The notes under the pieces: generated by a model | Told to the model about the DNA's origin: nothing | Seen by the model: the letters and a program-made list of their open reading frames with translations, nothing else | Databases searched by the model: none | Part shown: positions 1 through 39,433 of the stretch, one piece after another | How positions within the stretch are numbered: the first letter of the stretch is position 1 | Layout: each line of letters opens with the position of its first letter | Position numbers and translations under genes: made by a program | IMG/VR virus record: IMGVR_UViG_3300033463_000048 | Span: 1-39,433 of that record | Origin: a virus | Taxonomy: Duplodnaviria > Heunggongvirae > Uroviricota > Caudoviricetes | Direction: 5' to 3' (one strand) | DNA length: 39,433 nucleotides

Positions 1-2
1 CC

Positions 3-1130
3 CTTTCAGAAAATCCCGCAGTAGACGAGAACTCCTTCCGTCCCTTAACCGCGCCTCAAATCAAAATTAAAAAAGAGAAATTCTCCCGCTCAGAAGCTCG
101 CAAAAACGCCCCACCATTTATTCTTTCCCTACTTGAAGACCTCTTTACCCGTATAGATGAACTTGATTATCAAATTGAGGTTTTCGAACTTAGAATAGGG
201 AAACGTACCGAGCCAATTCGTCAACCCTTACTCGATAGAATTTCAATTGAGCGCAGAAGTAAGTTAGAGAAAGAAGTAGAAAACTGGACTCAACATACCT
301 ATATAAAGTCCCGCCATCTCTTAATCCAACTTCGTTCCGACCAATATACGTTACGCGACTCATACAAACAAACTGTAGGAAATTCCTCAACTGCCCACTC
401 TCCTAACTTTATAGAAGACGATCCGACTTTTGGAGTTGGAATTAATGTTTATCCTCTCGGTTTAAAAAGAGGGGCTAATTTAAAGGAAAACGAGAAAAAA
501 GACGTAGAGCGCGCCGACACCTTAATTTTCAAGCATAATCCATCTCCTTCACTTTATACCCCTAAAGAACTTAAAGTAATTTCAAACTTTATTTGGGAGA
601 ATCAGCGCAATTTTGATGAGCGCGCCACTAAGTTTTACTTTAGTTTTGAAAACGAAGACCATATATATCAACTTATTTTACTTCGGAAATTTTTAGAGAA
701 TTTAGAATTACAAGAAGATTCTACAATTCCTCAACTTTTCGACACTTTAGACTACTATATTGAAGAAGCCGATTTAACCGAGGCCCAACGCGAGATTTTA
801 GACCTTAAATTTCAGCATAAGGAAAACCAAGATATAGCGGCGTATATTAATAGGAAATATGGGAAAAACTATGCGCTTAACTATATATCGACTATCTTTA
901 AGCAAAAGATTATAAAGAAAATTGTAGAAGCGGTTAAACTTCATAGGGAAAAGGTTGAGAACCTTTTCTTTGAAGAGGAATTTAAAAAGTGTAGTTGTTG
1001 CGGAAAGGAGTTACTTAGAAGAGAGGATTTCTTTATGAAGAGAAAGAAGTCTCCAGATGGCTTCAACGGACGCTGTAAAATTTGTGATAGAGAAAAACGT
1101 AAGGAGAAGAAGGAGAAGAATAATGAGTAA
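3..1130 (+). CDS. 5'-truncated protein with a sigma70 region-4-like HTH and a C-terminal Cys4 Zn finger; possible late transcription regulator
   Basis: Frame 3 is open from the window edge to TAA at 1128-1130 (absent from the ORF track because its start is outside the window). It translates to ...LTEAQREILDLKFQHKENQDIAAYINRKYGKNY...KKCSCCGKELL...GRCKICDREKRKE. The stop overlaps the next ATG. Confidence 0.8.
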   Translation, partial: LSENPAVDENSFRPLTAPQIKIKKEKFSRSEARKNAPPFILSLLEDLFTRIDELDYQIEVFELRIGKRTEPIRQPLLDRISIERRSKLEKEVENWTQHTYIKSRHLLIQLRSDQYTLRDSYKQTVGNSSTAHSPNFIEDDPTFGVGINVYPLGLKRGANLKENEKKDVERADTLIFKHNPSPSLYTPKELKVISNFIWENQRNFDERATKFYFSFENEDHIYQLILLRKFLENLELQEDSTIPQLFDTLDYYIEEADLTEAQREILDLKFQHKENQDIAAYINRKYGKNYALNYISTIFKQKIIKKIVEAVKLHREKVENLFFEEEFKKCSCCGKELLRREDFFMKRKKSPDGFNGRCKICDREKRKEKKEKNNE

Positions 1131-1536
1131 GAAGAAACGTGTAGGAGAGTTTTTAGACCTTTTAAACGAACTTTCCGAAGAAGAAATTTTTTCGTTGGGG
1201 AGAGTACTGGGGGTTAAATTTGGGAAATTAGAAATTTTGGACCAAGATGAGAACCCCATTGGGAAAACCTTAGGGGAATTAAGGGATGAGATTGGAGAAG
1301 AAGAACTTAGGAAGAGAAATTATAAAGTTAGAGCAGTTAAGCGAGACGCCGAAGAAATTTTAGCTGAGATTATGGAGACATTTTATAAGGCTAGTTGGGG
1401 CGCGCAGAAAGATATTTTGGAAATTATGAAAGCAAAGCCGAAAAAGAAGGACGTTGTTGAAGACGACAACTGCGCGCTCACCATAAATTCAACTATCCCG
1501 GAGGTAGAATTAAATGGGACTTCAACCGAAAATTAA
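1123..1536 (+). CDS. Hypothetical protein (137 aa, MSKKKRVGEF...)
   Basis: ATG 1123 follows AAGGAG and overlaps the upstream stop region; the track's start at 1057 lies inside the upstream gene. Confidence 0.75.
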   Translation: MSKKKRVGEFLDLLNELSEEEIFSLGRVLGVKFGKLEILDQDENPIGKTLGELRDEIGEEELRKRNYKVRAVKRDAEEILAEIMETFYKASWGAQKDILEIMKAKPKKKDVVEDDNCALTINSTIPEVELNGTSTEN

Positions 1537-2485
1537 GCGTAAGGTTTTATTTAGAGATTGCCCTATATGCGGCAACACTTTAAGTTTAAGCGAGTTCGCG
1601 CCTACCACTTCTATTTTCTATCCTGATGGAGTAATTCCTATTTGCGGCCACTGCATTGATAATTGGCTTAAAGAACAAGATTGGAATTGGGATGCAATTG
1701 ATAAGTTGTGTCAAATGGCTGATATCCCTTTCATTCCTAAAGAGTGGGAAAACTTAAAGGAAATGAGTGAAGATAATCTGTTTGCGCGCTACGCCATGAT
1801 TTGTCAGAAAAGCGAATATTATGGAGTGGGGTGGAAAAAGTATTATGATGAATACCAAGAGTTAAAGAAAAACGGGGATCTTGGCTCTGTTCTTCCTTTA
1901 ATTGGGGATGCTGAACGCCAAGAACTTCAACTTAAATGGGGTAGTAATTATGATGATGAGCAATTAACTTATCTTGAAAACTTATATAAAGGTATCTTAA
2001 CTTCTCAATCTGTTAATGGCGCCCTCCAAGATGACCGCGCACTTAAGATTTGTAAAATCTCGCTTGAAATTGATGAGAGAATTCGTGCGGGCGAAGATTT
2101 TGATAAGCTTCTTGCTTCTCATGACAAACTCGTTAAACAAGCAGACTTTACTCCAACTAATATTAAAAACCTTAATGATTTTGATTCTATAGGTGAACTT
2201 GTTAAGTGGATGGAGAAAAAGGGTTGGCAGGCTCGTTATCATGATGGAGTTACGCGCGATATTGTAGATGAGACAGTTCAAAACATTCAGTCCTTTAATC
2301 AGAGACTTTATACTAATGAAAGTGGTATTAGTGAACAGATTGAAGCGCGCATTGCTTCGTTAAAGAATGTAAAGGATTTGGAAGATAATTTTGGTTCAGA
2401 GAATGAATTTAAACTCGAAGATTATGATAATGAAGGTTATAAAAAATTGATGGAAGAGGAATTTGAGGAGGACGTAGATGAATAA
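1514..2485 (+). CDS. Zn-finger protein directly upstream of TerL; putative terminase small subunit
   Basis: CPIC...CGHC motif at the N-terminus, helical C-terminus, overlaps the TerL start. The function is inferred from position. Confidence 0.5.
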   Translation: MGLQPKIKRKVLFRDCPICGNTLSLSEFAPTTSIFYPDGVIPICGHCIDNWLKEQDWNWDAIDKLCQMADIPFIPKEWENLKEMSEDNLFARYAMICQKSEYYGVGWKKYYDEYQELKKNGDLGSVLPLIGDAERQELQLKWGSNYDDEQLTYLENLYKGILTSQSVNGALQDDRALKICKISLEIDERIRAGEDFDKLLASHDKLVKQADFTPTNIKNLNDFDSIGELVKWMEKKGWQARYHDGVTRDIVDETVQNIQSFNQRLYTNESGISEQIEARIASLKNVKDLEDNFGSENEFKLEDYDNEGYKKLMEEEFEEDVDE

Positions 2486-3050
2486 CTTTATTACTGGAAT
2501 TACTGGTATTAAAGAAGGCGTCATACTTGAGAAAGGGGTTAAACTTAATGAAGAATATTTAGAAGAGAATTTTGATCATATTGGAGATTTATTAAATTAT
2601 TTTATAGATTATCCTGACCTTTTCATTGATATGATTACGCCTGAAGATACGGGATTTCATTTATATTTTTATCAACGTATTTTCTTGCGCGCTATCATGC
2701 GCTTTAGAACAGTTTACATAACCGCGCCTCGTGCTTGGTCTAAATCGTTCTTAACTATTTTAGGTTTATTTTTGCAATGTATCTTTATTCCTGGAAGAAA
2801 GGTTTTCATTTGTACTCCTGGTAAATCTCAGGGTGCGAAGATCGCTAAGGAAAAACTTTTTGAAATTTTTAGACTCTTTCCTTTACTTAGAAAAGAACTA
2901 ATTGGCGGGGAATATGATGAGACTCCTGGTAATTATGGTAAGGACTACGTAGAGCTTCGCTTCCGTAATGGGTCTCAGTTTGATGTAGTTGCGCCTCTCG
3001 ATTCTACCCGTGGTGGACGTCGTAACGGTGGTCTTATTGACGAAGTGCGT
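2478..3050 (+). CDS. terL: Terminase large subunit, exon 1 (ATPase N-terminal part, 191 codons)
   Basis: Q-motif LYFYQRIFL, Walker A-like APRAWSKS, Walker B GLIDEVR ending at U3050; joins in frame to DHEEEMLNTVV at 4180 (spliced product 588 aa). Confidence 0.92.
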
Positions 3051-3084
3051 AAATTTTGTATTATTTTTGTTGAGATGCGAGATT

Positions 3085-3123
3085 CTATTTCTGCTTTATA
3101 TTAGAAATATAAAGGAGGAATAG
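3085..3123 (+). promoter_or_regulatory. Hairpin sequestering the homing endonuclease RBS
   Basis: CTATTTCT(G)CTTTATAT 3085-3101 pairs with ATATAAAG(G)AGGAATAG 3107-3123, burying AGGAGG 3113-3118; analogous to the T4 I-TevI translational-control hairpin. Confidence 0.75.
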
Positions 3124-3127
3124 CAAT

Positions 3128-3970
3128 ATGAAATGCTATATCTACAAAATCGTTAATAAGATTACTAATCAAGTTTATGTTGGGCAAACAACTAACTTGC
3201 AACGCCGATTAGAAAATCATTTGAGCGCTTTACGAAACAATAACCATGTTAATCCAAAATTACAATCTAGTTGGAATAAATATGGGGAAGAAAATTTTGA
3301 AATCACTTCTCAAATATATGATTTAACTAAAGACGAGTTAAATAAAAAAGAAATTGAAGAGATTCAAAAAGAAAACAGTTATGAAAATGGTTTTAATCTA
3401 ACGCTCGGCGGCGACGGTGGAAACACAAGAGGAAATTTAAGCTTTGAAGATTTTTGTTTTATATATTTTGGTATTCAAGAATATGAAGGCTTAACAAATC
3501 GTGTTGCTGATTATCTCGGAATTGATAGTAGTACCGTTTCAGCAATAAAAAGAAAGGCTGCCTATACTTGGTATATTCCAATGGCAGAGGCACTTTCAGA
3601 TGAAGATAAAATTAAATATTTTGAGTTATTTGAAAAAGAATTGGATTTAGCAAATAATCCTCCAAGAATTAAAAAAGCAAATATGTCTGAAAAAGATGTA
3701 ATTGATTTTTTATGTGTTGTTTCTGCATATGGTAGAGGCGCGGAAGCAGCAATGACTCGCTATCTAGATATTTCAAAAGGTTTAAAAGACCATATAGTAA
3801 AAGGCGAGTATAGAAATTACGCTGAAAAGTTTTTATCATTAACAGATTCAGAGATATTTGAAAGAGCAGTACCGATTTTTGAAGATAATAATCTTCAACA
3901 GTATTGCAAACAAAGAATAAAAAAGAATAATGACGTAATACGACCTAACTTCTCATGGATTGCGCACTAA
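3128..3970 (+). CDS. Intron-encoded GIY-YIG homing endonuclease (280 aa)
   Basis: N-terminal YIYKIVNKITNQVYVGQT...R...H, LQSSWNKYGEENF, GFNLTLGG; own RBS; located inside the intron. Confidence 0.92.
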   Translation: MKCYIYKIVNKITNQVYVGQTTNLQRRLENHLSALRNNNHVNPKLQSSWNKYGEENFEITSQIYDLTKDELNKKEIEEIQKENSYENGFNLTLGGDGGNTRGNLSFEDFCFIYFGIQEYEGLTNRVADYLGIDSSTVSAIKRKAAYTWYIPMAEALSDEDKIKYFELFEKELDLANNPPRIKKANMSEKDVIDFLCVVSAYGRGAEAAMTRYLDISKGLKDHIVKGEYRNYAEKFLSLTDSEIFERAVPIFEDNNLQQYCKQRIKKNNDVIRPNFSWIAH

Positions 3971-4179
3971 AAACTCTCTTAATTGCTGGAAACTCCTTCG
4001 GGACAATCAGCAGCCAAGACTTTTAAAAAGTAAGGTTCAACGACTAGTCGAAAGACGTAGGCTCAAGTGAGTCGAAATGGAGAGCACGGTTTGCCCCGTG
4101 AAGATATAGTCTCAACTTTATAGTAATATAAAGCAGTCGAAAGACGGGTATAGATTAACGACCTATACTGAAGAAAATG

Positions 4180-5373
4180 GACCATGAAGAAGAAATGTTA
4201 AATACAGTTGTTATTCCTTTGCTTAACGTAGATCGTCGTCTTCCAACTGGAGAAATAAACGAAAAAGAGCCTAATCGTCAACGTATATATGCAACATCTG
4301 CGGGCGCAAAATCATCGTTCGCATATGATGTATTAATGGATGTTTTTCAAAAGTCTATTATAAATCCAGATGATTACTTCTGTATGGGTTGTGATTATAG
4401 GGTTCCTATGTTACATGGACTTTTACAGAAGAGTTTTATTTACGACTTAAAAACTGATTCTTCTTTTAACCCTAACTCTTTTGCAACCGAATATTTATCA
4501 CTTTGGAGTGGTGGTTCATCAGATGCATGGTTAGATTATGATAGAATTAATAAATATAGAATTTTAAAAAATCCTGAGTGGAAAGTAAAAAATGTAACCA
4601 ACGAAAAAAAATTCCACTTAATTTCAGTAGACGTGGGTGCGATTCATGACCAAACTGTTTGCACTATTTTTAAGGTTAATATTGGTGAGCAAGGAACTTT
4701 TACTTGTTCAGTTACTAATATAATAGTTTTAGGTAAAACCGCAGAAGAAAAAGCCTTTTATCGTCAAGCCATAGATTTAAAACGTTTAATTCAAATTTAT
4801 CAACCGCGTGAGGTTGTAATTGATACAAACGGTATTGGTGTTGGTTTTGGAGAAGTAATGACACAAAGTCAATATGATAGTAAGACAGGAGAATATTATC
4901 CTGCTTATGGCTTCTTTAATGATGATAATTTTAAGAAAATTCAACCACATGATTGTGCAAGAATTTTATATAGTTTTAAAGCTAATTCTACTTTAAAGCC
5001 TAAAATTCAAAGTAATGCTTATACTTTTATTAGTAGCGGACGTGTTCATTTCTTAATTTCTGAACAGAAGGCGCGCTCACTATTACTTGAAACTAAAACT
5101 GGTGCGCACATGAAACCCGAAAATCGCGCAAAACGCTTATTACCGCATGAAATGACTTCTCGTTTAATTGATGAAATGATGAATTTTAAAAGAAAGAAGA
5201 CTGCGGCAGTTAGTGATTTTGTATTGGAACCTATTAACTCCAAATATCCTGATGATAAATTCTATTCTTTCTGTTATGGGCTTTGGCGCATTAAAGAAAT
5301 TGAAGAAGAATATGTTAAGAAATTTAAGAGAAAATTAGAGGGCGCGACACGTCAACTTATATTCTTTAATTAG
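4180..5373 (+). CDS. terL: Terminase large subunit, exon 2 (rest of ATPase plus RNase H-like nuclease, 397 aa)
   Basis: Motif III YATSAG; nuclease acidic residues in ISVDVG, VVIDTNG and PDDKFYS; directly upstream of the portal. The track's ATG at 4177 is the last three intron nucleotides. Confidence 0.92.
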   Translation, partial: DHEEEMLNTVVIPLLNVDRRLPTGEINEKEPNRQRIYATSAGAKSSFAYDVLMDVFQKSIINPDDYFCMGCDYRVPMLHGLLQKSFIYDLKTDSSFNPNSFATEYLSLWSGGSSDAWLDYDRINKYRILKNPEWKVKNVTNEKKFHLISVDVGAIHDQTVCTIFKVNIGEQGTFTCSVTNIIVLGKTAEEKAFYRQAIDLKRLIQIYQPREVVIDTNGIGVGFGEVMTQSQYDSKTGEYYPAYGFFNDDNFKKIQPHDCARILYSFKANSTLKPKIQSNAYTFISSGRVHFLISEQKARSLLLETKTGAHMKPENRAKRLLPHEMTSRLIDEMMNFKRKKTAAVSDFVLEPINSKYPDDKFYSFCYGLWRIKEIEEEYVKKFKRKLEGATRQLIFFN

Positions 5374-5385
5374 GAGGAACTTTAA

Positions 5386-6906
5386 ATGAGTGAAGATATT
5401 AAACTCTCAGTTGGACAGACCGAAGTCGCTGAATTAGATAAAAACGCAGTTGAGCGTTTTACTCTTAGCGAGTTTAAGAAGTCCATTGATGGTATGATTC
5501 TCACGAATCAAAAAGCCTATTCCTCTAAATCACACGGCTATTGGGGCCGTACTTACTTTAAATACACGAAAGAAGAAATCTTTGACATTATAGAAGGCGA
5601 TAATTTACAAGCAAAAATTAGACTTTCTCGCTACTTTTTTGAAAGAAACGGGTACTATCGTCAAATCGTACTTTATTACGCCACAATGCTTGAGTATGTA
5701 GGCATCTTAATTCCCAATCCGCTTAAAGATGCAAAACTCTCCAACTCCAAATTACAGAAAAAGTATAATACGGCGATTAATTTAGTCGAGGGTATGAACT
5801 TACCTACTTTCTTTACAAACTGTGCATGGATGAGTTTAGTTGATGGATGTTATTATGGCCTTATTATAAGTGAAACAGATGACGCTTTTGCTGTAGTAGA
5901 TTTACCAACTGAATATTGTCGAAGCAATTATAAGGACACTCATAATAACGATTTAATCGAGTTAAACCTTGAGTATTTTAGACAAATTGAATCTGACGAG
6001 TACAGAGAAATTTTGTTTAAAACTTATCCAAAATTTATTAAGGCTGCATATGAAAAGTGGATTAGAGGTAAACTTAAATCTTCTTGGGTTTTAATTCCTG
6101 CTTCAATGGGTGTTTGTTTTCCTTTCTTTGATGGAAGACCTGCGCTTTTGAACGTGATTAGAGCCGCACTTTTATATGATGAAGTTAATGATAGTTTAAA
6201 GGATAAACTCACGGACGAGATTAAAAAGATAATTGTTCAACATATTCCTCATATGACAGATGGCGCCTTCTTATTGGAGCCAGAAGAAGCAAAGGAATTA
6301 CATAAGGGCGCGGTAGCGATGTTGGAGAATAATCCTAACGTCGATGTTCTTACTACCTATGCAGATGTTGAAGCAATTGTTTCAAAGACCGGTAATGATA
6401 ATGACGCTAGTTTATTATCTCGTTATGAACAGAATATTTATTCTCAAGGTGGAGTAAGTAAAGAATTGTTCGCGGCTACCGGTAGTTCTGCTATTCCTTC
6501 TTCTCAAAGAGTAACACTTGGAATTATGATGCATTTAGCGGATAAGTTTTCTACGTTTGTTACAAACTTAGTAAACTCAAAATTCGCAATGCCTACTCTT
6601 AACTTTAAATATACAATTCTTCCGATTGCATATTTTAATGAAGATGAATATTTGGATAATGCTTTTAAGCTCGCTAACTCTGGTTATAGTTTTATACTTC
6701 CTACTATCGCCATGGGACTTAGTCAGCGTGATTTAGCTAATGTAAAACAACTTGAGATAGATATACTCCATCTTGATGAATTATTGAAGCCACTTGAATC
6801 TGCTTATAATCCTACTGGTGAAGGGCCAGGACGTCCTAAGAAAGCTTTAGACGAGAAATCTGAAAAGACAGTTCAAAATGAGCAAGTAGCCGCTGGCGAA
6901 AGCTAA
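5386..6906 (+). CDS. Portal protein (506 aa)
   Basis: Size and position after TerL; typical flexible C-tail GPGRPKK; strong AGGAGG RBS. Confidence 0.82.
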   Translation: MSEDIKLSVGQTEVAELDKNAVERFTLSEFKKSIDGMILTNQKAYSSKSHGYWGRTYFKYTKEEIFDIIEGDNLQAKIRLSRYFFERNGYYRQIVLYYATMLEYVGILIPNPLKDAKLSNSKLQKKYNTAINLVEGMNLPTFFTNCAWMSLVDGCYYGLIISETDDAFAVVDLPTEYCRSNYKDTHNNDLIELNLEYFRQIESDEYREILFKTYPKFIKAAYEKWIRGKLKSSWVLIPASMGVCFPFFDGRPALLNVIRAALLYDEVNDSLKDKLTDEIKKIIVQHIPHMTDGAFLLEPEEAKELHKGAVAMLENNPNVDVLTTYADVEAIVSKTGNDNDASLLSRYEQNIYSQGGVSKELFAATGSSAIPSSQRVTLGIMMHLADKFSTFVTNLVNSKFAMPTLNFKYTILPIAYFNEDEYLDNAFKLANSGYSFILPTIAMGLSQRDLANVKQLEIDILHLDELLKPLESAYNPTGEGPGRPKKALDEKSEKTVQNEQVAAGES

Positions 6907-6916
6907 GGGAGAAACT

Positions 6917-8287
6917 ATGAAAGATTTATGTTTTAAAATCCCTGTTATAACCTATGGTGTACTTACTGCACCTACGGAAGCAAGCCAAACTACTTCTCGT
7001 GGTAGAGTTCGTATCTTTTATAGAGGACTAAATCGAAACGGTACATATATTACCGATGAATTCGCGCAGAAGTTGGTTGGTACTCTTCCATATACTCCTG
7101 TAAAGGGTATATATGGAGAAACAGATTTTACCGACCACGGTGAAGAACGTAGTGAAGGGCGCATTTATGGCGTCGTTCCTGAAAATCCAAACTTCGCGTG
7201 GGAAGACTTTACTGATGAAGATGGAGTTACTCGTACATATGCTTGTTGCGATATACTTTTATATACCGCACTTTATGAAGAAGCTAGTGAAATCTTTGGT
7301 AAAGGTGAATCGATGGAACTTTACTTGCGCTCTATAGAAGGAGATTGGCAAGTTAAGGAAGGAAAAAAATGCTTTGTTTTTAGTGATGGATGTTTCTTAG
7401 GGCTTCAGGCCTTAGGAGATAACGTAGAGCCTTGTTTCGAAGGTGCTGCTTTCTATGATTTTAATCAAAGTATATATGCAATATTAGAAAAAGCCAATGG
7501 AGGAAACCCAATGGACGACTTGAACAAAGAAGTCTTTGAAGAAGAGAAAGCTTCGGAAGAGATTACAGAAGTAACTTCTGAAGAAACTACTTCTGAGGTA
7601 GACTCTTATGAAGAAGGTGGAGCCGGAGACGGCGGAACTGATGGTGGAAGTAATGCTGAGGGTGGCGATGATGCTGAAGGTGATGGCGCGGAAGAAACTG
7701 AGGGTGAAGGCCCTTTGAGAGCGACTGATCCTCAAAATACTGATGGCGACAATGATGGCGATGATAATAATGAAGCTGTTGAAGAAGCCGTTGAAGCCGC
7801 TGAAGAAGTTGCTGAAACTGGAGGAAACCCTAACATAACCATTAAGAAAAAGAAAGACGAAGAAAATTTTGCGCTCGAAAGCAAAATTAATGAGTTAGAA
7901 TCTTTAAACTCCACTTTACAGTTGGAAAGAGATACTTTTTCTGCTCAACTTGAGGAAGCTAAAGGAGAAATTAGCTCTCTTAGGGAACAGATTAAAACTC
8001 TCTCTGAATTTAAAAACGCTGTTGAACTTGAAAAGAAGAAGGCAGTTATTGATGAGTATACAGGCAGAGTATCTGATGAAGTAATTCAGAAGTATGCTGA
8101 TTCTCTCGATGCATATACTGTAGAGGAATTAGATATGAAGCTATGCTACGAGATAAAGAAAGGTAATCCTTCTGCTTTCTTTGGTCAGAAGAATAGCGAA
8201 TCGGGTAATATAATCCCGAAACAGACGCAACAGAGCAACTACGCAGATCCTATCGTAGATTTGCTCAAGAAGTATGAGAATAAATAA
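6917..8287 (+). CDS. Prohead protease/scaffold protein (456 aa)
   Basis: Globular N-terminal ~190 aa (NRNG, FTDH, ESMEL, GLQALG..VEPCFEGA), an acidic Gly-rich linker and a C-terminal coiled coil; lies between the portal and head genes. Confidence 0.72.
   Translation: MKDLCFKIPVITYGVLTAPTEASQTTSRGRVRIFYRGLNRNGTYITDEFAQKLVGTLPYTPVKGIYGETDFTDHGEERSEGRIYGVVPENPNFAWEDFTDEDGVTRTYACCDILLYTALYEEASEIFGKGESMELYLRSIEGDWQVKEGKKCFVFSDGCFLGLQALGDNVEPCFEGAAFYDFNQSIYAILEKANGGNPMDDLNKEVFEEEKASEEITEVTSEETTSEVDSYEEGGAGDGGTDGGSNAEGGDDAEGDGAEETEGEGPLRATDPQNTDGDNDGDDNNEAVEEAVEAAEEVAETGGNPNITIKKKKDEENFALESKINELESLNSTLQLERDTFSAQLEEAKGEISSLREQIKTLSEFKNAVELEKKKAVIDEYTGRVSDEVIQKYADSLDAYTVEELDMKLCYEIKKGNPSAFFGQKNSESGNIIPKQTQQSNYADPIVDLLKKYENK
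7511..8287 (+). CDS. Putative nested in-frame scaffolding protein (258 aa, MDDLNKEV...)
   Basis: GGAGG at 7499-7503, 7 nt before an in-frame ATG at 7511, exactly where the globular domain ends. Confidence 0.5.
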   Translation: MDDLNKEVFEEEKASEEITEVTSEETTSEVDSYEEGGAGDGGTDGGSNAEGGDDAEGDGAEETEGEGPLRATDPQNTDGDNDGDDNNEAVEEAVEAAEEVAETGGNPNITIKKKKDEENFALESKINELESLNSTLQLERDTFSAQLEEAKGEISSLREQIKTLSEFKNAVELEKKKAVIDEYTGRVSDEVIQKYADSLDAYTVEELDMKLCYEIKKGNPSAFFGQKNSESGNIIPKQTQQSNYADPIVDLLKKYENK

Positions 8288-8304
8288 TTTGGAGGTGCCT
8301 TAAT

Positions 8305-8862
8305 ATGGCTCTTGCTAGATTGACAATCGATGGTTATGGTCAGCTTGAACTTAACCAGGTTGCTTTTAGACGTGATGGTCGTATCGAAGCACAGTGCAAG
8401 ATCGCGGCTGCCATTACAACTTATATTGAGAATGGTATGCTTCTTGCAGTCGATAAGGCTAACAAGACTGTTGGATATCCTGCAGCAGATGGTACCGATA
8501 AGCTTATTGCTTTGAACTATACTGCTGAGCATATGTATGATGAGAGAACTCCTGGTCTCAAGAACTTCAAGCTTGATCAGGGTACGTTCCTTCCTCGTCT
8601 TGGATATCTTGCAATTGGTGATCGCTTTACGACTAACTGTATTGCATACGACAATACCGAAACTGGTTTTACGACTGATGCAAATGTAAAGACTAAGCTC
8701 GCTGCTTTTGCTACTACTCCAGTTTATGGTGGTATCTGCACCAACGGTGCAATTAAGGTTTCTGCTTCGAAGCCTACATATGGTCCTGTATTACAAGTTG
8801 CTGATTATACTACGATGCCTGACGGCACTGTTGGCGTCAAGTTCGTTGTGTTGGCTGCATAA
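8305..8862 (+). CDS. Head decoration / minor capsid protein (185 aa)
   Basis: Beta-rich, Ala/Thr-rich small protein between scaffold and MCP, with highly-expressed-style codon usage and a GGAGG RBS. Confidence 0.6.
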   Translation: MALARLTIDGYGQLELNQVAFRRDGRIEAQCKIAAAITTYIENGMLLAVDKANKTVGYPAADGTDKLIALNYTAEHMYDERTPGLKNFKLDQGTFLPRLGYLAIGDRFTTNCIAYDNTETGFTTDANVKTKLAAFATTPVYGGICTNGAIKVSASKPTYGPVLQVADYTTMPDGTVGVKFVVLAA

Positions 8863-8876
8863 GGGGGTAAGAGATA

Positions 8877-9935
8877 ATGGATGCTAATACTATGAAAAAT
8901 CTTAAAACTCTTGCTAAATGCGTAGTAAACCGTAAGGGATACGATACCTATTCTGCTGACACGGCTGAAAAGGCATTTAGTGAAGAATTTGCTAAGTTGA
9001 CGGGTTCCGTTAATAATTTCCTTCGCAACAAGTATGATGTATTTGATATCATCATTACTGCTGCGGATGATATTGTTCCTAAGAAAGTTATGGAACAGTT
9101 TGGTTCTTTCGCTGAAGTTCTCCAGGTAGCAAATGGCGATAAGCCACTCTTCAAGAGAGGTGGACTTGGACGTCAGCGTGCTAAGAAGTTCCTTACTCAG
9201 GTTGGTCTTAGTGGCGTTTACGAGTCTTTCAGACTTGATACTGAAACCTTCACGATCGGCGTTAAGTCTATCGGTGGTGCTGTATCCATTGACTTTGTAA
9301 GACTTATCGATGGCGCTGAGTCTCTTACCGAGTTCATGGATGTTCTTATTGAAGCTCAGGTAGACGCTATTTACAGTGAAATCCAGGCTGCTCTTATGGC
9401 TGCTGTAAATGCAAGCGAAATGCCTGCTAAGAATAAGGTTTCCGGTACTTATAGTGCTTCTGCACTTCAGGGTATTATCAATACGGTTAAGGCTTATGGC
9501 GAGGGCGCAGTTATTGTTGCTTCTCCTGAGTTCGTAGATGCAATGGGTCCTGACGCTATTGTTCCTGCTATTGCAAGTGCTGCACAGGCTATCTACCCTA
9601 TTGATGATATTGAGTCTATCCACAATACTGGACGTATCAGACTTTTCCGTGGTACTCCTATTGTTGAGTTGAGACAGTCCTTCTTGAATAACAAGAATAC
9701 TCAGTATCTTGTAAATCCTCAGTATGCTTACATTCTTCCTTCCGGACGTGAGAAGATCGTTAAGCTTGTTATGGAAGGTTCTACTCAGTTGTGGAGTTAT
9801 GAGAATACCGACCAGAGCGTTGAAGTTAATACCTATCGTATGATTGGTACTGCTATCCTCGCATACAATAACTGGGGTATTTATCAGAATACTGATATCG
9901 CTACTACTGAATGGTATGACGGTTCTATTCTTTAA
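8877..9935 (+). CDS. Major capsid protein (352 aa)
   Basis: Size, position, strongly biased codons and a strong downstream terminator; HK97-like pattern (IVASPEF, RLFRGTPIVEL). Confidence 0.82.
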   Translation: MDANTMKNLKTLAKCVVNRKGYDTYSADTAEKAFSEEFAKLTGSVNNFLRNKYDVFDIIITAADDIVPKKVMEQFGSFAEVLQVANGDKPLFKRGGLGRQRAKKFLTQVGLSGVYESFRLDTETFTIGVKSIGGAVSIDFVRLIDGAESLTEFMDVLIEAQVDAIYSEIQAALMAAVNASEMPAKNKVSGTYSASALQGIINTVKAYGEGAVIVASPEFVDAMGPDAIVPAIASAAQAIYPIDDIESIHNTGRIRLFRGTPIVELRQSFLNNKNTQYLVNPQYAYILPSGREKIVKLVMEGSTQLWSYENTDQSVEVNTYRMIGTAILAYNNWGIYQNTDIATTEWYDGSIL

Positions 9936-9949
9936 GATTTAATTTAAAG

Positions 9950-9988
9950 GAGGGGTGGAGGCAACTCTACCCCTCTATTTTCTATTTT
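9950..9988 (+). terminator. Rho-independent terminator after MCP
   Basis: GAGGGGTGGAG-GCAA-CTCTACCCCTC followed by TATTTTCTATTTT. Confidence 0.8.
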
Positions 9989-10031
9989 ATTAATTTAGCC
10001 CAAAGGGTGAGTAAAAAGGAGATTTTTAATT

Positions 10032-10544
10032 ATGAAAGAAAATATGGTTATGGTAAGAAACGCAATGGAACAGCAAATCGTTATCGATATTCCTGAGTAT
10101 AATTTGCGTAGAACCTGGACGAAATGTGGTGCTCAGTTCCCTATTGATAGAGATATTCTTGAGCAGGCATATTACAGACCTGGCGTAGAGTATTTGTTTA
10201 CGCATGGTATGTTAGTTACAGACGACAAGCAATTCCTTTATGATGTTGGACTTATCACCGACATGGAAGAAGAGAAAGAAATTATTATGCTCGATGATAA
10301 GTTGAAGAAGAGACTTATTGGCGCAATGCCTATGAGAGAAGTAGAGGAATATTTTAATAAATTTAGTCCTGAGCAGATTGAGGAAGTAGTTAATTATGCT
10401 ATCCGCAATTATAAGGATTTGAACAATAGTAAGATTGAATTTTTTGGTCAGAAGGGTAATAAGGATATGTTGCGCGCTATCAAAAATTATAAGGATAGCC
10501 TTGAACCACTTCCTGAAGCCCCTACCGCTAAGGAGAAGAGATAA
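10032..10544 (+). CDS. Hypothetical virion morphogenesis protein (170 aa)
   Basis: AAGGAG RBS; first gene after MCP; translationally coupled to the next gene. Confidence 0.7.
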   Translation: MKENMVMVRNAMEQQIVIDIPEYNLRRTWTKCGAQFPIDRDILEQAYYRPGVEYLFTHGMLVTDDKQFLYDVGLITDMEEEKEIIMLDDKLKKRLIGAMPMREVEEYFNKFSPEQIEEVVNYAIRNYKDLNNSKIEFFGQKGNKDMLRAIKNYKDSLEPLPEAPTAKEKR

Positions 10545-10984
10545 TGACACCTTGCTCAAGAATTTACAAAGCTTTTCTTAGCCGAATTCTTGAAGATGAA
10601 TGGGATCATTGGCTCCAGGAAGAGGCTGAGGAAGACTGGTATGAGATTATGAATGCGGCAATTCCGTGGTTTAAATTTCCGCGTCATAGTTTAGCGCATA
10701 CTACAGAGGGTTTTGACGAAGACCTTACTGAAATGGAAATTCAAATTATCGCAAACTATATGAAGTGCGAATGGTTGAATAGATGTATTATGACTTGGGA
10801 GAATATTAAACCACTTTACGAAGAAAAAGATTTCTCACAAGCCAACTTACTTGATAAGTTAAATAAAGCCCTTGTATCTGAAAGAAAATACGCATTAAAG
10901 ATGGAAAGTTATTATTATCGTTCTGTTGATGGGAAGCCTTATAAATATAGTAGTTTAGCTGGCGCCGTCACTGAAGAAGAATAA
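10544..10984 (+). CDS. Putative head-tail adaptor (146 aa)
   Basis: Helical protein in the head-completion position; TAATG coupling on both sides. The function is inferred from synteny. Confidence 0.5.
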   Translation: MTPCSRIYKAFLSRILEDEWDHWLQEEAEEDWYEIMNAAIPWFKFPRHSLAHTTEGFDEDLTEMEIQIIANYMKCEWLNRCIMTWENIKPLYEEKDFSQANLLDKLNKALVSERKYALKMESYYYRSVDGKPYKYSSLAGAVTEEE

Positions 10985-11244
10985 TGATACCTGATGTTCA
11001 AGAAGGATTAAAGAATAGATTTAAGAATCGTCTTTTTGGCGTTTTATGTGAGTTTGAGAAGAATGGAGAATGGGAGAAATACCTAGACTCCATTCTAATC
11101 GAACTTGAGGGATACAAGGAAGAAGAAAGAACAATAAATTGGTATGTATTATATTCAAAACTTTGCGCCCTTCGTCGTCTGAAGTATGAATACTTTAGAA
11201 GCACAATTTTTGAATGTATGAATTTAGTGGAGCGAGGTTGGTAA
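10984..11244 (+). CDS. Hypothetical protein (86 aa)
   Basis: TAATG overlaps at both ends within the connector cluster. Confidence 0.7.
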   Translation: MIPDVQEGLKNRFKNRLFGVLCEFEKNGEWEKYLDSILIELEGYKEEERTINWYVLYSKLCALRRLKYEYFRSTIFECMNLVERGW

Positions 11245-11981
11245 TGGGCGAATATGATATCTATTATAAGAGATTAAACCGTTATGGCTATGATTATCAA
11301 TCTCGCATACAGTCTGAGAGAGAAAGAAATTTTGATTTGTATCTTTTGAAGTCTGTATACAGAGTTGAATTTAGATATGACGGTGAGGTATATGAGGGTA
11401 CTCTTGAGAGGAATACAGAAGATGTAACTCAGACTACCTCTTATTTATTAACCAGAACACGTGATGTAATACCTGGTGGAACCATTTTATTAATTCCTGG
11501 TTTTAAGGGTGAGGGATTGATTCCTTGGTTGGTATGGTATCAGTTAGAGCGTGAAGCAAAAGGTTATAATAAATATATGATGTTGAAAATGAATTATAAC
11601 CTTGTATGGCGCGACAATAATGGAGAAGAGTATAATCAATGGGTTTATTTTAGAGGATTGAGTACCGAGCCTATTAGAGATAAGGTTCGTTCTCAGACTC
11701 GTACTAATTCTACTTATCTTGAAAGCACAAATCTTCATATGTTTATTACGCAGTTTAATCCTAACCTTCAGCGCGATAATTATTTTGAAATTGAAAAAGA
11801 TGGTATTGTGCTTGCATATTGGATTACAGAAATTGATATGGTTTCTACTCCTGGTGTGATGTATTGTTCTGTTGATCAACGCCATAGAATTGACTTTACG
11901 CCTGCGCCTGAACAAACTCCTCAAGATGATCCTGATGATTTCTACTGGCTTAATGGTGGGGAGGATAGTTCTAATGGTTAG
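11244..11981 (+). CDS. Putative head closure/connector protein (245 aa, MGEYDIYY...)
   Basis: ATG 11244 overlaps the upstream TAA and follows GAGG; beta-rich; connector position. Confidence 0.5.
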   Translation: MGEYDIYYKRLNRYGYDYQSRIQSERERNFDLYLLKSVYRVEFRYDGEVYEGTLERNTEDVTQTTSYLLTRTRDVIPGGTILLIPGFKGEGLIPWLVWYQLEREAKGYNKYMMLKMNYNLVWRDNNGEEYNQWVYFRGLSTEPIRDKVRSQTRTNSTYLESTNLHMFITQFNPNLQRDNYFEIEKDGIVLAYWITEIDMVSTPGVMYCSVDQRHRIDFTPAPEQTPQDDPDDFYWLNGGEDSSNG

Positions 11982-12462
11982 AAATTGTAGAGAAATTGGA
12001 GAAAATCTTCAACTTATAGTAAAGCGTTTGATTGCAAATGATACGCTTGTAAAATATTTATATTATTCTGATCCCGATCCGCTTAGTAAAACAAATTTAA
12101 CTGATGCGCAAAAACGGGAAGAAATTTTTGAGAAATTAATTCGTATTACTCCACGTGTTGGCGCGGATGAAACGGCTAAAAGTATTGTTATTGTGCGCGC
12201 CATTAGTGGAATAGGTTTAAATGAAAACCCTGAATTTAGAAGAGTTTTAATCTCTGTAGAGGTTATAACTCCACTCTCTCAATGGAAAATTAAAAGTGAT
12301 AATTTGCGCCCTTATGCTATTTTAGGGGAAATTCAAGAATCGCTTGATGGTAAGACTGTAAATGGACTTGGCAAAATGGTTGGCGGAGATTTTGAACTAA
12401 GTTTTCTTACAGAAGAAGTATCTTGCTTTGAAATGAAGTTTGAGATAATTTCTTATGATTGA
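11974..12462 (+). CDS. Putative tail completion/terminator protein (162 aa, MVRNCREIG...)
   Basis: ATG 11974 follows GGAGG; the C-terminal beta pattern (FELSFL...CFEMKFEI) fits tail-terminator folds; position before the tail genes. Confidence 0.5.
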   Translation: MVRNCREIGENLQLIVKRLIANDTLVKYLYYSDPDPLSKTNLTDAQKREEIFEKLIRITPRVGADETAKSIVIVRAISGIGLNENPEFRRVLISVEVITPLSQWKIKSDNLRPYAILGEIQESLDGKTVNGLGKMVGGDFELSFLTEEVSCFEMKFEIISYD

Positions 12463-13213
12463 TAATTTATCTTCTGTATTTATGGGGTTGCCTATATATT
12501 TTAAGGGCAACTCCTATGTTTATCCGCCAAAAGTTAAGGACACGGCAAATAGAGATTTTGAAAAATATATAACTATTTTAACCATGTCTGAAGATGATGT
12601 AAAAGACATTTTTAAAGAAGAACCATTAAAGGAATATCCTTCTCCATATAAGATAATGTATAAGAATTTTGTAATGGATGCGCAACTAAGAAATTTAACT
12701 TTGAGCGCTTTTGAGTTCTTTTTACACGAACCTGTTACTTTTATTGCCGATAAGGGAATTATAATCTTAGGCGATTTGGAAACTCTTTTAAAACAAGGTA
12801 AGAAAATTGATGAAATTTTCTATATTGAAGAAAAAGATTATCCAAGATTTCAAAATTTAATTCGAGTAGCGGTTGGAATAGAAGAAGAGGAAATTGAAGA
12901 AGTAGACCCTAATGAAGATCCGCGCGTTACCGAACTAAAGAAAAAATTCAAAGAAAGCAAAAAGACGGTTGCAAAGATTAAACAAAAGAGAGGTGATTCT
13001 CTAAAATTTTATGATTGTTTAGTTGCAATTTGTTGTATGCAACTTGGCATAAATCCACTTAATATTGGAGAGTTAAGCTATAGTGCTATTTCACCGCTTA
13101 TGAATAAATTTCAAAGCAAAGAAGCTTATGATATTTCTTCAATGGGTGCGATGATGGGTACTATAGATACAAAGAAAAATACAATCGAATATTGGATTGG
13201 GAATTCGAAATAA
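12455..13213 (+). CDS. Hypothetical tail-region protein (252 aa), possibly the tail assembly chaperone
   Basis: Overlaps the upstream gene; helical with a charged linker; lies upstream of the MTP rather than downstream. Confidence 0.55.
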   Translation: MIDNLSSVFMGLPIYFKGNSYVYPPKVKDTANRDFEKYITILTMSEDDVKDIFKEEPLKEYPSPYKIMYKNFVMDAQLRNLTLSAFEFFLHEPVTFIADKGIIILGDLETLLKQGKKIDEIFYIEEKDYPRFQNLIRVAVGIEEEEIEEVDPNEDPRVTELKKKFKESKKTVAKIKQKRGDSLKFYDCLVAICCMQLGINPLNIGELSYSAISPLMNKFQSKEAYDISSMGAMMGTIDTKKNTIEYWIGNSK

Positions 13214-13243
13214 GTTTATTAATTCATACGGAGGAAAAACTGT

Positions 13244-14107
13244 ATGGCTATGTCTATTCTTGACCGTTATGGCATCAAGGAAGCTGCGAATATTACTTTC
13301 TATGAACTTGATGGCCTCGGCAGACCTACTAACCCAGTTCTTTTTATTGATACCGCTAAAACTTCTACAATTGAGCAGACTGCTGAAAATACTTCTGCTC
13401 GTGGTGGTTATGGTAATCCTGAATTGATTTCATGGGACTTTGGTAAGGAGATTACTGTTGCTCTTACTGATGCACTTTATTCTCCTAAGTCTATGGCCAT
13501 TATGTTCGGTGATGGTACAGTTAGAAGTTATAATAGTACTACTCAGGCACTTGTTAATGATAGCGCATACTTGATGCGTACGGAAGTATTTACTGCTACT
13601 GCTTCTGTTACCGCTGGTGGTTCTGCTACAGATGCTGGCTGGAGTTCTAAGTATATCGGACCTGATGGAAAGGCTTATAATAAGATTAATCCTAAGTTCT
13701 ATACAGAAGTAGGCAACTCTGTTGCTTCTACTGCTTTGGTATCTGCTACTAAGTATTTCTGCACCTATGACCTTGAAGTTGATGCAAAGGTAATTGAAAT
13801 TTCTGCAGATACTTTCCCTGGAACTTATTACGTAGTAGGCGATACTTATGCTCGTCCTTTTGCTGGTGGTAAGGATGAATTCTTCCAGTTCATCATTCCT
13901 AAGGCTAAGATTCAGGCTGAGAATACAATTACAATGGAAGCTGATGGCGATCCTTCAGTATTCAATTTGAATCTTCGTGTTCTTCGTCCTGAAGATGGTG
14001 TTATGATTAAGCTTGTTCAGTATAATCTTAAGGGTGGTACTGATTATACTGGCACATCTTCTACGATTTATCACAACCACATTCTTAACCCTCAGGCTAA
14101 TGGCTAA
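13244..14107 (+). CDS. Major tail (tube) protein (287 aa)
   Basis: Thr/Ala/Gly-rich, highly-expressed codon style, GGAGG RBS, followed by a terminator; motifs YGIKE, ARGGYGNPELISWD and FIIPKAK. Confidence 0.78.
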   Translation: MAMSILDRYGIKEAANITFYELDGLGRPTNPVLFIDTAKTSTIEQTAENTSARGGYGNPELISWDFGKEITVALTDALYSPKSMAIMFGDGTVRSYNSTTQALVNDSAYLMRTEVFTATASVTAGGSATDAGWSSKYIGPDGKAYNKINPKFYTEVGNSVASTALVSATKYFCTYDLEVDAKVIEISADTFPGTYYVVGDTYARPFAGGKDEFFQFIIPKAKIQAENTITMEADGDPSVFNLNLRVLRPEDGVMIKLVQYNLKGGTDYTGTSSTIYHNHILNPQANG

Positions 14108-14116
14108 TGGAGGTAT

Positions 14117-14146
14117 AGGCGGGTAGGGCAACCTGCCCGCCTTTTT
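14117..14146 (+). terminator. Rho-independent terminator after MTP
   Basis: AGGCGGGTAGG-GCAA-CCTGCCCGCCT followed by TTTT. Confidence 0.8.
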
Positions 14147-14151
14147 CAATT

Positions 14152-14937
14152 ATGAATGAGTTTGGTTTAAAAGAGTTCTATGATGTAACTTTGAGGACTC
14201 TAAATGAAATACATATTAAAGATAGAGTTTATAGTCCTGGCGAAGTGGTTGCGCTATTTGATAAGATTATAATTTCTAACTTTGATGAAAATAGAAAATT
14301 CGTGACCGCGCATGGTGGTTATGATGATAGAGATTTAATTTGGTGGGAGACAACAAGGAATTTAAATTTAACCTTCTCCCAAGGAATTTTTTCAAAAACT
14401 CAATTTGCTTTAATGCAAAATGGGAAGTTGTTTGACTTAGAGGATGCGACAAATTATATCTCACGGCGCGAACGTCTTGAGAGCGATGAAGAAGGGATTG
14501 TAAAAACAAAAGATGCGATTAGCGAAAAATTTGCTTTTTTCGTTTATGATACGGATTACAAACCGATTGAGTATAGTTTAATAGATAGTAATACATTATC
14601 TATTGAAACTCCTTTTAAAGAAGTTATTATAGATTTTTATACAGAGTATAATAAAAATTCTATGTTATTGCGAATTGGGCAACCATTTAGTGAAAATAGA
14701 TACTTCTTATTAGAAGGAAAAACGAGAGTAAAGGACGATATAACAGGACAAACTAAAACAGGAATTATTATAATTCCTAAGTTAAAGCTAGTGTCTGACT
14801 TATCTATGAGGCTTGGACAAGATGCTAATCCGGTAGTAGGAGTATTTCAAGGAGTGGCTTGTCCGGTTGAGGATCGAGGAACGAAAAGAGTTTTAGATAT
14901 AATTCTCCTTGAGGATGATATAGATAGTGATATATAG
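14152..14937 (+). CDS. Tail-tube-like paralogue of the major tail protein (261 aa)
   Basis: Aligns by eye to the MTP: FGLKE vs YGIKE; AHGGYDDRDLIWWE vs ARGGYGNPELISWD; IIIIPKLKL...DANPVV vs FIIPKAKI...DGDPSV. Confidence 0.65.
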   Translation: MNEFGLKEFYDVTLRTLNEIHIKDRVYSPGEVVALFDKIIISNFDENRKFVTAHGGYDDRDLIWWETTRNLNLTFSQGIFSKTQFALMQNGKLFDLEDATNYISRRERLESDEEGIVKTKDAISEKFAFFVYDTDYKPIEYSLIDSNTLSIETPFKEVIIDFYTEYNKNSMLLRIGQPFSENRYFLLEGKTRVKDDITGQTKTGIIIIPKLKLVSDLSMRLGQDANPVVGVFQGVACPVEDRGTKRVLDIILLEDDIDSDI

Positions 14938-14969
14938 TCAGCACTAGTATATGGTGCTGACTATTTTTT
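14934..14969 (+). terminator. Rho-independent terminator before TMP
   Basis: ATAGTCAGCACTA-GTATA-TGGTGCTGACTAT followed by TTTTT, directly before the TMP RBS AGGAGG. Confidence 0.75.
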
Positions 14970-14983
14970 AGGAGGAGAGAAAG

Positions 14984-17900
14984 ATGAGTAGTAATAAGCA
15001 TACTACTTTTACTATTGATATTAATACCAATATTACTAATTTGTTGAAAGGCACTGAGCAGGCAAAGAATGCGATTAGTAATATATTTAATACGGGTAAC
15101 CTTGGTCAGTCTTTATTAGGTGATTTTAATAAATTAAATAAAATTTTAACTCGTATACAGAATACGGCTTCTGGTCCAATTCGTTCTGAATGGGGTGCTG
15201 AAAATCTTATTGCTGATTTTTCACGCGCGGATACAGAATTAGATGAAATGATTTCTAAGCTTGAAGAAATTAAAAAGAATAAAGATTTAAGAATTAATAT
15301 ATTAGATGATAATGAAATTAAAGATTTTCAAACTGCTTTAGATTATAGTAAAAAACTTGGAGAACAATTAAAAGAAAACGAAAAGATACAAGCAGAAATT
15401 ACTCGTTTATCACAAGAACAAACTAAAGACGAGGAAGCAAGATTTGAAATTGAAAAGAAGCTTGCTGCTGCAAAAAAAGATAAATCAATTGCTCAGGGCC
15501 AATTAACAAGAATTAGAAATAAATATGGAATACAAGAATATACAAAAGAAGCATATGAAACAGAGTGGAAGGCATTGGCTTCGCAATGGGGACTTATGCA
15601 AAAAAATATGCAATTTAATAATGCTGGTGCTGCCCTAGGCTTGTCTAAAGATCTTTTAAAGGTTGAAAATCCTAATTTAATTAATATAAAAGCTGTTATG
15701 GACTCCTTTAAAAAGACGGATGAAAATGGAAAAGAAATTCAACGAACAAAAGAAGAAATTGAGCAATTAAATAAGATAGAAGAAAAATTAAGAACTCTTA
15801 ATAATTTAAAACAAAAATATTTTGATTTTAAAGCTAAGAGTGATGCTTTTGCTAAAGCAGAAAAAGAAGTAGAAGTCTTACAAGGAAAATGGGATAGTCT
15901 TGATAAATCTGTTAAAGATTATGAAGCTTTAATTAATACTAATAAAGGAAATTTTTCTAATACTTTTAATACGCAAGAATGGAAAGATTTTGAAGTAATT
16001 GCTCAGCGTCTTGGAGTAGATATTAGTAATATCACTGAAAAAAGTGGAATTGACCAAATTCAAGAAAAAATCAATTTAGTCCATGATGCAATACAAAATA
16101 AAGCCGTAGTCGGAGTTGATAATTTAATCACTCATCTTGGTGGTTTGAGACAAGCTAATAAAGCTACTCAAACTAGTACCAATGATTTAATTGATGCGCA
16201 AAGAAAACAAAACCAACAAATGAATGATGTAGAAGCGATAGCTAATCGCATCAAATATTTTACTGGTTTTTATGGAATTATGCGCATAATTCGTAAAGCT
16301 GTTAATAATGCTCTTACGACTATTAAAGAACTTGATGAGCAAATGACAAAGATGGCAGTTGTTACCGATCCAACTGTTGGAGATTATTGGAAACGATTGC
16401 CTGAATATACAAAACGTGCTAACGCACTTGGTGCAGCAATTAAAGAAGTATATGAAGCAGATACACTTTATTATCAGCAAGGTTTAAAAACCAATCAAGT
16501 TATGCAAGTTTCTAATGAAACTATGAAAATGGCACGTATTGCATCTCTTAACGCGGCTGAAGCTACTGACCGTATGACATCTGCCATGCGTGGTTTTAAC
16601 ATGGAAATTAATCAAGCAAGCGCGCAGAGAGTTAATGATGTTTATTCTCAATTAGCGGCTATTACTGCTTCTGACGTGAATGAAATTTCCGTTGCCATGA
16701 CAAAAACTGCATCTATTGCTCATAGTGCAGGTATGGAATTTGAAACTACTGCTGCTTTCTTGTCACAGATTATTGAGACAACTCGTGAGTCTGCAGATAC
16801 GGCTGGTACTGCTCTTAAAACAATTATCGCGCGTTTTGAAGAATTGAAAAAGTCTCCTAGTGAAATTGGAGAAATTGATGGTGAAGTAGTAGATGCAAAT
16901 AAAATTGAAACTGCATTACGTTCTGTTGGTATTGCATTAAGAGATACTCAGGGGCAATTCCGTGATTTGGATGACGTATTTTTGGAGTTAGCAAGCAAAT
17001 GGGATAGTCTTGATAAGAACACTCAACGTTATATTGCTACAATTGCAGCAGGTTCTCGTCAGCAGTCTCGTTTTATTGCTATGATGCAAAATTATGCACA
17101 TACTACTGATCTCGTTGCTAAAGCGAATAATAGTGCTGGTGCAAGTCAAAAACAGTTTGAAAAAACTTTGGATTCTATGAAAACAAAGTTAAATGCTTTA
17201 GAGAATGCTTGGAATACTTTTTCTATGGGTATTTTAGAGAGTAATACTTCTAAATTTGTTCTTGAAACTGGCACAAAAATTATAGAGCTTTTAAATTCAC
17301 TTACAAAAACAATAGATAAAATGGGTGGCTCTTTTGTCGGAGCTGCAGCAAGGGTTGGAATACTTGTTGTTAGTTTAAGAACTTTGGGTAAGGTAGGTAG
17401 AGTTAGTTTAGCCTATTTAACTGGAAAAGGGATTGGCGTAAAAGGTGGATTAGCGGCAAAAATTAATAATGGTCTAGTTGCTACTCCAGCGGATGGTAGT
17501 GCTTCTCAACAAGTTGGTTTGATACAAGCTATAACTAATTTAGGAGCTTATAATAGAAGTAAAAAAGCATACGCCGCAACGATGGCTCAAAATGGTCAAA
17601 GTACTATGACTGGAGCGCAAGTATTAACACAAAATGCAAGTGGCTTAAAGAATTTTGCTTCGGGATTAGGTTCAATAGCGATAAAATTGGGTGTTATTGC
17701 TGCTATTATAGGAGCAATTATAGGCACTATTGCTGCAATAGCCTCTATTGTAAAAAGTATTAAATTTAATAGCCAAGAAGAAGTCTTTAAACGTGATAGA
17801 GAGGCGCTTGATAATTATAAAAATTCAGTAGAGGAATTAAAAAATAGTCTTGATGATATAAATGTTTCTTCAGAAAGTTATAGCTCTTTAGTTTCAGAAA

Positions 17901-20900
17901 TGGAAGATTTAGTAATTGGAACCGATGAGTGGAAAGAAAAGCTTGTTGAAGTAAATAAAGAAGTTTTGAATTTAATACAAGAATATCCTAAATTGGCTAA
18001 ATACGTCCAAAAAGATATGTTTGGTATGTTTACAATTGATCAAAGTGGTTTTGACCAATTGGCTAAAGAACAAGAAAAAGCAATTTTAAATTTACAAAAA
18101 GAACAATTAAAACAGCAGGTAAAAGTAAATAATAATACTAGAATAGAAAGACGTGAAGAAATTATAAAAACCTTTAATATTACTGGAGAGCAATATTATG
18201 ATTTAAGTAAGTTAGATCAAGAATCTTTATTAGAATATTTAGAGTCAGATATGAGAATACAAAATTTAAGTTCTGAATTGAATTTAAATGCTTCTGAAAC
18301 GGTTAATCTTATTACTTCTTTAATTGAAAATAGAGAAGTACTTGATGAAAATAATGCAAGTATAGATGCGTTGTCTGCTTCTATTGATCAACTTAATCCT
18401 GATACTAATATGGCAGCAAAAGCGAGAATGTCTTATACTGTAGACAAAGATTTAGCCGAAAGTATTAGAAGTGGTTTGCGTGAAGGTAGTGATTATATAA
18501 ATAATCAAGAATACCAAAAACGTATGAGTGAATTAGCTAAAGAATATGGATTAGGAGATTGGCGAGAGACTCTTAAAGAGTTAGGTTATTATGAATCTAA
18601 ATATGAAAGTGAACAATTAGCTGTTTTATATGGTTTAAGTATGGGAATTACTGATTTTCAAACTTCTATTGATCGTTATACTGAAAAAGCAGATAAAGCA
18701 TTTTTCGGTATATGGGCGAGAGAAAGAAAAACCATGGAACAAGAAATTGGTAATCGTTTAGCTGATAGAGATGCTCAGAAAAAAGCACAAGAAAACGCAG
18801 AAAGTAAATCTAAAGAAGAACAAGATATTATTAACAAAATTTTATCAGGAAAATTAAATCTTTTAACTAAAGAGGAATTTGAATCGCTACAAGCAAACAA
18901 TTTTCAAAAAGCAAAAGACTTACAAAATGAATATGGAAATTTGGGAAATGCAGAATATTTTGATAAATTGGCCAAATTTATTAGTGTTTTTTCAAATTTT
19001 GATGAATTAGTAGAAAAAGCTGTTCCTTCGGGATTGTCTTATTCTGTTCCTTCTATTTCAAAAGAAGTTTTAGGAGCAATAAGCAAACTTCAAGGGGATT
19101 TTATGCGTAATTATGAAGTTTATTCAAAAGAAGAAAAAACTATGATTAACAATTTTAAAAGTTTTTTACGAGATAAAGGATATAATCCTGACATGCTTAC
19201 TACGGAAAAAGTCAAAGAACTTGCATCAGACTTTTTAAATAATTATGAAAGTTTAGAAGAAGATAGAAAAAGAGCTGAGCAAGAAGACCAAGATAGAGAA
19301 AATAGAAATAAAAAAGATTTTACTAAACAATTTACAGAATTAGATACTTTACCTTTTTTGGTTTCTGAGAAATTGAAAAAGATTTTTAATGATTTTACAG
19401 AAGGTTTCTCTGGAATTGATACTACTCAAAGCGCACAATTAGCAGATACTATTAGAAAAATGTATTATATGCAAGGTGAAGAGGGTGCTCAAGCTTATTT
19501 GGATGCTCTTAGTGCTGCTTTAGAAAACATAGATCCTAAAGATATAAATGATTTTTTAAGTGCAGTATTTAGTGGTTTTGATCCAAGTTCACTTGATTGG
19601 ATAGAAAGCTTAAATTCCGCTCTTAAACAAAAAAATGGTAATGTTCCTTGGATAGATACTTTTACTAATCAGATGAAAGATTTGGGAGAGGCTACTAGAA
19701 AAGTTGAATTAAAAACTTTAACAGAACAAATTGTAGAATTTGCTAATACATTACAATCGATTAAGTTAGGGGAATTTAAAAATACTTTTACAAAAGAGCA
19801 ATATGAAAAAATGCTTAAACAAGGTTTTGATCCTAATGCTTTTATAATGAATAATGAAGGAAATTATTTATTAAAGGGTGGAGCAGAAGCTTATGAAAAA
19901 GGCATGGATTCATATTTTAAGTCTATGACTGATGAAACTCACAAAGCTATTGTTGCGAGCTTTGAAAAAAATGAGGAATTTAATAATTTTGGCTCTAAAG
20001 ACGATTATAAAAAACAGACAAGTTATTATAACAGTTATACTGGATTAGGTAATGAAAGTGAAGATTTGAGACAATTTATCTTAGAAAACGCACATCTAAT
20101 TGGACAACCAGTTTATGATGTATTAAGTGCAACAACAGATCAATTAAAAGAGTGGCTACAGTTATTAATTAATAAAAGAGATGAATATAAAACAGTTGTT
20201 GATTCTCCCGAATATAAAAATAGACAAATTTTATTAGAGCAGCAATATAATACAGGTCATCTTTCTAGTTCACAATATTTATTTGAAAATGGTAATTTTG
20301 ATAAGGATAGAGCTTGGGCATTATATAACAATCTTTATGAAGATGAAAATATAGATAAGTCTAAAGTAGATAAACTTCGTGAATATATTGAAATAATGGA
20401 AAATGGTGGAGAAGAAGCTGAAGCGATAAAAAAAGACTTTCAAGAACTTGCTAGTGAATTAGGAGCACATTCTGCATTATCTAAATCATTTAATATAATG
20501 TCTAAATCAATGAGCAATATAACTTCTAAATTAGATTTTCTTGATGAAGGCGTTGTTGATTCTTTATCCGATGTAAAAGATGTAGAAGAAGCTTTAAATG
20601 GCTTAGGAATTACATTACCTCAAATTTATGATGAATTAGATGACTTAGAAAAGATGAAAATCACTCAGAATTATGCTGAATTGCTTAAGGCATATTCAGA
20701 AGGTTCTGAAGAAGCTTACCAAGGTATCATAGATTTAATTGTTATAAGTTCCGAAGATGGTTTTAATGCTCTTAAAGAATTACAAACAGAAAGTTTAGAA
20801 GAATGGTCTGAATATGCTACTGATTTAGCTTATATACTCCAACGTGCTGGAATGGGGACCATTATGGATAATGCTTTCAAATTCTGGAATGCAGAGGATT

Positions 20901-22786
20901 TACTTAAAGCTGCGGAAGATGCTGGCAAAGATAAAGATAAAAAGAAAAATCCTTGGGAAAATCCTTATGATTGGTTATGGAATATAACCGAACAAATCAA
21001 TAAAACTCTTTACCAGCGCGAGCGTCTTGAACGTAAATACAAACTTGCTGTAGAAGATACTGCTAAATCTGCTGAAGACTTATATAATATCTCTAAGAAA
21101 GAACTTGATAATCTCCAGGAACAAGCGCGTCTTCAAAGTTTGAAGGGGCAGAAGGCTACTGAAGAGGCGCAACTTCTTCTATCTAATTATAAAGAATATG
21201 CAAAATATGTATCTATGAATCCTCTTACTGGACAGGTACAGGTTGCATATGAAGAATTAGATAAGAAAGGTTGGAGCCAAGAGCAGGGTTCTGCTTTTGA
21301 AGCATTTGTAAGTAGACTTACCGAACTTGCAAATGAGATTAAGGAATCTAATAAATCTCTTGAAGAAATTGAAGATGAAGTAAAAGAAATCCAGTTACGT
21401 GGTAAACAAGAACTTATTGATTTGCAGAATAGAGTTAAGGATGCTCTTGTGACTGAACGCGAGCGTGAGATTGAAACTCTTGAACAAGTTAATGATGCAA
21501 TTACTAATCAGCAGTCTAAACTCCTTGATGCGATGAGAGACGAAATTGATGAAACGAGACGCATTAGAGAGAACACAGATAAGCAAGAAGAAATTGAAAA
21601 GAAACGTCAAAAACTTGCATATTTACAGAGAGATACGTCGGGTGCGAATCAAACTGAAATTCTTTCTCTTCAAGAAGAGATTGAGAAAGATACATTATCT
21701 TATGGTGATGCACTTATTGATCAATCGCTTCAAAAGATGCAAGAGGACAATGAACTTGCTGCCGAAAAGAGACAAGAACAGATTGATATTGCTAACTTTC
21801 AGTTGGCTAAATGGACTGAAAGTGGCGCGATTTGGGAAACGGTTGGGCCATTACTTGAAAATTTCTTTGATAATGATGGTGGAAAGCTAAAAGAACTCAT
21901 TAGTGATGCAGAAACTTGGCAAGAATTATCTAAATTAGAACGTGAGAATATGGAAGAAGAATTTGATGAAAATGGAAAATTAGCAAAATTATTTAATGAT
22001 GGTAATTTGTATAATGCTGCTAAGGGAACATTAGAAGAAGTTCAAAGTCAGTCTAATATATTACAGACCACTTTAGAAAAGACTGGCGCGTTAGGTAATG
22101 ATGTTCTTGATTTGGGTGATTATTTAAGAGTAACTCTTAAAGATTATAATCCTAAAGAAGATGATAGTTCTTCTGGTAGCGGAAAAACTTTAGGCGATAT
22201 TAAGAAAACTCTTGATAATTTATATCAGTATTTAAAAGATTACATTTTACCTAAGTCAACTGGAGTAGGCAATCCTGCTGGAAAAGCTGATTTAATTACT
22301 GGTATTGAGCAGAACTTAAGTCGTTATGGCCGCTCAAGAGCAGAACTAGAAGTCAAAATTGGTGAAAAATTAGATGGATTATCTGTTAATCAATTAAGTG
22401 TATTAACTACTTTCTTAAACGAGAAGAAATATGATCTCGATAATAAGGAATCATTAGAGTATATTAGAAAGTATAAAAAATATGCAACCGGTGGTCTCAA
22501 TACCCAAACCGGACCCGCATGGCTTGATGGTACTCCTTCTAAACCTGAATATGTGCTTAACTCTGATCAAACTCGCGCCTTCTTCAACTTAGTAAATGGT
22601 GTAGATGCAATTTCTAAGAGCAATGGCGCAGTCAGTGGCGGTGATAACTACTTTAACGTAGAAGTCAACGTAGATGAAATTAGTAATGATTACGATGTTG
22701 ATCGCGCGATTGAAAGAGTTAAACAAGCGATTTTTGATGATAGTCAATACAGAAATGTAAATTTCATTAGTGGATTTGCTTATTAA
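14984..22786 (+). CDS. Tape measure protein (2600 aa)
   Basis: TP901-type core (ELDEQMTKMAVV...ADTAGTALKTIIARF...IAAGSRQQSRFIAMM), hydrophobic stretch LGVIAAIIGAIIGTIAAIASIV, long coiled coils, C-terminal YATGG...GTPSKPEYVLN. Confidence 0.93.
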   Translation: MSSNKHTTFTIDINTNITNLLKGTEQAKNAISNIFNTGNLGQSLLGDFNKLNKILTRIQNTASGPIRSEWGAENLIADFSRADTELDEMISKLEEIKKNKDLRINILDDNEIKDFQTALDYSKKLGEQLKENEKIQAEITRLSQEQTKDEEARFEIEKKLAAAKKDKSIAQGQLTRIRNKYGIQEYTKEAYETEWKALASQWGLMQKNMQFNNAGAALGLSKDLLKVENPNLINIKAVMDSFKKTDENGKEIQRTKEEIEQLNKIEEKLRTLNNLKQKYFDFKAKSDAFAKAEKEVEVLQGKWDSLDKSVKDYEALINTNKGNFSNTFNTQEWKDFEVIAQRLGVDISNITEKSGIDQIQEKINLVHDAIQNKAVVGVDNLITHLGGLRQANKATQTSTNDLIDAQRKQNQQMNDVEAIANRIKYFTGFYGIMRIIRKAVNNALTTIKELDEQMTKMAVVTDPTVGDYWKRLPEYTKRANALGAAIKEVYEADTLYYQQGLKTNQVMQVSNETMKMARIASLNAAEATDRMTSAMRGFNMEINQASAQRVNDVYSQLAAITASDVNEISVAMTKTASIAHSAGMEFETTAAFLSQIIETTRESADTAGTALKTIIARFEELKKSPSEIGEIDGEVVDANKIETALRSVGIALRDTQGQFRDLDDVFLELASKWDSLDKNTQRYIATIAAGSRQQSRFIAMMQNYAHTTDLVAKANNSAGASQKQFEKTLDSMKTKLNALENAWNTFSMGILESNTSKFVLETGTKIIELLNSLTKTIDKMGGSFVGAAARVGILVVSLRTLGKVGRVSLAYLTGKGIGVKGGLAAKINNGLVATPADGSASQQVGLIQAITNLGAYNRSKKAYAATMAQNGQSTMTGAQVLTQNASGLKNFASGLGSIAIKLGVIAAIIGAIIGTIAAIASIVKSIKFNSQEEVFKRDREALDNYKNSVEELKNSLDDINVSSESYSSLVSEMEDLVIGTDEWKEKLVEVNKEVLNLIQEYPKLAKYVQKDMFGMFTIDQSGFDQLAKEQEKAILNLQKEQLKQQVKVNNNTRIERREEIIKTFNITGEQYYDLSKLDQESLLEYLESDMRIQNLSSELNLNASETVNLITSLIENREVLDENNASIDALSASIDQLNPDTNMAAKARMSYTVDKDLAESIRSGLREGSDYINNQEYQKRMSELAKEYGLGDWRETLKELGYYESKYESEQLAVLYGLSMGITDFQTSIDRYTEKADKAFFGIWARERKTMEQEIGNRLADRDAQKKAQENAESKSKEEQDIINKILSGKLNLLTKEEFESLQANNFQKAKDLQNEYGNLGNAEYFDKLAKFISVFSNFDELVEKAVPSGLSYSVPSISKEVLGAISKLQGDFMRNYEVYSKEEKTMINNFKSFLRDKGYNPDMLTTEKVKELASDFLNNYESLEEDRKRAEQEDQDRENRNKKDFTKQFTELDTLPFLVSEKLKKIFNDFTEGFSGIDTTQSAQLADTIRKMYYMQGEEGAQAYLDALSAALENIDPKDINDFLSAVFSGFDPSSLDWIESLNSALKQKNGNVPWIDTFTNQMKDLGEATRKVELKTLTEQIVEFANTLQSIKLGEFKNTFTKEQYEKMLKQGFDPNAFIMNNEGNYLLKGGAEAYEKGMDSYFKSMTDETHKAIVASFEKNEEFNNFGSKDDYKKQTSYYNSYTGLGNESEDLRQFILENAHLIGQPVYDVLSATTDQLKEWLQLLINKRDEYKTVVDSPEYKNRQILLEQQYNTGHLSSSQYLFENGNFDKDRAWALYNNLYEDENIDKSKVDKLREYIEIMENGGEEAEAIKKDFQELASELGAHSALSKSFNIMSKSMSNITSKLDFLDEGVVDSLSDVKDVEEALNGLGITLPQIYDELDDLEKMKITQNYAELLKAYSEGSEEAYQGIIDLIVISSEDGFNALKELQTESLEEWSEYATDLAYILQRAGMGTIMDNAFKFWNAEDLLKAAEDAGKDKDKKKNPWENPYDWLWNITEQINKTLYQRERLERKYKLAVEDTAKSAEDLYNISKKELDNLQEQARLQSLKGQKATEEAQLLLSNYKEYAKYVSMNPLTGQVQVAYEELDKKGWSQEQGSAFEAFVSRLTELANEIKESNKSLEEIEDEVKEIQLRGKQELIDLQNRVKDALVTEREREIETLEQVNDAITNQQSKLLDAMRDEIDETRRIRENTDKQEEIEKKRQKLAYLQRDTSGANQTEILSLQEEIEKDTLSYGDALIDQSLQKMQEDNELAAEKRQEQIDIANFQLAKWTESGAIWETVGPLLENFFDNDGGKLKELISDAETWQELSKLERENMEEEFDENGKLAKLFNDGNLYNAAKGTLEEVQSQSNILQTTLEKTGALGNDVLDLGDYLRVTLKDYNPKEDDSSSGSGKTLGDIKKTLDNLYQYLKDYILPKSTGVGNPAGKADLITGIEQNLSRYGRSRAELEVKIGEKLDGLSVNQLSVLTTFLNEKKYDLDNKESLEYIRKYKKYATGGLNTQTGPAWLDGTPSKPEYVLNSDQTRAFFNLVNGVDAISKSNGAVSGGDNYFNVEVNVDEISNDYDVDRAIERVKQAIFDDSQYRNVNFISGFAY
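15887..17016 (+). repeat. Exact 20-bp direct repeat pair in TMP (15887-15906 and 16997-17016)
   Basis: AAATGGGATAGTCTTGATAA occurs twice, 1110 bp apart and in frame; both copies encode KWDSLDK. Confidence 0.85.
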
Positions 22787-22798
22787 AAAATTTACTTA

Positions 22799-22825
22799 GG
22801 GGTAGAGATTGAAAATCTCTACCCC
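22799..22825 (+). other. Strong hairpin without a U-tract between TMP and Dit
   Basis: GGGGTAGAGATT-GAA-AATCTCTACCCC, followed directly by the AAGGAG RBS of Dit; possibly an mRNA processing or stabilising stem. Confidence 0.6.
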
Positions 22826-22838
22826 AAAAGGAGTGGAT

Positions 22839-23906
22839 ATGTATATTAGAAATGATGAATTTACCGGTTTTACTTTTAACGGAATTCATAGTTCAACTCT
22901 AGGTATTTATCGCGTATCAGAATCAAATAGACATACATATCTACTCACTCCTTCAATTAAGGATACGAAAGTAGATGTGCCTGGAACTGATTTTGATATT
23001 TATTTTAATACAAAATATGGAGAGTATGAATTTGAAATCTCTATTGCTTTCGCAGATTTAACTGAACTTCAATTTAGACGCTTTTCAGAATTTTATAAAA
23101 CCAAAAGTCCATTCCCTTTAATTTTTGATGAAAATCCATATAAAGTTTATATGGCAAAAGGTAGTGGCGCAGTTGATTTAAAATATGTATCTTTTGAAAA
23201 TGATGGCAAGCGTTGGTATGGTGGAGAGGCAAAATTAAAGTTTGTATGTAGAACTCCCTATGCTTTTTCGAGATTTAATTTTTTAGATAATTTTGAGAAA
23301 GCGAATTTAGAAGAGTGGCAGCAAACAGTTAATGATGGAACTGTAATGCAGAGCGGATATATTGCTGATCCTACAGATACTAGTCAGATTGTATATGACG
23401 AAGATGCAGATGGAAAAGTTGAATTTGAAGATGAAGTTAATAATTTTATAAATAAAGAATTATGGGAAGAAGCAAGTGATATACAAGAAGAAGGACAGTA
23501 TAATAAACCTTATGTAGAAAATGGAAAGGTAAAAATTAAGATTTATAATAGTGGTGATGTTCCAATGCCGATTTCAATACGGTTAAGATTTATAGATGAT
23601 TACATAGTTCCTTGCGCGCTATCGACTGAGGAAGACCCCACTCGAGTTTTGACTTGGAATGGGATAAGTAGAGATAAGTCAGATACTAAACTAAAAGCCG
23701 CGCAAGATAAATATGTAAATATAGATACAAATATTAATAGTGTAAATGGAGAAGATGAGTCTTATAGAAATACCTATCGTTCTTACCTTCAGTATTTTAG
23801 TGGAAATTTTATAACCGCGCCAATTGGTGAGACTACTTTGGTATTTTCTACTATAGAGATACTCCCATATATAGACGGAGTATTTTATAGATTTCGTTAT
23901 CTTTAA
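22839..23906 (+). CDS. Distal tail protein (Dit, 355 aa, MYIRNDEF...)
   Basis: AAGGAG RBS before ATG 22839; FTFNGIHSSTLGI, LIFDENPYKVY and FVCRTPYAFS are typical of siphophage Dit N-domains; follows TMP. Confidence 0.8.
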   Translation: MYIRNDEFTGFTFNGIHSSTLGIYRVSESNRHTYLLTPSIKDTKVDVPGTDFDIYFNTKYGEYEFEISIAFADLTELQFRRFSEFYKTKSPFPLIFDENPYKVYMAKGSGAVDLKYVSFENDGKRWYGGEAKLKFVCRTPYAFSRFNFLDNFEKANLEEWQQTVNDGTVMQSGYIADPTDTSQIVYDEDADGKVEFEDEVNNFINKELWEEASDIQEEGQYNKPYVENGKVKIKIYNSGDVPMPISIRLRFIDDYIVPCALSTEEDPTRVLTWNGISRDKSDTKLKAAQDKYVNIDTNINSVNGEDESYRNTYRSYLQYFSGNFITAPIGETTLVFSTIEILPYIDGVFYRFRYL

Positions 23907-23920
23907 GGAGGAAAAGGAGA

Positions 23921-26900
23921 ATGGATAATTTTGGTAAATTACCTTATGAAATTTCTATTTGGGATGATACTCATTTAGATAATAATGGGGATACTTTACC
24001 TTATTTTAGAGAGAAAAAAATTGCTATAATTGCATCTGATACAATGGATACGCCAATTATGGCTTTTGATAAAAACTTAACCGAGAGTGTAAATGGCTCT
24101 TATAAGCTCACCTTTAAAATGTATTATAAGTATAATGATGGTGGTGGGTTAGTAGATAATCCTTTCATTCCTTATATGGTTAATGAAAGAAAAGTTAAAC
24201 TTTTATATAAAAATAAATGGTATGAGTTTTTAATTAAAGATATTAGAGAAGAATCTTCTACTTATACCTTTACTTATGCCTTAGAGTGCTGTCATATAAT
24301 TGAACTTTCTAAGAATGGTTTTAACTTAGAGTTTGATGCACAGTTAAAAAATAATCAAGGTACTGCGCCCGAACTTGGACAGGCGGTGGTAAAAGATACT
24401 AACTGGCAGTTAATTGATAGTAATGGATATATAGACGAGACGACTCAAAGAAATAATATCGTTGATGATCAGGGGCGCACAGTAAAATCTGATTGTATTA
24501 TTCAGGAGACAAAAGAAGCATTATTCGAATACACAAGCACTGGCGCGTCTTTCTATACATATACTATGTCAGTTAGTGATGCTAATGGAACTCAGTTGAG
24601 CGCACAACCGGTATTGATGAATATTCCTAGCGGGGATAAGATTTATGTATTTTATTCTGTCGCTACTACTAGTGAAGTAGGAGATATTCAGTTTATCTAT
24701 AATTCTAATGGACAATACACTACTGATTCAGAACGCAATATTACTAATGGTAGTTATTTCTTAATTAGAAATAGTGAAATTACTCGTCCTGCCGCAAGTT
24801 ATGGATATAATATTGGTTTAGGTGGAATTACTCTCTTTACTATTGGAAATGTAAGTGAACAGTATAGAGGTATACGTTATGTAATTAGTAAGAAAACTAA
24901 GTATGATCCCCTCACTGATAAGTATGTAGATATATATACAGATTCTAATGATGAAGAAGTATATGTATATACTGAACTTGCTACTGATGCGAGAGAGAAT
25001 ATACTTAACTGCATTTCTAACTATAAGGATTTTAGATCTACCGGCGGTTGGAAGGGCAGTACATTAGCTACTGCCGGTACCAATCTTGCTAAGGTAGAAG
25101 TAGTAAGTACGCCAGACCTTATTACAATTTTTCAAAATAGTGTAGGCGGTTCTACAGCGATTTCAAATGTAGAAAACTATATTCCTTTAATTAAAATCGA
25201 TTGTCCAAATGTAAATAGCGTCGGATTTAACACTGGAATGTTTGATAACCGTGTTCAAATTAAGTCCTATTCTGCAGGACAAAAATTTCATTGTATTCTG
25301 CGCGCTAAAATTATGAGTTCGGAAATAGATCCAGCGGCTGATGGATTGGGAACTCTATCCTCATATAATGGAACAGTACAAGTTGCATCATATGAGATTA
25401 ATGAAAATGGTGCATGTGTTAATCTTACGACTTTATTTGAATTTAATAGTTTTTCTGTTATACAAAGTGGGCAATATGTTCATGCAATTGCAACTTGTGC
25501 GCAAGATATAACCGAAGCAGATGCAAAGAATTTAAAAATAGGTATATTCTTTAAAATTCCTTCGGGTATGAGATATATATATCTTGAAGAAGCCTGGATT
25601 TATAGAGAAGTTTTAGGTCCAAATAATCAGCCAATTATTGCTACAAGTCAGCCAACATATGATATACAGATTAATACAAGATATAAGGGTTATAGACCTA
25701 GTGATAATGTTGACATAACGGATAAAGAGAAAATTAATTGGTGCTGTGATGCAAATTCAGAACAAGAGTTTTTGGGATATAATTATAAACTTCAAACTAA
25801 TGATAATTCCCAAAAAATCTTATCTATTACTGCAAAAGAATCTAATTACTTTAATTTGATTCAAACAATCTGTGAAACTTTTGAATGTTGGGCGCGTTTT
25901 ACTATTCTTCATAATGCAGATGGTAGTGTGAAGTTTGAAGAATGGCCGGTCGGTAGTGGGAAGTATCGTCCTTGTAAATATATTACCTTACATAAATATG
26001 TTGGTCAACCTCAATATGCTGGATTCAGATATGGAGTCAATTTAAATTCAATACAGAGAACATTAGTTTCTTCTTCTATTGTAACTAAATTAATTGTAAA
26101 GAATAATAAGAATAAATATGCGCCTAACGGCTTCTGTGCAGTTGGTTTGGCGCAAAGTAATCCTACAAAACAAAACGCATTATTTAATTTTGATAATTAT
26201 ATAAATACGGGATTATTAGATGCACAACAGTTATATTATGACTTGTGGGATGATACGAATGGAATTGGATATTATAAAGTAATTTCTGCCGCATCAAAAC
26301 AGTATGATGACTATACTGCAAAGATAGAAGAAATTAATTCAATTCTTTATCCTTTAAAAACACAGATCACTGAAGCAGAAGTTGGTTCAAAGGCTGCAGC
26401 GCAGAAAATTCAAGATTCTAAAGAGCTTTGTGTTAGTAAGTTTGACTGTGAATATGAAGACTTTAAGAAGGGTATGAGTCCTCGTTATAGTCCTACTTAT
26501 GAACCAGCGGCCGATAGACTTAATTTCTTAGATGGTAAACATCTTCAAGCATGGTGTAGTTTTAATGGAGAAAACTTAGAAGTTCAGATTAACGGAAGTA
26601 CTCAAAAAGGTTTCTGCAAATCACAAACTTCTTATAAAGAAACTCAAGCATTTATTGCTTCAATTACAACTCTTCAAAATGAGTATTTGAAGTATATGGA
26701 AGTTTTGAGTGATGATCCTAAATCTCCTAAGTCTTTATATGATGGATATGAAGCGGAACTTAATGATCTTATCGATCAACGCAAAGTATTTGTTGATATA
26801 ATTGAAGCTAAGGATAAAGAATTTTATAATAAGTATTATCGTTATATTCAAGAAGGTACATGGATAGATGAGAGTTATGTAGACCATGAAAAATATTATC

Positions 26901-29389
26901 TTGATGCAGTTTCTACTCTATATAATTCTTGTCAACCACAAGTTACTTATGATGTAAAAGTAATTGATCTTGCGGCTCTTGATGAGTATAAGGGATATGA
27001 ATGTCATTTAGGGGATAAAACCTATATTGAGGATACTGAGTTCTTTGGTTATGTAGTTAAAAACGGAATCAAAACTCCATACCAAGAGGAGATTGTAATT
27101 ACAGAGCTTGTTTCTGTATTAGATAATCCTTCTAAGAATACGATTAAAGTACAAACAAAGAAAACTCAGTTCCAAGATTTATTCCGTAGAATTACTGCTA
27201 CTGTTCAGTCGGTTAAATTCTCTACTGGTGCATATGATCGCGCGGCAGATATGGTTACTCCTGAACTCACATTAAATACTGATTTCCTTCAAGCAAGTTT
27301 TGATAAGAACGCGATTAGAGTGACTAATGCTGCTAATGAGACAGTAGAAATTGGTGACAATGGTATTACATCTACTAATAAGAAGTCTCCTAATAATATT
27401 GTGAGAATTATTAGTGGTGGAATTTATATGTCGCGCGATGGTGGTGAGACTTGGGAGTTAGGTATTAGTCCTGAAGATGGAATTAATACGCATTTGCTTC
27501 GCGCCGGACAGATTGATACTGCTTTAATCCAAGTATATAATGGCGCGCAACCTGCATTTAGATGGGATGCGAGTGGAATTAACGCATATAATGTAGAAAC
27601 ATATGAAGGCGAATATTCAGGCGCGCCTCCTATTACGGGTTATGATTATACTAAAGCCGTTAGATTTGATAGATTTGGTATATATGGATTCCAAGATTTA
27701 GATACGGAAAATTTTAATCCTACAAGTGTAGATGATATTTATACTACGGCTGGGGTTAAATTTGCTCTTACTTGGAAAGGATTTATGTTCCACCATACAA
27801 GAGATAATGAAGGTAGTATCTATATTGGAGATTTAGATGGCAGTGAGCATTATGGTATTTCTATTTGCCAAGATGTTCAAGGGCAACCAAATGAAGTATT
27901 TAGAGCAGATGAGGCAGGTAATGTAAGTATTACTGGCGTTATTAATGCTCAAGCTGGTGGTAAATTAGGCAATTGGGATATTAATAATGATGGTATATCT
28001 GCTACTATTGGTTCTTCTTTTGTTAAGTTAGTTCCACCTACTAGTACTTCTACTGATAAGGTTCTGCAGTTTAAGTATAATGATACTGAAAAGTTTTCCG
28101 TAGATAGCGCTGGTAATGTATATGCTGGAAATATTAATGCTGCCGGTGGTGTAATTGGTGGATGTACTATTGATAGTGAAGGAAATTTAAGAGTTAATAA
28201 TGTTAATATCGATGGTGTAGATATTACAAAGATTATTTCTAACGCTGTTTCTGAAGTTACATGGCCTTCTAAGATTACTGCTACGAATATTACAGTAAGT
28301 GGTAATGGTACTTCTAAAATTGCCGGATGGTATGTAAAGGGTAATAAGTTATATCATGGCGCGGAAGATCTTACAGATACTAGCCATGTTGGTATTTGCT
28401 TAGATGCGGGTGATAGTAACAATCCTTCTGGTATATTAATTTATGAAAATACAAACAACTATTTTAAATTTTCTACTAATACGGGTTTAGAAATTAAATG
28501 TAGTGATGGTACTCATAATTTATATATAAATAATGGTAATATTTGGTCAACAGATTTAAAACTTGAGCCAAGTGGTTCAATTAAAATTGCAGTTTTTGGA
28601 GATTATTCTGCTCTTAATTTTATTAGTTATGGTAGTGTAGACATTACAGCAAGTGCAGTTGAATCTGTAACTATTGCCACAAAGAAATTAATGCCAGGTG
28701 GTAATAATCTTGCCGCACCAACTATTGGAGATAATGCACATTGGTGGACCACAGGATATTTTATAAATACCACTACCACTAATGTTACAGCTACGAGTAT
28801 TCTTCCGACTGATAATACGGGGCATATAGGAGATAGTAATAACTATTGGAATAATGGATATTTTACAACATTAAATAGTACAACATTAAATAGTACAACA
28901 TTAAATAGTACAACATTAAATGCTACAATTTTAACTCCTGTAACCGCTACGTATAGTCATATTGGTGATGATACTACACGTTGGGGCCATGCTTATTTTA
29001 GAGATTTAACCACTTCAAACCAACCAACTGTAGACTCCGATATGCGCCTTAAGAGTAATATCTCAACTCTTTCTCCTTCCTTCAAAGACCTCTTTGATAG
29101 AATTGAAGTTAAGTCTTATAACTTCATAAACGAAGTATCTCAACGCACTCACCTTGGTGTGATCGCGCAGGAAGTAGTCCAAGCAATTAAAGATTCTAAC
29201 CTTTCTAATCTTGCTTGTGTATCTTATAATGAAGAGTCGGATAAATATTCTGTTGCATATGGAGAAATCTCTATGTTACATCTTGCGCATTACAAAGATT
29301 TCTTAAAATCTTACACGAATAAAATTGCTTCTCTTGAAAAAGAAATTTCTGAGTTGAGAAAAGAAATACAAAATTTGCAAAAATCTTAA
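23921..29389 (+). CDS. Tal/baseplate hub-tail spike protein with C-terminal intramolecular chaperone (peptidase S74) (1822 aa)
   Basis: Follows Dit; hub-like N-terminus (ESVNGSYKLTF, FLIKDIRE), central coiled coil, beta-rich Gly/Asn region (GGKLGNWDI, GGVIGGCTI) and SDMRLKSNI...HLGVIAQEV plus a terminal coiled coil. Confidence 0.85.
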   Translation: MDNFGKLPYEISIWDDTHLDNNGDTLPYFREKKIAIIASDTMDTPIMAFDKNLTESVNGSYKLTFKMYYKYNDGGGLVDNPFIPYMVNERKVKLLYKNKWYEFLIKDIREESSTYTFTYALECCHIIELSKNGFNLEFDAQLKNNQGTAPELGQAVVKDTNWQLIDSNGYIDETTQRNNIVDDQGRTVKSDCIIQETKEALFEYTSTGASFYTYTMSVSDANGTQLSAQPVLMNIPSGDKIYVFYSVATTSEVGDIQFIYNSNGQYTTDSERNITNGSYFLIRNSEITRPAASYGYNIGLGGITLFTIGNVSEQYRGIRYVISKKTKYDPLTDKYVDIYTDSNDEEVYVYTELATDARENILNCISNYKDFRSTGGWKGSTLATAGTNLAKVEVVSTPDLITIFQNSVGGSTAISNVENYIPLIKIDCPNVNSVGFNTGMFDNRVQIKSYSAGQKFHCILRAKIMSSEIDPAADGLGTLSSYNGTVQVASYEINENGACVNLTTLFEFNSFSVIQSGQYVHAIATCAQDITEADAKNLKIGIFFKIPSGMRYIYLEEAWIYREVLGPNNQPIIATSQPTYDIQINTRYKGYRPSDNVDITDKEKINWCCDANSEQEFLGYNYKLQTNDNSQKILSITAKESNYFNLIQTICETFECWARFTILHNADGSVKFEEWPVGSGKYRPCKYITLHKYVGQPQYAGFRYGVNLNSIQRTLVSSSIVTKLIVKNNKNKYAPNGFCAVGLAQSNPTKQNALFNFDNYINTGLLDAQQLYYDLWDDTNGIGYYKVISAASKQYDDYTAKIEEINSILYPLKTQITEAEVGSKAAAQKIQDSKELCVSKFDCEYEDFKKGMSPRYSPTYEPAADRLNFLDGKHLQAWCSFNGENLEVQINGSTQKGFCKSQTSYKETQAFIASITTLQNEYLKYMEVLSDDPKSPKSLYDGYEAELNDLIDQRKVFVDIIEAKDKEFYNKYYRYIQEGTWIDESYVDHEKYYLDAVSTLYNSCQPQVTYDVKVIDLAALDEYKGYECHLGDKTYIEDTEFFGYVVKNGIKTPYQEEIVITELVSVLDNPSKNTIKVQTKKTQFQDLFRRITATVQSVKFSTGAYDRAADMVTPELTLNTDFLQASFDKNAIRVTNAANETVEIGDNGITSTNKKSPNNIVRIISGGIYMSRDGGETWELGISPEDGINTHLLRAGQIDTALIQVYNGAQPAFRWDASGINAYNVETYEGEYSGAPPITGYDYTKAVRFDRFGIYGFQDLDTENFNPTSVDDIYTTAGVKFALTWKGFMFHHTRDNEGSIYIGDLDGSEHYGISICQDVQGQPNEVFRADEAGNVSITGVINAQAGGKLGNWDINNDGISATIGSSFVKLVPPTSTSTDKVLQFKYNDTEKFSVDSAGNVYAGNINAAGGVIGGCTIDSEGNLRVNNVNIDGVDITKIISNAVSEVTWPSKITATNITVSGNGTSKIAGWYVKGNKLYHGAEDLTDTSHVGICLDAGDSNNPSGILIYENTNNYFKFSTNTGLEIKCSDGTHNLYINNGNIWSTDLKLEPSGSIKIAVFGDYSALNFISYGSVDITASAVESVTIATKKLMPGGNNLAAPTIGDNAHWWTTGYFINTTTTNVTATSILPTDNTGHIGDSNNYWNNGYFTTLNSTTLNSTTLNSTTLNATILTPVTATYSHIGDDTTRWGHAYFRDLTTSNQPTVDSDMRLKSNISTLSPSFKDLFDRIEVKSYNFINEVSQRTHLGVIAQEVVQAIKDSNLSNLACVSYNEESDKYSVAYGEISMLHLAHYKDFLKSYTNKIASLEKEISELRKEIQNLQKS
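28864..28921 (+). repeat. 15-bp tandem repeat (~3.9 copies) encoding (TTLNS)n
   Basis: TACAACATTAAATAG x3 followed by TACAACATTAAAT. Confidence 0.92.
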
Positions 29390-29403
29390 AAATAGATTAT
29401 AAT
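29375..29403 (+). promoter_or_regulatory. sigmaA/sigma70-type promoter
   Basis: TTGCAA (29375-29380) - 17 nt - TATAAT (29398-29403), upstream of AGGAGG and ATG 29439. Confidence 0.6.
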
Positions 29404-29438
29404 ATAATTAAAGAATAAATATAGGAGGCTTTTGCCAA

Positions 29439-29828
29439 ATGATTTTAGTTGATGCTGTAAATTTTCAATCAGTATATAATGAATTAAGTTCAATGAAACT
29501 TCCGATTAAGGTTGCTTATGGACTTCAGAAAATTTATAATTCTGTAAAGTCTGATAACGAATTCTTTGAGAATCGTATTAAGGAAATCGTTAATAGCTAT
29601 GCAAAGAAGGACGAGGAAGGCAATCCTATTCTTACTCCAGACGGCAGAGGTATCGAAGTCGAAGAAGAGAAAAAGGAACTTTGCAATAATGAAATTAGTG
29701 AGTTGTATCAGACAGAGATTACTGCTCCTGATGTAAATCTTACTCTTGAAGATCTTGCTTCGGTAGACGGACTTGAACTCACAATTCCTCAACTCGAAAT
29801 TCTTGGAAAGTTTTTGAAAGTTGAATAA
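29439..29828 (+). CDS. Small acidic protein after the tail spike (DUF1617-like, 129 aa)
   Basis: KLPIKVAYGL...YAKKDEEGNP...E..ELY..EI pattern recalled for DUF1617-type proteins that follow tail fibres; AGGAGG RBS. Confidence 0.5.
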   Translation: MILVDAVNFQSVYNELSSMKLPIKVAYGLQKIYNSVKSDNEFFENRIKEIVNSYAKKDEEGNPILTPDGRGIEVEEEKKELCNNEISELYQTEITAPDVNLTLEDLASVDGLELTIPQLEILGKFLKVE

Positions 29829-29832
29829 AAAT

Positions 29833-29862
29833 AAAAGAGACTCTTTCGAGAGTCTCTTTTTT
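29833..29862. terminator. Bidirectional rho-independent terminator between the convergent modules
   Basis: AAAAGAGACTCT-TTCG-AGAGTCTCTTTTTT, with A-tract and T-tract flanks. Confidence 0.9.
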
Positions 29863-29863
29863 A

Positions 29864-30583
29864 TTACCATTCGAAACCGGTAGAATTAAAGTTTTTATTA
29901 TAACTATTGGAAGTATATTTTCCAATTCCTATTGCATCTGCTTCATCTTCAGTTACATTTATATCATACCAACTTTTAACGATCGCGCGCATTGATGCTT
30001 TTTTATCTGCGCGCGTTTTTCCTTTCACTTTACAATGCTCGCGCCATTTAGCGGTATGACATATAATATAATCTTGACCAGATTCAACCATAGTTGCCAT
30101 TAAGATACCTTGAAGTCGTGCGAGAGTTTCAAAAGTGGTCACTCCCTTTTTCTCTTCATATTGGATACCTTCAATACCTACGCAATCAGGCTTCCATATA
30201 GCAATTAAAGACAATAACCATTGTTTAATCTGTATATCTCTTTCAATCTCTTTTGCGCCCGTCGCTTGGAATGTTCCATACGTGATTAATTTATCTCCAT
30301 CATATATAGAATATCCCGTAACCTGTGTTGCTTGATCAAGTCCTATTACACGTTTTACATTTGAGGATTTAGGAACTACGTGAGTTGGTTCTTGGTAGGT
30401 CGGATTGGATTTACATACCGGACATTCAAGTTTAGATCGAATTTTTTTATAAGGTGCATAAACTTTATGACCGTTCGCGCACTCAAATTCCATTATCTCG
30501 TCTAAATTATTATACTTCTCAGATAAAACTTTCCAACCTTTTTCTTCAAGTTCGGCTCTTATATCTTCTATTTTAAATTTCAC
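29864..30583 (-). CDS. ruvC: RuvC-like Holliday junction resolvase with an N-terminal Zn-ribbon (239 aa)
   Basis: VIGLDQATQVTGYSI, VGIEG and EDEADAIGIG catalytic pattern; N-terminal ECANGH...ECPVC; GTG start abuts the dUTPase stop. Confidence 0.8.
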   Translation of the reverse strand: MKFKIEDIRAELEEKGWKVLSEKYNNLDEIMEFECANGHKVYAPYKKIRSKLECPVCKSNPTYQEPTHVVPKSSNVKRVIGLDQATQVTGYSIYDGDKLITYGTFQATGAKEIERDIQIKQWLLSLIAIWKPDCVGIEGIQYEEKKGVTTFETLARLQGILMATMVESGQDYIICHTAKWREHCKVKGKTRADKKASMRAIVKSWYDINVTEDEADAIGIGKYTSNSYNKNFNSTGFEW

Positions 30584-31531
30584 TTAAGCCTTCCCCGTAG
30601 ACCCGAAGCCACCATCGCCCCTTTCGGTTTCATAGTTATCAAGGTTATCTACTTCAAAGAAGGCTACTTTTGGAACTTCTACCAATCTTAACTGCGCGAT
30701 ACGCTCGCCCTTACCGATTGTGTAAGAAGAACCAAATTCAATAGATTGAATCTTACCTTCCTCGTCGAAGAAAATTCCTTTGATAGGCGGATCTACATTT
30801 TCCATAATAACTCCGATTTCTCCACGATAATCCGAATCTATAAGACCGGGAGTATTGGCAATACGGAGTTTTGTTTTTAATGACATACCACTTCTTGGTT
30901 GGACAAGAATTGCATATCCTTGAGGAATTGCCATTTTAATTCCAGTTTTAACTAATACGCGCTCACCAGGCTTAACAGTATATTCTTCAGTTGAACATAC
31001 GTCCATCGCTGCCGCGCCATCTGTTTTGTACTCAGGAAGTTTAACCTCGCCTTCTTTACAAATGGGAACTGCTACAATTCTTTTTGCAATTCCTTCACAT
31101 CCAGCAACAGCGGTATAAATTACGCTAAGGGTTTCTTTTAAGAAGTCCACTTTCTTATCAGAAAGATTGCCTCTAAGTTCTTCTATTGATTCATTAAGTT
31201 CGTCAAAACTATCAGTTAAATCTTCAAGCGTATATCCATTCGCATTAAAGATGCGTGCCATTTGCATTTTATTCTCTGGCAAATTATAAAGACGTTCTAA
31301 CTCCGAAAGAAAGAAAGGAGTAATTGCGGAAAATTGATCTTCCGGTAATTGAAGAATAGCAGAAAACTCATCGGTTTCTTTGTCAGAAGTAGACGCAAGA
31401 AGCGCGGTTAATTGGCGAATTGATTCGCTTTCTTCTTCAATCGGTTTCTGCTGCGCCTCATATATAGACTGAGCAATTTTTTCTCCATCTTCGGGCTTAA
31501 CAAACCCATTAAAGTTAATTATATCTGCCAT
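30584..31531 (-). CDS. dut: Trimeric dUTPase with a ~150-aa N-terminal extension (315 aa)
   Basis: All five motifs: GAAAMDV, PRSGMS, GLIDSDYRGEIGV, GERIAQL and RGDGGFGSTG. Confidence 0.93.
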   Translation of the reverse strand: MADIINFNGFVKPEDGEKIAQSIYEAQQKPIEEESESIRQLTALLASTSDKETDEFSAILQLPEDQFSAITPFFLSELERLYNLPENKMQMARIFNANGYTLEDLTDSFDELNESIEELRGNLSDKKVDFLKETLSVIYTAVAGCEGIAKRIVAVPICKEGEVKLPEYKTDGAAAMDVCSTEEYTVKPGERVLVKTGIKMAIPQGYAILVQPRSGMSLKTKLRIANTPGLIDSDYRGEIGVIMENVDPPIKGIFFDEEGKIQSIEFGSSYTIGKGERIAQLRLVEVPKVAFFEVDNLDNYETERGDGGFGSTGKA

Positions 31532-31746
31532 TAGTCTTCACCCCATAACTCGCCAAAGATTTGAGTTACACTAACCACCCATTTCTCATCTATAATCTCG
31601 CCCTTAGCCTTTTTAGTCTTATACTCATAACCAGCCTTTTTAATAGTATAACCTTTTTCAAGAGCATCTTTTCTATATGCCTCAATAGTTTCTTTGGCTA
31701 AATCTTCAGAATTGACCTTTAATTTAGTAGTTGTTTCAAGTATCAT
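31531..31746 (-). CDS. Hypothetical protein (71 aa)
   Basis: AAGGAG RBS; TAATG-coupled to dUTPase. Confidence 0.75.
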   Translation of the reverse strand: MILETTTKLKVNSEDLAKETIEAYRKDALEKGYTIKKAGYEYKTKKAKGEIIDEKWVVSVTQIFGELWGED

Positions 31747-31758
31747 TTCTTTTCTCCT

Positions 31759-32454
31759 TTATCTCAAATCATCATAATCTATATCATTTTCATACTGTGC
31801 AAGTTCCGCAAGAAGTGAGGCGTTTTGTTCGCGCAGTATTCTGATTTCTTCTTTAAGTTTTTCCACTTCATCGTCCTTAGAATAATATGCTTCAAGCAAT
31901 TCTTTAAAATAAGGAAGATTTTCTTTCATATATTCACAGAACTCGCGCCATTCAGGTAATCTATGGTTATGGCGCTGAACATAAATATTAAGCAAACATC
32001 TATAATTTGTCGTAAGGCGCGCAGTAAGTTCAAATCCCGAAGGCACGGAATAGAGTAATCTAAGATAATTCTCCGGAGTAGGATTCTCATTATAATGATC
32101 TCTTAATTCCTCCACTATACTTATACTGCGCGGATCGGTATACTCATTAAACTGCTTATCCAAATCAAACTTTGCAATACGATGCATTGTAGATTGAGAA
32201 GTTACAAATTCAAGGAATCTATAACGCTCTGCTTCAACCCACATTTTATTAGTGCAAGTTAGGTCAAATGCGACTCTAATTCCTGTAAGAAACTGACCGT
32301 GCGCGCCGTTGCCATTTGAAGCCTTTGTCAAATTCATTGCACGCTTTATATCTTTTTCATCAGGCTCGCGCTCAACAAGTTCCGTTCTCATTGCATATCC
32401 ACTTGCAATTATACTTTCATCGAAATCGTATACTTTTAAATTTTCTATTTTCAT
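31759..32454 (-). CDS. Divergent ThyX/Thy1-like flavin-dependent enzyme (231 aa)
   Basis: AHGQFL, RYRFLEFVTSQSTMHR and NYRCLLNIYVQR..HRLPEW parallel the ThyX motif order; neighbours dUTPase and the RNR genes. Confidence 0.65.
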   Translation of the reverse strand: MKIENLKVYDFDESIIASGYAMRTELVEREPDEKDIKRAMNLTKASNGNGAHGQFLTGIRVAFDLTCTNKMWVEAERYRFLEFVTSQSTMHRIAKFDLDKQFNEYTDPRSISIVEELRDHYNENPTPENYLRLLYSVPSGFELTARLTTNYRCLLNIYVQRHNHRLPEWREFCEYMKENLPYFKELLEAYYSKDDEVEKLKEEIRILREQNASLLAELAQYENDIDYDDLR

Positions 32455-32930
32455 TAATTATACCTCTTTGCATATTGATTAGAAGAAGCGAGGTTTACAC
32501 CAAGAACACAATCTCTATGTGGAGTTTCATTTGGAATATATCTTCCATATTTTACTACGATATTATTAAATTCTAAAATCTCCTTTTTCTTTTCATCCGC
32601 TAAAACTTCTTCTTCAGTATAACCGGTATAAATTACCACATCATTTTGACAACAAAACTCATTTCTCAAAGTAGAAATAAGTTCTTTTAAATCATCTATA
32701 GAGTCAAAAGGCTCAAGTCCGCCACATACAATGGCCTTGGTTATCCCATTGGATACAAACTGTTTGCAAATTTCTTTTGCATCTATAACCACTAAATGTG
32801 GATCATCCACGAGGCTTGCGTTTTGACAAACCTCGCGACCACATTTAAATGTACAGAACGGGAAGATTAGGTACATGGCAGGTAGGCGGTAATTCACGAA
32901 ATCTTCAACGATCATTCCCCGTAGTACCAT
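32454..32930 (-). CDS. nrdG: Anaerobic RNR activating enzyme (short radical SAM, 158 aa)
   Basis: CTFKCGREVCQN, GGLEPF, VIYTGY, KYGRYIP and LASSNQ; GGAGG RBS; downstream of nrdD. Confidence 0.85.
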   Translation of the reverse strand: MVLRGMIVEDFVNYRLPAMYLIFPFCTFKCGREVCQNASLVDDPHLVVIDAKEICKQFVSNGITKAIVCGGLEPFDSIDDLKELISTLRNEFCCQNDVVIYTGYTEEEVLADEKKKEILEFNNIVVKYGRYIPNETPHRDCVLGVNLASSNQYAKRYN

Positions 32931-33174
32931 TCAATTCTTCCTCCATTGCTTTACGTCCTTCAAGATATCCTTTTGTATATTGTTTGTTGGCTTCATCCCG
33001 CACATTCTTTACAACTTCAGGGAAGAAACTGCCGATTAAATATTCAAATGTAATTGGAATTTCTTCAACTTCTTCCGCGGTCATATTATAAACTTTTGCA
33101 TTATCCTCAATTTGTTTAATCGCGTGTTTAAAAGTTTTTAATGGAACACTTCCATAAGAGTCATTCTTTTTCAT
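32905..33174 (-). CDS. Hypothetical protein between nrdD and nrdG (89 aa)
   Basis: Overlaps both neighbours; its 3' end carries the nrdG RBS. Confidence 0.65.
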   Translation of the reverse strand: MKKNDSYGSVPLKTFKHAIKQIEDNAKVYNMTAEEVEEIPITFEYLIGSFFPEVVKNVRDEANKQYTKGYLEGRKAMEEELNGTTGNDR

Positions 33175-35134
33175 TTAAATTTAAATTCTCCCACATTCTC
33201 ATTTCATATTCTTGTTTTCTTTCTTTTGACCAAGTTTTAATTGGAGTAAAGAAACCTACAATACGAGTATATTCAGTTGCTATTGGCTTACCACACTGAG
33301 GACAAATTTCTCCATAAAATGCGTGGTTATCTTCGCAAGCCTGAATGCGTGGATTAAAAGCAAAATATGTTAATCCTTGATCTGCAATATAGTTAATCAA
33401 ATCCCATGCCTTTTCAAAACTATCAAAAGGTGCGTCAATATTGATATGAGCAATAGATCCACCATTACAGTAAGAGTCAAACAAGCTAGCGATACGAATT
33501 CTCTCTACAAGAGTAGTCTTAATACCAAGAGGAATGAACTGATTTCCATAGAGAGGAAGATCTTTCACTACCTTATCCGGGAACAACATTTCATCCGCCT
33601 TCTGAAGTTTAGCCGCGCAACTTTCGCCTGGGATTTGTTCAAGGTTAATTTTGTAATCCTTATCAAGCGCGAATAATTCTTTTGTCTTATGAATTACATC
33701 AAAAATTTTCTTTCCAAACCTGTCTGCGGCTTCGGTATAGAATGTATTACCAAATTCATCAACTCTAGTGTAGCCAAACTTCTTCATTGTCTCATAGATA
33801 CCAATAATACCAATTGTATTATATAAGTGTTCAAAATCTACAAGACCATATTCAAAGTTAGGAAGTAAGCGTTTTTCTACATTACGTTTAAGAATATGTC
33901 TAACTACATCCAATACTTTACAATCCAACTCAACCATGTGGCGCAATCTAACAAGGTAATCCTGCTCTGTATCACACTCATATGCAATGCGCGCAAGATT
34001 GATGGTTGATACTTTTACAGAACCAACCTTAAGAGCAGTACCGCCAATGGAATTAAAGTAGCCCAAGTCTTCAACATTAGACTTAAGACGGCAACAGTTA
34101 GAAAGAGAGGTAACAGAGTCATCAATAAAGAAGTTAGAATCATACCAACCACTTATTTGATTTTTATCATTAATCATATTAACAATACAAATCTGTTTTA
34201 CTACCCATTTAGCATATTCTTCATCTTGGAATTTTCCATTTACTCTTAATAAAGAAGCAGAGTAGACTGGATATGTAAACATATTCTCGTTACGAATTTC
34301 TGCTTCGGTTTCCATAAAGATTTTTTGAAACCCTTTAATTTCATCAAGATAATCTATCATAAAAGTTCCGTCCGGGAACTCCGCGCCACCAAAAAGCGCT
34401 TCAAGATACGGACCATCAAAAATAGACACATTTGTAAATGCAGATTGAATACCATCACGTACATAAGGCTGGTTTACTGCATAAATAAAACGCTGAACCT
34501 GCTGACGCGCATATGCTTCGAAGAATTCTTCTGTCATTCCAAGATAATGACTTTCACAATCCTTTTTCCAAAAATAATACATATATGGAATAAGGTTTGG
34601 AAGTCCGACAGCACCTGAACTTCTGTTTGAAGCAAAACTAATATATTCCTTAATAAAGTCTACAAAGACAGATAAATGCTTTGGTGGTTTTGCATTAAAG
34701 TTCTTCATAAAGAAAAGACCTTTTTCTGCTAAATCCTTTAAGTCATATGCAAAACAATAATGAACAAAAGTCGCGGTATCGGCATCGTGAAGATATAAGC
34801 CTTTGGTCCAATCCTCTTTAAACCACTCATTCGCATCTTTGAAACCGTATTTCTTATTCATCTCATAATAGATTTTATTAAGAGATAAAACCTTTCTGTG
34901 CGGCTTAGGCATCTCATTCATTAAAGTACGCATATCCTTTGAATGAACATTTGCGCTACCATCAATGGATGCATCTGCCACGGTTTCTGTATCAATAAAA
35001 TTATCAATAAAATCGGTATAACTCAACTGAGGATCACTCAATCCATTGAGTCGTGCCATTTCCTCACCATATTCAGTCTGAAGTTTATTCCACTGAGTAG
35101 TGAAGTTCTTATTTAATCTTACGGATATATCCAT
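33161..35134 (-). CDS. nrdD: Class III (anaerobic) ribonucleotide reductase, no ATP cone (657 aa)
   Basis: GLYLHD, HYC, SGAVG, finger loop SNCCRL, GSVKVSTINL, C-terminal Zn site CEDNH...CPQC and glycyl-radical loop RIVGFF. Confidence 0.95.
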   Translation of the reverse strand: MDISVRLNKNFTTQWNKLQTEYGEEMARLNGLSDPQLSYTDFIDNFIDTETVADASIDGSANVHSKDMRTLMNEMPKPHRKVLSLNKIYYEMNKKYGFKDANEWFKEDWTKGLYLHDADTATFVHYCFAYDLKDLAEKGLFFMKNFNAKPPKHLSVFVDFIKEYISFASNRSSGAVGLPNLIPYMYYFWKKDCESHYLGMTEEFFEAYARQQVQRFIYAVNQPYVRDGIQSAFTNVSIFDGPYLEALFGGAEFPDGTFMIDYLDEIKGFQKIFMETEAEIRNENMFTYPVYSASLLRVNGKFQDEEYAKWVVKQICIVNMINDKNQISGWYDSNFFIDDSVTSLSNCCRLKSNVEDLGYFNSIGGTALKVGSVKVSTINLARIAYECDTEQDYLVRLRHMVELDCKVLDVVRHILKRNVEKRLLPNFEYGLVDFEHLYNTIGIIGIYETMKKFGYTRVDEFGNTFYTEAADRFGKKIFDVIHKTKELFALDKDYKINLEQIPGESCAAKLQKADEMLFPDKVVKDLPLYGNQFIPLGIKTTLVERIRIASLFDSYCNGGSIAHINIDAPFDSFEKAWDLINYIADQGLTYFAFNPRIQACEDNHAFYGEICPQCGKPIATEYTRIVGFFTPIKTWSKERKQEYEMRMWENLNLNEKE

Positions 35135-35343
35135 TAAGCCTCCTGTTGAGCATTAACCCAATTAATTGCATTAGTAAAATTCATAATAGGTTGATCATCC
35201 ACCTTAAGCGCAGGCGCAAATTGAACACCCAATTTTTCCATTTCAATTATATCTTCTACAATAATAAATTCAATTCCCTTTTGGCGCAGTTTCTTTTCTA
35301 AAACTACGCATTTAGGGCAGTGGGTCGTATATAGAGTAATCAT
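35134..35343 (-). CDS. Glutaredoxin/NrdH-like redoxin (69 aa)
   Basis: TLYTTHCPKC active site plus the cis-Pro motif FAPAL; TAATG-coupled to nrdD. Confidence 0.85.
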   Translation of the reverse strand: MITLYTTHCPKCVVLEKKLRQKGIEFIIVEDIIEMEKLGVQFAPALKVDDQPIMNFTNAINWVNAQQEA

Positions 35344-35552
35344 TTCGCGTCCTCCGGCATTTCTTCTCTGATTTTACTACAATATACACATACTCCATCA
35401 TCAAATTCATGTGTACATTCTGCTTGAAGTTCATCAATGCGTTCATAAATTTCTTTTGTCTCTTCATTAAGAGTGAAATAAGCTTTATGAATGGCTTCAG
35501 CAAGTTTTTCATTTAAGTCATCCATTTCAGTCTTGATTTCCAATAGCGTCAT
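35340..35552 (-). CDS. Small coiled-coil protein with a CxH...CxxC Zn knuckle (70 aa)
   Basis: ECTHEFDDGVCVYC; GGAGG RBS; ATGA overlap with the redoxin gene. Confidence 0.7.
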   Translation of the reverse strand: MTLLEIKTEMDDLNEKLAEAIHKAYFTLNEETKEIYERIDELQAECTHEFDDGVCVYCSKIREEMPEDAK

Positions 35553-36699
35553 ATATTCTTCCTCCTAGAGTTTCAAAACAAGTTTCATTAAAACTTTTCC
35601 AAAGAATCGGATTATTGTACTTTACAAAATCAAGTATGTTATGAACTTCTTGCGGCGTCAAGAATTTTTCTTTTCTTATATATTTTCCAACTTTATCCAT
35701 ATGTTCAACAAAATTAAGCATTGTATTATGACATCCAAATAATTGAAAAAATCTCGATTCGGGCAGTTTAAACATACCCTTTGCATAAAGATTCATTAAC
35801 TGAAAAACCTTTTCCCACATAGGATCGTCAAAAAATCCGTCTTCAAATCTAAGTGGAAAATAAAGCCTGCAACTTCGTAAAATTATAATCTGCTCATAAA
35901 TTTGAGGTAAGATATCTACCAAAAATTCATTCTGAGAGTATGGAGCATCATCCGTTGCGCACATATATTCCATTTGGTAATATACTGCACGCTCCTTGGT
36001 GCGCCCCGTCCATTTATAGAAGCTATCCCAATCAATCATCCCTCTAAATTGAAGAGAATAGAATGTACTATTAACTCGCAAAGTAGACCAATCGATTAGA
36101 TCTTCTCCATTATATATGGTTACCGGGAACTTCATACCTATACGTGTGGCCCATCCATCGGTGCGGGCGCGAGAAAGTAAGTCTTTAATCTCCGTATAGG
36201 CTCCCTTTACTTTTCCCAAATCATTATCGTGAAGAATTAAATTCCTACAATTTCTTAAAAAGTAGAATTGTCTATTATAATCTTCCCATATGTTGCGCCC
36301 ATCAAGAGATAATCTTCCATGCTCGGCTTCCATTAGATTTTGATAAATCTTCTTGCGCTCTGTCGTACCAGTAGCCATTATATCTTCTTGAACGCGCTTA
36401 TAGAGAGAACTATCTGGATGACATATCTCTATTTCTTTCTCCATAGGGATATAAATCCCATTAGAAAAAGCGAGGCCGCCATAAGATAGATTATCATGCC
36501 CGAATAAATTATCGGGATACTCCCCATCAAGATAGTCCTTTCTGTAAATAAACTTACTAAAGTTCTCTGGTACAAAATCGCGAGAGAGAACTACAATCTC
36601 TCTCTGCGACTTATACCAAGCAGATAACTTCATTGCTTCAAGGTTGAAGGGGACTAGAGTGTATTGTGAGAAGTCCCCATCCATTATACCTACACTCAT
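35527..36699 (-). CDS. Radical-SAM-like family protein lacking the CxxxCxxC motif (390 aa)
   Basis: VGIMDGD...PFNLEAMKLSAWYK, YGG, HPDSSLY and LILHDND resemble the phage 'NLALMKLSAxHK...PDYSLY' family as recalled; no Cys triad anywhere. Confidence 0.55.
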   Translation of the reverse strand: MSVGIMDGDFSQYTLVPFNLEAMKLSAWYKSQREIVVLSRDFVPENFSKFIYRKDYLDGEYPDNLFGHDNLSYGGLAFSNGIYIPMEKEIEICHPDSSLYKRVQEDIMATGTTERKKIYQNLMEAEHGRLSLDGRNIWEDYNRQFYFLRNCRNLILHDNDLGKVKGAYTEIKDLLSRARTDGWATRIGMKFPVTIYNGEDLIDWSTLRVNSTFYSLQFRGMIDWDSFYKWTGRTKERAVYYQMEYMCATDDAPYSQNEFLVDILPQIYEQIIILRSCRLYFPLRFEDGFFDDPMWEKVFQLMNLYAKGMFKLPESRFFQLFGCHNTMLNFVEHMDKVGKYIRKEKFLTPQEVHNILDFVKYNNPILWKSFNETCFETLGGRIYDAIGNQD

Positions 36700-39433
36700 T
36701 ATTCCTCCTCTTCATTACGTGCGCGAGTTATCAAATTTCCATCTATAACATCTTCAATTAACTCTACTCTGTGGAATGGAGTTTTCTTATACTTCTTACA
36801 CAAAAACTCTGTTTCTCCACTACGCACACCTGTTACAATAATTTTATTACCACGCGAGAATGCACTTTTTTCTAGAACGTGTTTCTTTCCATCTGCCCCA
36901 CGCTCACTAATTTGCTTATCATAAACCTGGAATACACCACCATAAATCTTAACCGTTACAACTCCATCTGTTGTAAGAATTGTAACTGTCTTCTTTGATT
37001 TATCTCTATCTAAAACTGTTCCAATTATTCTATTTATAAAATAGATAGGAACAGACTTACCCTTAATGTTGGCAATATAATCAATTTGTGGTTCTTCATC
37101 AAGTTCGCTATACAAATCAAACTTAACCGCGCCCTTAGGATTTGCATCAATTAATTCATGTTCGCTAATATAACAAGAGATACTATCCATCTCCCATTTA
37201 CTAATACTACCCTTACAATACTTATCCCAGACTTCACTTGTAAGACGTTCATTAACCGCTTTTAAAAGATTATCTGCATTTTTCTGTACGAAGGGACGAA
37301 TTATCTTCTGCTGCGCCTTATATATATTATCCCAAGTTGCTTTGCTTAATTTAAATCCTGTTTCAGTTTCAGTCGTTGGAGTTAAATCATCTAATGATAA
37401 ATAATTATTAAAGAAATTCAAACTGACTTCATCAATTTCATAATAATTCTTATCTAATTCTTTTTTCTTTATATACTTGTTAAAATTGAAACATCTTCTC
37501 TGCAAATCATATTCTTCAGGAATTAATCCATATTCAATTAATGACGCCATATTCTGCAAAGTAATACGTTTCTTTGCACCACTAATTGAGTTTACATATT
37601 CTTGCATTGTTTCAATTCTATCATCAAAACCATCAAACGCACCACATTTAATTAAGTTAATCATTTGTGGTTTGTTTACTTTTACCTTTTGAAGAAAATC
37701 TTCAACTCCTTCATATGGTCTATTTTTAATAATTGTTTTAACCAAATCTTCACCAATACGAGTTATACCACTTAATCCATAAAGGATAGCATTATTTTCA
37801 ATATCGGGCGCGAAAGTATAAGAAGATTTATTTATATCCGGTGGTTCAATTTTAATTCCCGCAGAAGTTATTTTACCAATAGCAGTACTAATCTTTCCAT
37901 AGTTAGTTGCTTTTGCTTTCTTCTTTTTCTTTCCATCTTTAGTTACTACAATTGTTGCTGGCCAACCATTCTCACCATCATCTTCGTCATATGAAGATTC
38001 TTCTTCATCTTCATCTTCATCAAACCAAGGCATTTCTTCAGAATAAGGCTCTTCTGTCTTTGTTTCTTCAATTGCCTCTTCATCAACTTCCTCTTCCTCT
38101 TCTTCACCGCCCGCGTCACTAATCAGACACGCTGTGTTCCAAAAGATTATAGGATACTTATATGCTAAGTTCATTTCTTGAAGCGCAATCAAAGAATATG
38201 CTAATGTATGCGCGCGACAGAAAGAATAACCTCTTTGTACTTTTAACAATACGTCCCACACATAATGTGCGAGAACCATATCACAACCTTTTTCTTTTGC
38301 ATTTTTATAGAAGAACTCTTCACACTCTTCAAACAACTTACCTTGTTTCTTTGCAATAGCCTTACGACATTTATCTGCAAAACTTAAATCATTACCACCG
38401 AGACGTTCGTCTTGCAAAAGAGACATCAATCCCTCTTGAGACTCACACACTCCATTTGTGATTGCATTATTTGTACTTAACCATTCTCTATTTTCTTCAC
38501 TCAACCCATAACGCACCATTTCATCATACCACTCTTTAATATTACGACGATAACGCGCCCACATATCAAGTGGTTGTTCTGCGTGAGGTTCAGATGCCAT
38601 TAGACGAATGACTGAGTTCAAAACGGCTAACTCGTCTACAGAAGAAGGTTTGGCTAATGCAATTCCGTTAATTCCGCTTTGTTTTTCCATCTGAAACAAA
38701 GAGTTAATCTTGTGAGTTAAAACCATATCCCACATTTTAGGATCGTTTCTTTCAAGATTATATACACCAACAATTGACTCATATGTTTCCCTTAATGTTG
38801 GCTTTCTTTCTGCATATCCATAATCACACAACAAATCAATACAATTATGAATTTTATCCATTGCTTCAACAGAAAGCAAGTCAATTTTAATTAATGATGC
38901 TGCCTCTGCATCATGCAACTCAAATGCTGTACATATCGTACCATCGGGAGCGCGCATTAATCCAGTTGATTCTGTGAATGGTTCATCTACGAAGATAACT
39001 CCACCTGCGTGGATACCAGACCCACAAATCAAACCCTCAATATTTCGTGCGACACGCCATAATTCAGGATAATCCACTGTCATTTCATGGACAAACTGCT
39101 TAATCGGCGCCCACTCATGTTCTTCATCACCATACATACATTGATCGAGACTTCTTAACTGCCCACGATCTGCTGGGATAAGAGACGCGATATACTGCGC
39201 GATATCTACATCCAAACCGAGACCACGTGCTGCTGTTAAAACCGCAGACTTAGATTTCTCAGTTCGAAATGTCGCAACATTTGCGACTCTTCCCTCACCA
39301 TATACATTCCTTAAGTGCTGAAGAACCTTAGCTCGTTTACCACCTTCAATATCTGTGTCAATATCCAATACGGATACACGAGCAGGATTCAAAAATCTCC
39401 AGGGGAAGGTTTTTGTCGTCTCGCGCAATGTGT
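36699..39433 (-). CDS. dnaE: DNA polymerase III alpha subunit (DnaE-type), 5'-truncated at the window edge
   Basis: RFLNPARVSVLDIDTD, GIHAGGV, KIDLL, YSFCRAHTLAYS, HhH YGLSGITRIG and a C-terminal OB fold; the frame is open to the window end. Confidence 0.95.
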   Translation of the reverse strand, partial: TLRETTKTFPWRFLNPARVSVLDIDTDIEGGKRAKVLQHLRNVYGEGRVANVATFRTEKSKSAVLTAARGLGLDVDIAQYIASLIPADRGQLRSLDQCMYGDEEHEWAPIKQFVHEMTVDYPELWRVARNIEGLICGSGIHAGGVIFVDEPFTESTGLMRAPDGTICTAFELHDAEAASLIKIDLLSVEAMDKIHNCIDLLCDYGYAERKPTLRETYESIVGVYNLERNDPKMWDMVLTHKINSLFQMEKQSGINGIALAKPSSVDELAVLNSVIRLMASEPHAEQPLDMWARYRRNIKEWYDEMVRYGLSEENREWLSTNNAITNGVCESQEGLMSLLQDERLGGNDLSFADKCRKAIAKKQGKLFEECEEFFYKNAKEKGCDMVLAHYVWDVLLKVQRGYSFCRAHTLAYSLIALQEMNLAYKYPIIFWNTACLISDAGGEEEEEEVDEEAIEETKTEEPYSEEMPWFDEDEDEEESSYDEDDGENGWPATIVVTKDGKKKKKAKATNYGKISTAIGKITSAGIKIEPPDINKSSYTFAPDIENNAILYGLSGITRIGEDLVKTIIKNRPYEGVEDFLQKVKVNKPQMINLIKCGAFDGFDDRIETMQEYVNSISGAKKRITLQNMASLIEYGLIPEEYDLQRRCFNFNKYIKKKELDKNYYEIDEVSLNFFNNYLSLDDLTPTTETETGFKLSKATWDNIYKAQQKIIRPFVQKNADNLLKAVNERLTSEVWDKYCKGSISKWEMDSISCYISEHELIDANPKGAVKFDLYSELDEEPQIDYIANIKGKSVPIYFINRIIGTVLDRDKSKKTVTILTTDGVVTVKIYGGVFQVYDKQISERGADGKKHVLEKSAFSRGNKIIVTGVRSGETEFLCKKYKKTPFHRVELIEDVIDGNLITRARNEEEE

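Follow-up and report, generated by a model that had tools for sequence, protein, structure and literature searches.

Why should the palindrome GCGC be so frequent in the DNA of a phage, when the general expectation is that phages shed short palindromes? The phage considered here is AT-rich, comes from cattle gut and belongs to a large uncultured family; a stretch of 39,433 nt of its 103,433-bp genome, hereafter the window, was analyzed. A sequence-only reading had listed GCGC loci in the first 3 kb and had proposed either that a methylation and biased-repair system directed at GCGC writes these sites into the genome or that a phage protein uses them as dispersed binding sites. The listed positions were found to be exact: positions 1-3000 contain 25 GCGC starts at 18 loci, seven being overlapping GCGCGC, as against 3.5 predicted by base composition (Poisson p 9e-14) and 4.1 +/- 2.1 in first-order Markov simulations, of which the top value across 500 runs was 12. 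GGCC (n=2) and CCGG (n=1) are scarce there, as had been claimed. The flagged stretch is the densest 3 kb for GCGC in the window, for which 36.5 GCGC are expected by composition and 49.5 +/- 7 under a first-order Markov model. The features needed in the following are:

51..2994, no strand: flagged stretch, 25 GCGC starts at 18 loci, 7x over composition
1..39433, no strand: whole window, GCGC 163 (4.5x), CGCG 108 (3.0x)
8877..9935, + strand: capsid-type virion structural gene, 2 GCGC (0.99x), no excess though 42% GC
13244..14107, + strand: late structural-module gene, 1 GCGC (0.72x), no excess
18001..21000, + strand: interior of the tape-measure gene (2600 aa), 29% GC, one GCGC, zero CGCG
27620..27627, no strand: GGCGCGCC, example of an 8-bp all-GC palindrome
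29984..30015, no strand: CGCGCGC and GCGCGCG, 18 nt apart, an intragenic local inverted pair
36699..39433, - strand: DnaE-type DNA polymerase III alpha, C-terminal part (3' two-thirds)

The genome-wide over-representation proved to be real. GCGC is the most over-represented 4-mer of the genome, with 474 occurrences against 94 expected by composition (5.0x; 3.7x against first-order Markov), and it is accompanied by CGCG (3.4x) and GCGCGC (23x). It falls in every codon phase (165/176/113) and densely populates the minus-strand block, both as described before, and its enrichment is equal across the three phases and non-coding DNA (5.15x in the latter). A correction for codon and dinucleotide usage, which had been named as the check that might refute the claim, left the excess in place: synonymous codon shuffles within genes still gave GCGC at 2.43x (z 23.6), and third-base shuffles, which fix the protein sequence and all dinucleotide counts per gene, at 1.78x (z 18.4). 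A second-order Markov model reduced it to 1.36x, because the trinucleotides GCG and CGC are themselves the most enriched (1.65-1.86x). Codon usage and amino-acid composition are thus excluded as a cause by the synonymous and third-base shuffles, dinucleotide bias by the Markov models and the dinucleotide-preserving shuffle, and local GC heterogeneity by the excess of all-G/C runs, which shuffles within 1 kb do not remove.

It is in such runs that the excess lies. GCGC flanked by A/T (WGCGCW) reaches 1.6-2.0x and A/T-flanked CGCG (WCGCGW) is depleted (0.4-0.8x), so that no 4-bp word is the unit and GCGC cannot be upheld as a target word; in one count WGCGCW was at 1.9x, WCGCGW at 0.6x and WGCGCGCW at 20x, and all-G/C runs of at least 6 bp containing GCGC or CGCG at 7x. 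The excess of all-G/C runs climbs with length from 0.95x at 4 bp to 5x at 8 bp. In the window 103 runs of at least 6 bp were counted (2.2x), 80 of them holding GCGC or CGCG, and 97 of the 163 GCGC lie inside these runs, with 31 isolated between A/T. Palindromy per se was rejected as the driver, its effect among all-G/C 6-mers being just 1.25-1.6x and below 1 in the relatives G011 and G015. Frequencies of 8-mer palindromes are roughly as their 7-mers predict; GGCGCGCC, with seven genome copies against 0.09 by composition, is about 2x over its own 7-mer prediction. At fourfold sites the base that continues the alternation makes up 47-62% in the contexts CG_GC, GC_CG, GG_GC and GC_CC and 12-20% in other contexts, and it is used in 62% of cases against 3% for the other G/C base; in GC_CG, C amounts to 4% despite being more stable than A or T. 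Across contexts, fourfold-site G+C spans about 8-66% in this phage. The abundance of GCGC is the most conspicuous sign of a cooperative G/C clustering and not of a methylation or binding system specific to GCGC.

The positions of GCGC and of the clusters are Poisson-spaced, with a gap CV of about 1, a median equal to the expectation and some very long gaps, which rules out regular spacing, and no positional conservation of clusters was seen among the relatives compared. Local inverted pairs like that at 29984..30015 occur, but within 60 nt 62 inverted pairs were counted against 50.6 +/- 6.2 in permutations, and direct pairs also number 62. Because inverted pairs are not commoner than direct pairs or permuted clusters, hairpins are not the rule, and an organisation as dispersed hairpin or terminator-type repeats was discarded. 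The asymmetry on the coding strand (GGCG 271 vs CGCC 135) matches the prediction from the G>C skew, and no 5-7-mer of the genome lies more than about 1.4x above what a maximal-order Markov model predicts for it; a Chi-like, orientation-specific motif was rejected on both counts. The structural genes with the highest expression show no excess, and the longest GCGC-poor stretch of the window is 18001..21000. In polarised trios of relatives 16 of 162 GCGC sites were lost and 14 gained. Given such spacing and turnover and the structural genes without excess, it is unlikely that the sites form a fixed set to which a protein binds.

The clustering is a family trait. Among 56 relatives of 30-48% GC the median is 3.19x for GCGC and 2.22x for all-G/C runs of at least 6 bp; in 32 arbitrary low-GC viral contigs used as controls the values are 0.62x and 0.80x. 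More than 1447 portal relatives were found, with identities reaching down to 44%, the nearest to this phage at 94%, 89% and 70%. A single-protein scan of IMG/VR retrieved no close relatives of it, and among GenBank phages none has a portal above 28% identity, which means that no cultured model is known; no description of GCGC or all-G/C clustering in phages was found in the literature. Favoured G/C palindromes differ by lineage, being (GC)n and GGCGCGCC in this phage, GCGGCCGC in G015 and GCCCGGGC in G013, G016 and G017. Relatives nearly devoid of GCGC and CGCG retain all-G/C clusters (runs 1.8-2.3x), with GCCGC and CCGCC, words lacking any of the four G/C palindromes, at 4.4-5.6x and with runs that contain neither GCGC nor CGCG at 2.1-2.7x vs 0.9-1.3x in GCGC-rich genomes; in G011, G012 and G015 the clusters are made of GCCGC, CCGCC and GCGGCC. 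Since (GCC)n words are enriched across the whole family, however, true compensation is weakly supported, and between (GC)n and (GCC)n it gave an overall rho of 0.03 across 51 relatives, with three independent lineages only. Eight palindromes are depleted in this phage (0.29-0.63x: CTAG, CATG, TCGA, GGCC, AGCT, GATC, ACGT, GTAC), and G011 and G012 purge GATC (0 sites), CGCG, ACGT, CATG, GCGC and GGCC; from restriction-avoidance profiles as different as those among the relatives it follows that the hosts must differ.

A GCGC-specific (HhaI-type) methyltransferase coupled to very-short-patch or mismatch repair, encoded by the host or elsewhere, could convert near-sites into GCGC in the manner of HIP1, and the lineage-specific palindromes do recall the cyanobacterial 'alternate HIPs' with their cognate methyltransferases (PMC4390886). 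We regard this as very unlikely. Isolated GCGC is weakly enriched and isolated CGCG depleted, and GTGC/GCAC, which deamination would connect with the site, show no depletion (0.97x by composition, 0.98x against second-order Markov). Neither a C5 (PF00145) nor a D12 methyltransferase (PF02086) was found in this genome (G000) and the whole relatives, nor Vsr (PF03852) in G000, G011, G013, G014 and G015, and an N4/N6 methyltransferase (PF01555) was present in G014 and G018 only among the genomes searched. Moreover, the trait is common to relatives whose hosts differ by restriction-avoidance profile, and 0 of 49 sampled bacterial genomes bear the chromosomal signature expected. The enzyme search proposed by the sequence-only reading was thus negative for C5 methyltransferase and Vsr alike in this genome and the relatives searched, and an involvement of methylation is not supported. 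Hypermodified DNA was likewise dismissed: no hydroxymethylase of the thymidylate-synthase type was detected, and the avoidance of other palindromes resembles that in phages with unmodified DNA, although this leaves the two glycosyltransferases and the dNMP kinase of the phage unaccounted for.

Phage oligonucleotide signatures often follow those of their hosts, and a mirroring of the host, with amelioration via host replication and repair, would fit this habit; the SH3_3 domain of a lysin is a hint of a Gram-positive host. Such mirroring is nevertheless highly improbable here. Bins holding relatives are assigned to Bacilli, Clostridia, Bacteroidales and even Methanobrevibacter, and in the chromosomal contigs of nine such MAG bins GCGC lies at 0.35-1.66x and runs are not in excess. 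An even sampling of two Bacillota classes, 40 genomes in all, gave 0.8x as the median and no value above 1.8x; across prokaryotes, patterns of the GCGCGC type are as a rule suppressed (PMC4060949). The phage, furthermore, has its own replisome. A DnaE-type polymerase, whose gene extends past the window to its 5' end at 40703, is encoded together with a primase, DnaB, gyrase (GyrA and GyrB), ligase, RecJ-like and UvrD-like proteins, a Sak4-like ATPase and a RuvC-like nuclease. This private replisome is present in every whole relative checked, and no proofreading exonuclease of the epsilon or RNase_T type was found in the phage or in these relatives.

Substitution at fourfold sites was studied in the polarised trios, with parsimony counts of gain and loss corrected for mis-polarisation. 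Changes from A/T to G/C (W->S) occurred at 0.0075 in isolation and at 0.0192 where the change creates a run of at least 5 bp, about 2.6x more, with overlapping intervals and small event counts (46 and 42), and the reverse changes (S->W) on short branches at 0.038 both in isolation and in clusters. From these rates an equilibrium G+C of 0.165 (isolated) and 0.335 (run context) was obtained, the observed values being 0.132 and 0.293. A process 'writing' G/C into the genome would fit this raised rate of A/T to G/C change beside G/C runs, although GCGC as its target is not supported. Protection of clustered G/C from loss, through a stable duplex and less deamination, was rejected on the equal S->W rates of short branches. 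Intervals are wide for the cluster effects on short branches (gain x2.6, loss x1.0) as well as on long ones (gain x1.7, loss x0.7). On long outgroup branches S had changed in 0.33 of clustered sites vs 0.46, and W was gained in 0.14 vs 0.08, a pattern that fits symmetric selection or a conversion-like bias of about 4Nes ~ 1; mutation bias and weak fixation bias cannot be separated by the divergence data.

The explanation that we favour, tentatively and at somewhat less than an even chance, is a neighbour-dependent substitution bias that is intrinsic to the phage lineage, non-adaptive and pruned by restriction avoidance. A silent or non-coding A/T flanked on both sides by G/C would be much likelier to become and to stay G/C, the favoured base being the one that continues the CG/GC alternation, and the outcome would be all-G/C runs, 6-8 bp long and for the most part (GC)n, that are Poisson-scattered and turn over rapidly. 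The source may be replication error or biased mismatch correction, arising in the machinery with which the phage itself replicates and recombines its DNA, and restriction avoidance would later trim particular palindromes, host by host. We infer a mutational or repair-based cause, for which the private replisome, including a DnaE-type polymerase without epsilon proofreader, may be responsible. Context-specific rates reproduce the context-specific composition at fourfold sites, and the bias is common to the coding phases and non-coding DNA. On the other side, the alternating base is preferred more strictly (62% vs 3%) than would be expected if mispairs were simply stabilised, and Phass-1, whose polymerase and gyrase are of the same kind, has a weak signal (GCGC 1.4x, runs 1.3x), which counts against a bias of the replisome. 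Persistence across a very old, diverse family, despite the suppression of GCGCGC in prokaryotes, would also be expected under selection.

That the all-G/C clusters are elements under selection at the DNA or RNA level, short, very stable and often self-complementary, for which density matters and not position or word, is possible but in our view rather doubtful; they might serve as duplex-stability clamps, supercoil sinks for the phage gyrase, nucleation points of priming or annealing, or pairing partners of transcripts. The trait is conserved over the huge family of portal relatives and from 30 to 48% GC, the clustering is cooperative and threshold-like, with an excess beginning at about 6 bp, and when the ten all-G/C 4-mers are ordered by nearest-neighbour stacking energy, their enrichment in GCGC-rich genomes follows that order (Spearman -0.83 to -0.93). 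Relatives that purge GCGC and CGCG rebuild runs from the next most stable words, GCCGC and CCGCC, long-branch gains and losses fit a symmetric fixation bias, and both GyrA and GyrB are encoded by the phage. Weighed against this are the Poisson spacing with its very long gaps, the rapid turnover and lack of positional conservation, a loss that is not slowed on short branches, highly expressed structural genes without excess, the weak case for compensation, the failure of stability alone at fourfold sites (C in GC_CG), and the lack of both a local pairing excess and an identified reader protein. In this form the clusters could be a selected, density-dependent feature of a very large gut and rumen siphophage family, a phage counterpart of cyanobacterial HIPs, though we think this rather improbable. 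They would then either take effect via duplex stability or be read by DNA-handling proteins of the phage, such as its gyrase, its primase or annealing proteins, and the word of each lineage would be set by which palindromes the host restricts.

The closest parallel to the substitution bias favoured here was found in AT-rich chloroplast DNA, for which Morton described neighbour-dependent substitution dynamics (PMC9339276, PMC8821512) and in whose non-coding parts the hexanucleotide context moves equilibrium A+T from 36% to 83% (PMC9339276). In both systems silent and non-coding composition is strongly set by the flanking bases and predicted by context-specific rates, and the effects are of like size (plastid A+T 36-83%, phage fourfold G+C about 8-66%). 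Unlike in chloroplasts, the effect in the phage is cooperative, yields separate all-G/C runs in which (GC)n predominates, is confined to one lineage with its own replisome, stands alongside strong restriction avoidance of palindromes, and has a mutational cause that we infer. With the cyanobacterial HIP1, GCGATCGC, and its alternates, which track cognate methyltransferases (Elhai 2015, PMC4390886) and for which an origin by biased repair was proposed (PMC4390886), the phage shares G/C-rich palindromic words far over expectation, in all frames and between genes, and the substitution of other G/C palindromes in some lineages. It differs in having no single defined word, since isolated GCGC is barely enriched and 8-mers roughly match the prediction from sub-words, in lacking a cognate methyltransferase and a repair signature in one-step neighbours, and in that the carrier is a phage and not a cell. 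The eight depleted palindromes resemble those of restriction-avoiding phages, but GCGC and CGCG run the opposite way in most family members. As in Z-DNA-prone tracts, G and C alternate strictly in the favoured words, (GC)3-4, and the gyrase is phage-encoded; however, the tracts are shorter than is usually required for the B-to-Z transition, and the non-alternating words in G011, G012 and G015 show that strict alternation is not kept family-wide.

An abundant phage family of gut and rumen thus goes against both the expected loss of palindromes and the prokaryotic suppression of GCGCGC. If a private mutational or repair bias is the true cause, the family would offer a clean example from nature of how a replisome leaves its own signature in a genome, and caution would be due where phages are binned or their hosts predicted by k-mer signatures; if the clusters are selected, they would represent a new kind of dispersed genome element. 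Under either reading GCGC and CGCG counts are usable as a simple marker of the family, and the members that have lost these words indicate hosts in which the corresponding restriction systems are present.

The 103,433-bp IMG/VR virus record, whose first 39.4 kb form the window, originates from bovine gut metagenomes, has a G+C content of 34.8% and represents a siphophage. According to longest-ORF calls made in the present analysis, the plus strand carries portal, a capsid-type protein and a tape measure, whose 2600 aa imply a very long tail, and the minus strand a replication and nucleotide block. The phage brings its own replisome and set of DNA-handling proteins.

Features of the phage genome
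14984-22786 (window), plus: tape-measure gene, 2600 aa
36699-40703, minus: DnaE-type DNA polymerase III alpha
48307-52542, minus, beyond the window: full-length GyrA (gyrase-type C-terminal beta-propeller) and GyrB
52603-53334 and 74456-75433, minus: glycosyltransferases GT8 and GT2, among DNA-metabolism genes
73942-74478: T4-gp1-like dNMP kinase, among DNA-metabolism genes
73029-73853, 83056-83868 and 54397-55485: free-standing GIY-YIG homing endonuclease genes
Replisome and DNA-handling set: also RecJ-like exonuclease, Toprim primase, DnaB helicase, AAA_24 (Sak4-like) ATPase, UvrD-like helicase, ATP-dependent ligase
Further members of the set: dUTPase/dCTP-deaminase-like protein, NrdD and its activase, RuvC-like nuclease, several GIY-YIG homing endonucleases (those above among them), lysin with SH3_3 domain

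The GT8 and UvrD-like helicase genes adjoin those of GyrA and GyrB, and GyrA was present in every whole relative checked as well as in the GenBank phage Phass-1. An epsilon-type (RNase_T) proofreading exonuclease was found neither in this genome nor in four whole relatives. A 40-83-nt stretch at window 4030-4112 has matches in Escherichia phage Pollock (40 nt at 100%) and in a Klebsiella phage, there in an HNH endonuclease region.

The GCGC positions reported by the sequence-only reading were all exact. In the first 3 kb, 25 GCGC were counted where base composition predicts 3.5 (p 9e-14) and first-order Markov simulation 4.1 +/- 2.1; the window has 163 (36.5 predicted) and the whole genome 474 (94 predicted), which makes GCGC the top over-represented 4-mer. 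Eight other 4-bp palindromes are depleted to 0.29-0.63x (observed/expected), as restriction pressure on a phage would lead one to expect. Under within-gene synonymous codon shuffling GCGC remained at 2.43x (z 23.6), with each of the three codon phases raised (2.1-2.7x), and at 1.78x (z 18.4) when a per-gene shuffle fixed protein sequence and all dinucleotides. It also reaches 5.15x in non-coding DNA (5.4 kb). The excess thus outlasts the codon and dinucleotide correction that the sequence-only reading had named as able to refute it.

GCGC is, nevertheless, not the unit of enrichment. Regarded at first as a target word, it reaches just 1.9x between A/T, and CGCG so flanked is depleted (0.6x), as against 20x for WGCGCGCW (W, A/T); the excess resides in longer runs, i.e., uninterrupted all-G/C stretches. 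CGCG stands at 3.4x, GCGCG at 10x and GCGCGC at 23x, CGCC and CCGC are enriched as well, GGCC falls below expectation, and homopolymers of G or C show no enrichment. Run lengths are normal up to 4, then rise to 2x at 6, 3.9x at 7 and 5.1x at 8, and against a local-composition null, runs of at least 6 amount to 7.4x if they hold GCGC or CGCG and to 0.9x without either word. At fourfold degenerate sites in the contexts CG_GC, GC_CG, GG_GC and GC_CC the base continuing the alternation is used in 47-62%, against a G+C use of 12-20% outside these contexts. Run lengths, flank effects and base use thus show that the phenomenon is cooperative G/C clustering in which CG/GC alternation is preferred. Among 5-7-mers tested against their own sub-words none stands out.

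Along the genome, regularly spaced elements were rejected, the cluster positions being Poisson (median gap 215.5 versus 215.8 expected, CV ~1), as were hairpins, inverted-repeat pairing of neighbouring clusters being no commoner than direct repeats or permutation, and oriented motifs, strand asymmetries reflecting the G>C skew of the coding strand. No GCGC excess is seen in the structural genes with the highest expression (8877-9935, 0.99x; 13244-14107, 0.72x; portal, 1.9x). The middle of the tape-measure gene (18-21 kb) has 29% G+C and almost no G/C clusters. The three free-standing GIY-YIG genes (26-29% G+C) hold 0, 0 and 1 GCGC, about chance, as expected of recent mobile arrivals yet to acquire the signature.

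Relatives of the portal number more than 1447. In 56 of their loci, each of at least 10 kb and 30-48% G+C, median GCGC was 3.19x (IQR 2.7-3.8) and runs of at least 6 stood at 2.22x, compared with 0.62x and 0.80x in 32 arbitrary low-GC viral contigs (Mann-Whitney p ~1e-11). The closest GenBank phages share merely 23-28% portal identity; Phass-1 (1.4x), despite a similar polymerase and gyrase, and Enterococcus phage EF1 (1.3x) show little excess. GenBank places Phass-1 under 'code 15 clade', and a second, distant portal homologue (G006:C19:3568-4842, in a MAG named Muribaculaceae; 28% identity) with seven in-frame TAG codons probably belongs to a phage that, like Phass-1, is TAG-recoded.

Simple host mimicry is the least probable explanation and poorly supported. 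MAGs containing relatives are named Bacillales, Staphylococcaceae, Faecalibacillus, Bacilli, Clostridium, Lachnospiraceae, Muribaculaceae, Bacteroidales and Methanobrevibacter; the MAGs to which whole-phage contigs (L081-L090) were assigned span nine or more unrelated taxa, one archaeal, and composition-based binning evidently misplaces these phages. Chromosomal contigs with rpoB from the same bins (GCGC 0.35-1.66x) and 40 genomes sampled evenly across two Bacillota classes (median 0.8x, maximum 1.8x) showed no run excess, in agreement with the general suppression of GCGCGC-type patterns in prokaryotes (PMC4060949). Judged on the bacterial genomes sampled, the trait belongs to the phage family and not to bacteria.

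Two related complete or near-complete genomes, G011 (the record behind locus L077; 109,575 bp, direct terminal repeats) and G012 (behind L080), show strong restriction avoidance, with zero GATC, CGCG at 0.05x, ACGT 0.06x, CATG 0.1x, GCGC 0.2x and GGCC 0.2-0.3x, and so unusually broad a purge implies that their hosts carry many type II restriction systems. All-G/C runs still reach 1.8-2.3x there and are made of GCCGC/GCGGC and CCGCC/GGCGG (4.4-5.6x), which hold CGC/GCG yet avoid all four G/C palindromic 4-mers; the relative G015 is intermediate, favouring GCGGCC, CGGCCG and GCGGCCGC. GCGC is therefore dispensable and clustering the conserved trait. True compensation between (GC)n and (GCC)n words is weakly supported, because (GCC)n words exceed expectation throughout the family (median 2.95x versus 1.79x in controls) and show no overall inverse correlation with (GC)n words. 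In three other relatives GCCCGGGC, absent from the window, occurs in 8-10 copies at ~1-kb spacing within a single 7-9 kb region per genome (G016, 51.6-58.2 kb; G017, 0.7-6.7 kb; G013, 94.4-103.5 kb), mostly preceded by a T-run (ttttGCCCGGGCg); in contrast to the diffuse clusters, it resembles a separate regulatory motif confined to one region.

Turnover was followed in polarised trios of close relatives (tips 1-2% apart, outgroups 5-20% away), drawn from relatives rather than this phage's own closest kin. GCGC was gained at 14 sites and lost at 16 of 162, hence it is at turnover equilibrium and individual sites are not conserved. As simple parsimony overstates gains where G/C is common, a mis-polarisation correction was applied. 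In an enlarged data set with few events, fourfold W->S change (S, G/C) was 0.0075 (95% CI 0.003-0.012) in isolated contexts and 0.0192 (95% CI 0.008-0.030) where it created a run of at least 5; S->W, likewise with few events, was 0.038 in both. Equilibrium G+C predicted from these rates is 0.165 and 0.335, in agreement with 0.132 and 0.293 observed. With gain raised beside runs and loss equal, the short branches, few as their events are, indicate that additional gains next to G/C already in place sustain the clustering, and not slower loss. On longer outgroup branches gain was ~1.7x higher and loss ~0.7x, a pattern that symmetric fixation bias would also produce; the same divergence data are compatible with mutation and with weak selection or biased conversion, and cannot decide between them.

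GCGC-directed methylation with biased repair, as proposed from the sequence, is improbable and poorly supported: C5 methyltransferase, Vsr and D12 methyltransferase were found neither in this genome nor in whole relatives, an N4/N6 methyltransferase occurred only in G014 and G018 among the genomes checked, a thymidylate-synthase-type hydroxymethylase was not found, and the T:G deamination neighbours GTGC/GCAC stand at 0.97x. Selection for cluster density, the main rival, is possible; it accords with the long persistence of the trait, its threshold-like onset at ~6 bp, an enrichment that follows stacking energy in rank (rho -0.83 to -0.93) and the retention of clusters through other words in GCGC-purged relatives. 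We tentatively favour a non-adaptive, neighbour-dependent substitution bias, because coding and non-coding DNA behave identically, clusters are Poisson-scattered and turn over fast, measured rates predict composition, the trait is independent of bacterial background, and chloroplast DNA offers a precedent, a neighbour-dependent bias with a context effect as large as in this phage (PMC9339276). Such a bias would generate the G/C clustering and would be intrinsic to the private replication and recombination machinery of the lineage, with restriction avoidance superimposed on it.

Follow-up and report, generated by a model that had tools for sequence, protein, structure and literature searches.

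A group I intron with a GIY-YIG endonuclease gene in its P1 loop interrupts a phage large-terminase gene

The large-terminase gene (terL, SPbeta/YonF-type) of an uncultured cattle-gut phage, located in the 39,433-nt stretch of DNA analysed here (the window), is split by a group I intron directly 3' of the codons ...LIDEVR, and the last codons of an endonuclease gene inside this intron lie on the internal guide sequence that pairs with both exons (Table 1). The locus raises the question of whether this overlap is a switch between endonuclease translation and terminase splicing or a passive consequence of how the element is built. We consider it very probable that the element is a mobile group I intron in terL with the endonuclease gene in L1, and that the guide overlap came about passively, through tight packing and drift of the stop codon.

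Table 1. Positions of the features of the interrupted terL gene in the window.
Feature	Positions	Strand	Remarks
terL exon 1	2478..3050	+	191 codons, end ...GGLIDEVR; from ORF list and tblastn
P1 5' strand	3044..3052	+	exon bases 3044-3050 (splice-site U3050) and first two intron bases
Group I intron	3051..4179	+	1,129 nt; Rfam RF00028, edges from intron-less alleles
Predicted hairpin	3082..3127	+	Shine-Dalgarno sequence of the endonuclease gene, AAGGAGG (3112-3118), is paired; RNAfold
GIY-YIG homing endonuclease gene	3128..3970	+	280 codons and TAA; in P1 loop
P10 part of internal guide sequence	3953..3961	+	pairs with 4180-4187; also codons S-W-I
P1 part of internal guide sequence	3962..3968	+	G3962 forms the wobble pair with U3050; codons A-H and first TAA base
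Ribozyme core	3969..4179	+	P3, P4, P5, P6, P7, P7.1, P7.2, P8, P9, P9.1, P9.2; Rfam alignment, RNAalifold
terL exon 2	4180..5373	+	397 codons and stop; ORF list, homologue comparison
P10 3' exon strand	4180..4187	+	pairs with 3953-3961; proximal pairs recovered by RNAalifold

Intron boundaries and ribozyme core

The residues LIDE at the end of exon 1 are presumably the Walker B motif, going by general knowledge of terminases. Two intron-less homologues identified by tblastn, L004 and L005, pass from residue 191 to the first residue of exon 2 without a gap, with RHGGL[IV]DEVR|DHEE... as the protein and ...GTTCGT|GACCA[TC]GAAGA... as the DNA sequence at the junction, and deletion of 3051-4179 from the window recovered the reading of both exactly. 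Since the intron-less homologues run through ...DEVR|DHEE... without interruption, the junction was placed at 3050|4180, and their colinearity across this point indicates that the junction ...GAAGTGCGT|GACCATGAA... predicted in an earlier interpretation of the DNA (the sequence-only reading) is correct. The same terL site was filled in 23 loci and empty in nine others (L001-L005 and L114-L117), a polymorphism at a conserved target site that is a signature of a putatively homing element. In annotation, terL of these phages appears as a pair of ORFs flanking an unrelated gene, while the real product would be a protein of 588 residues joined at 3050|4180.

A search with group I covariance models, as proposed in the sequence-only reading, matched the intron to Rfam RF00028 with 87.5 bits (E 3.5e-21), the curated gathering threshold of this model being 50 bits. 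The scores of seven orthologues of the intron at the same terL site, 82.5-99.7 bits, likewise exceeded the threshold. No Rfam match was obtained for the introns of L092 and L093 even at E 0.1, yet their cores align well with that of the window, and the missing matches were treated as a filter miss. P3 of the core lies at 3974-3979, P7 is formed by 4040-4046 with 4107-4112, and P2 is absent. RNAalifold predicted 55 core pairs from 14 orthologues, 36 of them with compensatory changes; the strands of the P7 pseudoknot, which were read by eye, are invariant and complementary, so that covariation is uninformative for P7. Two hairpins with compensatory changes are located between the 5' strand of P7 and the 3' strand of P3 and correspond to P7.1 and P7.2, the arrangement of subgroup IA. 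From its sequence, this is a genuine group I intron in terL and is predicted to be self-splicing. The intron ends in the omega-G, G4179; an A occupies this position in L098, L101, and L104. In a megablast comparison with phage records, all matches were short and fell on the conserved ribozyme core of introns from other phages; these records contain no near relative.

Two automated results would fit another arrangement, in which terL is really two separate genes or the intron has other boundaries, P1 is formed by 3931-3939 with 3959-3967, and the endonuclease gene is free-standing outside the intron: cmscan put the model P1 on these two strands, with the match starting at 3927, and gene callers give exon 2 as an ORF from ATG 4177. 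However, the hairpin 3931-3939/3959-3967 includes a non-standard pair and is not conserved even in L087 (90% identical), which has CAATATAAT in place of TGACGTAAT. We rejected this placement as artefactual, the model being one in which P1 is expected to be a short hairpin. The split inside the ATPase domain, directly after the presumed Walker B motif, the colinear intron-less homologues, and the covariation of exon and guide in six combinations likewise stand against this arrangement, which we consider extremely improbable.

Pairing of the guide sequence with both exons

The two pairings on which the sequence-only reading was built are both present in the window: AGTGCGT at the end of exon 1 pairs with GCGCACT (3962-3968) at seven of seven positions, with U3050·G3962 at the splice site, and TCATGG (3953-3958) pairs with CCATGA (4182-4187) at six of six. 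P1 is lengthened to 9 bp by A3051-U3961 and A3052-U3960, and P10 to 8 bp by G4180·U3961 and A4181-U3960 with A3959 bulged. A complete seven-position P1 match was also reached in 77 of 2000 shuffles when G·U pairs were allowed in a fixed 35-nt window, so the P1 match by itself is weak. What makes P1 and P10 decisive is their combination with the surroundings, since the sole complete partner of CCATGA within the intron adjoins the P1 strand, the guide sequence is located 5 nt upstream of P3 of the Rfam-scored ribozyme, deletion of 3051-4179 recovers the intron-less reading exactly, and the pairings covary.

Comparison of the orthologues, a check that had been suggested for the guide sequence, revealed that both helices covary with the exons across the 23 introns. 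Seven exon variants were found, each with a matching change in the guide, among them (exon/guide) AGUGCGU/GCGCACU, GGUGCGU/GCGCACC, AAUCCGU/GCGGAUU, AGCGCGU/GCGCGCU, GUUCCGU/GCGGAAC, and GGUCCGU/GCGGACU. Pairing was complete (7/7) in eight of the ten distinct exon/guide pairs and reached 6/7 in the other two, with double compensatory changes at four of the seven P1 positions. For P10, the mean duplex energy of guides with their own exon was -6.9 kcal/mol vs. -4.1 kcal/mol when exon and guide were cross-combined (p 2.5e-5, Mann-Whitney), a test on related orthologues that are, as in all such tests here, not phylogenetically independent. The guide nucleotides follow the exon changes by compensatory substitution whatever their coding state.

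The endonuclease gene and its shifting end

The product of the gene within the intron matched Pfam PF01541 (E 8e-8, 32.9 bits, cut-off 22.6), and its residues 1-92 align to the catalytic domain of I-TevI (1MK0/1LN0, E 4e-8). Residues Y6, Y17, R27, H31, H40, E75, and N90, which we take to be the I-TevI catalytic positions, do not vary among 27 homologues. For the DNA-binding part (residues ~100-280) there was no Pfam match. At least 179 related endonucleases were found, mostly in gut metagenomes. In all 23 orthologous introns at the terL site the endonuclease gene lies downstream of the 5' splice site and upstream of the guide, and because the gene occupies the P1 loop, the 5' splice site pairs with a guide 911 nt downstream, which is the length of that loop. 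The ribozyme core comes directly after the guide. The statement that L1 holds the whole gene needs one amendment: the gene lies in L1, but its end is outside the loop, since GCG CAC, the final two sense codons, belong to the 3' strand of P1, as does the T that opens the stop codon. The end of the ORF is otherwise as had been described, TCA TGG ATT GCG CAC TAA, with five codons and the stop spanning the whole guide (3953-3968).

This overlap is not a fixed property of the family. Relative to the wobble G, the stops of the orthologues with standard stops are found at -12, -9, -8, -6, -5, +6, +7, +8, +12, and +18 nt, and, depending on the orthologue, the guide sequence is crossed in any of the three frames (tails WIAH, DCAL/DCAP, and KWRN) or is not read at all. 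On the endonuclease tree, members with and without the overlap are intermingled; going by the tail motif, translation enters the P1 strand in ~42 of 120 homologues, whereas ~67 (about 56%) appear to stop earlier. Moreover, the family consensus of the endonuclease ends ~12 residues short of the C-terminus, and the last ~12 residues have no consensus. Codon and splicing constraints had been proposed to be fused in this segment, but only the RNA constraint is visible, as the frame over the guide and the stop position vary and the tail lacks a consensus. Selection would most likely act on the 16 nt as RNA, through P1 and P10 pairing, with the encoded peptide as a dispensable tail, and the overlap of codons and guide would be a passive outcome of tight packing and stop-codon drift. 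Judged from this comparison, the overlap appears to be a drifting side-effect of an already described kind and not a special switch.

The kind in question is the core creep model, according to which overlap arises after invasion, when a stop codon is lost and reading continues as far as the following in-frame stop; the length of the extension is then expected to differ between lineages (Edgell, Chalamcharla and Belfort, 2011; PMC3073962). The model and precedents for it are also covered in PMC3984707. Extension length varies among the 23 orthologues as this model predicts (PMC3073962). Core creep is a model and not a family, whereas the introns described here form a dense natural series covering three reading frames, of which we found no description in the literature. 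The element does not reveal a new mechanism, and its value lies in an unusually clean natural series for core creep, with the guide non-coding or coding in any frame.

The position of the ORF in the P1 loop is also known, since P1-inserted ORFs are already tabulated (PMC3073962, Table 1): I-Ssp6803I in the tRNA-fMet intron of Synechocystis PCC 6803 has a 61-nt P1/P2 overlap, and I-PpoI in the LSU rDNA intron of Physarum has none. Together these two cases span the same overlap range as the terL-intron orthologues. However, their endonucleases are of the PD-(D/E)XK and His-Cys box types instead of GIY-YIG, their intron subgroups differ from that of the terL intron, and their hosts are tRNA and rRNA genes and therefore without translation of the upstream exon, unlike terL. 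The SPbeta bnrdE intron was considered as a further published example of an L1 ORF and rejected, as it has no ORF there.

The closest comparison is T4 td with I-TevI, which shares with the terL element a protein-coding phage host gene, an IA-type ribozyme with P7.1 and P7.2, and the same endonuclease catalytic domain (1MK0/1LN0, residues 1-92). In both systems the 3' end of the ORF supplies nucleotides to splicing helices; the last 20 nt of I-TevI make part of P6a and P7 (PMC3073962). The two differ in that I-TevI is located in the P6 loop and overlaps P6a/P7, whereas the terL-intron ORF fills the loop of P1 and runs into the guide with its P10 and P1 strands, and in the host gene, td as opposed to terL. 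The terL gene of Bastillevirinae often carries several introns, many with nuclease ORFs overlapping conserved intron elements, and splicing of SIOphi terL was demonstrated experimentally (PMC11878797). The class of host gene is common to these introns and ours, but the terminase family (here YonF/SPbeta-type) and the insertion site are different, and their nucleases are mostly of HNH/VSR type as opposed to GIY-YIG (PMC11878797). Our search of the literature for a described terL intron family with a GIY-YIG gene in L1 gave only general reviews and this Bastillevirinae survey. In conclusion, the terL intron is a well-documented further case of a known type.

Endonuclease translation and terL splicing

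In the accounts of Gibb and Edgell (2010) given in PMC3073962 and PMC3984707, premature translation of I-TevI impairs td splicing through ribosome occupancy. By analogy with this known principle, translation of the endonuclease could plausibly interfere with splicing of the terL intron: a ribosome translating the 3' end of the gene, or terminating there, would block access to the guide on that transcript, as for I-TevI. We infer that such interference would be independent of the codon overlap, since a terminating ribosome would cover the guide also with stops 5-12 nt upstream. The guide sequence is the easiest part of a ribozyme to manipulate, and the element would therefore be convenient for work on interference between ORF translation and splicing in bacteria.

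The sequence-only reading went further and let endonuclease translation and terL splicing compete, with control over DNA packaging as the outcome. Taken as an adaptive switch, this means that P1 and P10 are melted by ribosomes reaching the end of the endonuclease gene, that translation and terL splicing exclude each other by design, and that packaging is thereby timed or throttled. We consider this unlikely. All orthologues with standard stop codons, those on a second ribozyme scaffold among them, do have the stop between -12 and +18 nt from the wobble G, a terminating ribosome would, from the size of its footprint, cover guide nucleotides in each of them, and the td case, as recounted in PMC3073962, provides a precedent. 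The narrow range of stop positions could also mean selection for proximity and not just compaction. However, the codon overlap varies in both position and frame, the majority of the family seems to terminate upstream of the P1 strand, and proximity of the stop is more simply explained by compaction of phage genomes, with the ORF filling L1. Nothing in the analysis supports control of DNA packaging by the intron.

The region upstream of the endonuclease gene bears on the same question. The hairpin predicted over its ribosome-binding site has a folding energy of -16.6 kcal/mol (RNAfold; z -4.7), and none of 200 shuffles was as stable. A comparable Shine-Dalgarno hairpin was predicted in five of six orthologues by single-sequence folding, while RNAalifold on a MAFFT alignment of the intron 5' leader gave zero consensus pairs; such a hairpin is documented for I-TevI and predicted for this terL intron. 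The stop of the exon-1 frame (TAG, 3102-3104) falls in the hairpin loop, which in a switch could couple endonuclease translation to unspliced RNA. On the other hand, the in-loop position is not general, being found in the window, L087, and L093, whereas the exon-1 stop occurs earlier in L091, L092, L095, and L098, and a sequestered ribosome-binding site suggests that translation is minimised and not exploited. It is similarly doubtful that the juxtaposition of stop and guide, conserved on two scaffolds, is a selected device by which each pre-mRNA makes either endonuclease or terL; if this were true, the hairpin, opened by ribosomes running on from exon 1, would set the ratio, and the intron would tune terminase supply during infection.

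The predicted burial of the Shine-Dalgarno sequence points instead to selection for low translation and not to use as a switch. For the passive overlap that we favour, the element would most likely escape occlusion through low translation of the endonuclease, its ribosome-binding site being sequestered by the hairpin, and the excised intron may double as the endonuclease mRNA.

Host gene and boundaries of the intron

The window belongs to a 103-kb uncultured virus record, and the DNA runs in which it occurs come from gut metagenomes, with bovine ones as the best. Its endonuclease gene lies between two halves of a large terminase gene (terL), both of which matched annotated terminase or YonF in Geobacillus, Bacillus, Enterococcus and Lactococcus phages by tblastn. 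Nearly all of the 23 orthologous loci share the neighbours of the window, YonG_N upstream and YonD_N downstream.

Features of the terL region (window positions)
Feature	Position	Description	Basis
terL half 1	ORF 2478-3104	large terminase, SPbeta YonF type	tblastn
terL half 2	ORF 4177-5373	large terminase, SPbeta YonF type	tblastn
GIY-YIG endonuclease ORF	3128-3970	280 codons, between terL halves	Pfam PF01541
Group I intron	3051-4179	G4179 final base	comparison with intron-less alleles
Guide sequence	3953-3968	P10 part 3953-3961, P1 part 3962-3968	
Group I match	3927-4133	87.5 bits (gathering score 50)	cmscan
P3	3974-3979		RNAalifold
P7 strands	4040-4046, 4107-4112	invariant in 14 orthologues	alignment
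Predicted hairpin	3082-3127	pairs AAGGAGG	
Exon-1 frame stop	3102-3104	TAG	

Two related viral contigs (L004 and L005) carry an uninterrupted terL, in which exon-1 residue 191 is directly followed by exon-2 residue 1 (RHGGL[IV]DEVR/DHEE..., encoded by ...GTTCGT/GACCA[TC]GAAGA..., junction at the slash). Removing the intron from the window gives RNGGLIDEVR/DHEEEML in frame, and comparison with these alleles thus supports the splice junction predicted from the window by the sequence-only reading. In three other related loci (L001-L003) the DEVR/DH site is empty, and another group I intron of ~1.2 kb lies ~25 codons upstream, after ...GKDYVKL (about 2670-3905); its core begins directly after the splice site, leaving no ORF in L1. 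The terL of some related phages holds three to five group I introns (L088-L090, 1-4854; L097, 888-2699), with four Rfam intron matches in L088, three in L097 and exons down to ~36 codons.

Over residues 1-92 the endonuclease matches the catalytic domain of I-TevI (structures 1MK0 and 1LN0), and at least 179 homologues were found in a large protein collection. At each of the 23 loci the gene is placed downstream of the 5' splice site and upstream of the guide sequence, in a P1 loop (L1) of 862-924 nt. The 1,812-nt introns of L108 and L111 carry two protein genes; the additional ORF follows the 5' strand of P7 and has a separate AGGAGG and ATG. The window intron probably self-splices, and its endonuclease would drive homing into empty terL alleles.

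Pairing of the guide sequence with the exons

Re-reading the coordinates in the sequence showed that P1 and P10 had been placed exactly right. P1 reaches 9 bp once A3051-U3961 and A3052-U3960 are added, and P10 reaches 8 bp with G4180·U3961 and A4181-U3960 added and A3959 bulged. Since a 7/7 P1 match arises by chance in ~4% of shuffles (fixed 35-nt window), covariation was looked for in the DNA of the 23 loci with an endonuclease homologue at the same terL site. The 5' exon end occurs in seven variants among the orthologues and the guide sequence changes along with it, as does the guide strand of P10 with the 3' exon, so that the covariation proposed as a check was found for both helices.

Covariation of exon and guide strands
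Helix	Exon strand	Guide strand	Locus
P1	AGUGCGU	GCGCACU	
P1	GGUGCGU	GCGCACC	
P1	AAUCCGU	GCGGAUU	
P1	AGCGCGU	GCGCGCU	
P1	GUUCCGU	GCGGAAC	
P1	GGUCCGU	GCGGACU	
P10	CCAUGA	UCAUGG	window
P10	CCAUAAUG	UAUUAUGG	L093
P10	AUCACG	CGUGAU	L108
P10	AUCACU	AGUGAU	L110
P10	GAUUAGGAC	GUCCU-A-AAUU	L179

Ten distinct exon/guide combinations were observed, with 7/7 pairs in eight and 6/7 in two, and double compensatory changes occur at 4/7 P1 positions. The mean guide/exon duplex energy was -6.9 kcal/mol with the own exon versus -4.1 with exons of other lineages (p 2.5e-5, indicative only, as the sequences are related). The local P1 hairpin of the Rfam model (3931-3939 with 3959-3967) is an artefact, not kept even in the 90%-identical L087.

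In L179, a TAG among the opening codons of terL exon 2 (GAT TAG GAC) lies in the P10 exon strand and pairs with the stretch containing the endonuclease's own TAA stop. The introns of one endonuclease lineage (L098 4060-4080, L101 3565-3585, L104 3566-3586) finish with ...AAATA next to the 3' exon, whereas every other orthologue has a final G; omega-G is missing from them, yet the P7 strands with the G-binding site are unaltered. Either A is used in place of omega-G or both splice sites have moved by one base, which, if true, would turn the conserved Asp that follows ...DE[VI]R into Asn.

The ribozyme core

The Infernal search with group I models suggested by the sequence-only reading returned a single intron. 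Across 14 orthologues aligned from the guide sequence through the 3' exon, the RNAalifold consensus has 55 pairs, 36 of them with compensatory changes, in P3, P4, P5, P6, P7.1, P7.2, P8, P9, P9.1 and P9.2, where P7.1 and P7.2 are the two hairpins located between P7 and P3'. A P2 would not fit, because just five A residues separate P1 and P3. As read from this alignment, the architecture is IA-type.

The ribozyme regions of L092 and L093 (about 3830-4057) gave no RF00028 match in cmscan even at E 0.1 despite aligning column for column with that of the window; negative Rfam results on such introns are therefore not trustworthy. L102, L105, L106 and L108-L111 share the endonuclease family, L1 position and terL site but have a differently built group I ribozyme, with a large P5 extension, without P7.1 or P7.2 and scoring just 28.8 bits to RF00028 in L105. 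In the endonuclease tree L103, with the window-type core, clusters with L102 and L105. These comparisons suggest that ribozyme cores have been exchanged behind a constant endonuclease-plus-guide module.

End of the endonuclease gene and its translation

Where the endonuclease gene stops relative to the guide sequence varies among the orthologues.

Distance (nt) from the wobble G (G3962 in the window) to the first base of the endonuclease stop codon
Offset	Loci
-12	L098
-9	L110
-8	L092
-6	L108/L111, L179/L180
-5	L100, L101/L104
+6	window, L087, L088, L103
+7	L106, L109
+8	L091, L095, L097, L099
+12	L105
+18	L093
+12 (TAG as stop) or +51	L102, apparently reading TAG as sense

TAG is apparently a sense codon ('with_TAG=Q') in several related phages (L088, L102, L106, L109, L179-L182). 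All three frames are used across identical guide nucleotides (att GCG CAC, tail -IAH; gat tGC GCA Cnn, -DCAL or -DCAP; tgG CGG AAC, -WRN), and overlapping and non-overlapping states are intermixed in at least three clades of the maximum-likelihood endonuclease tree. Among 120 listed cluster representatives, ~42 continue across the P1 strand, ~67 end upstream of it and 11 were left unclassified, as judged from C-terminal motifs rather than DNA. The family consensus stops ~12 residues short of the C-terminus; the guide-encoded peptide thus lacks the conservation seen in the RNA pairing.

Many group I intron ORFs reach into elements of the RNA structure; in I-TevI the final 20 nt of the ORF belong to P6a and P7 (PMC3073962; restated in PMC3984707), and terL introns and nuclease/ribozyme overlaps are documented in Bacillus phages (PMC11878797). 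T4 intron endonucleases do sit in peripheral loops, as had been stated, but the implied lack of precedent for an L1 gene overlapping P1 was wrong: of two P1-inserted ORFs in Table 1 of PMC3073962, that of Synechocystis tRNA-fMet overlaps P1/P2 by 61 nt and that of Physarum I-PpoI not at all. The window intron is thus an uncharacterised element with a kind of arrangement already described. In the core creep model a lost stop codon lets the ORF run to the next in-frame stop, which predicts variable extension lengths (PMC3073962), and the orthologue series is a good comparative illustration of it.

Comparative analysis establishes the long-range P1 and P10, the core and the intron-less alleles, and the anatomy first proposed (intron, L1 gene, P1/P10) was right. 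The regulatory part of that proposal is unsupported, and nothing was found to indicate that packaging is under the control of this arrangement. Termination at 3968-3970 would place a ribosome over the guide sequence and P3, and ribosomes would likewise cover the guide sequence in orthologues with a stop 5-12 nt upstream; any interference would thus gain nothing from the codon overlap. The excised intron would keep the whole ORF with the guide sequence unpaired and, speculatively, could serve as mRNA after splicing.

The exon-1 frame continues for 17 codons past the splice site before its stop, which lies exactly in the loop of the predicted hairpin, as it does in L087 and L093 and not in L091, L092, L095 and L098. 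This hairpin (-16.6 kcal/mol, z -4.7 in the window) has predicted counterparts in 5/6 orthologues tested; RNAalifold over the same leader region found no consensus structure. The predicted sequestration of the Shine-Dalgarno sequence fits the I-TevI paradigm of low intron-ORF translation.
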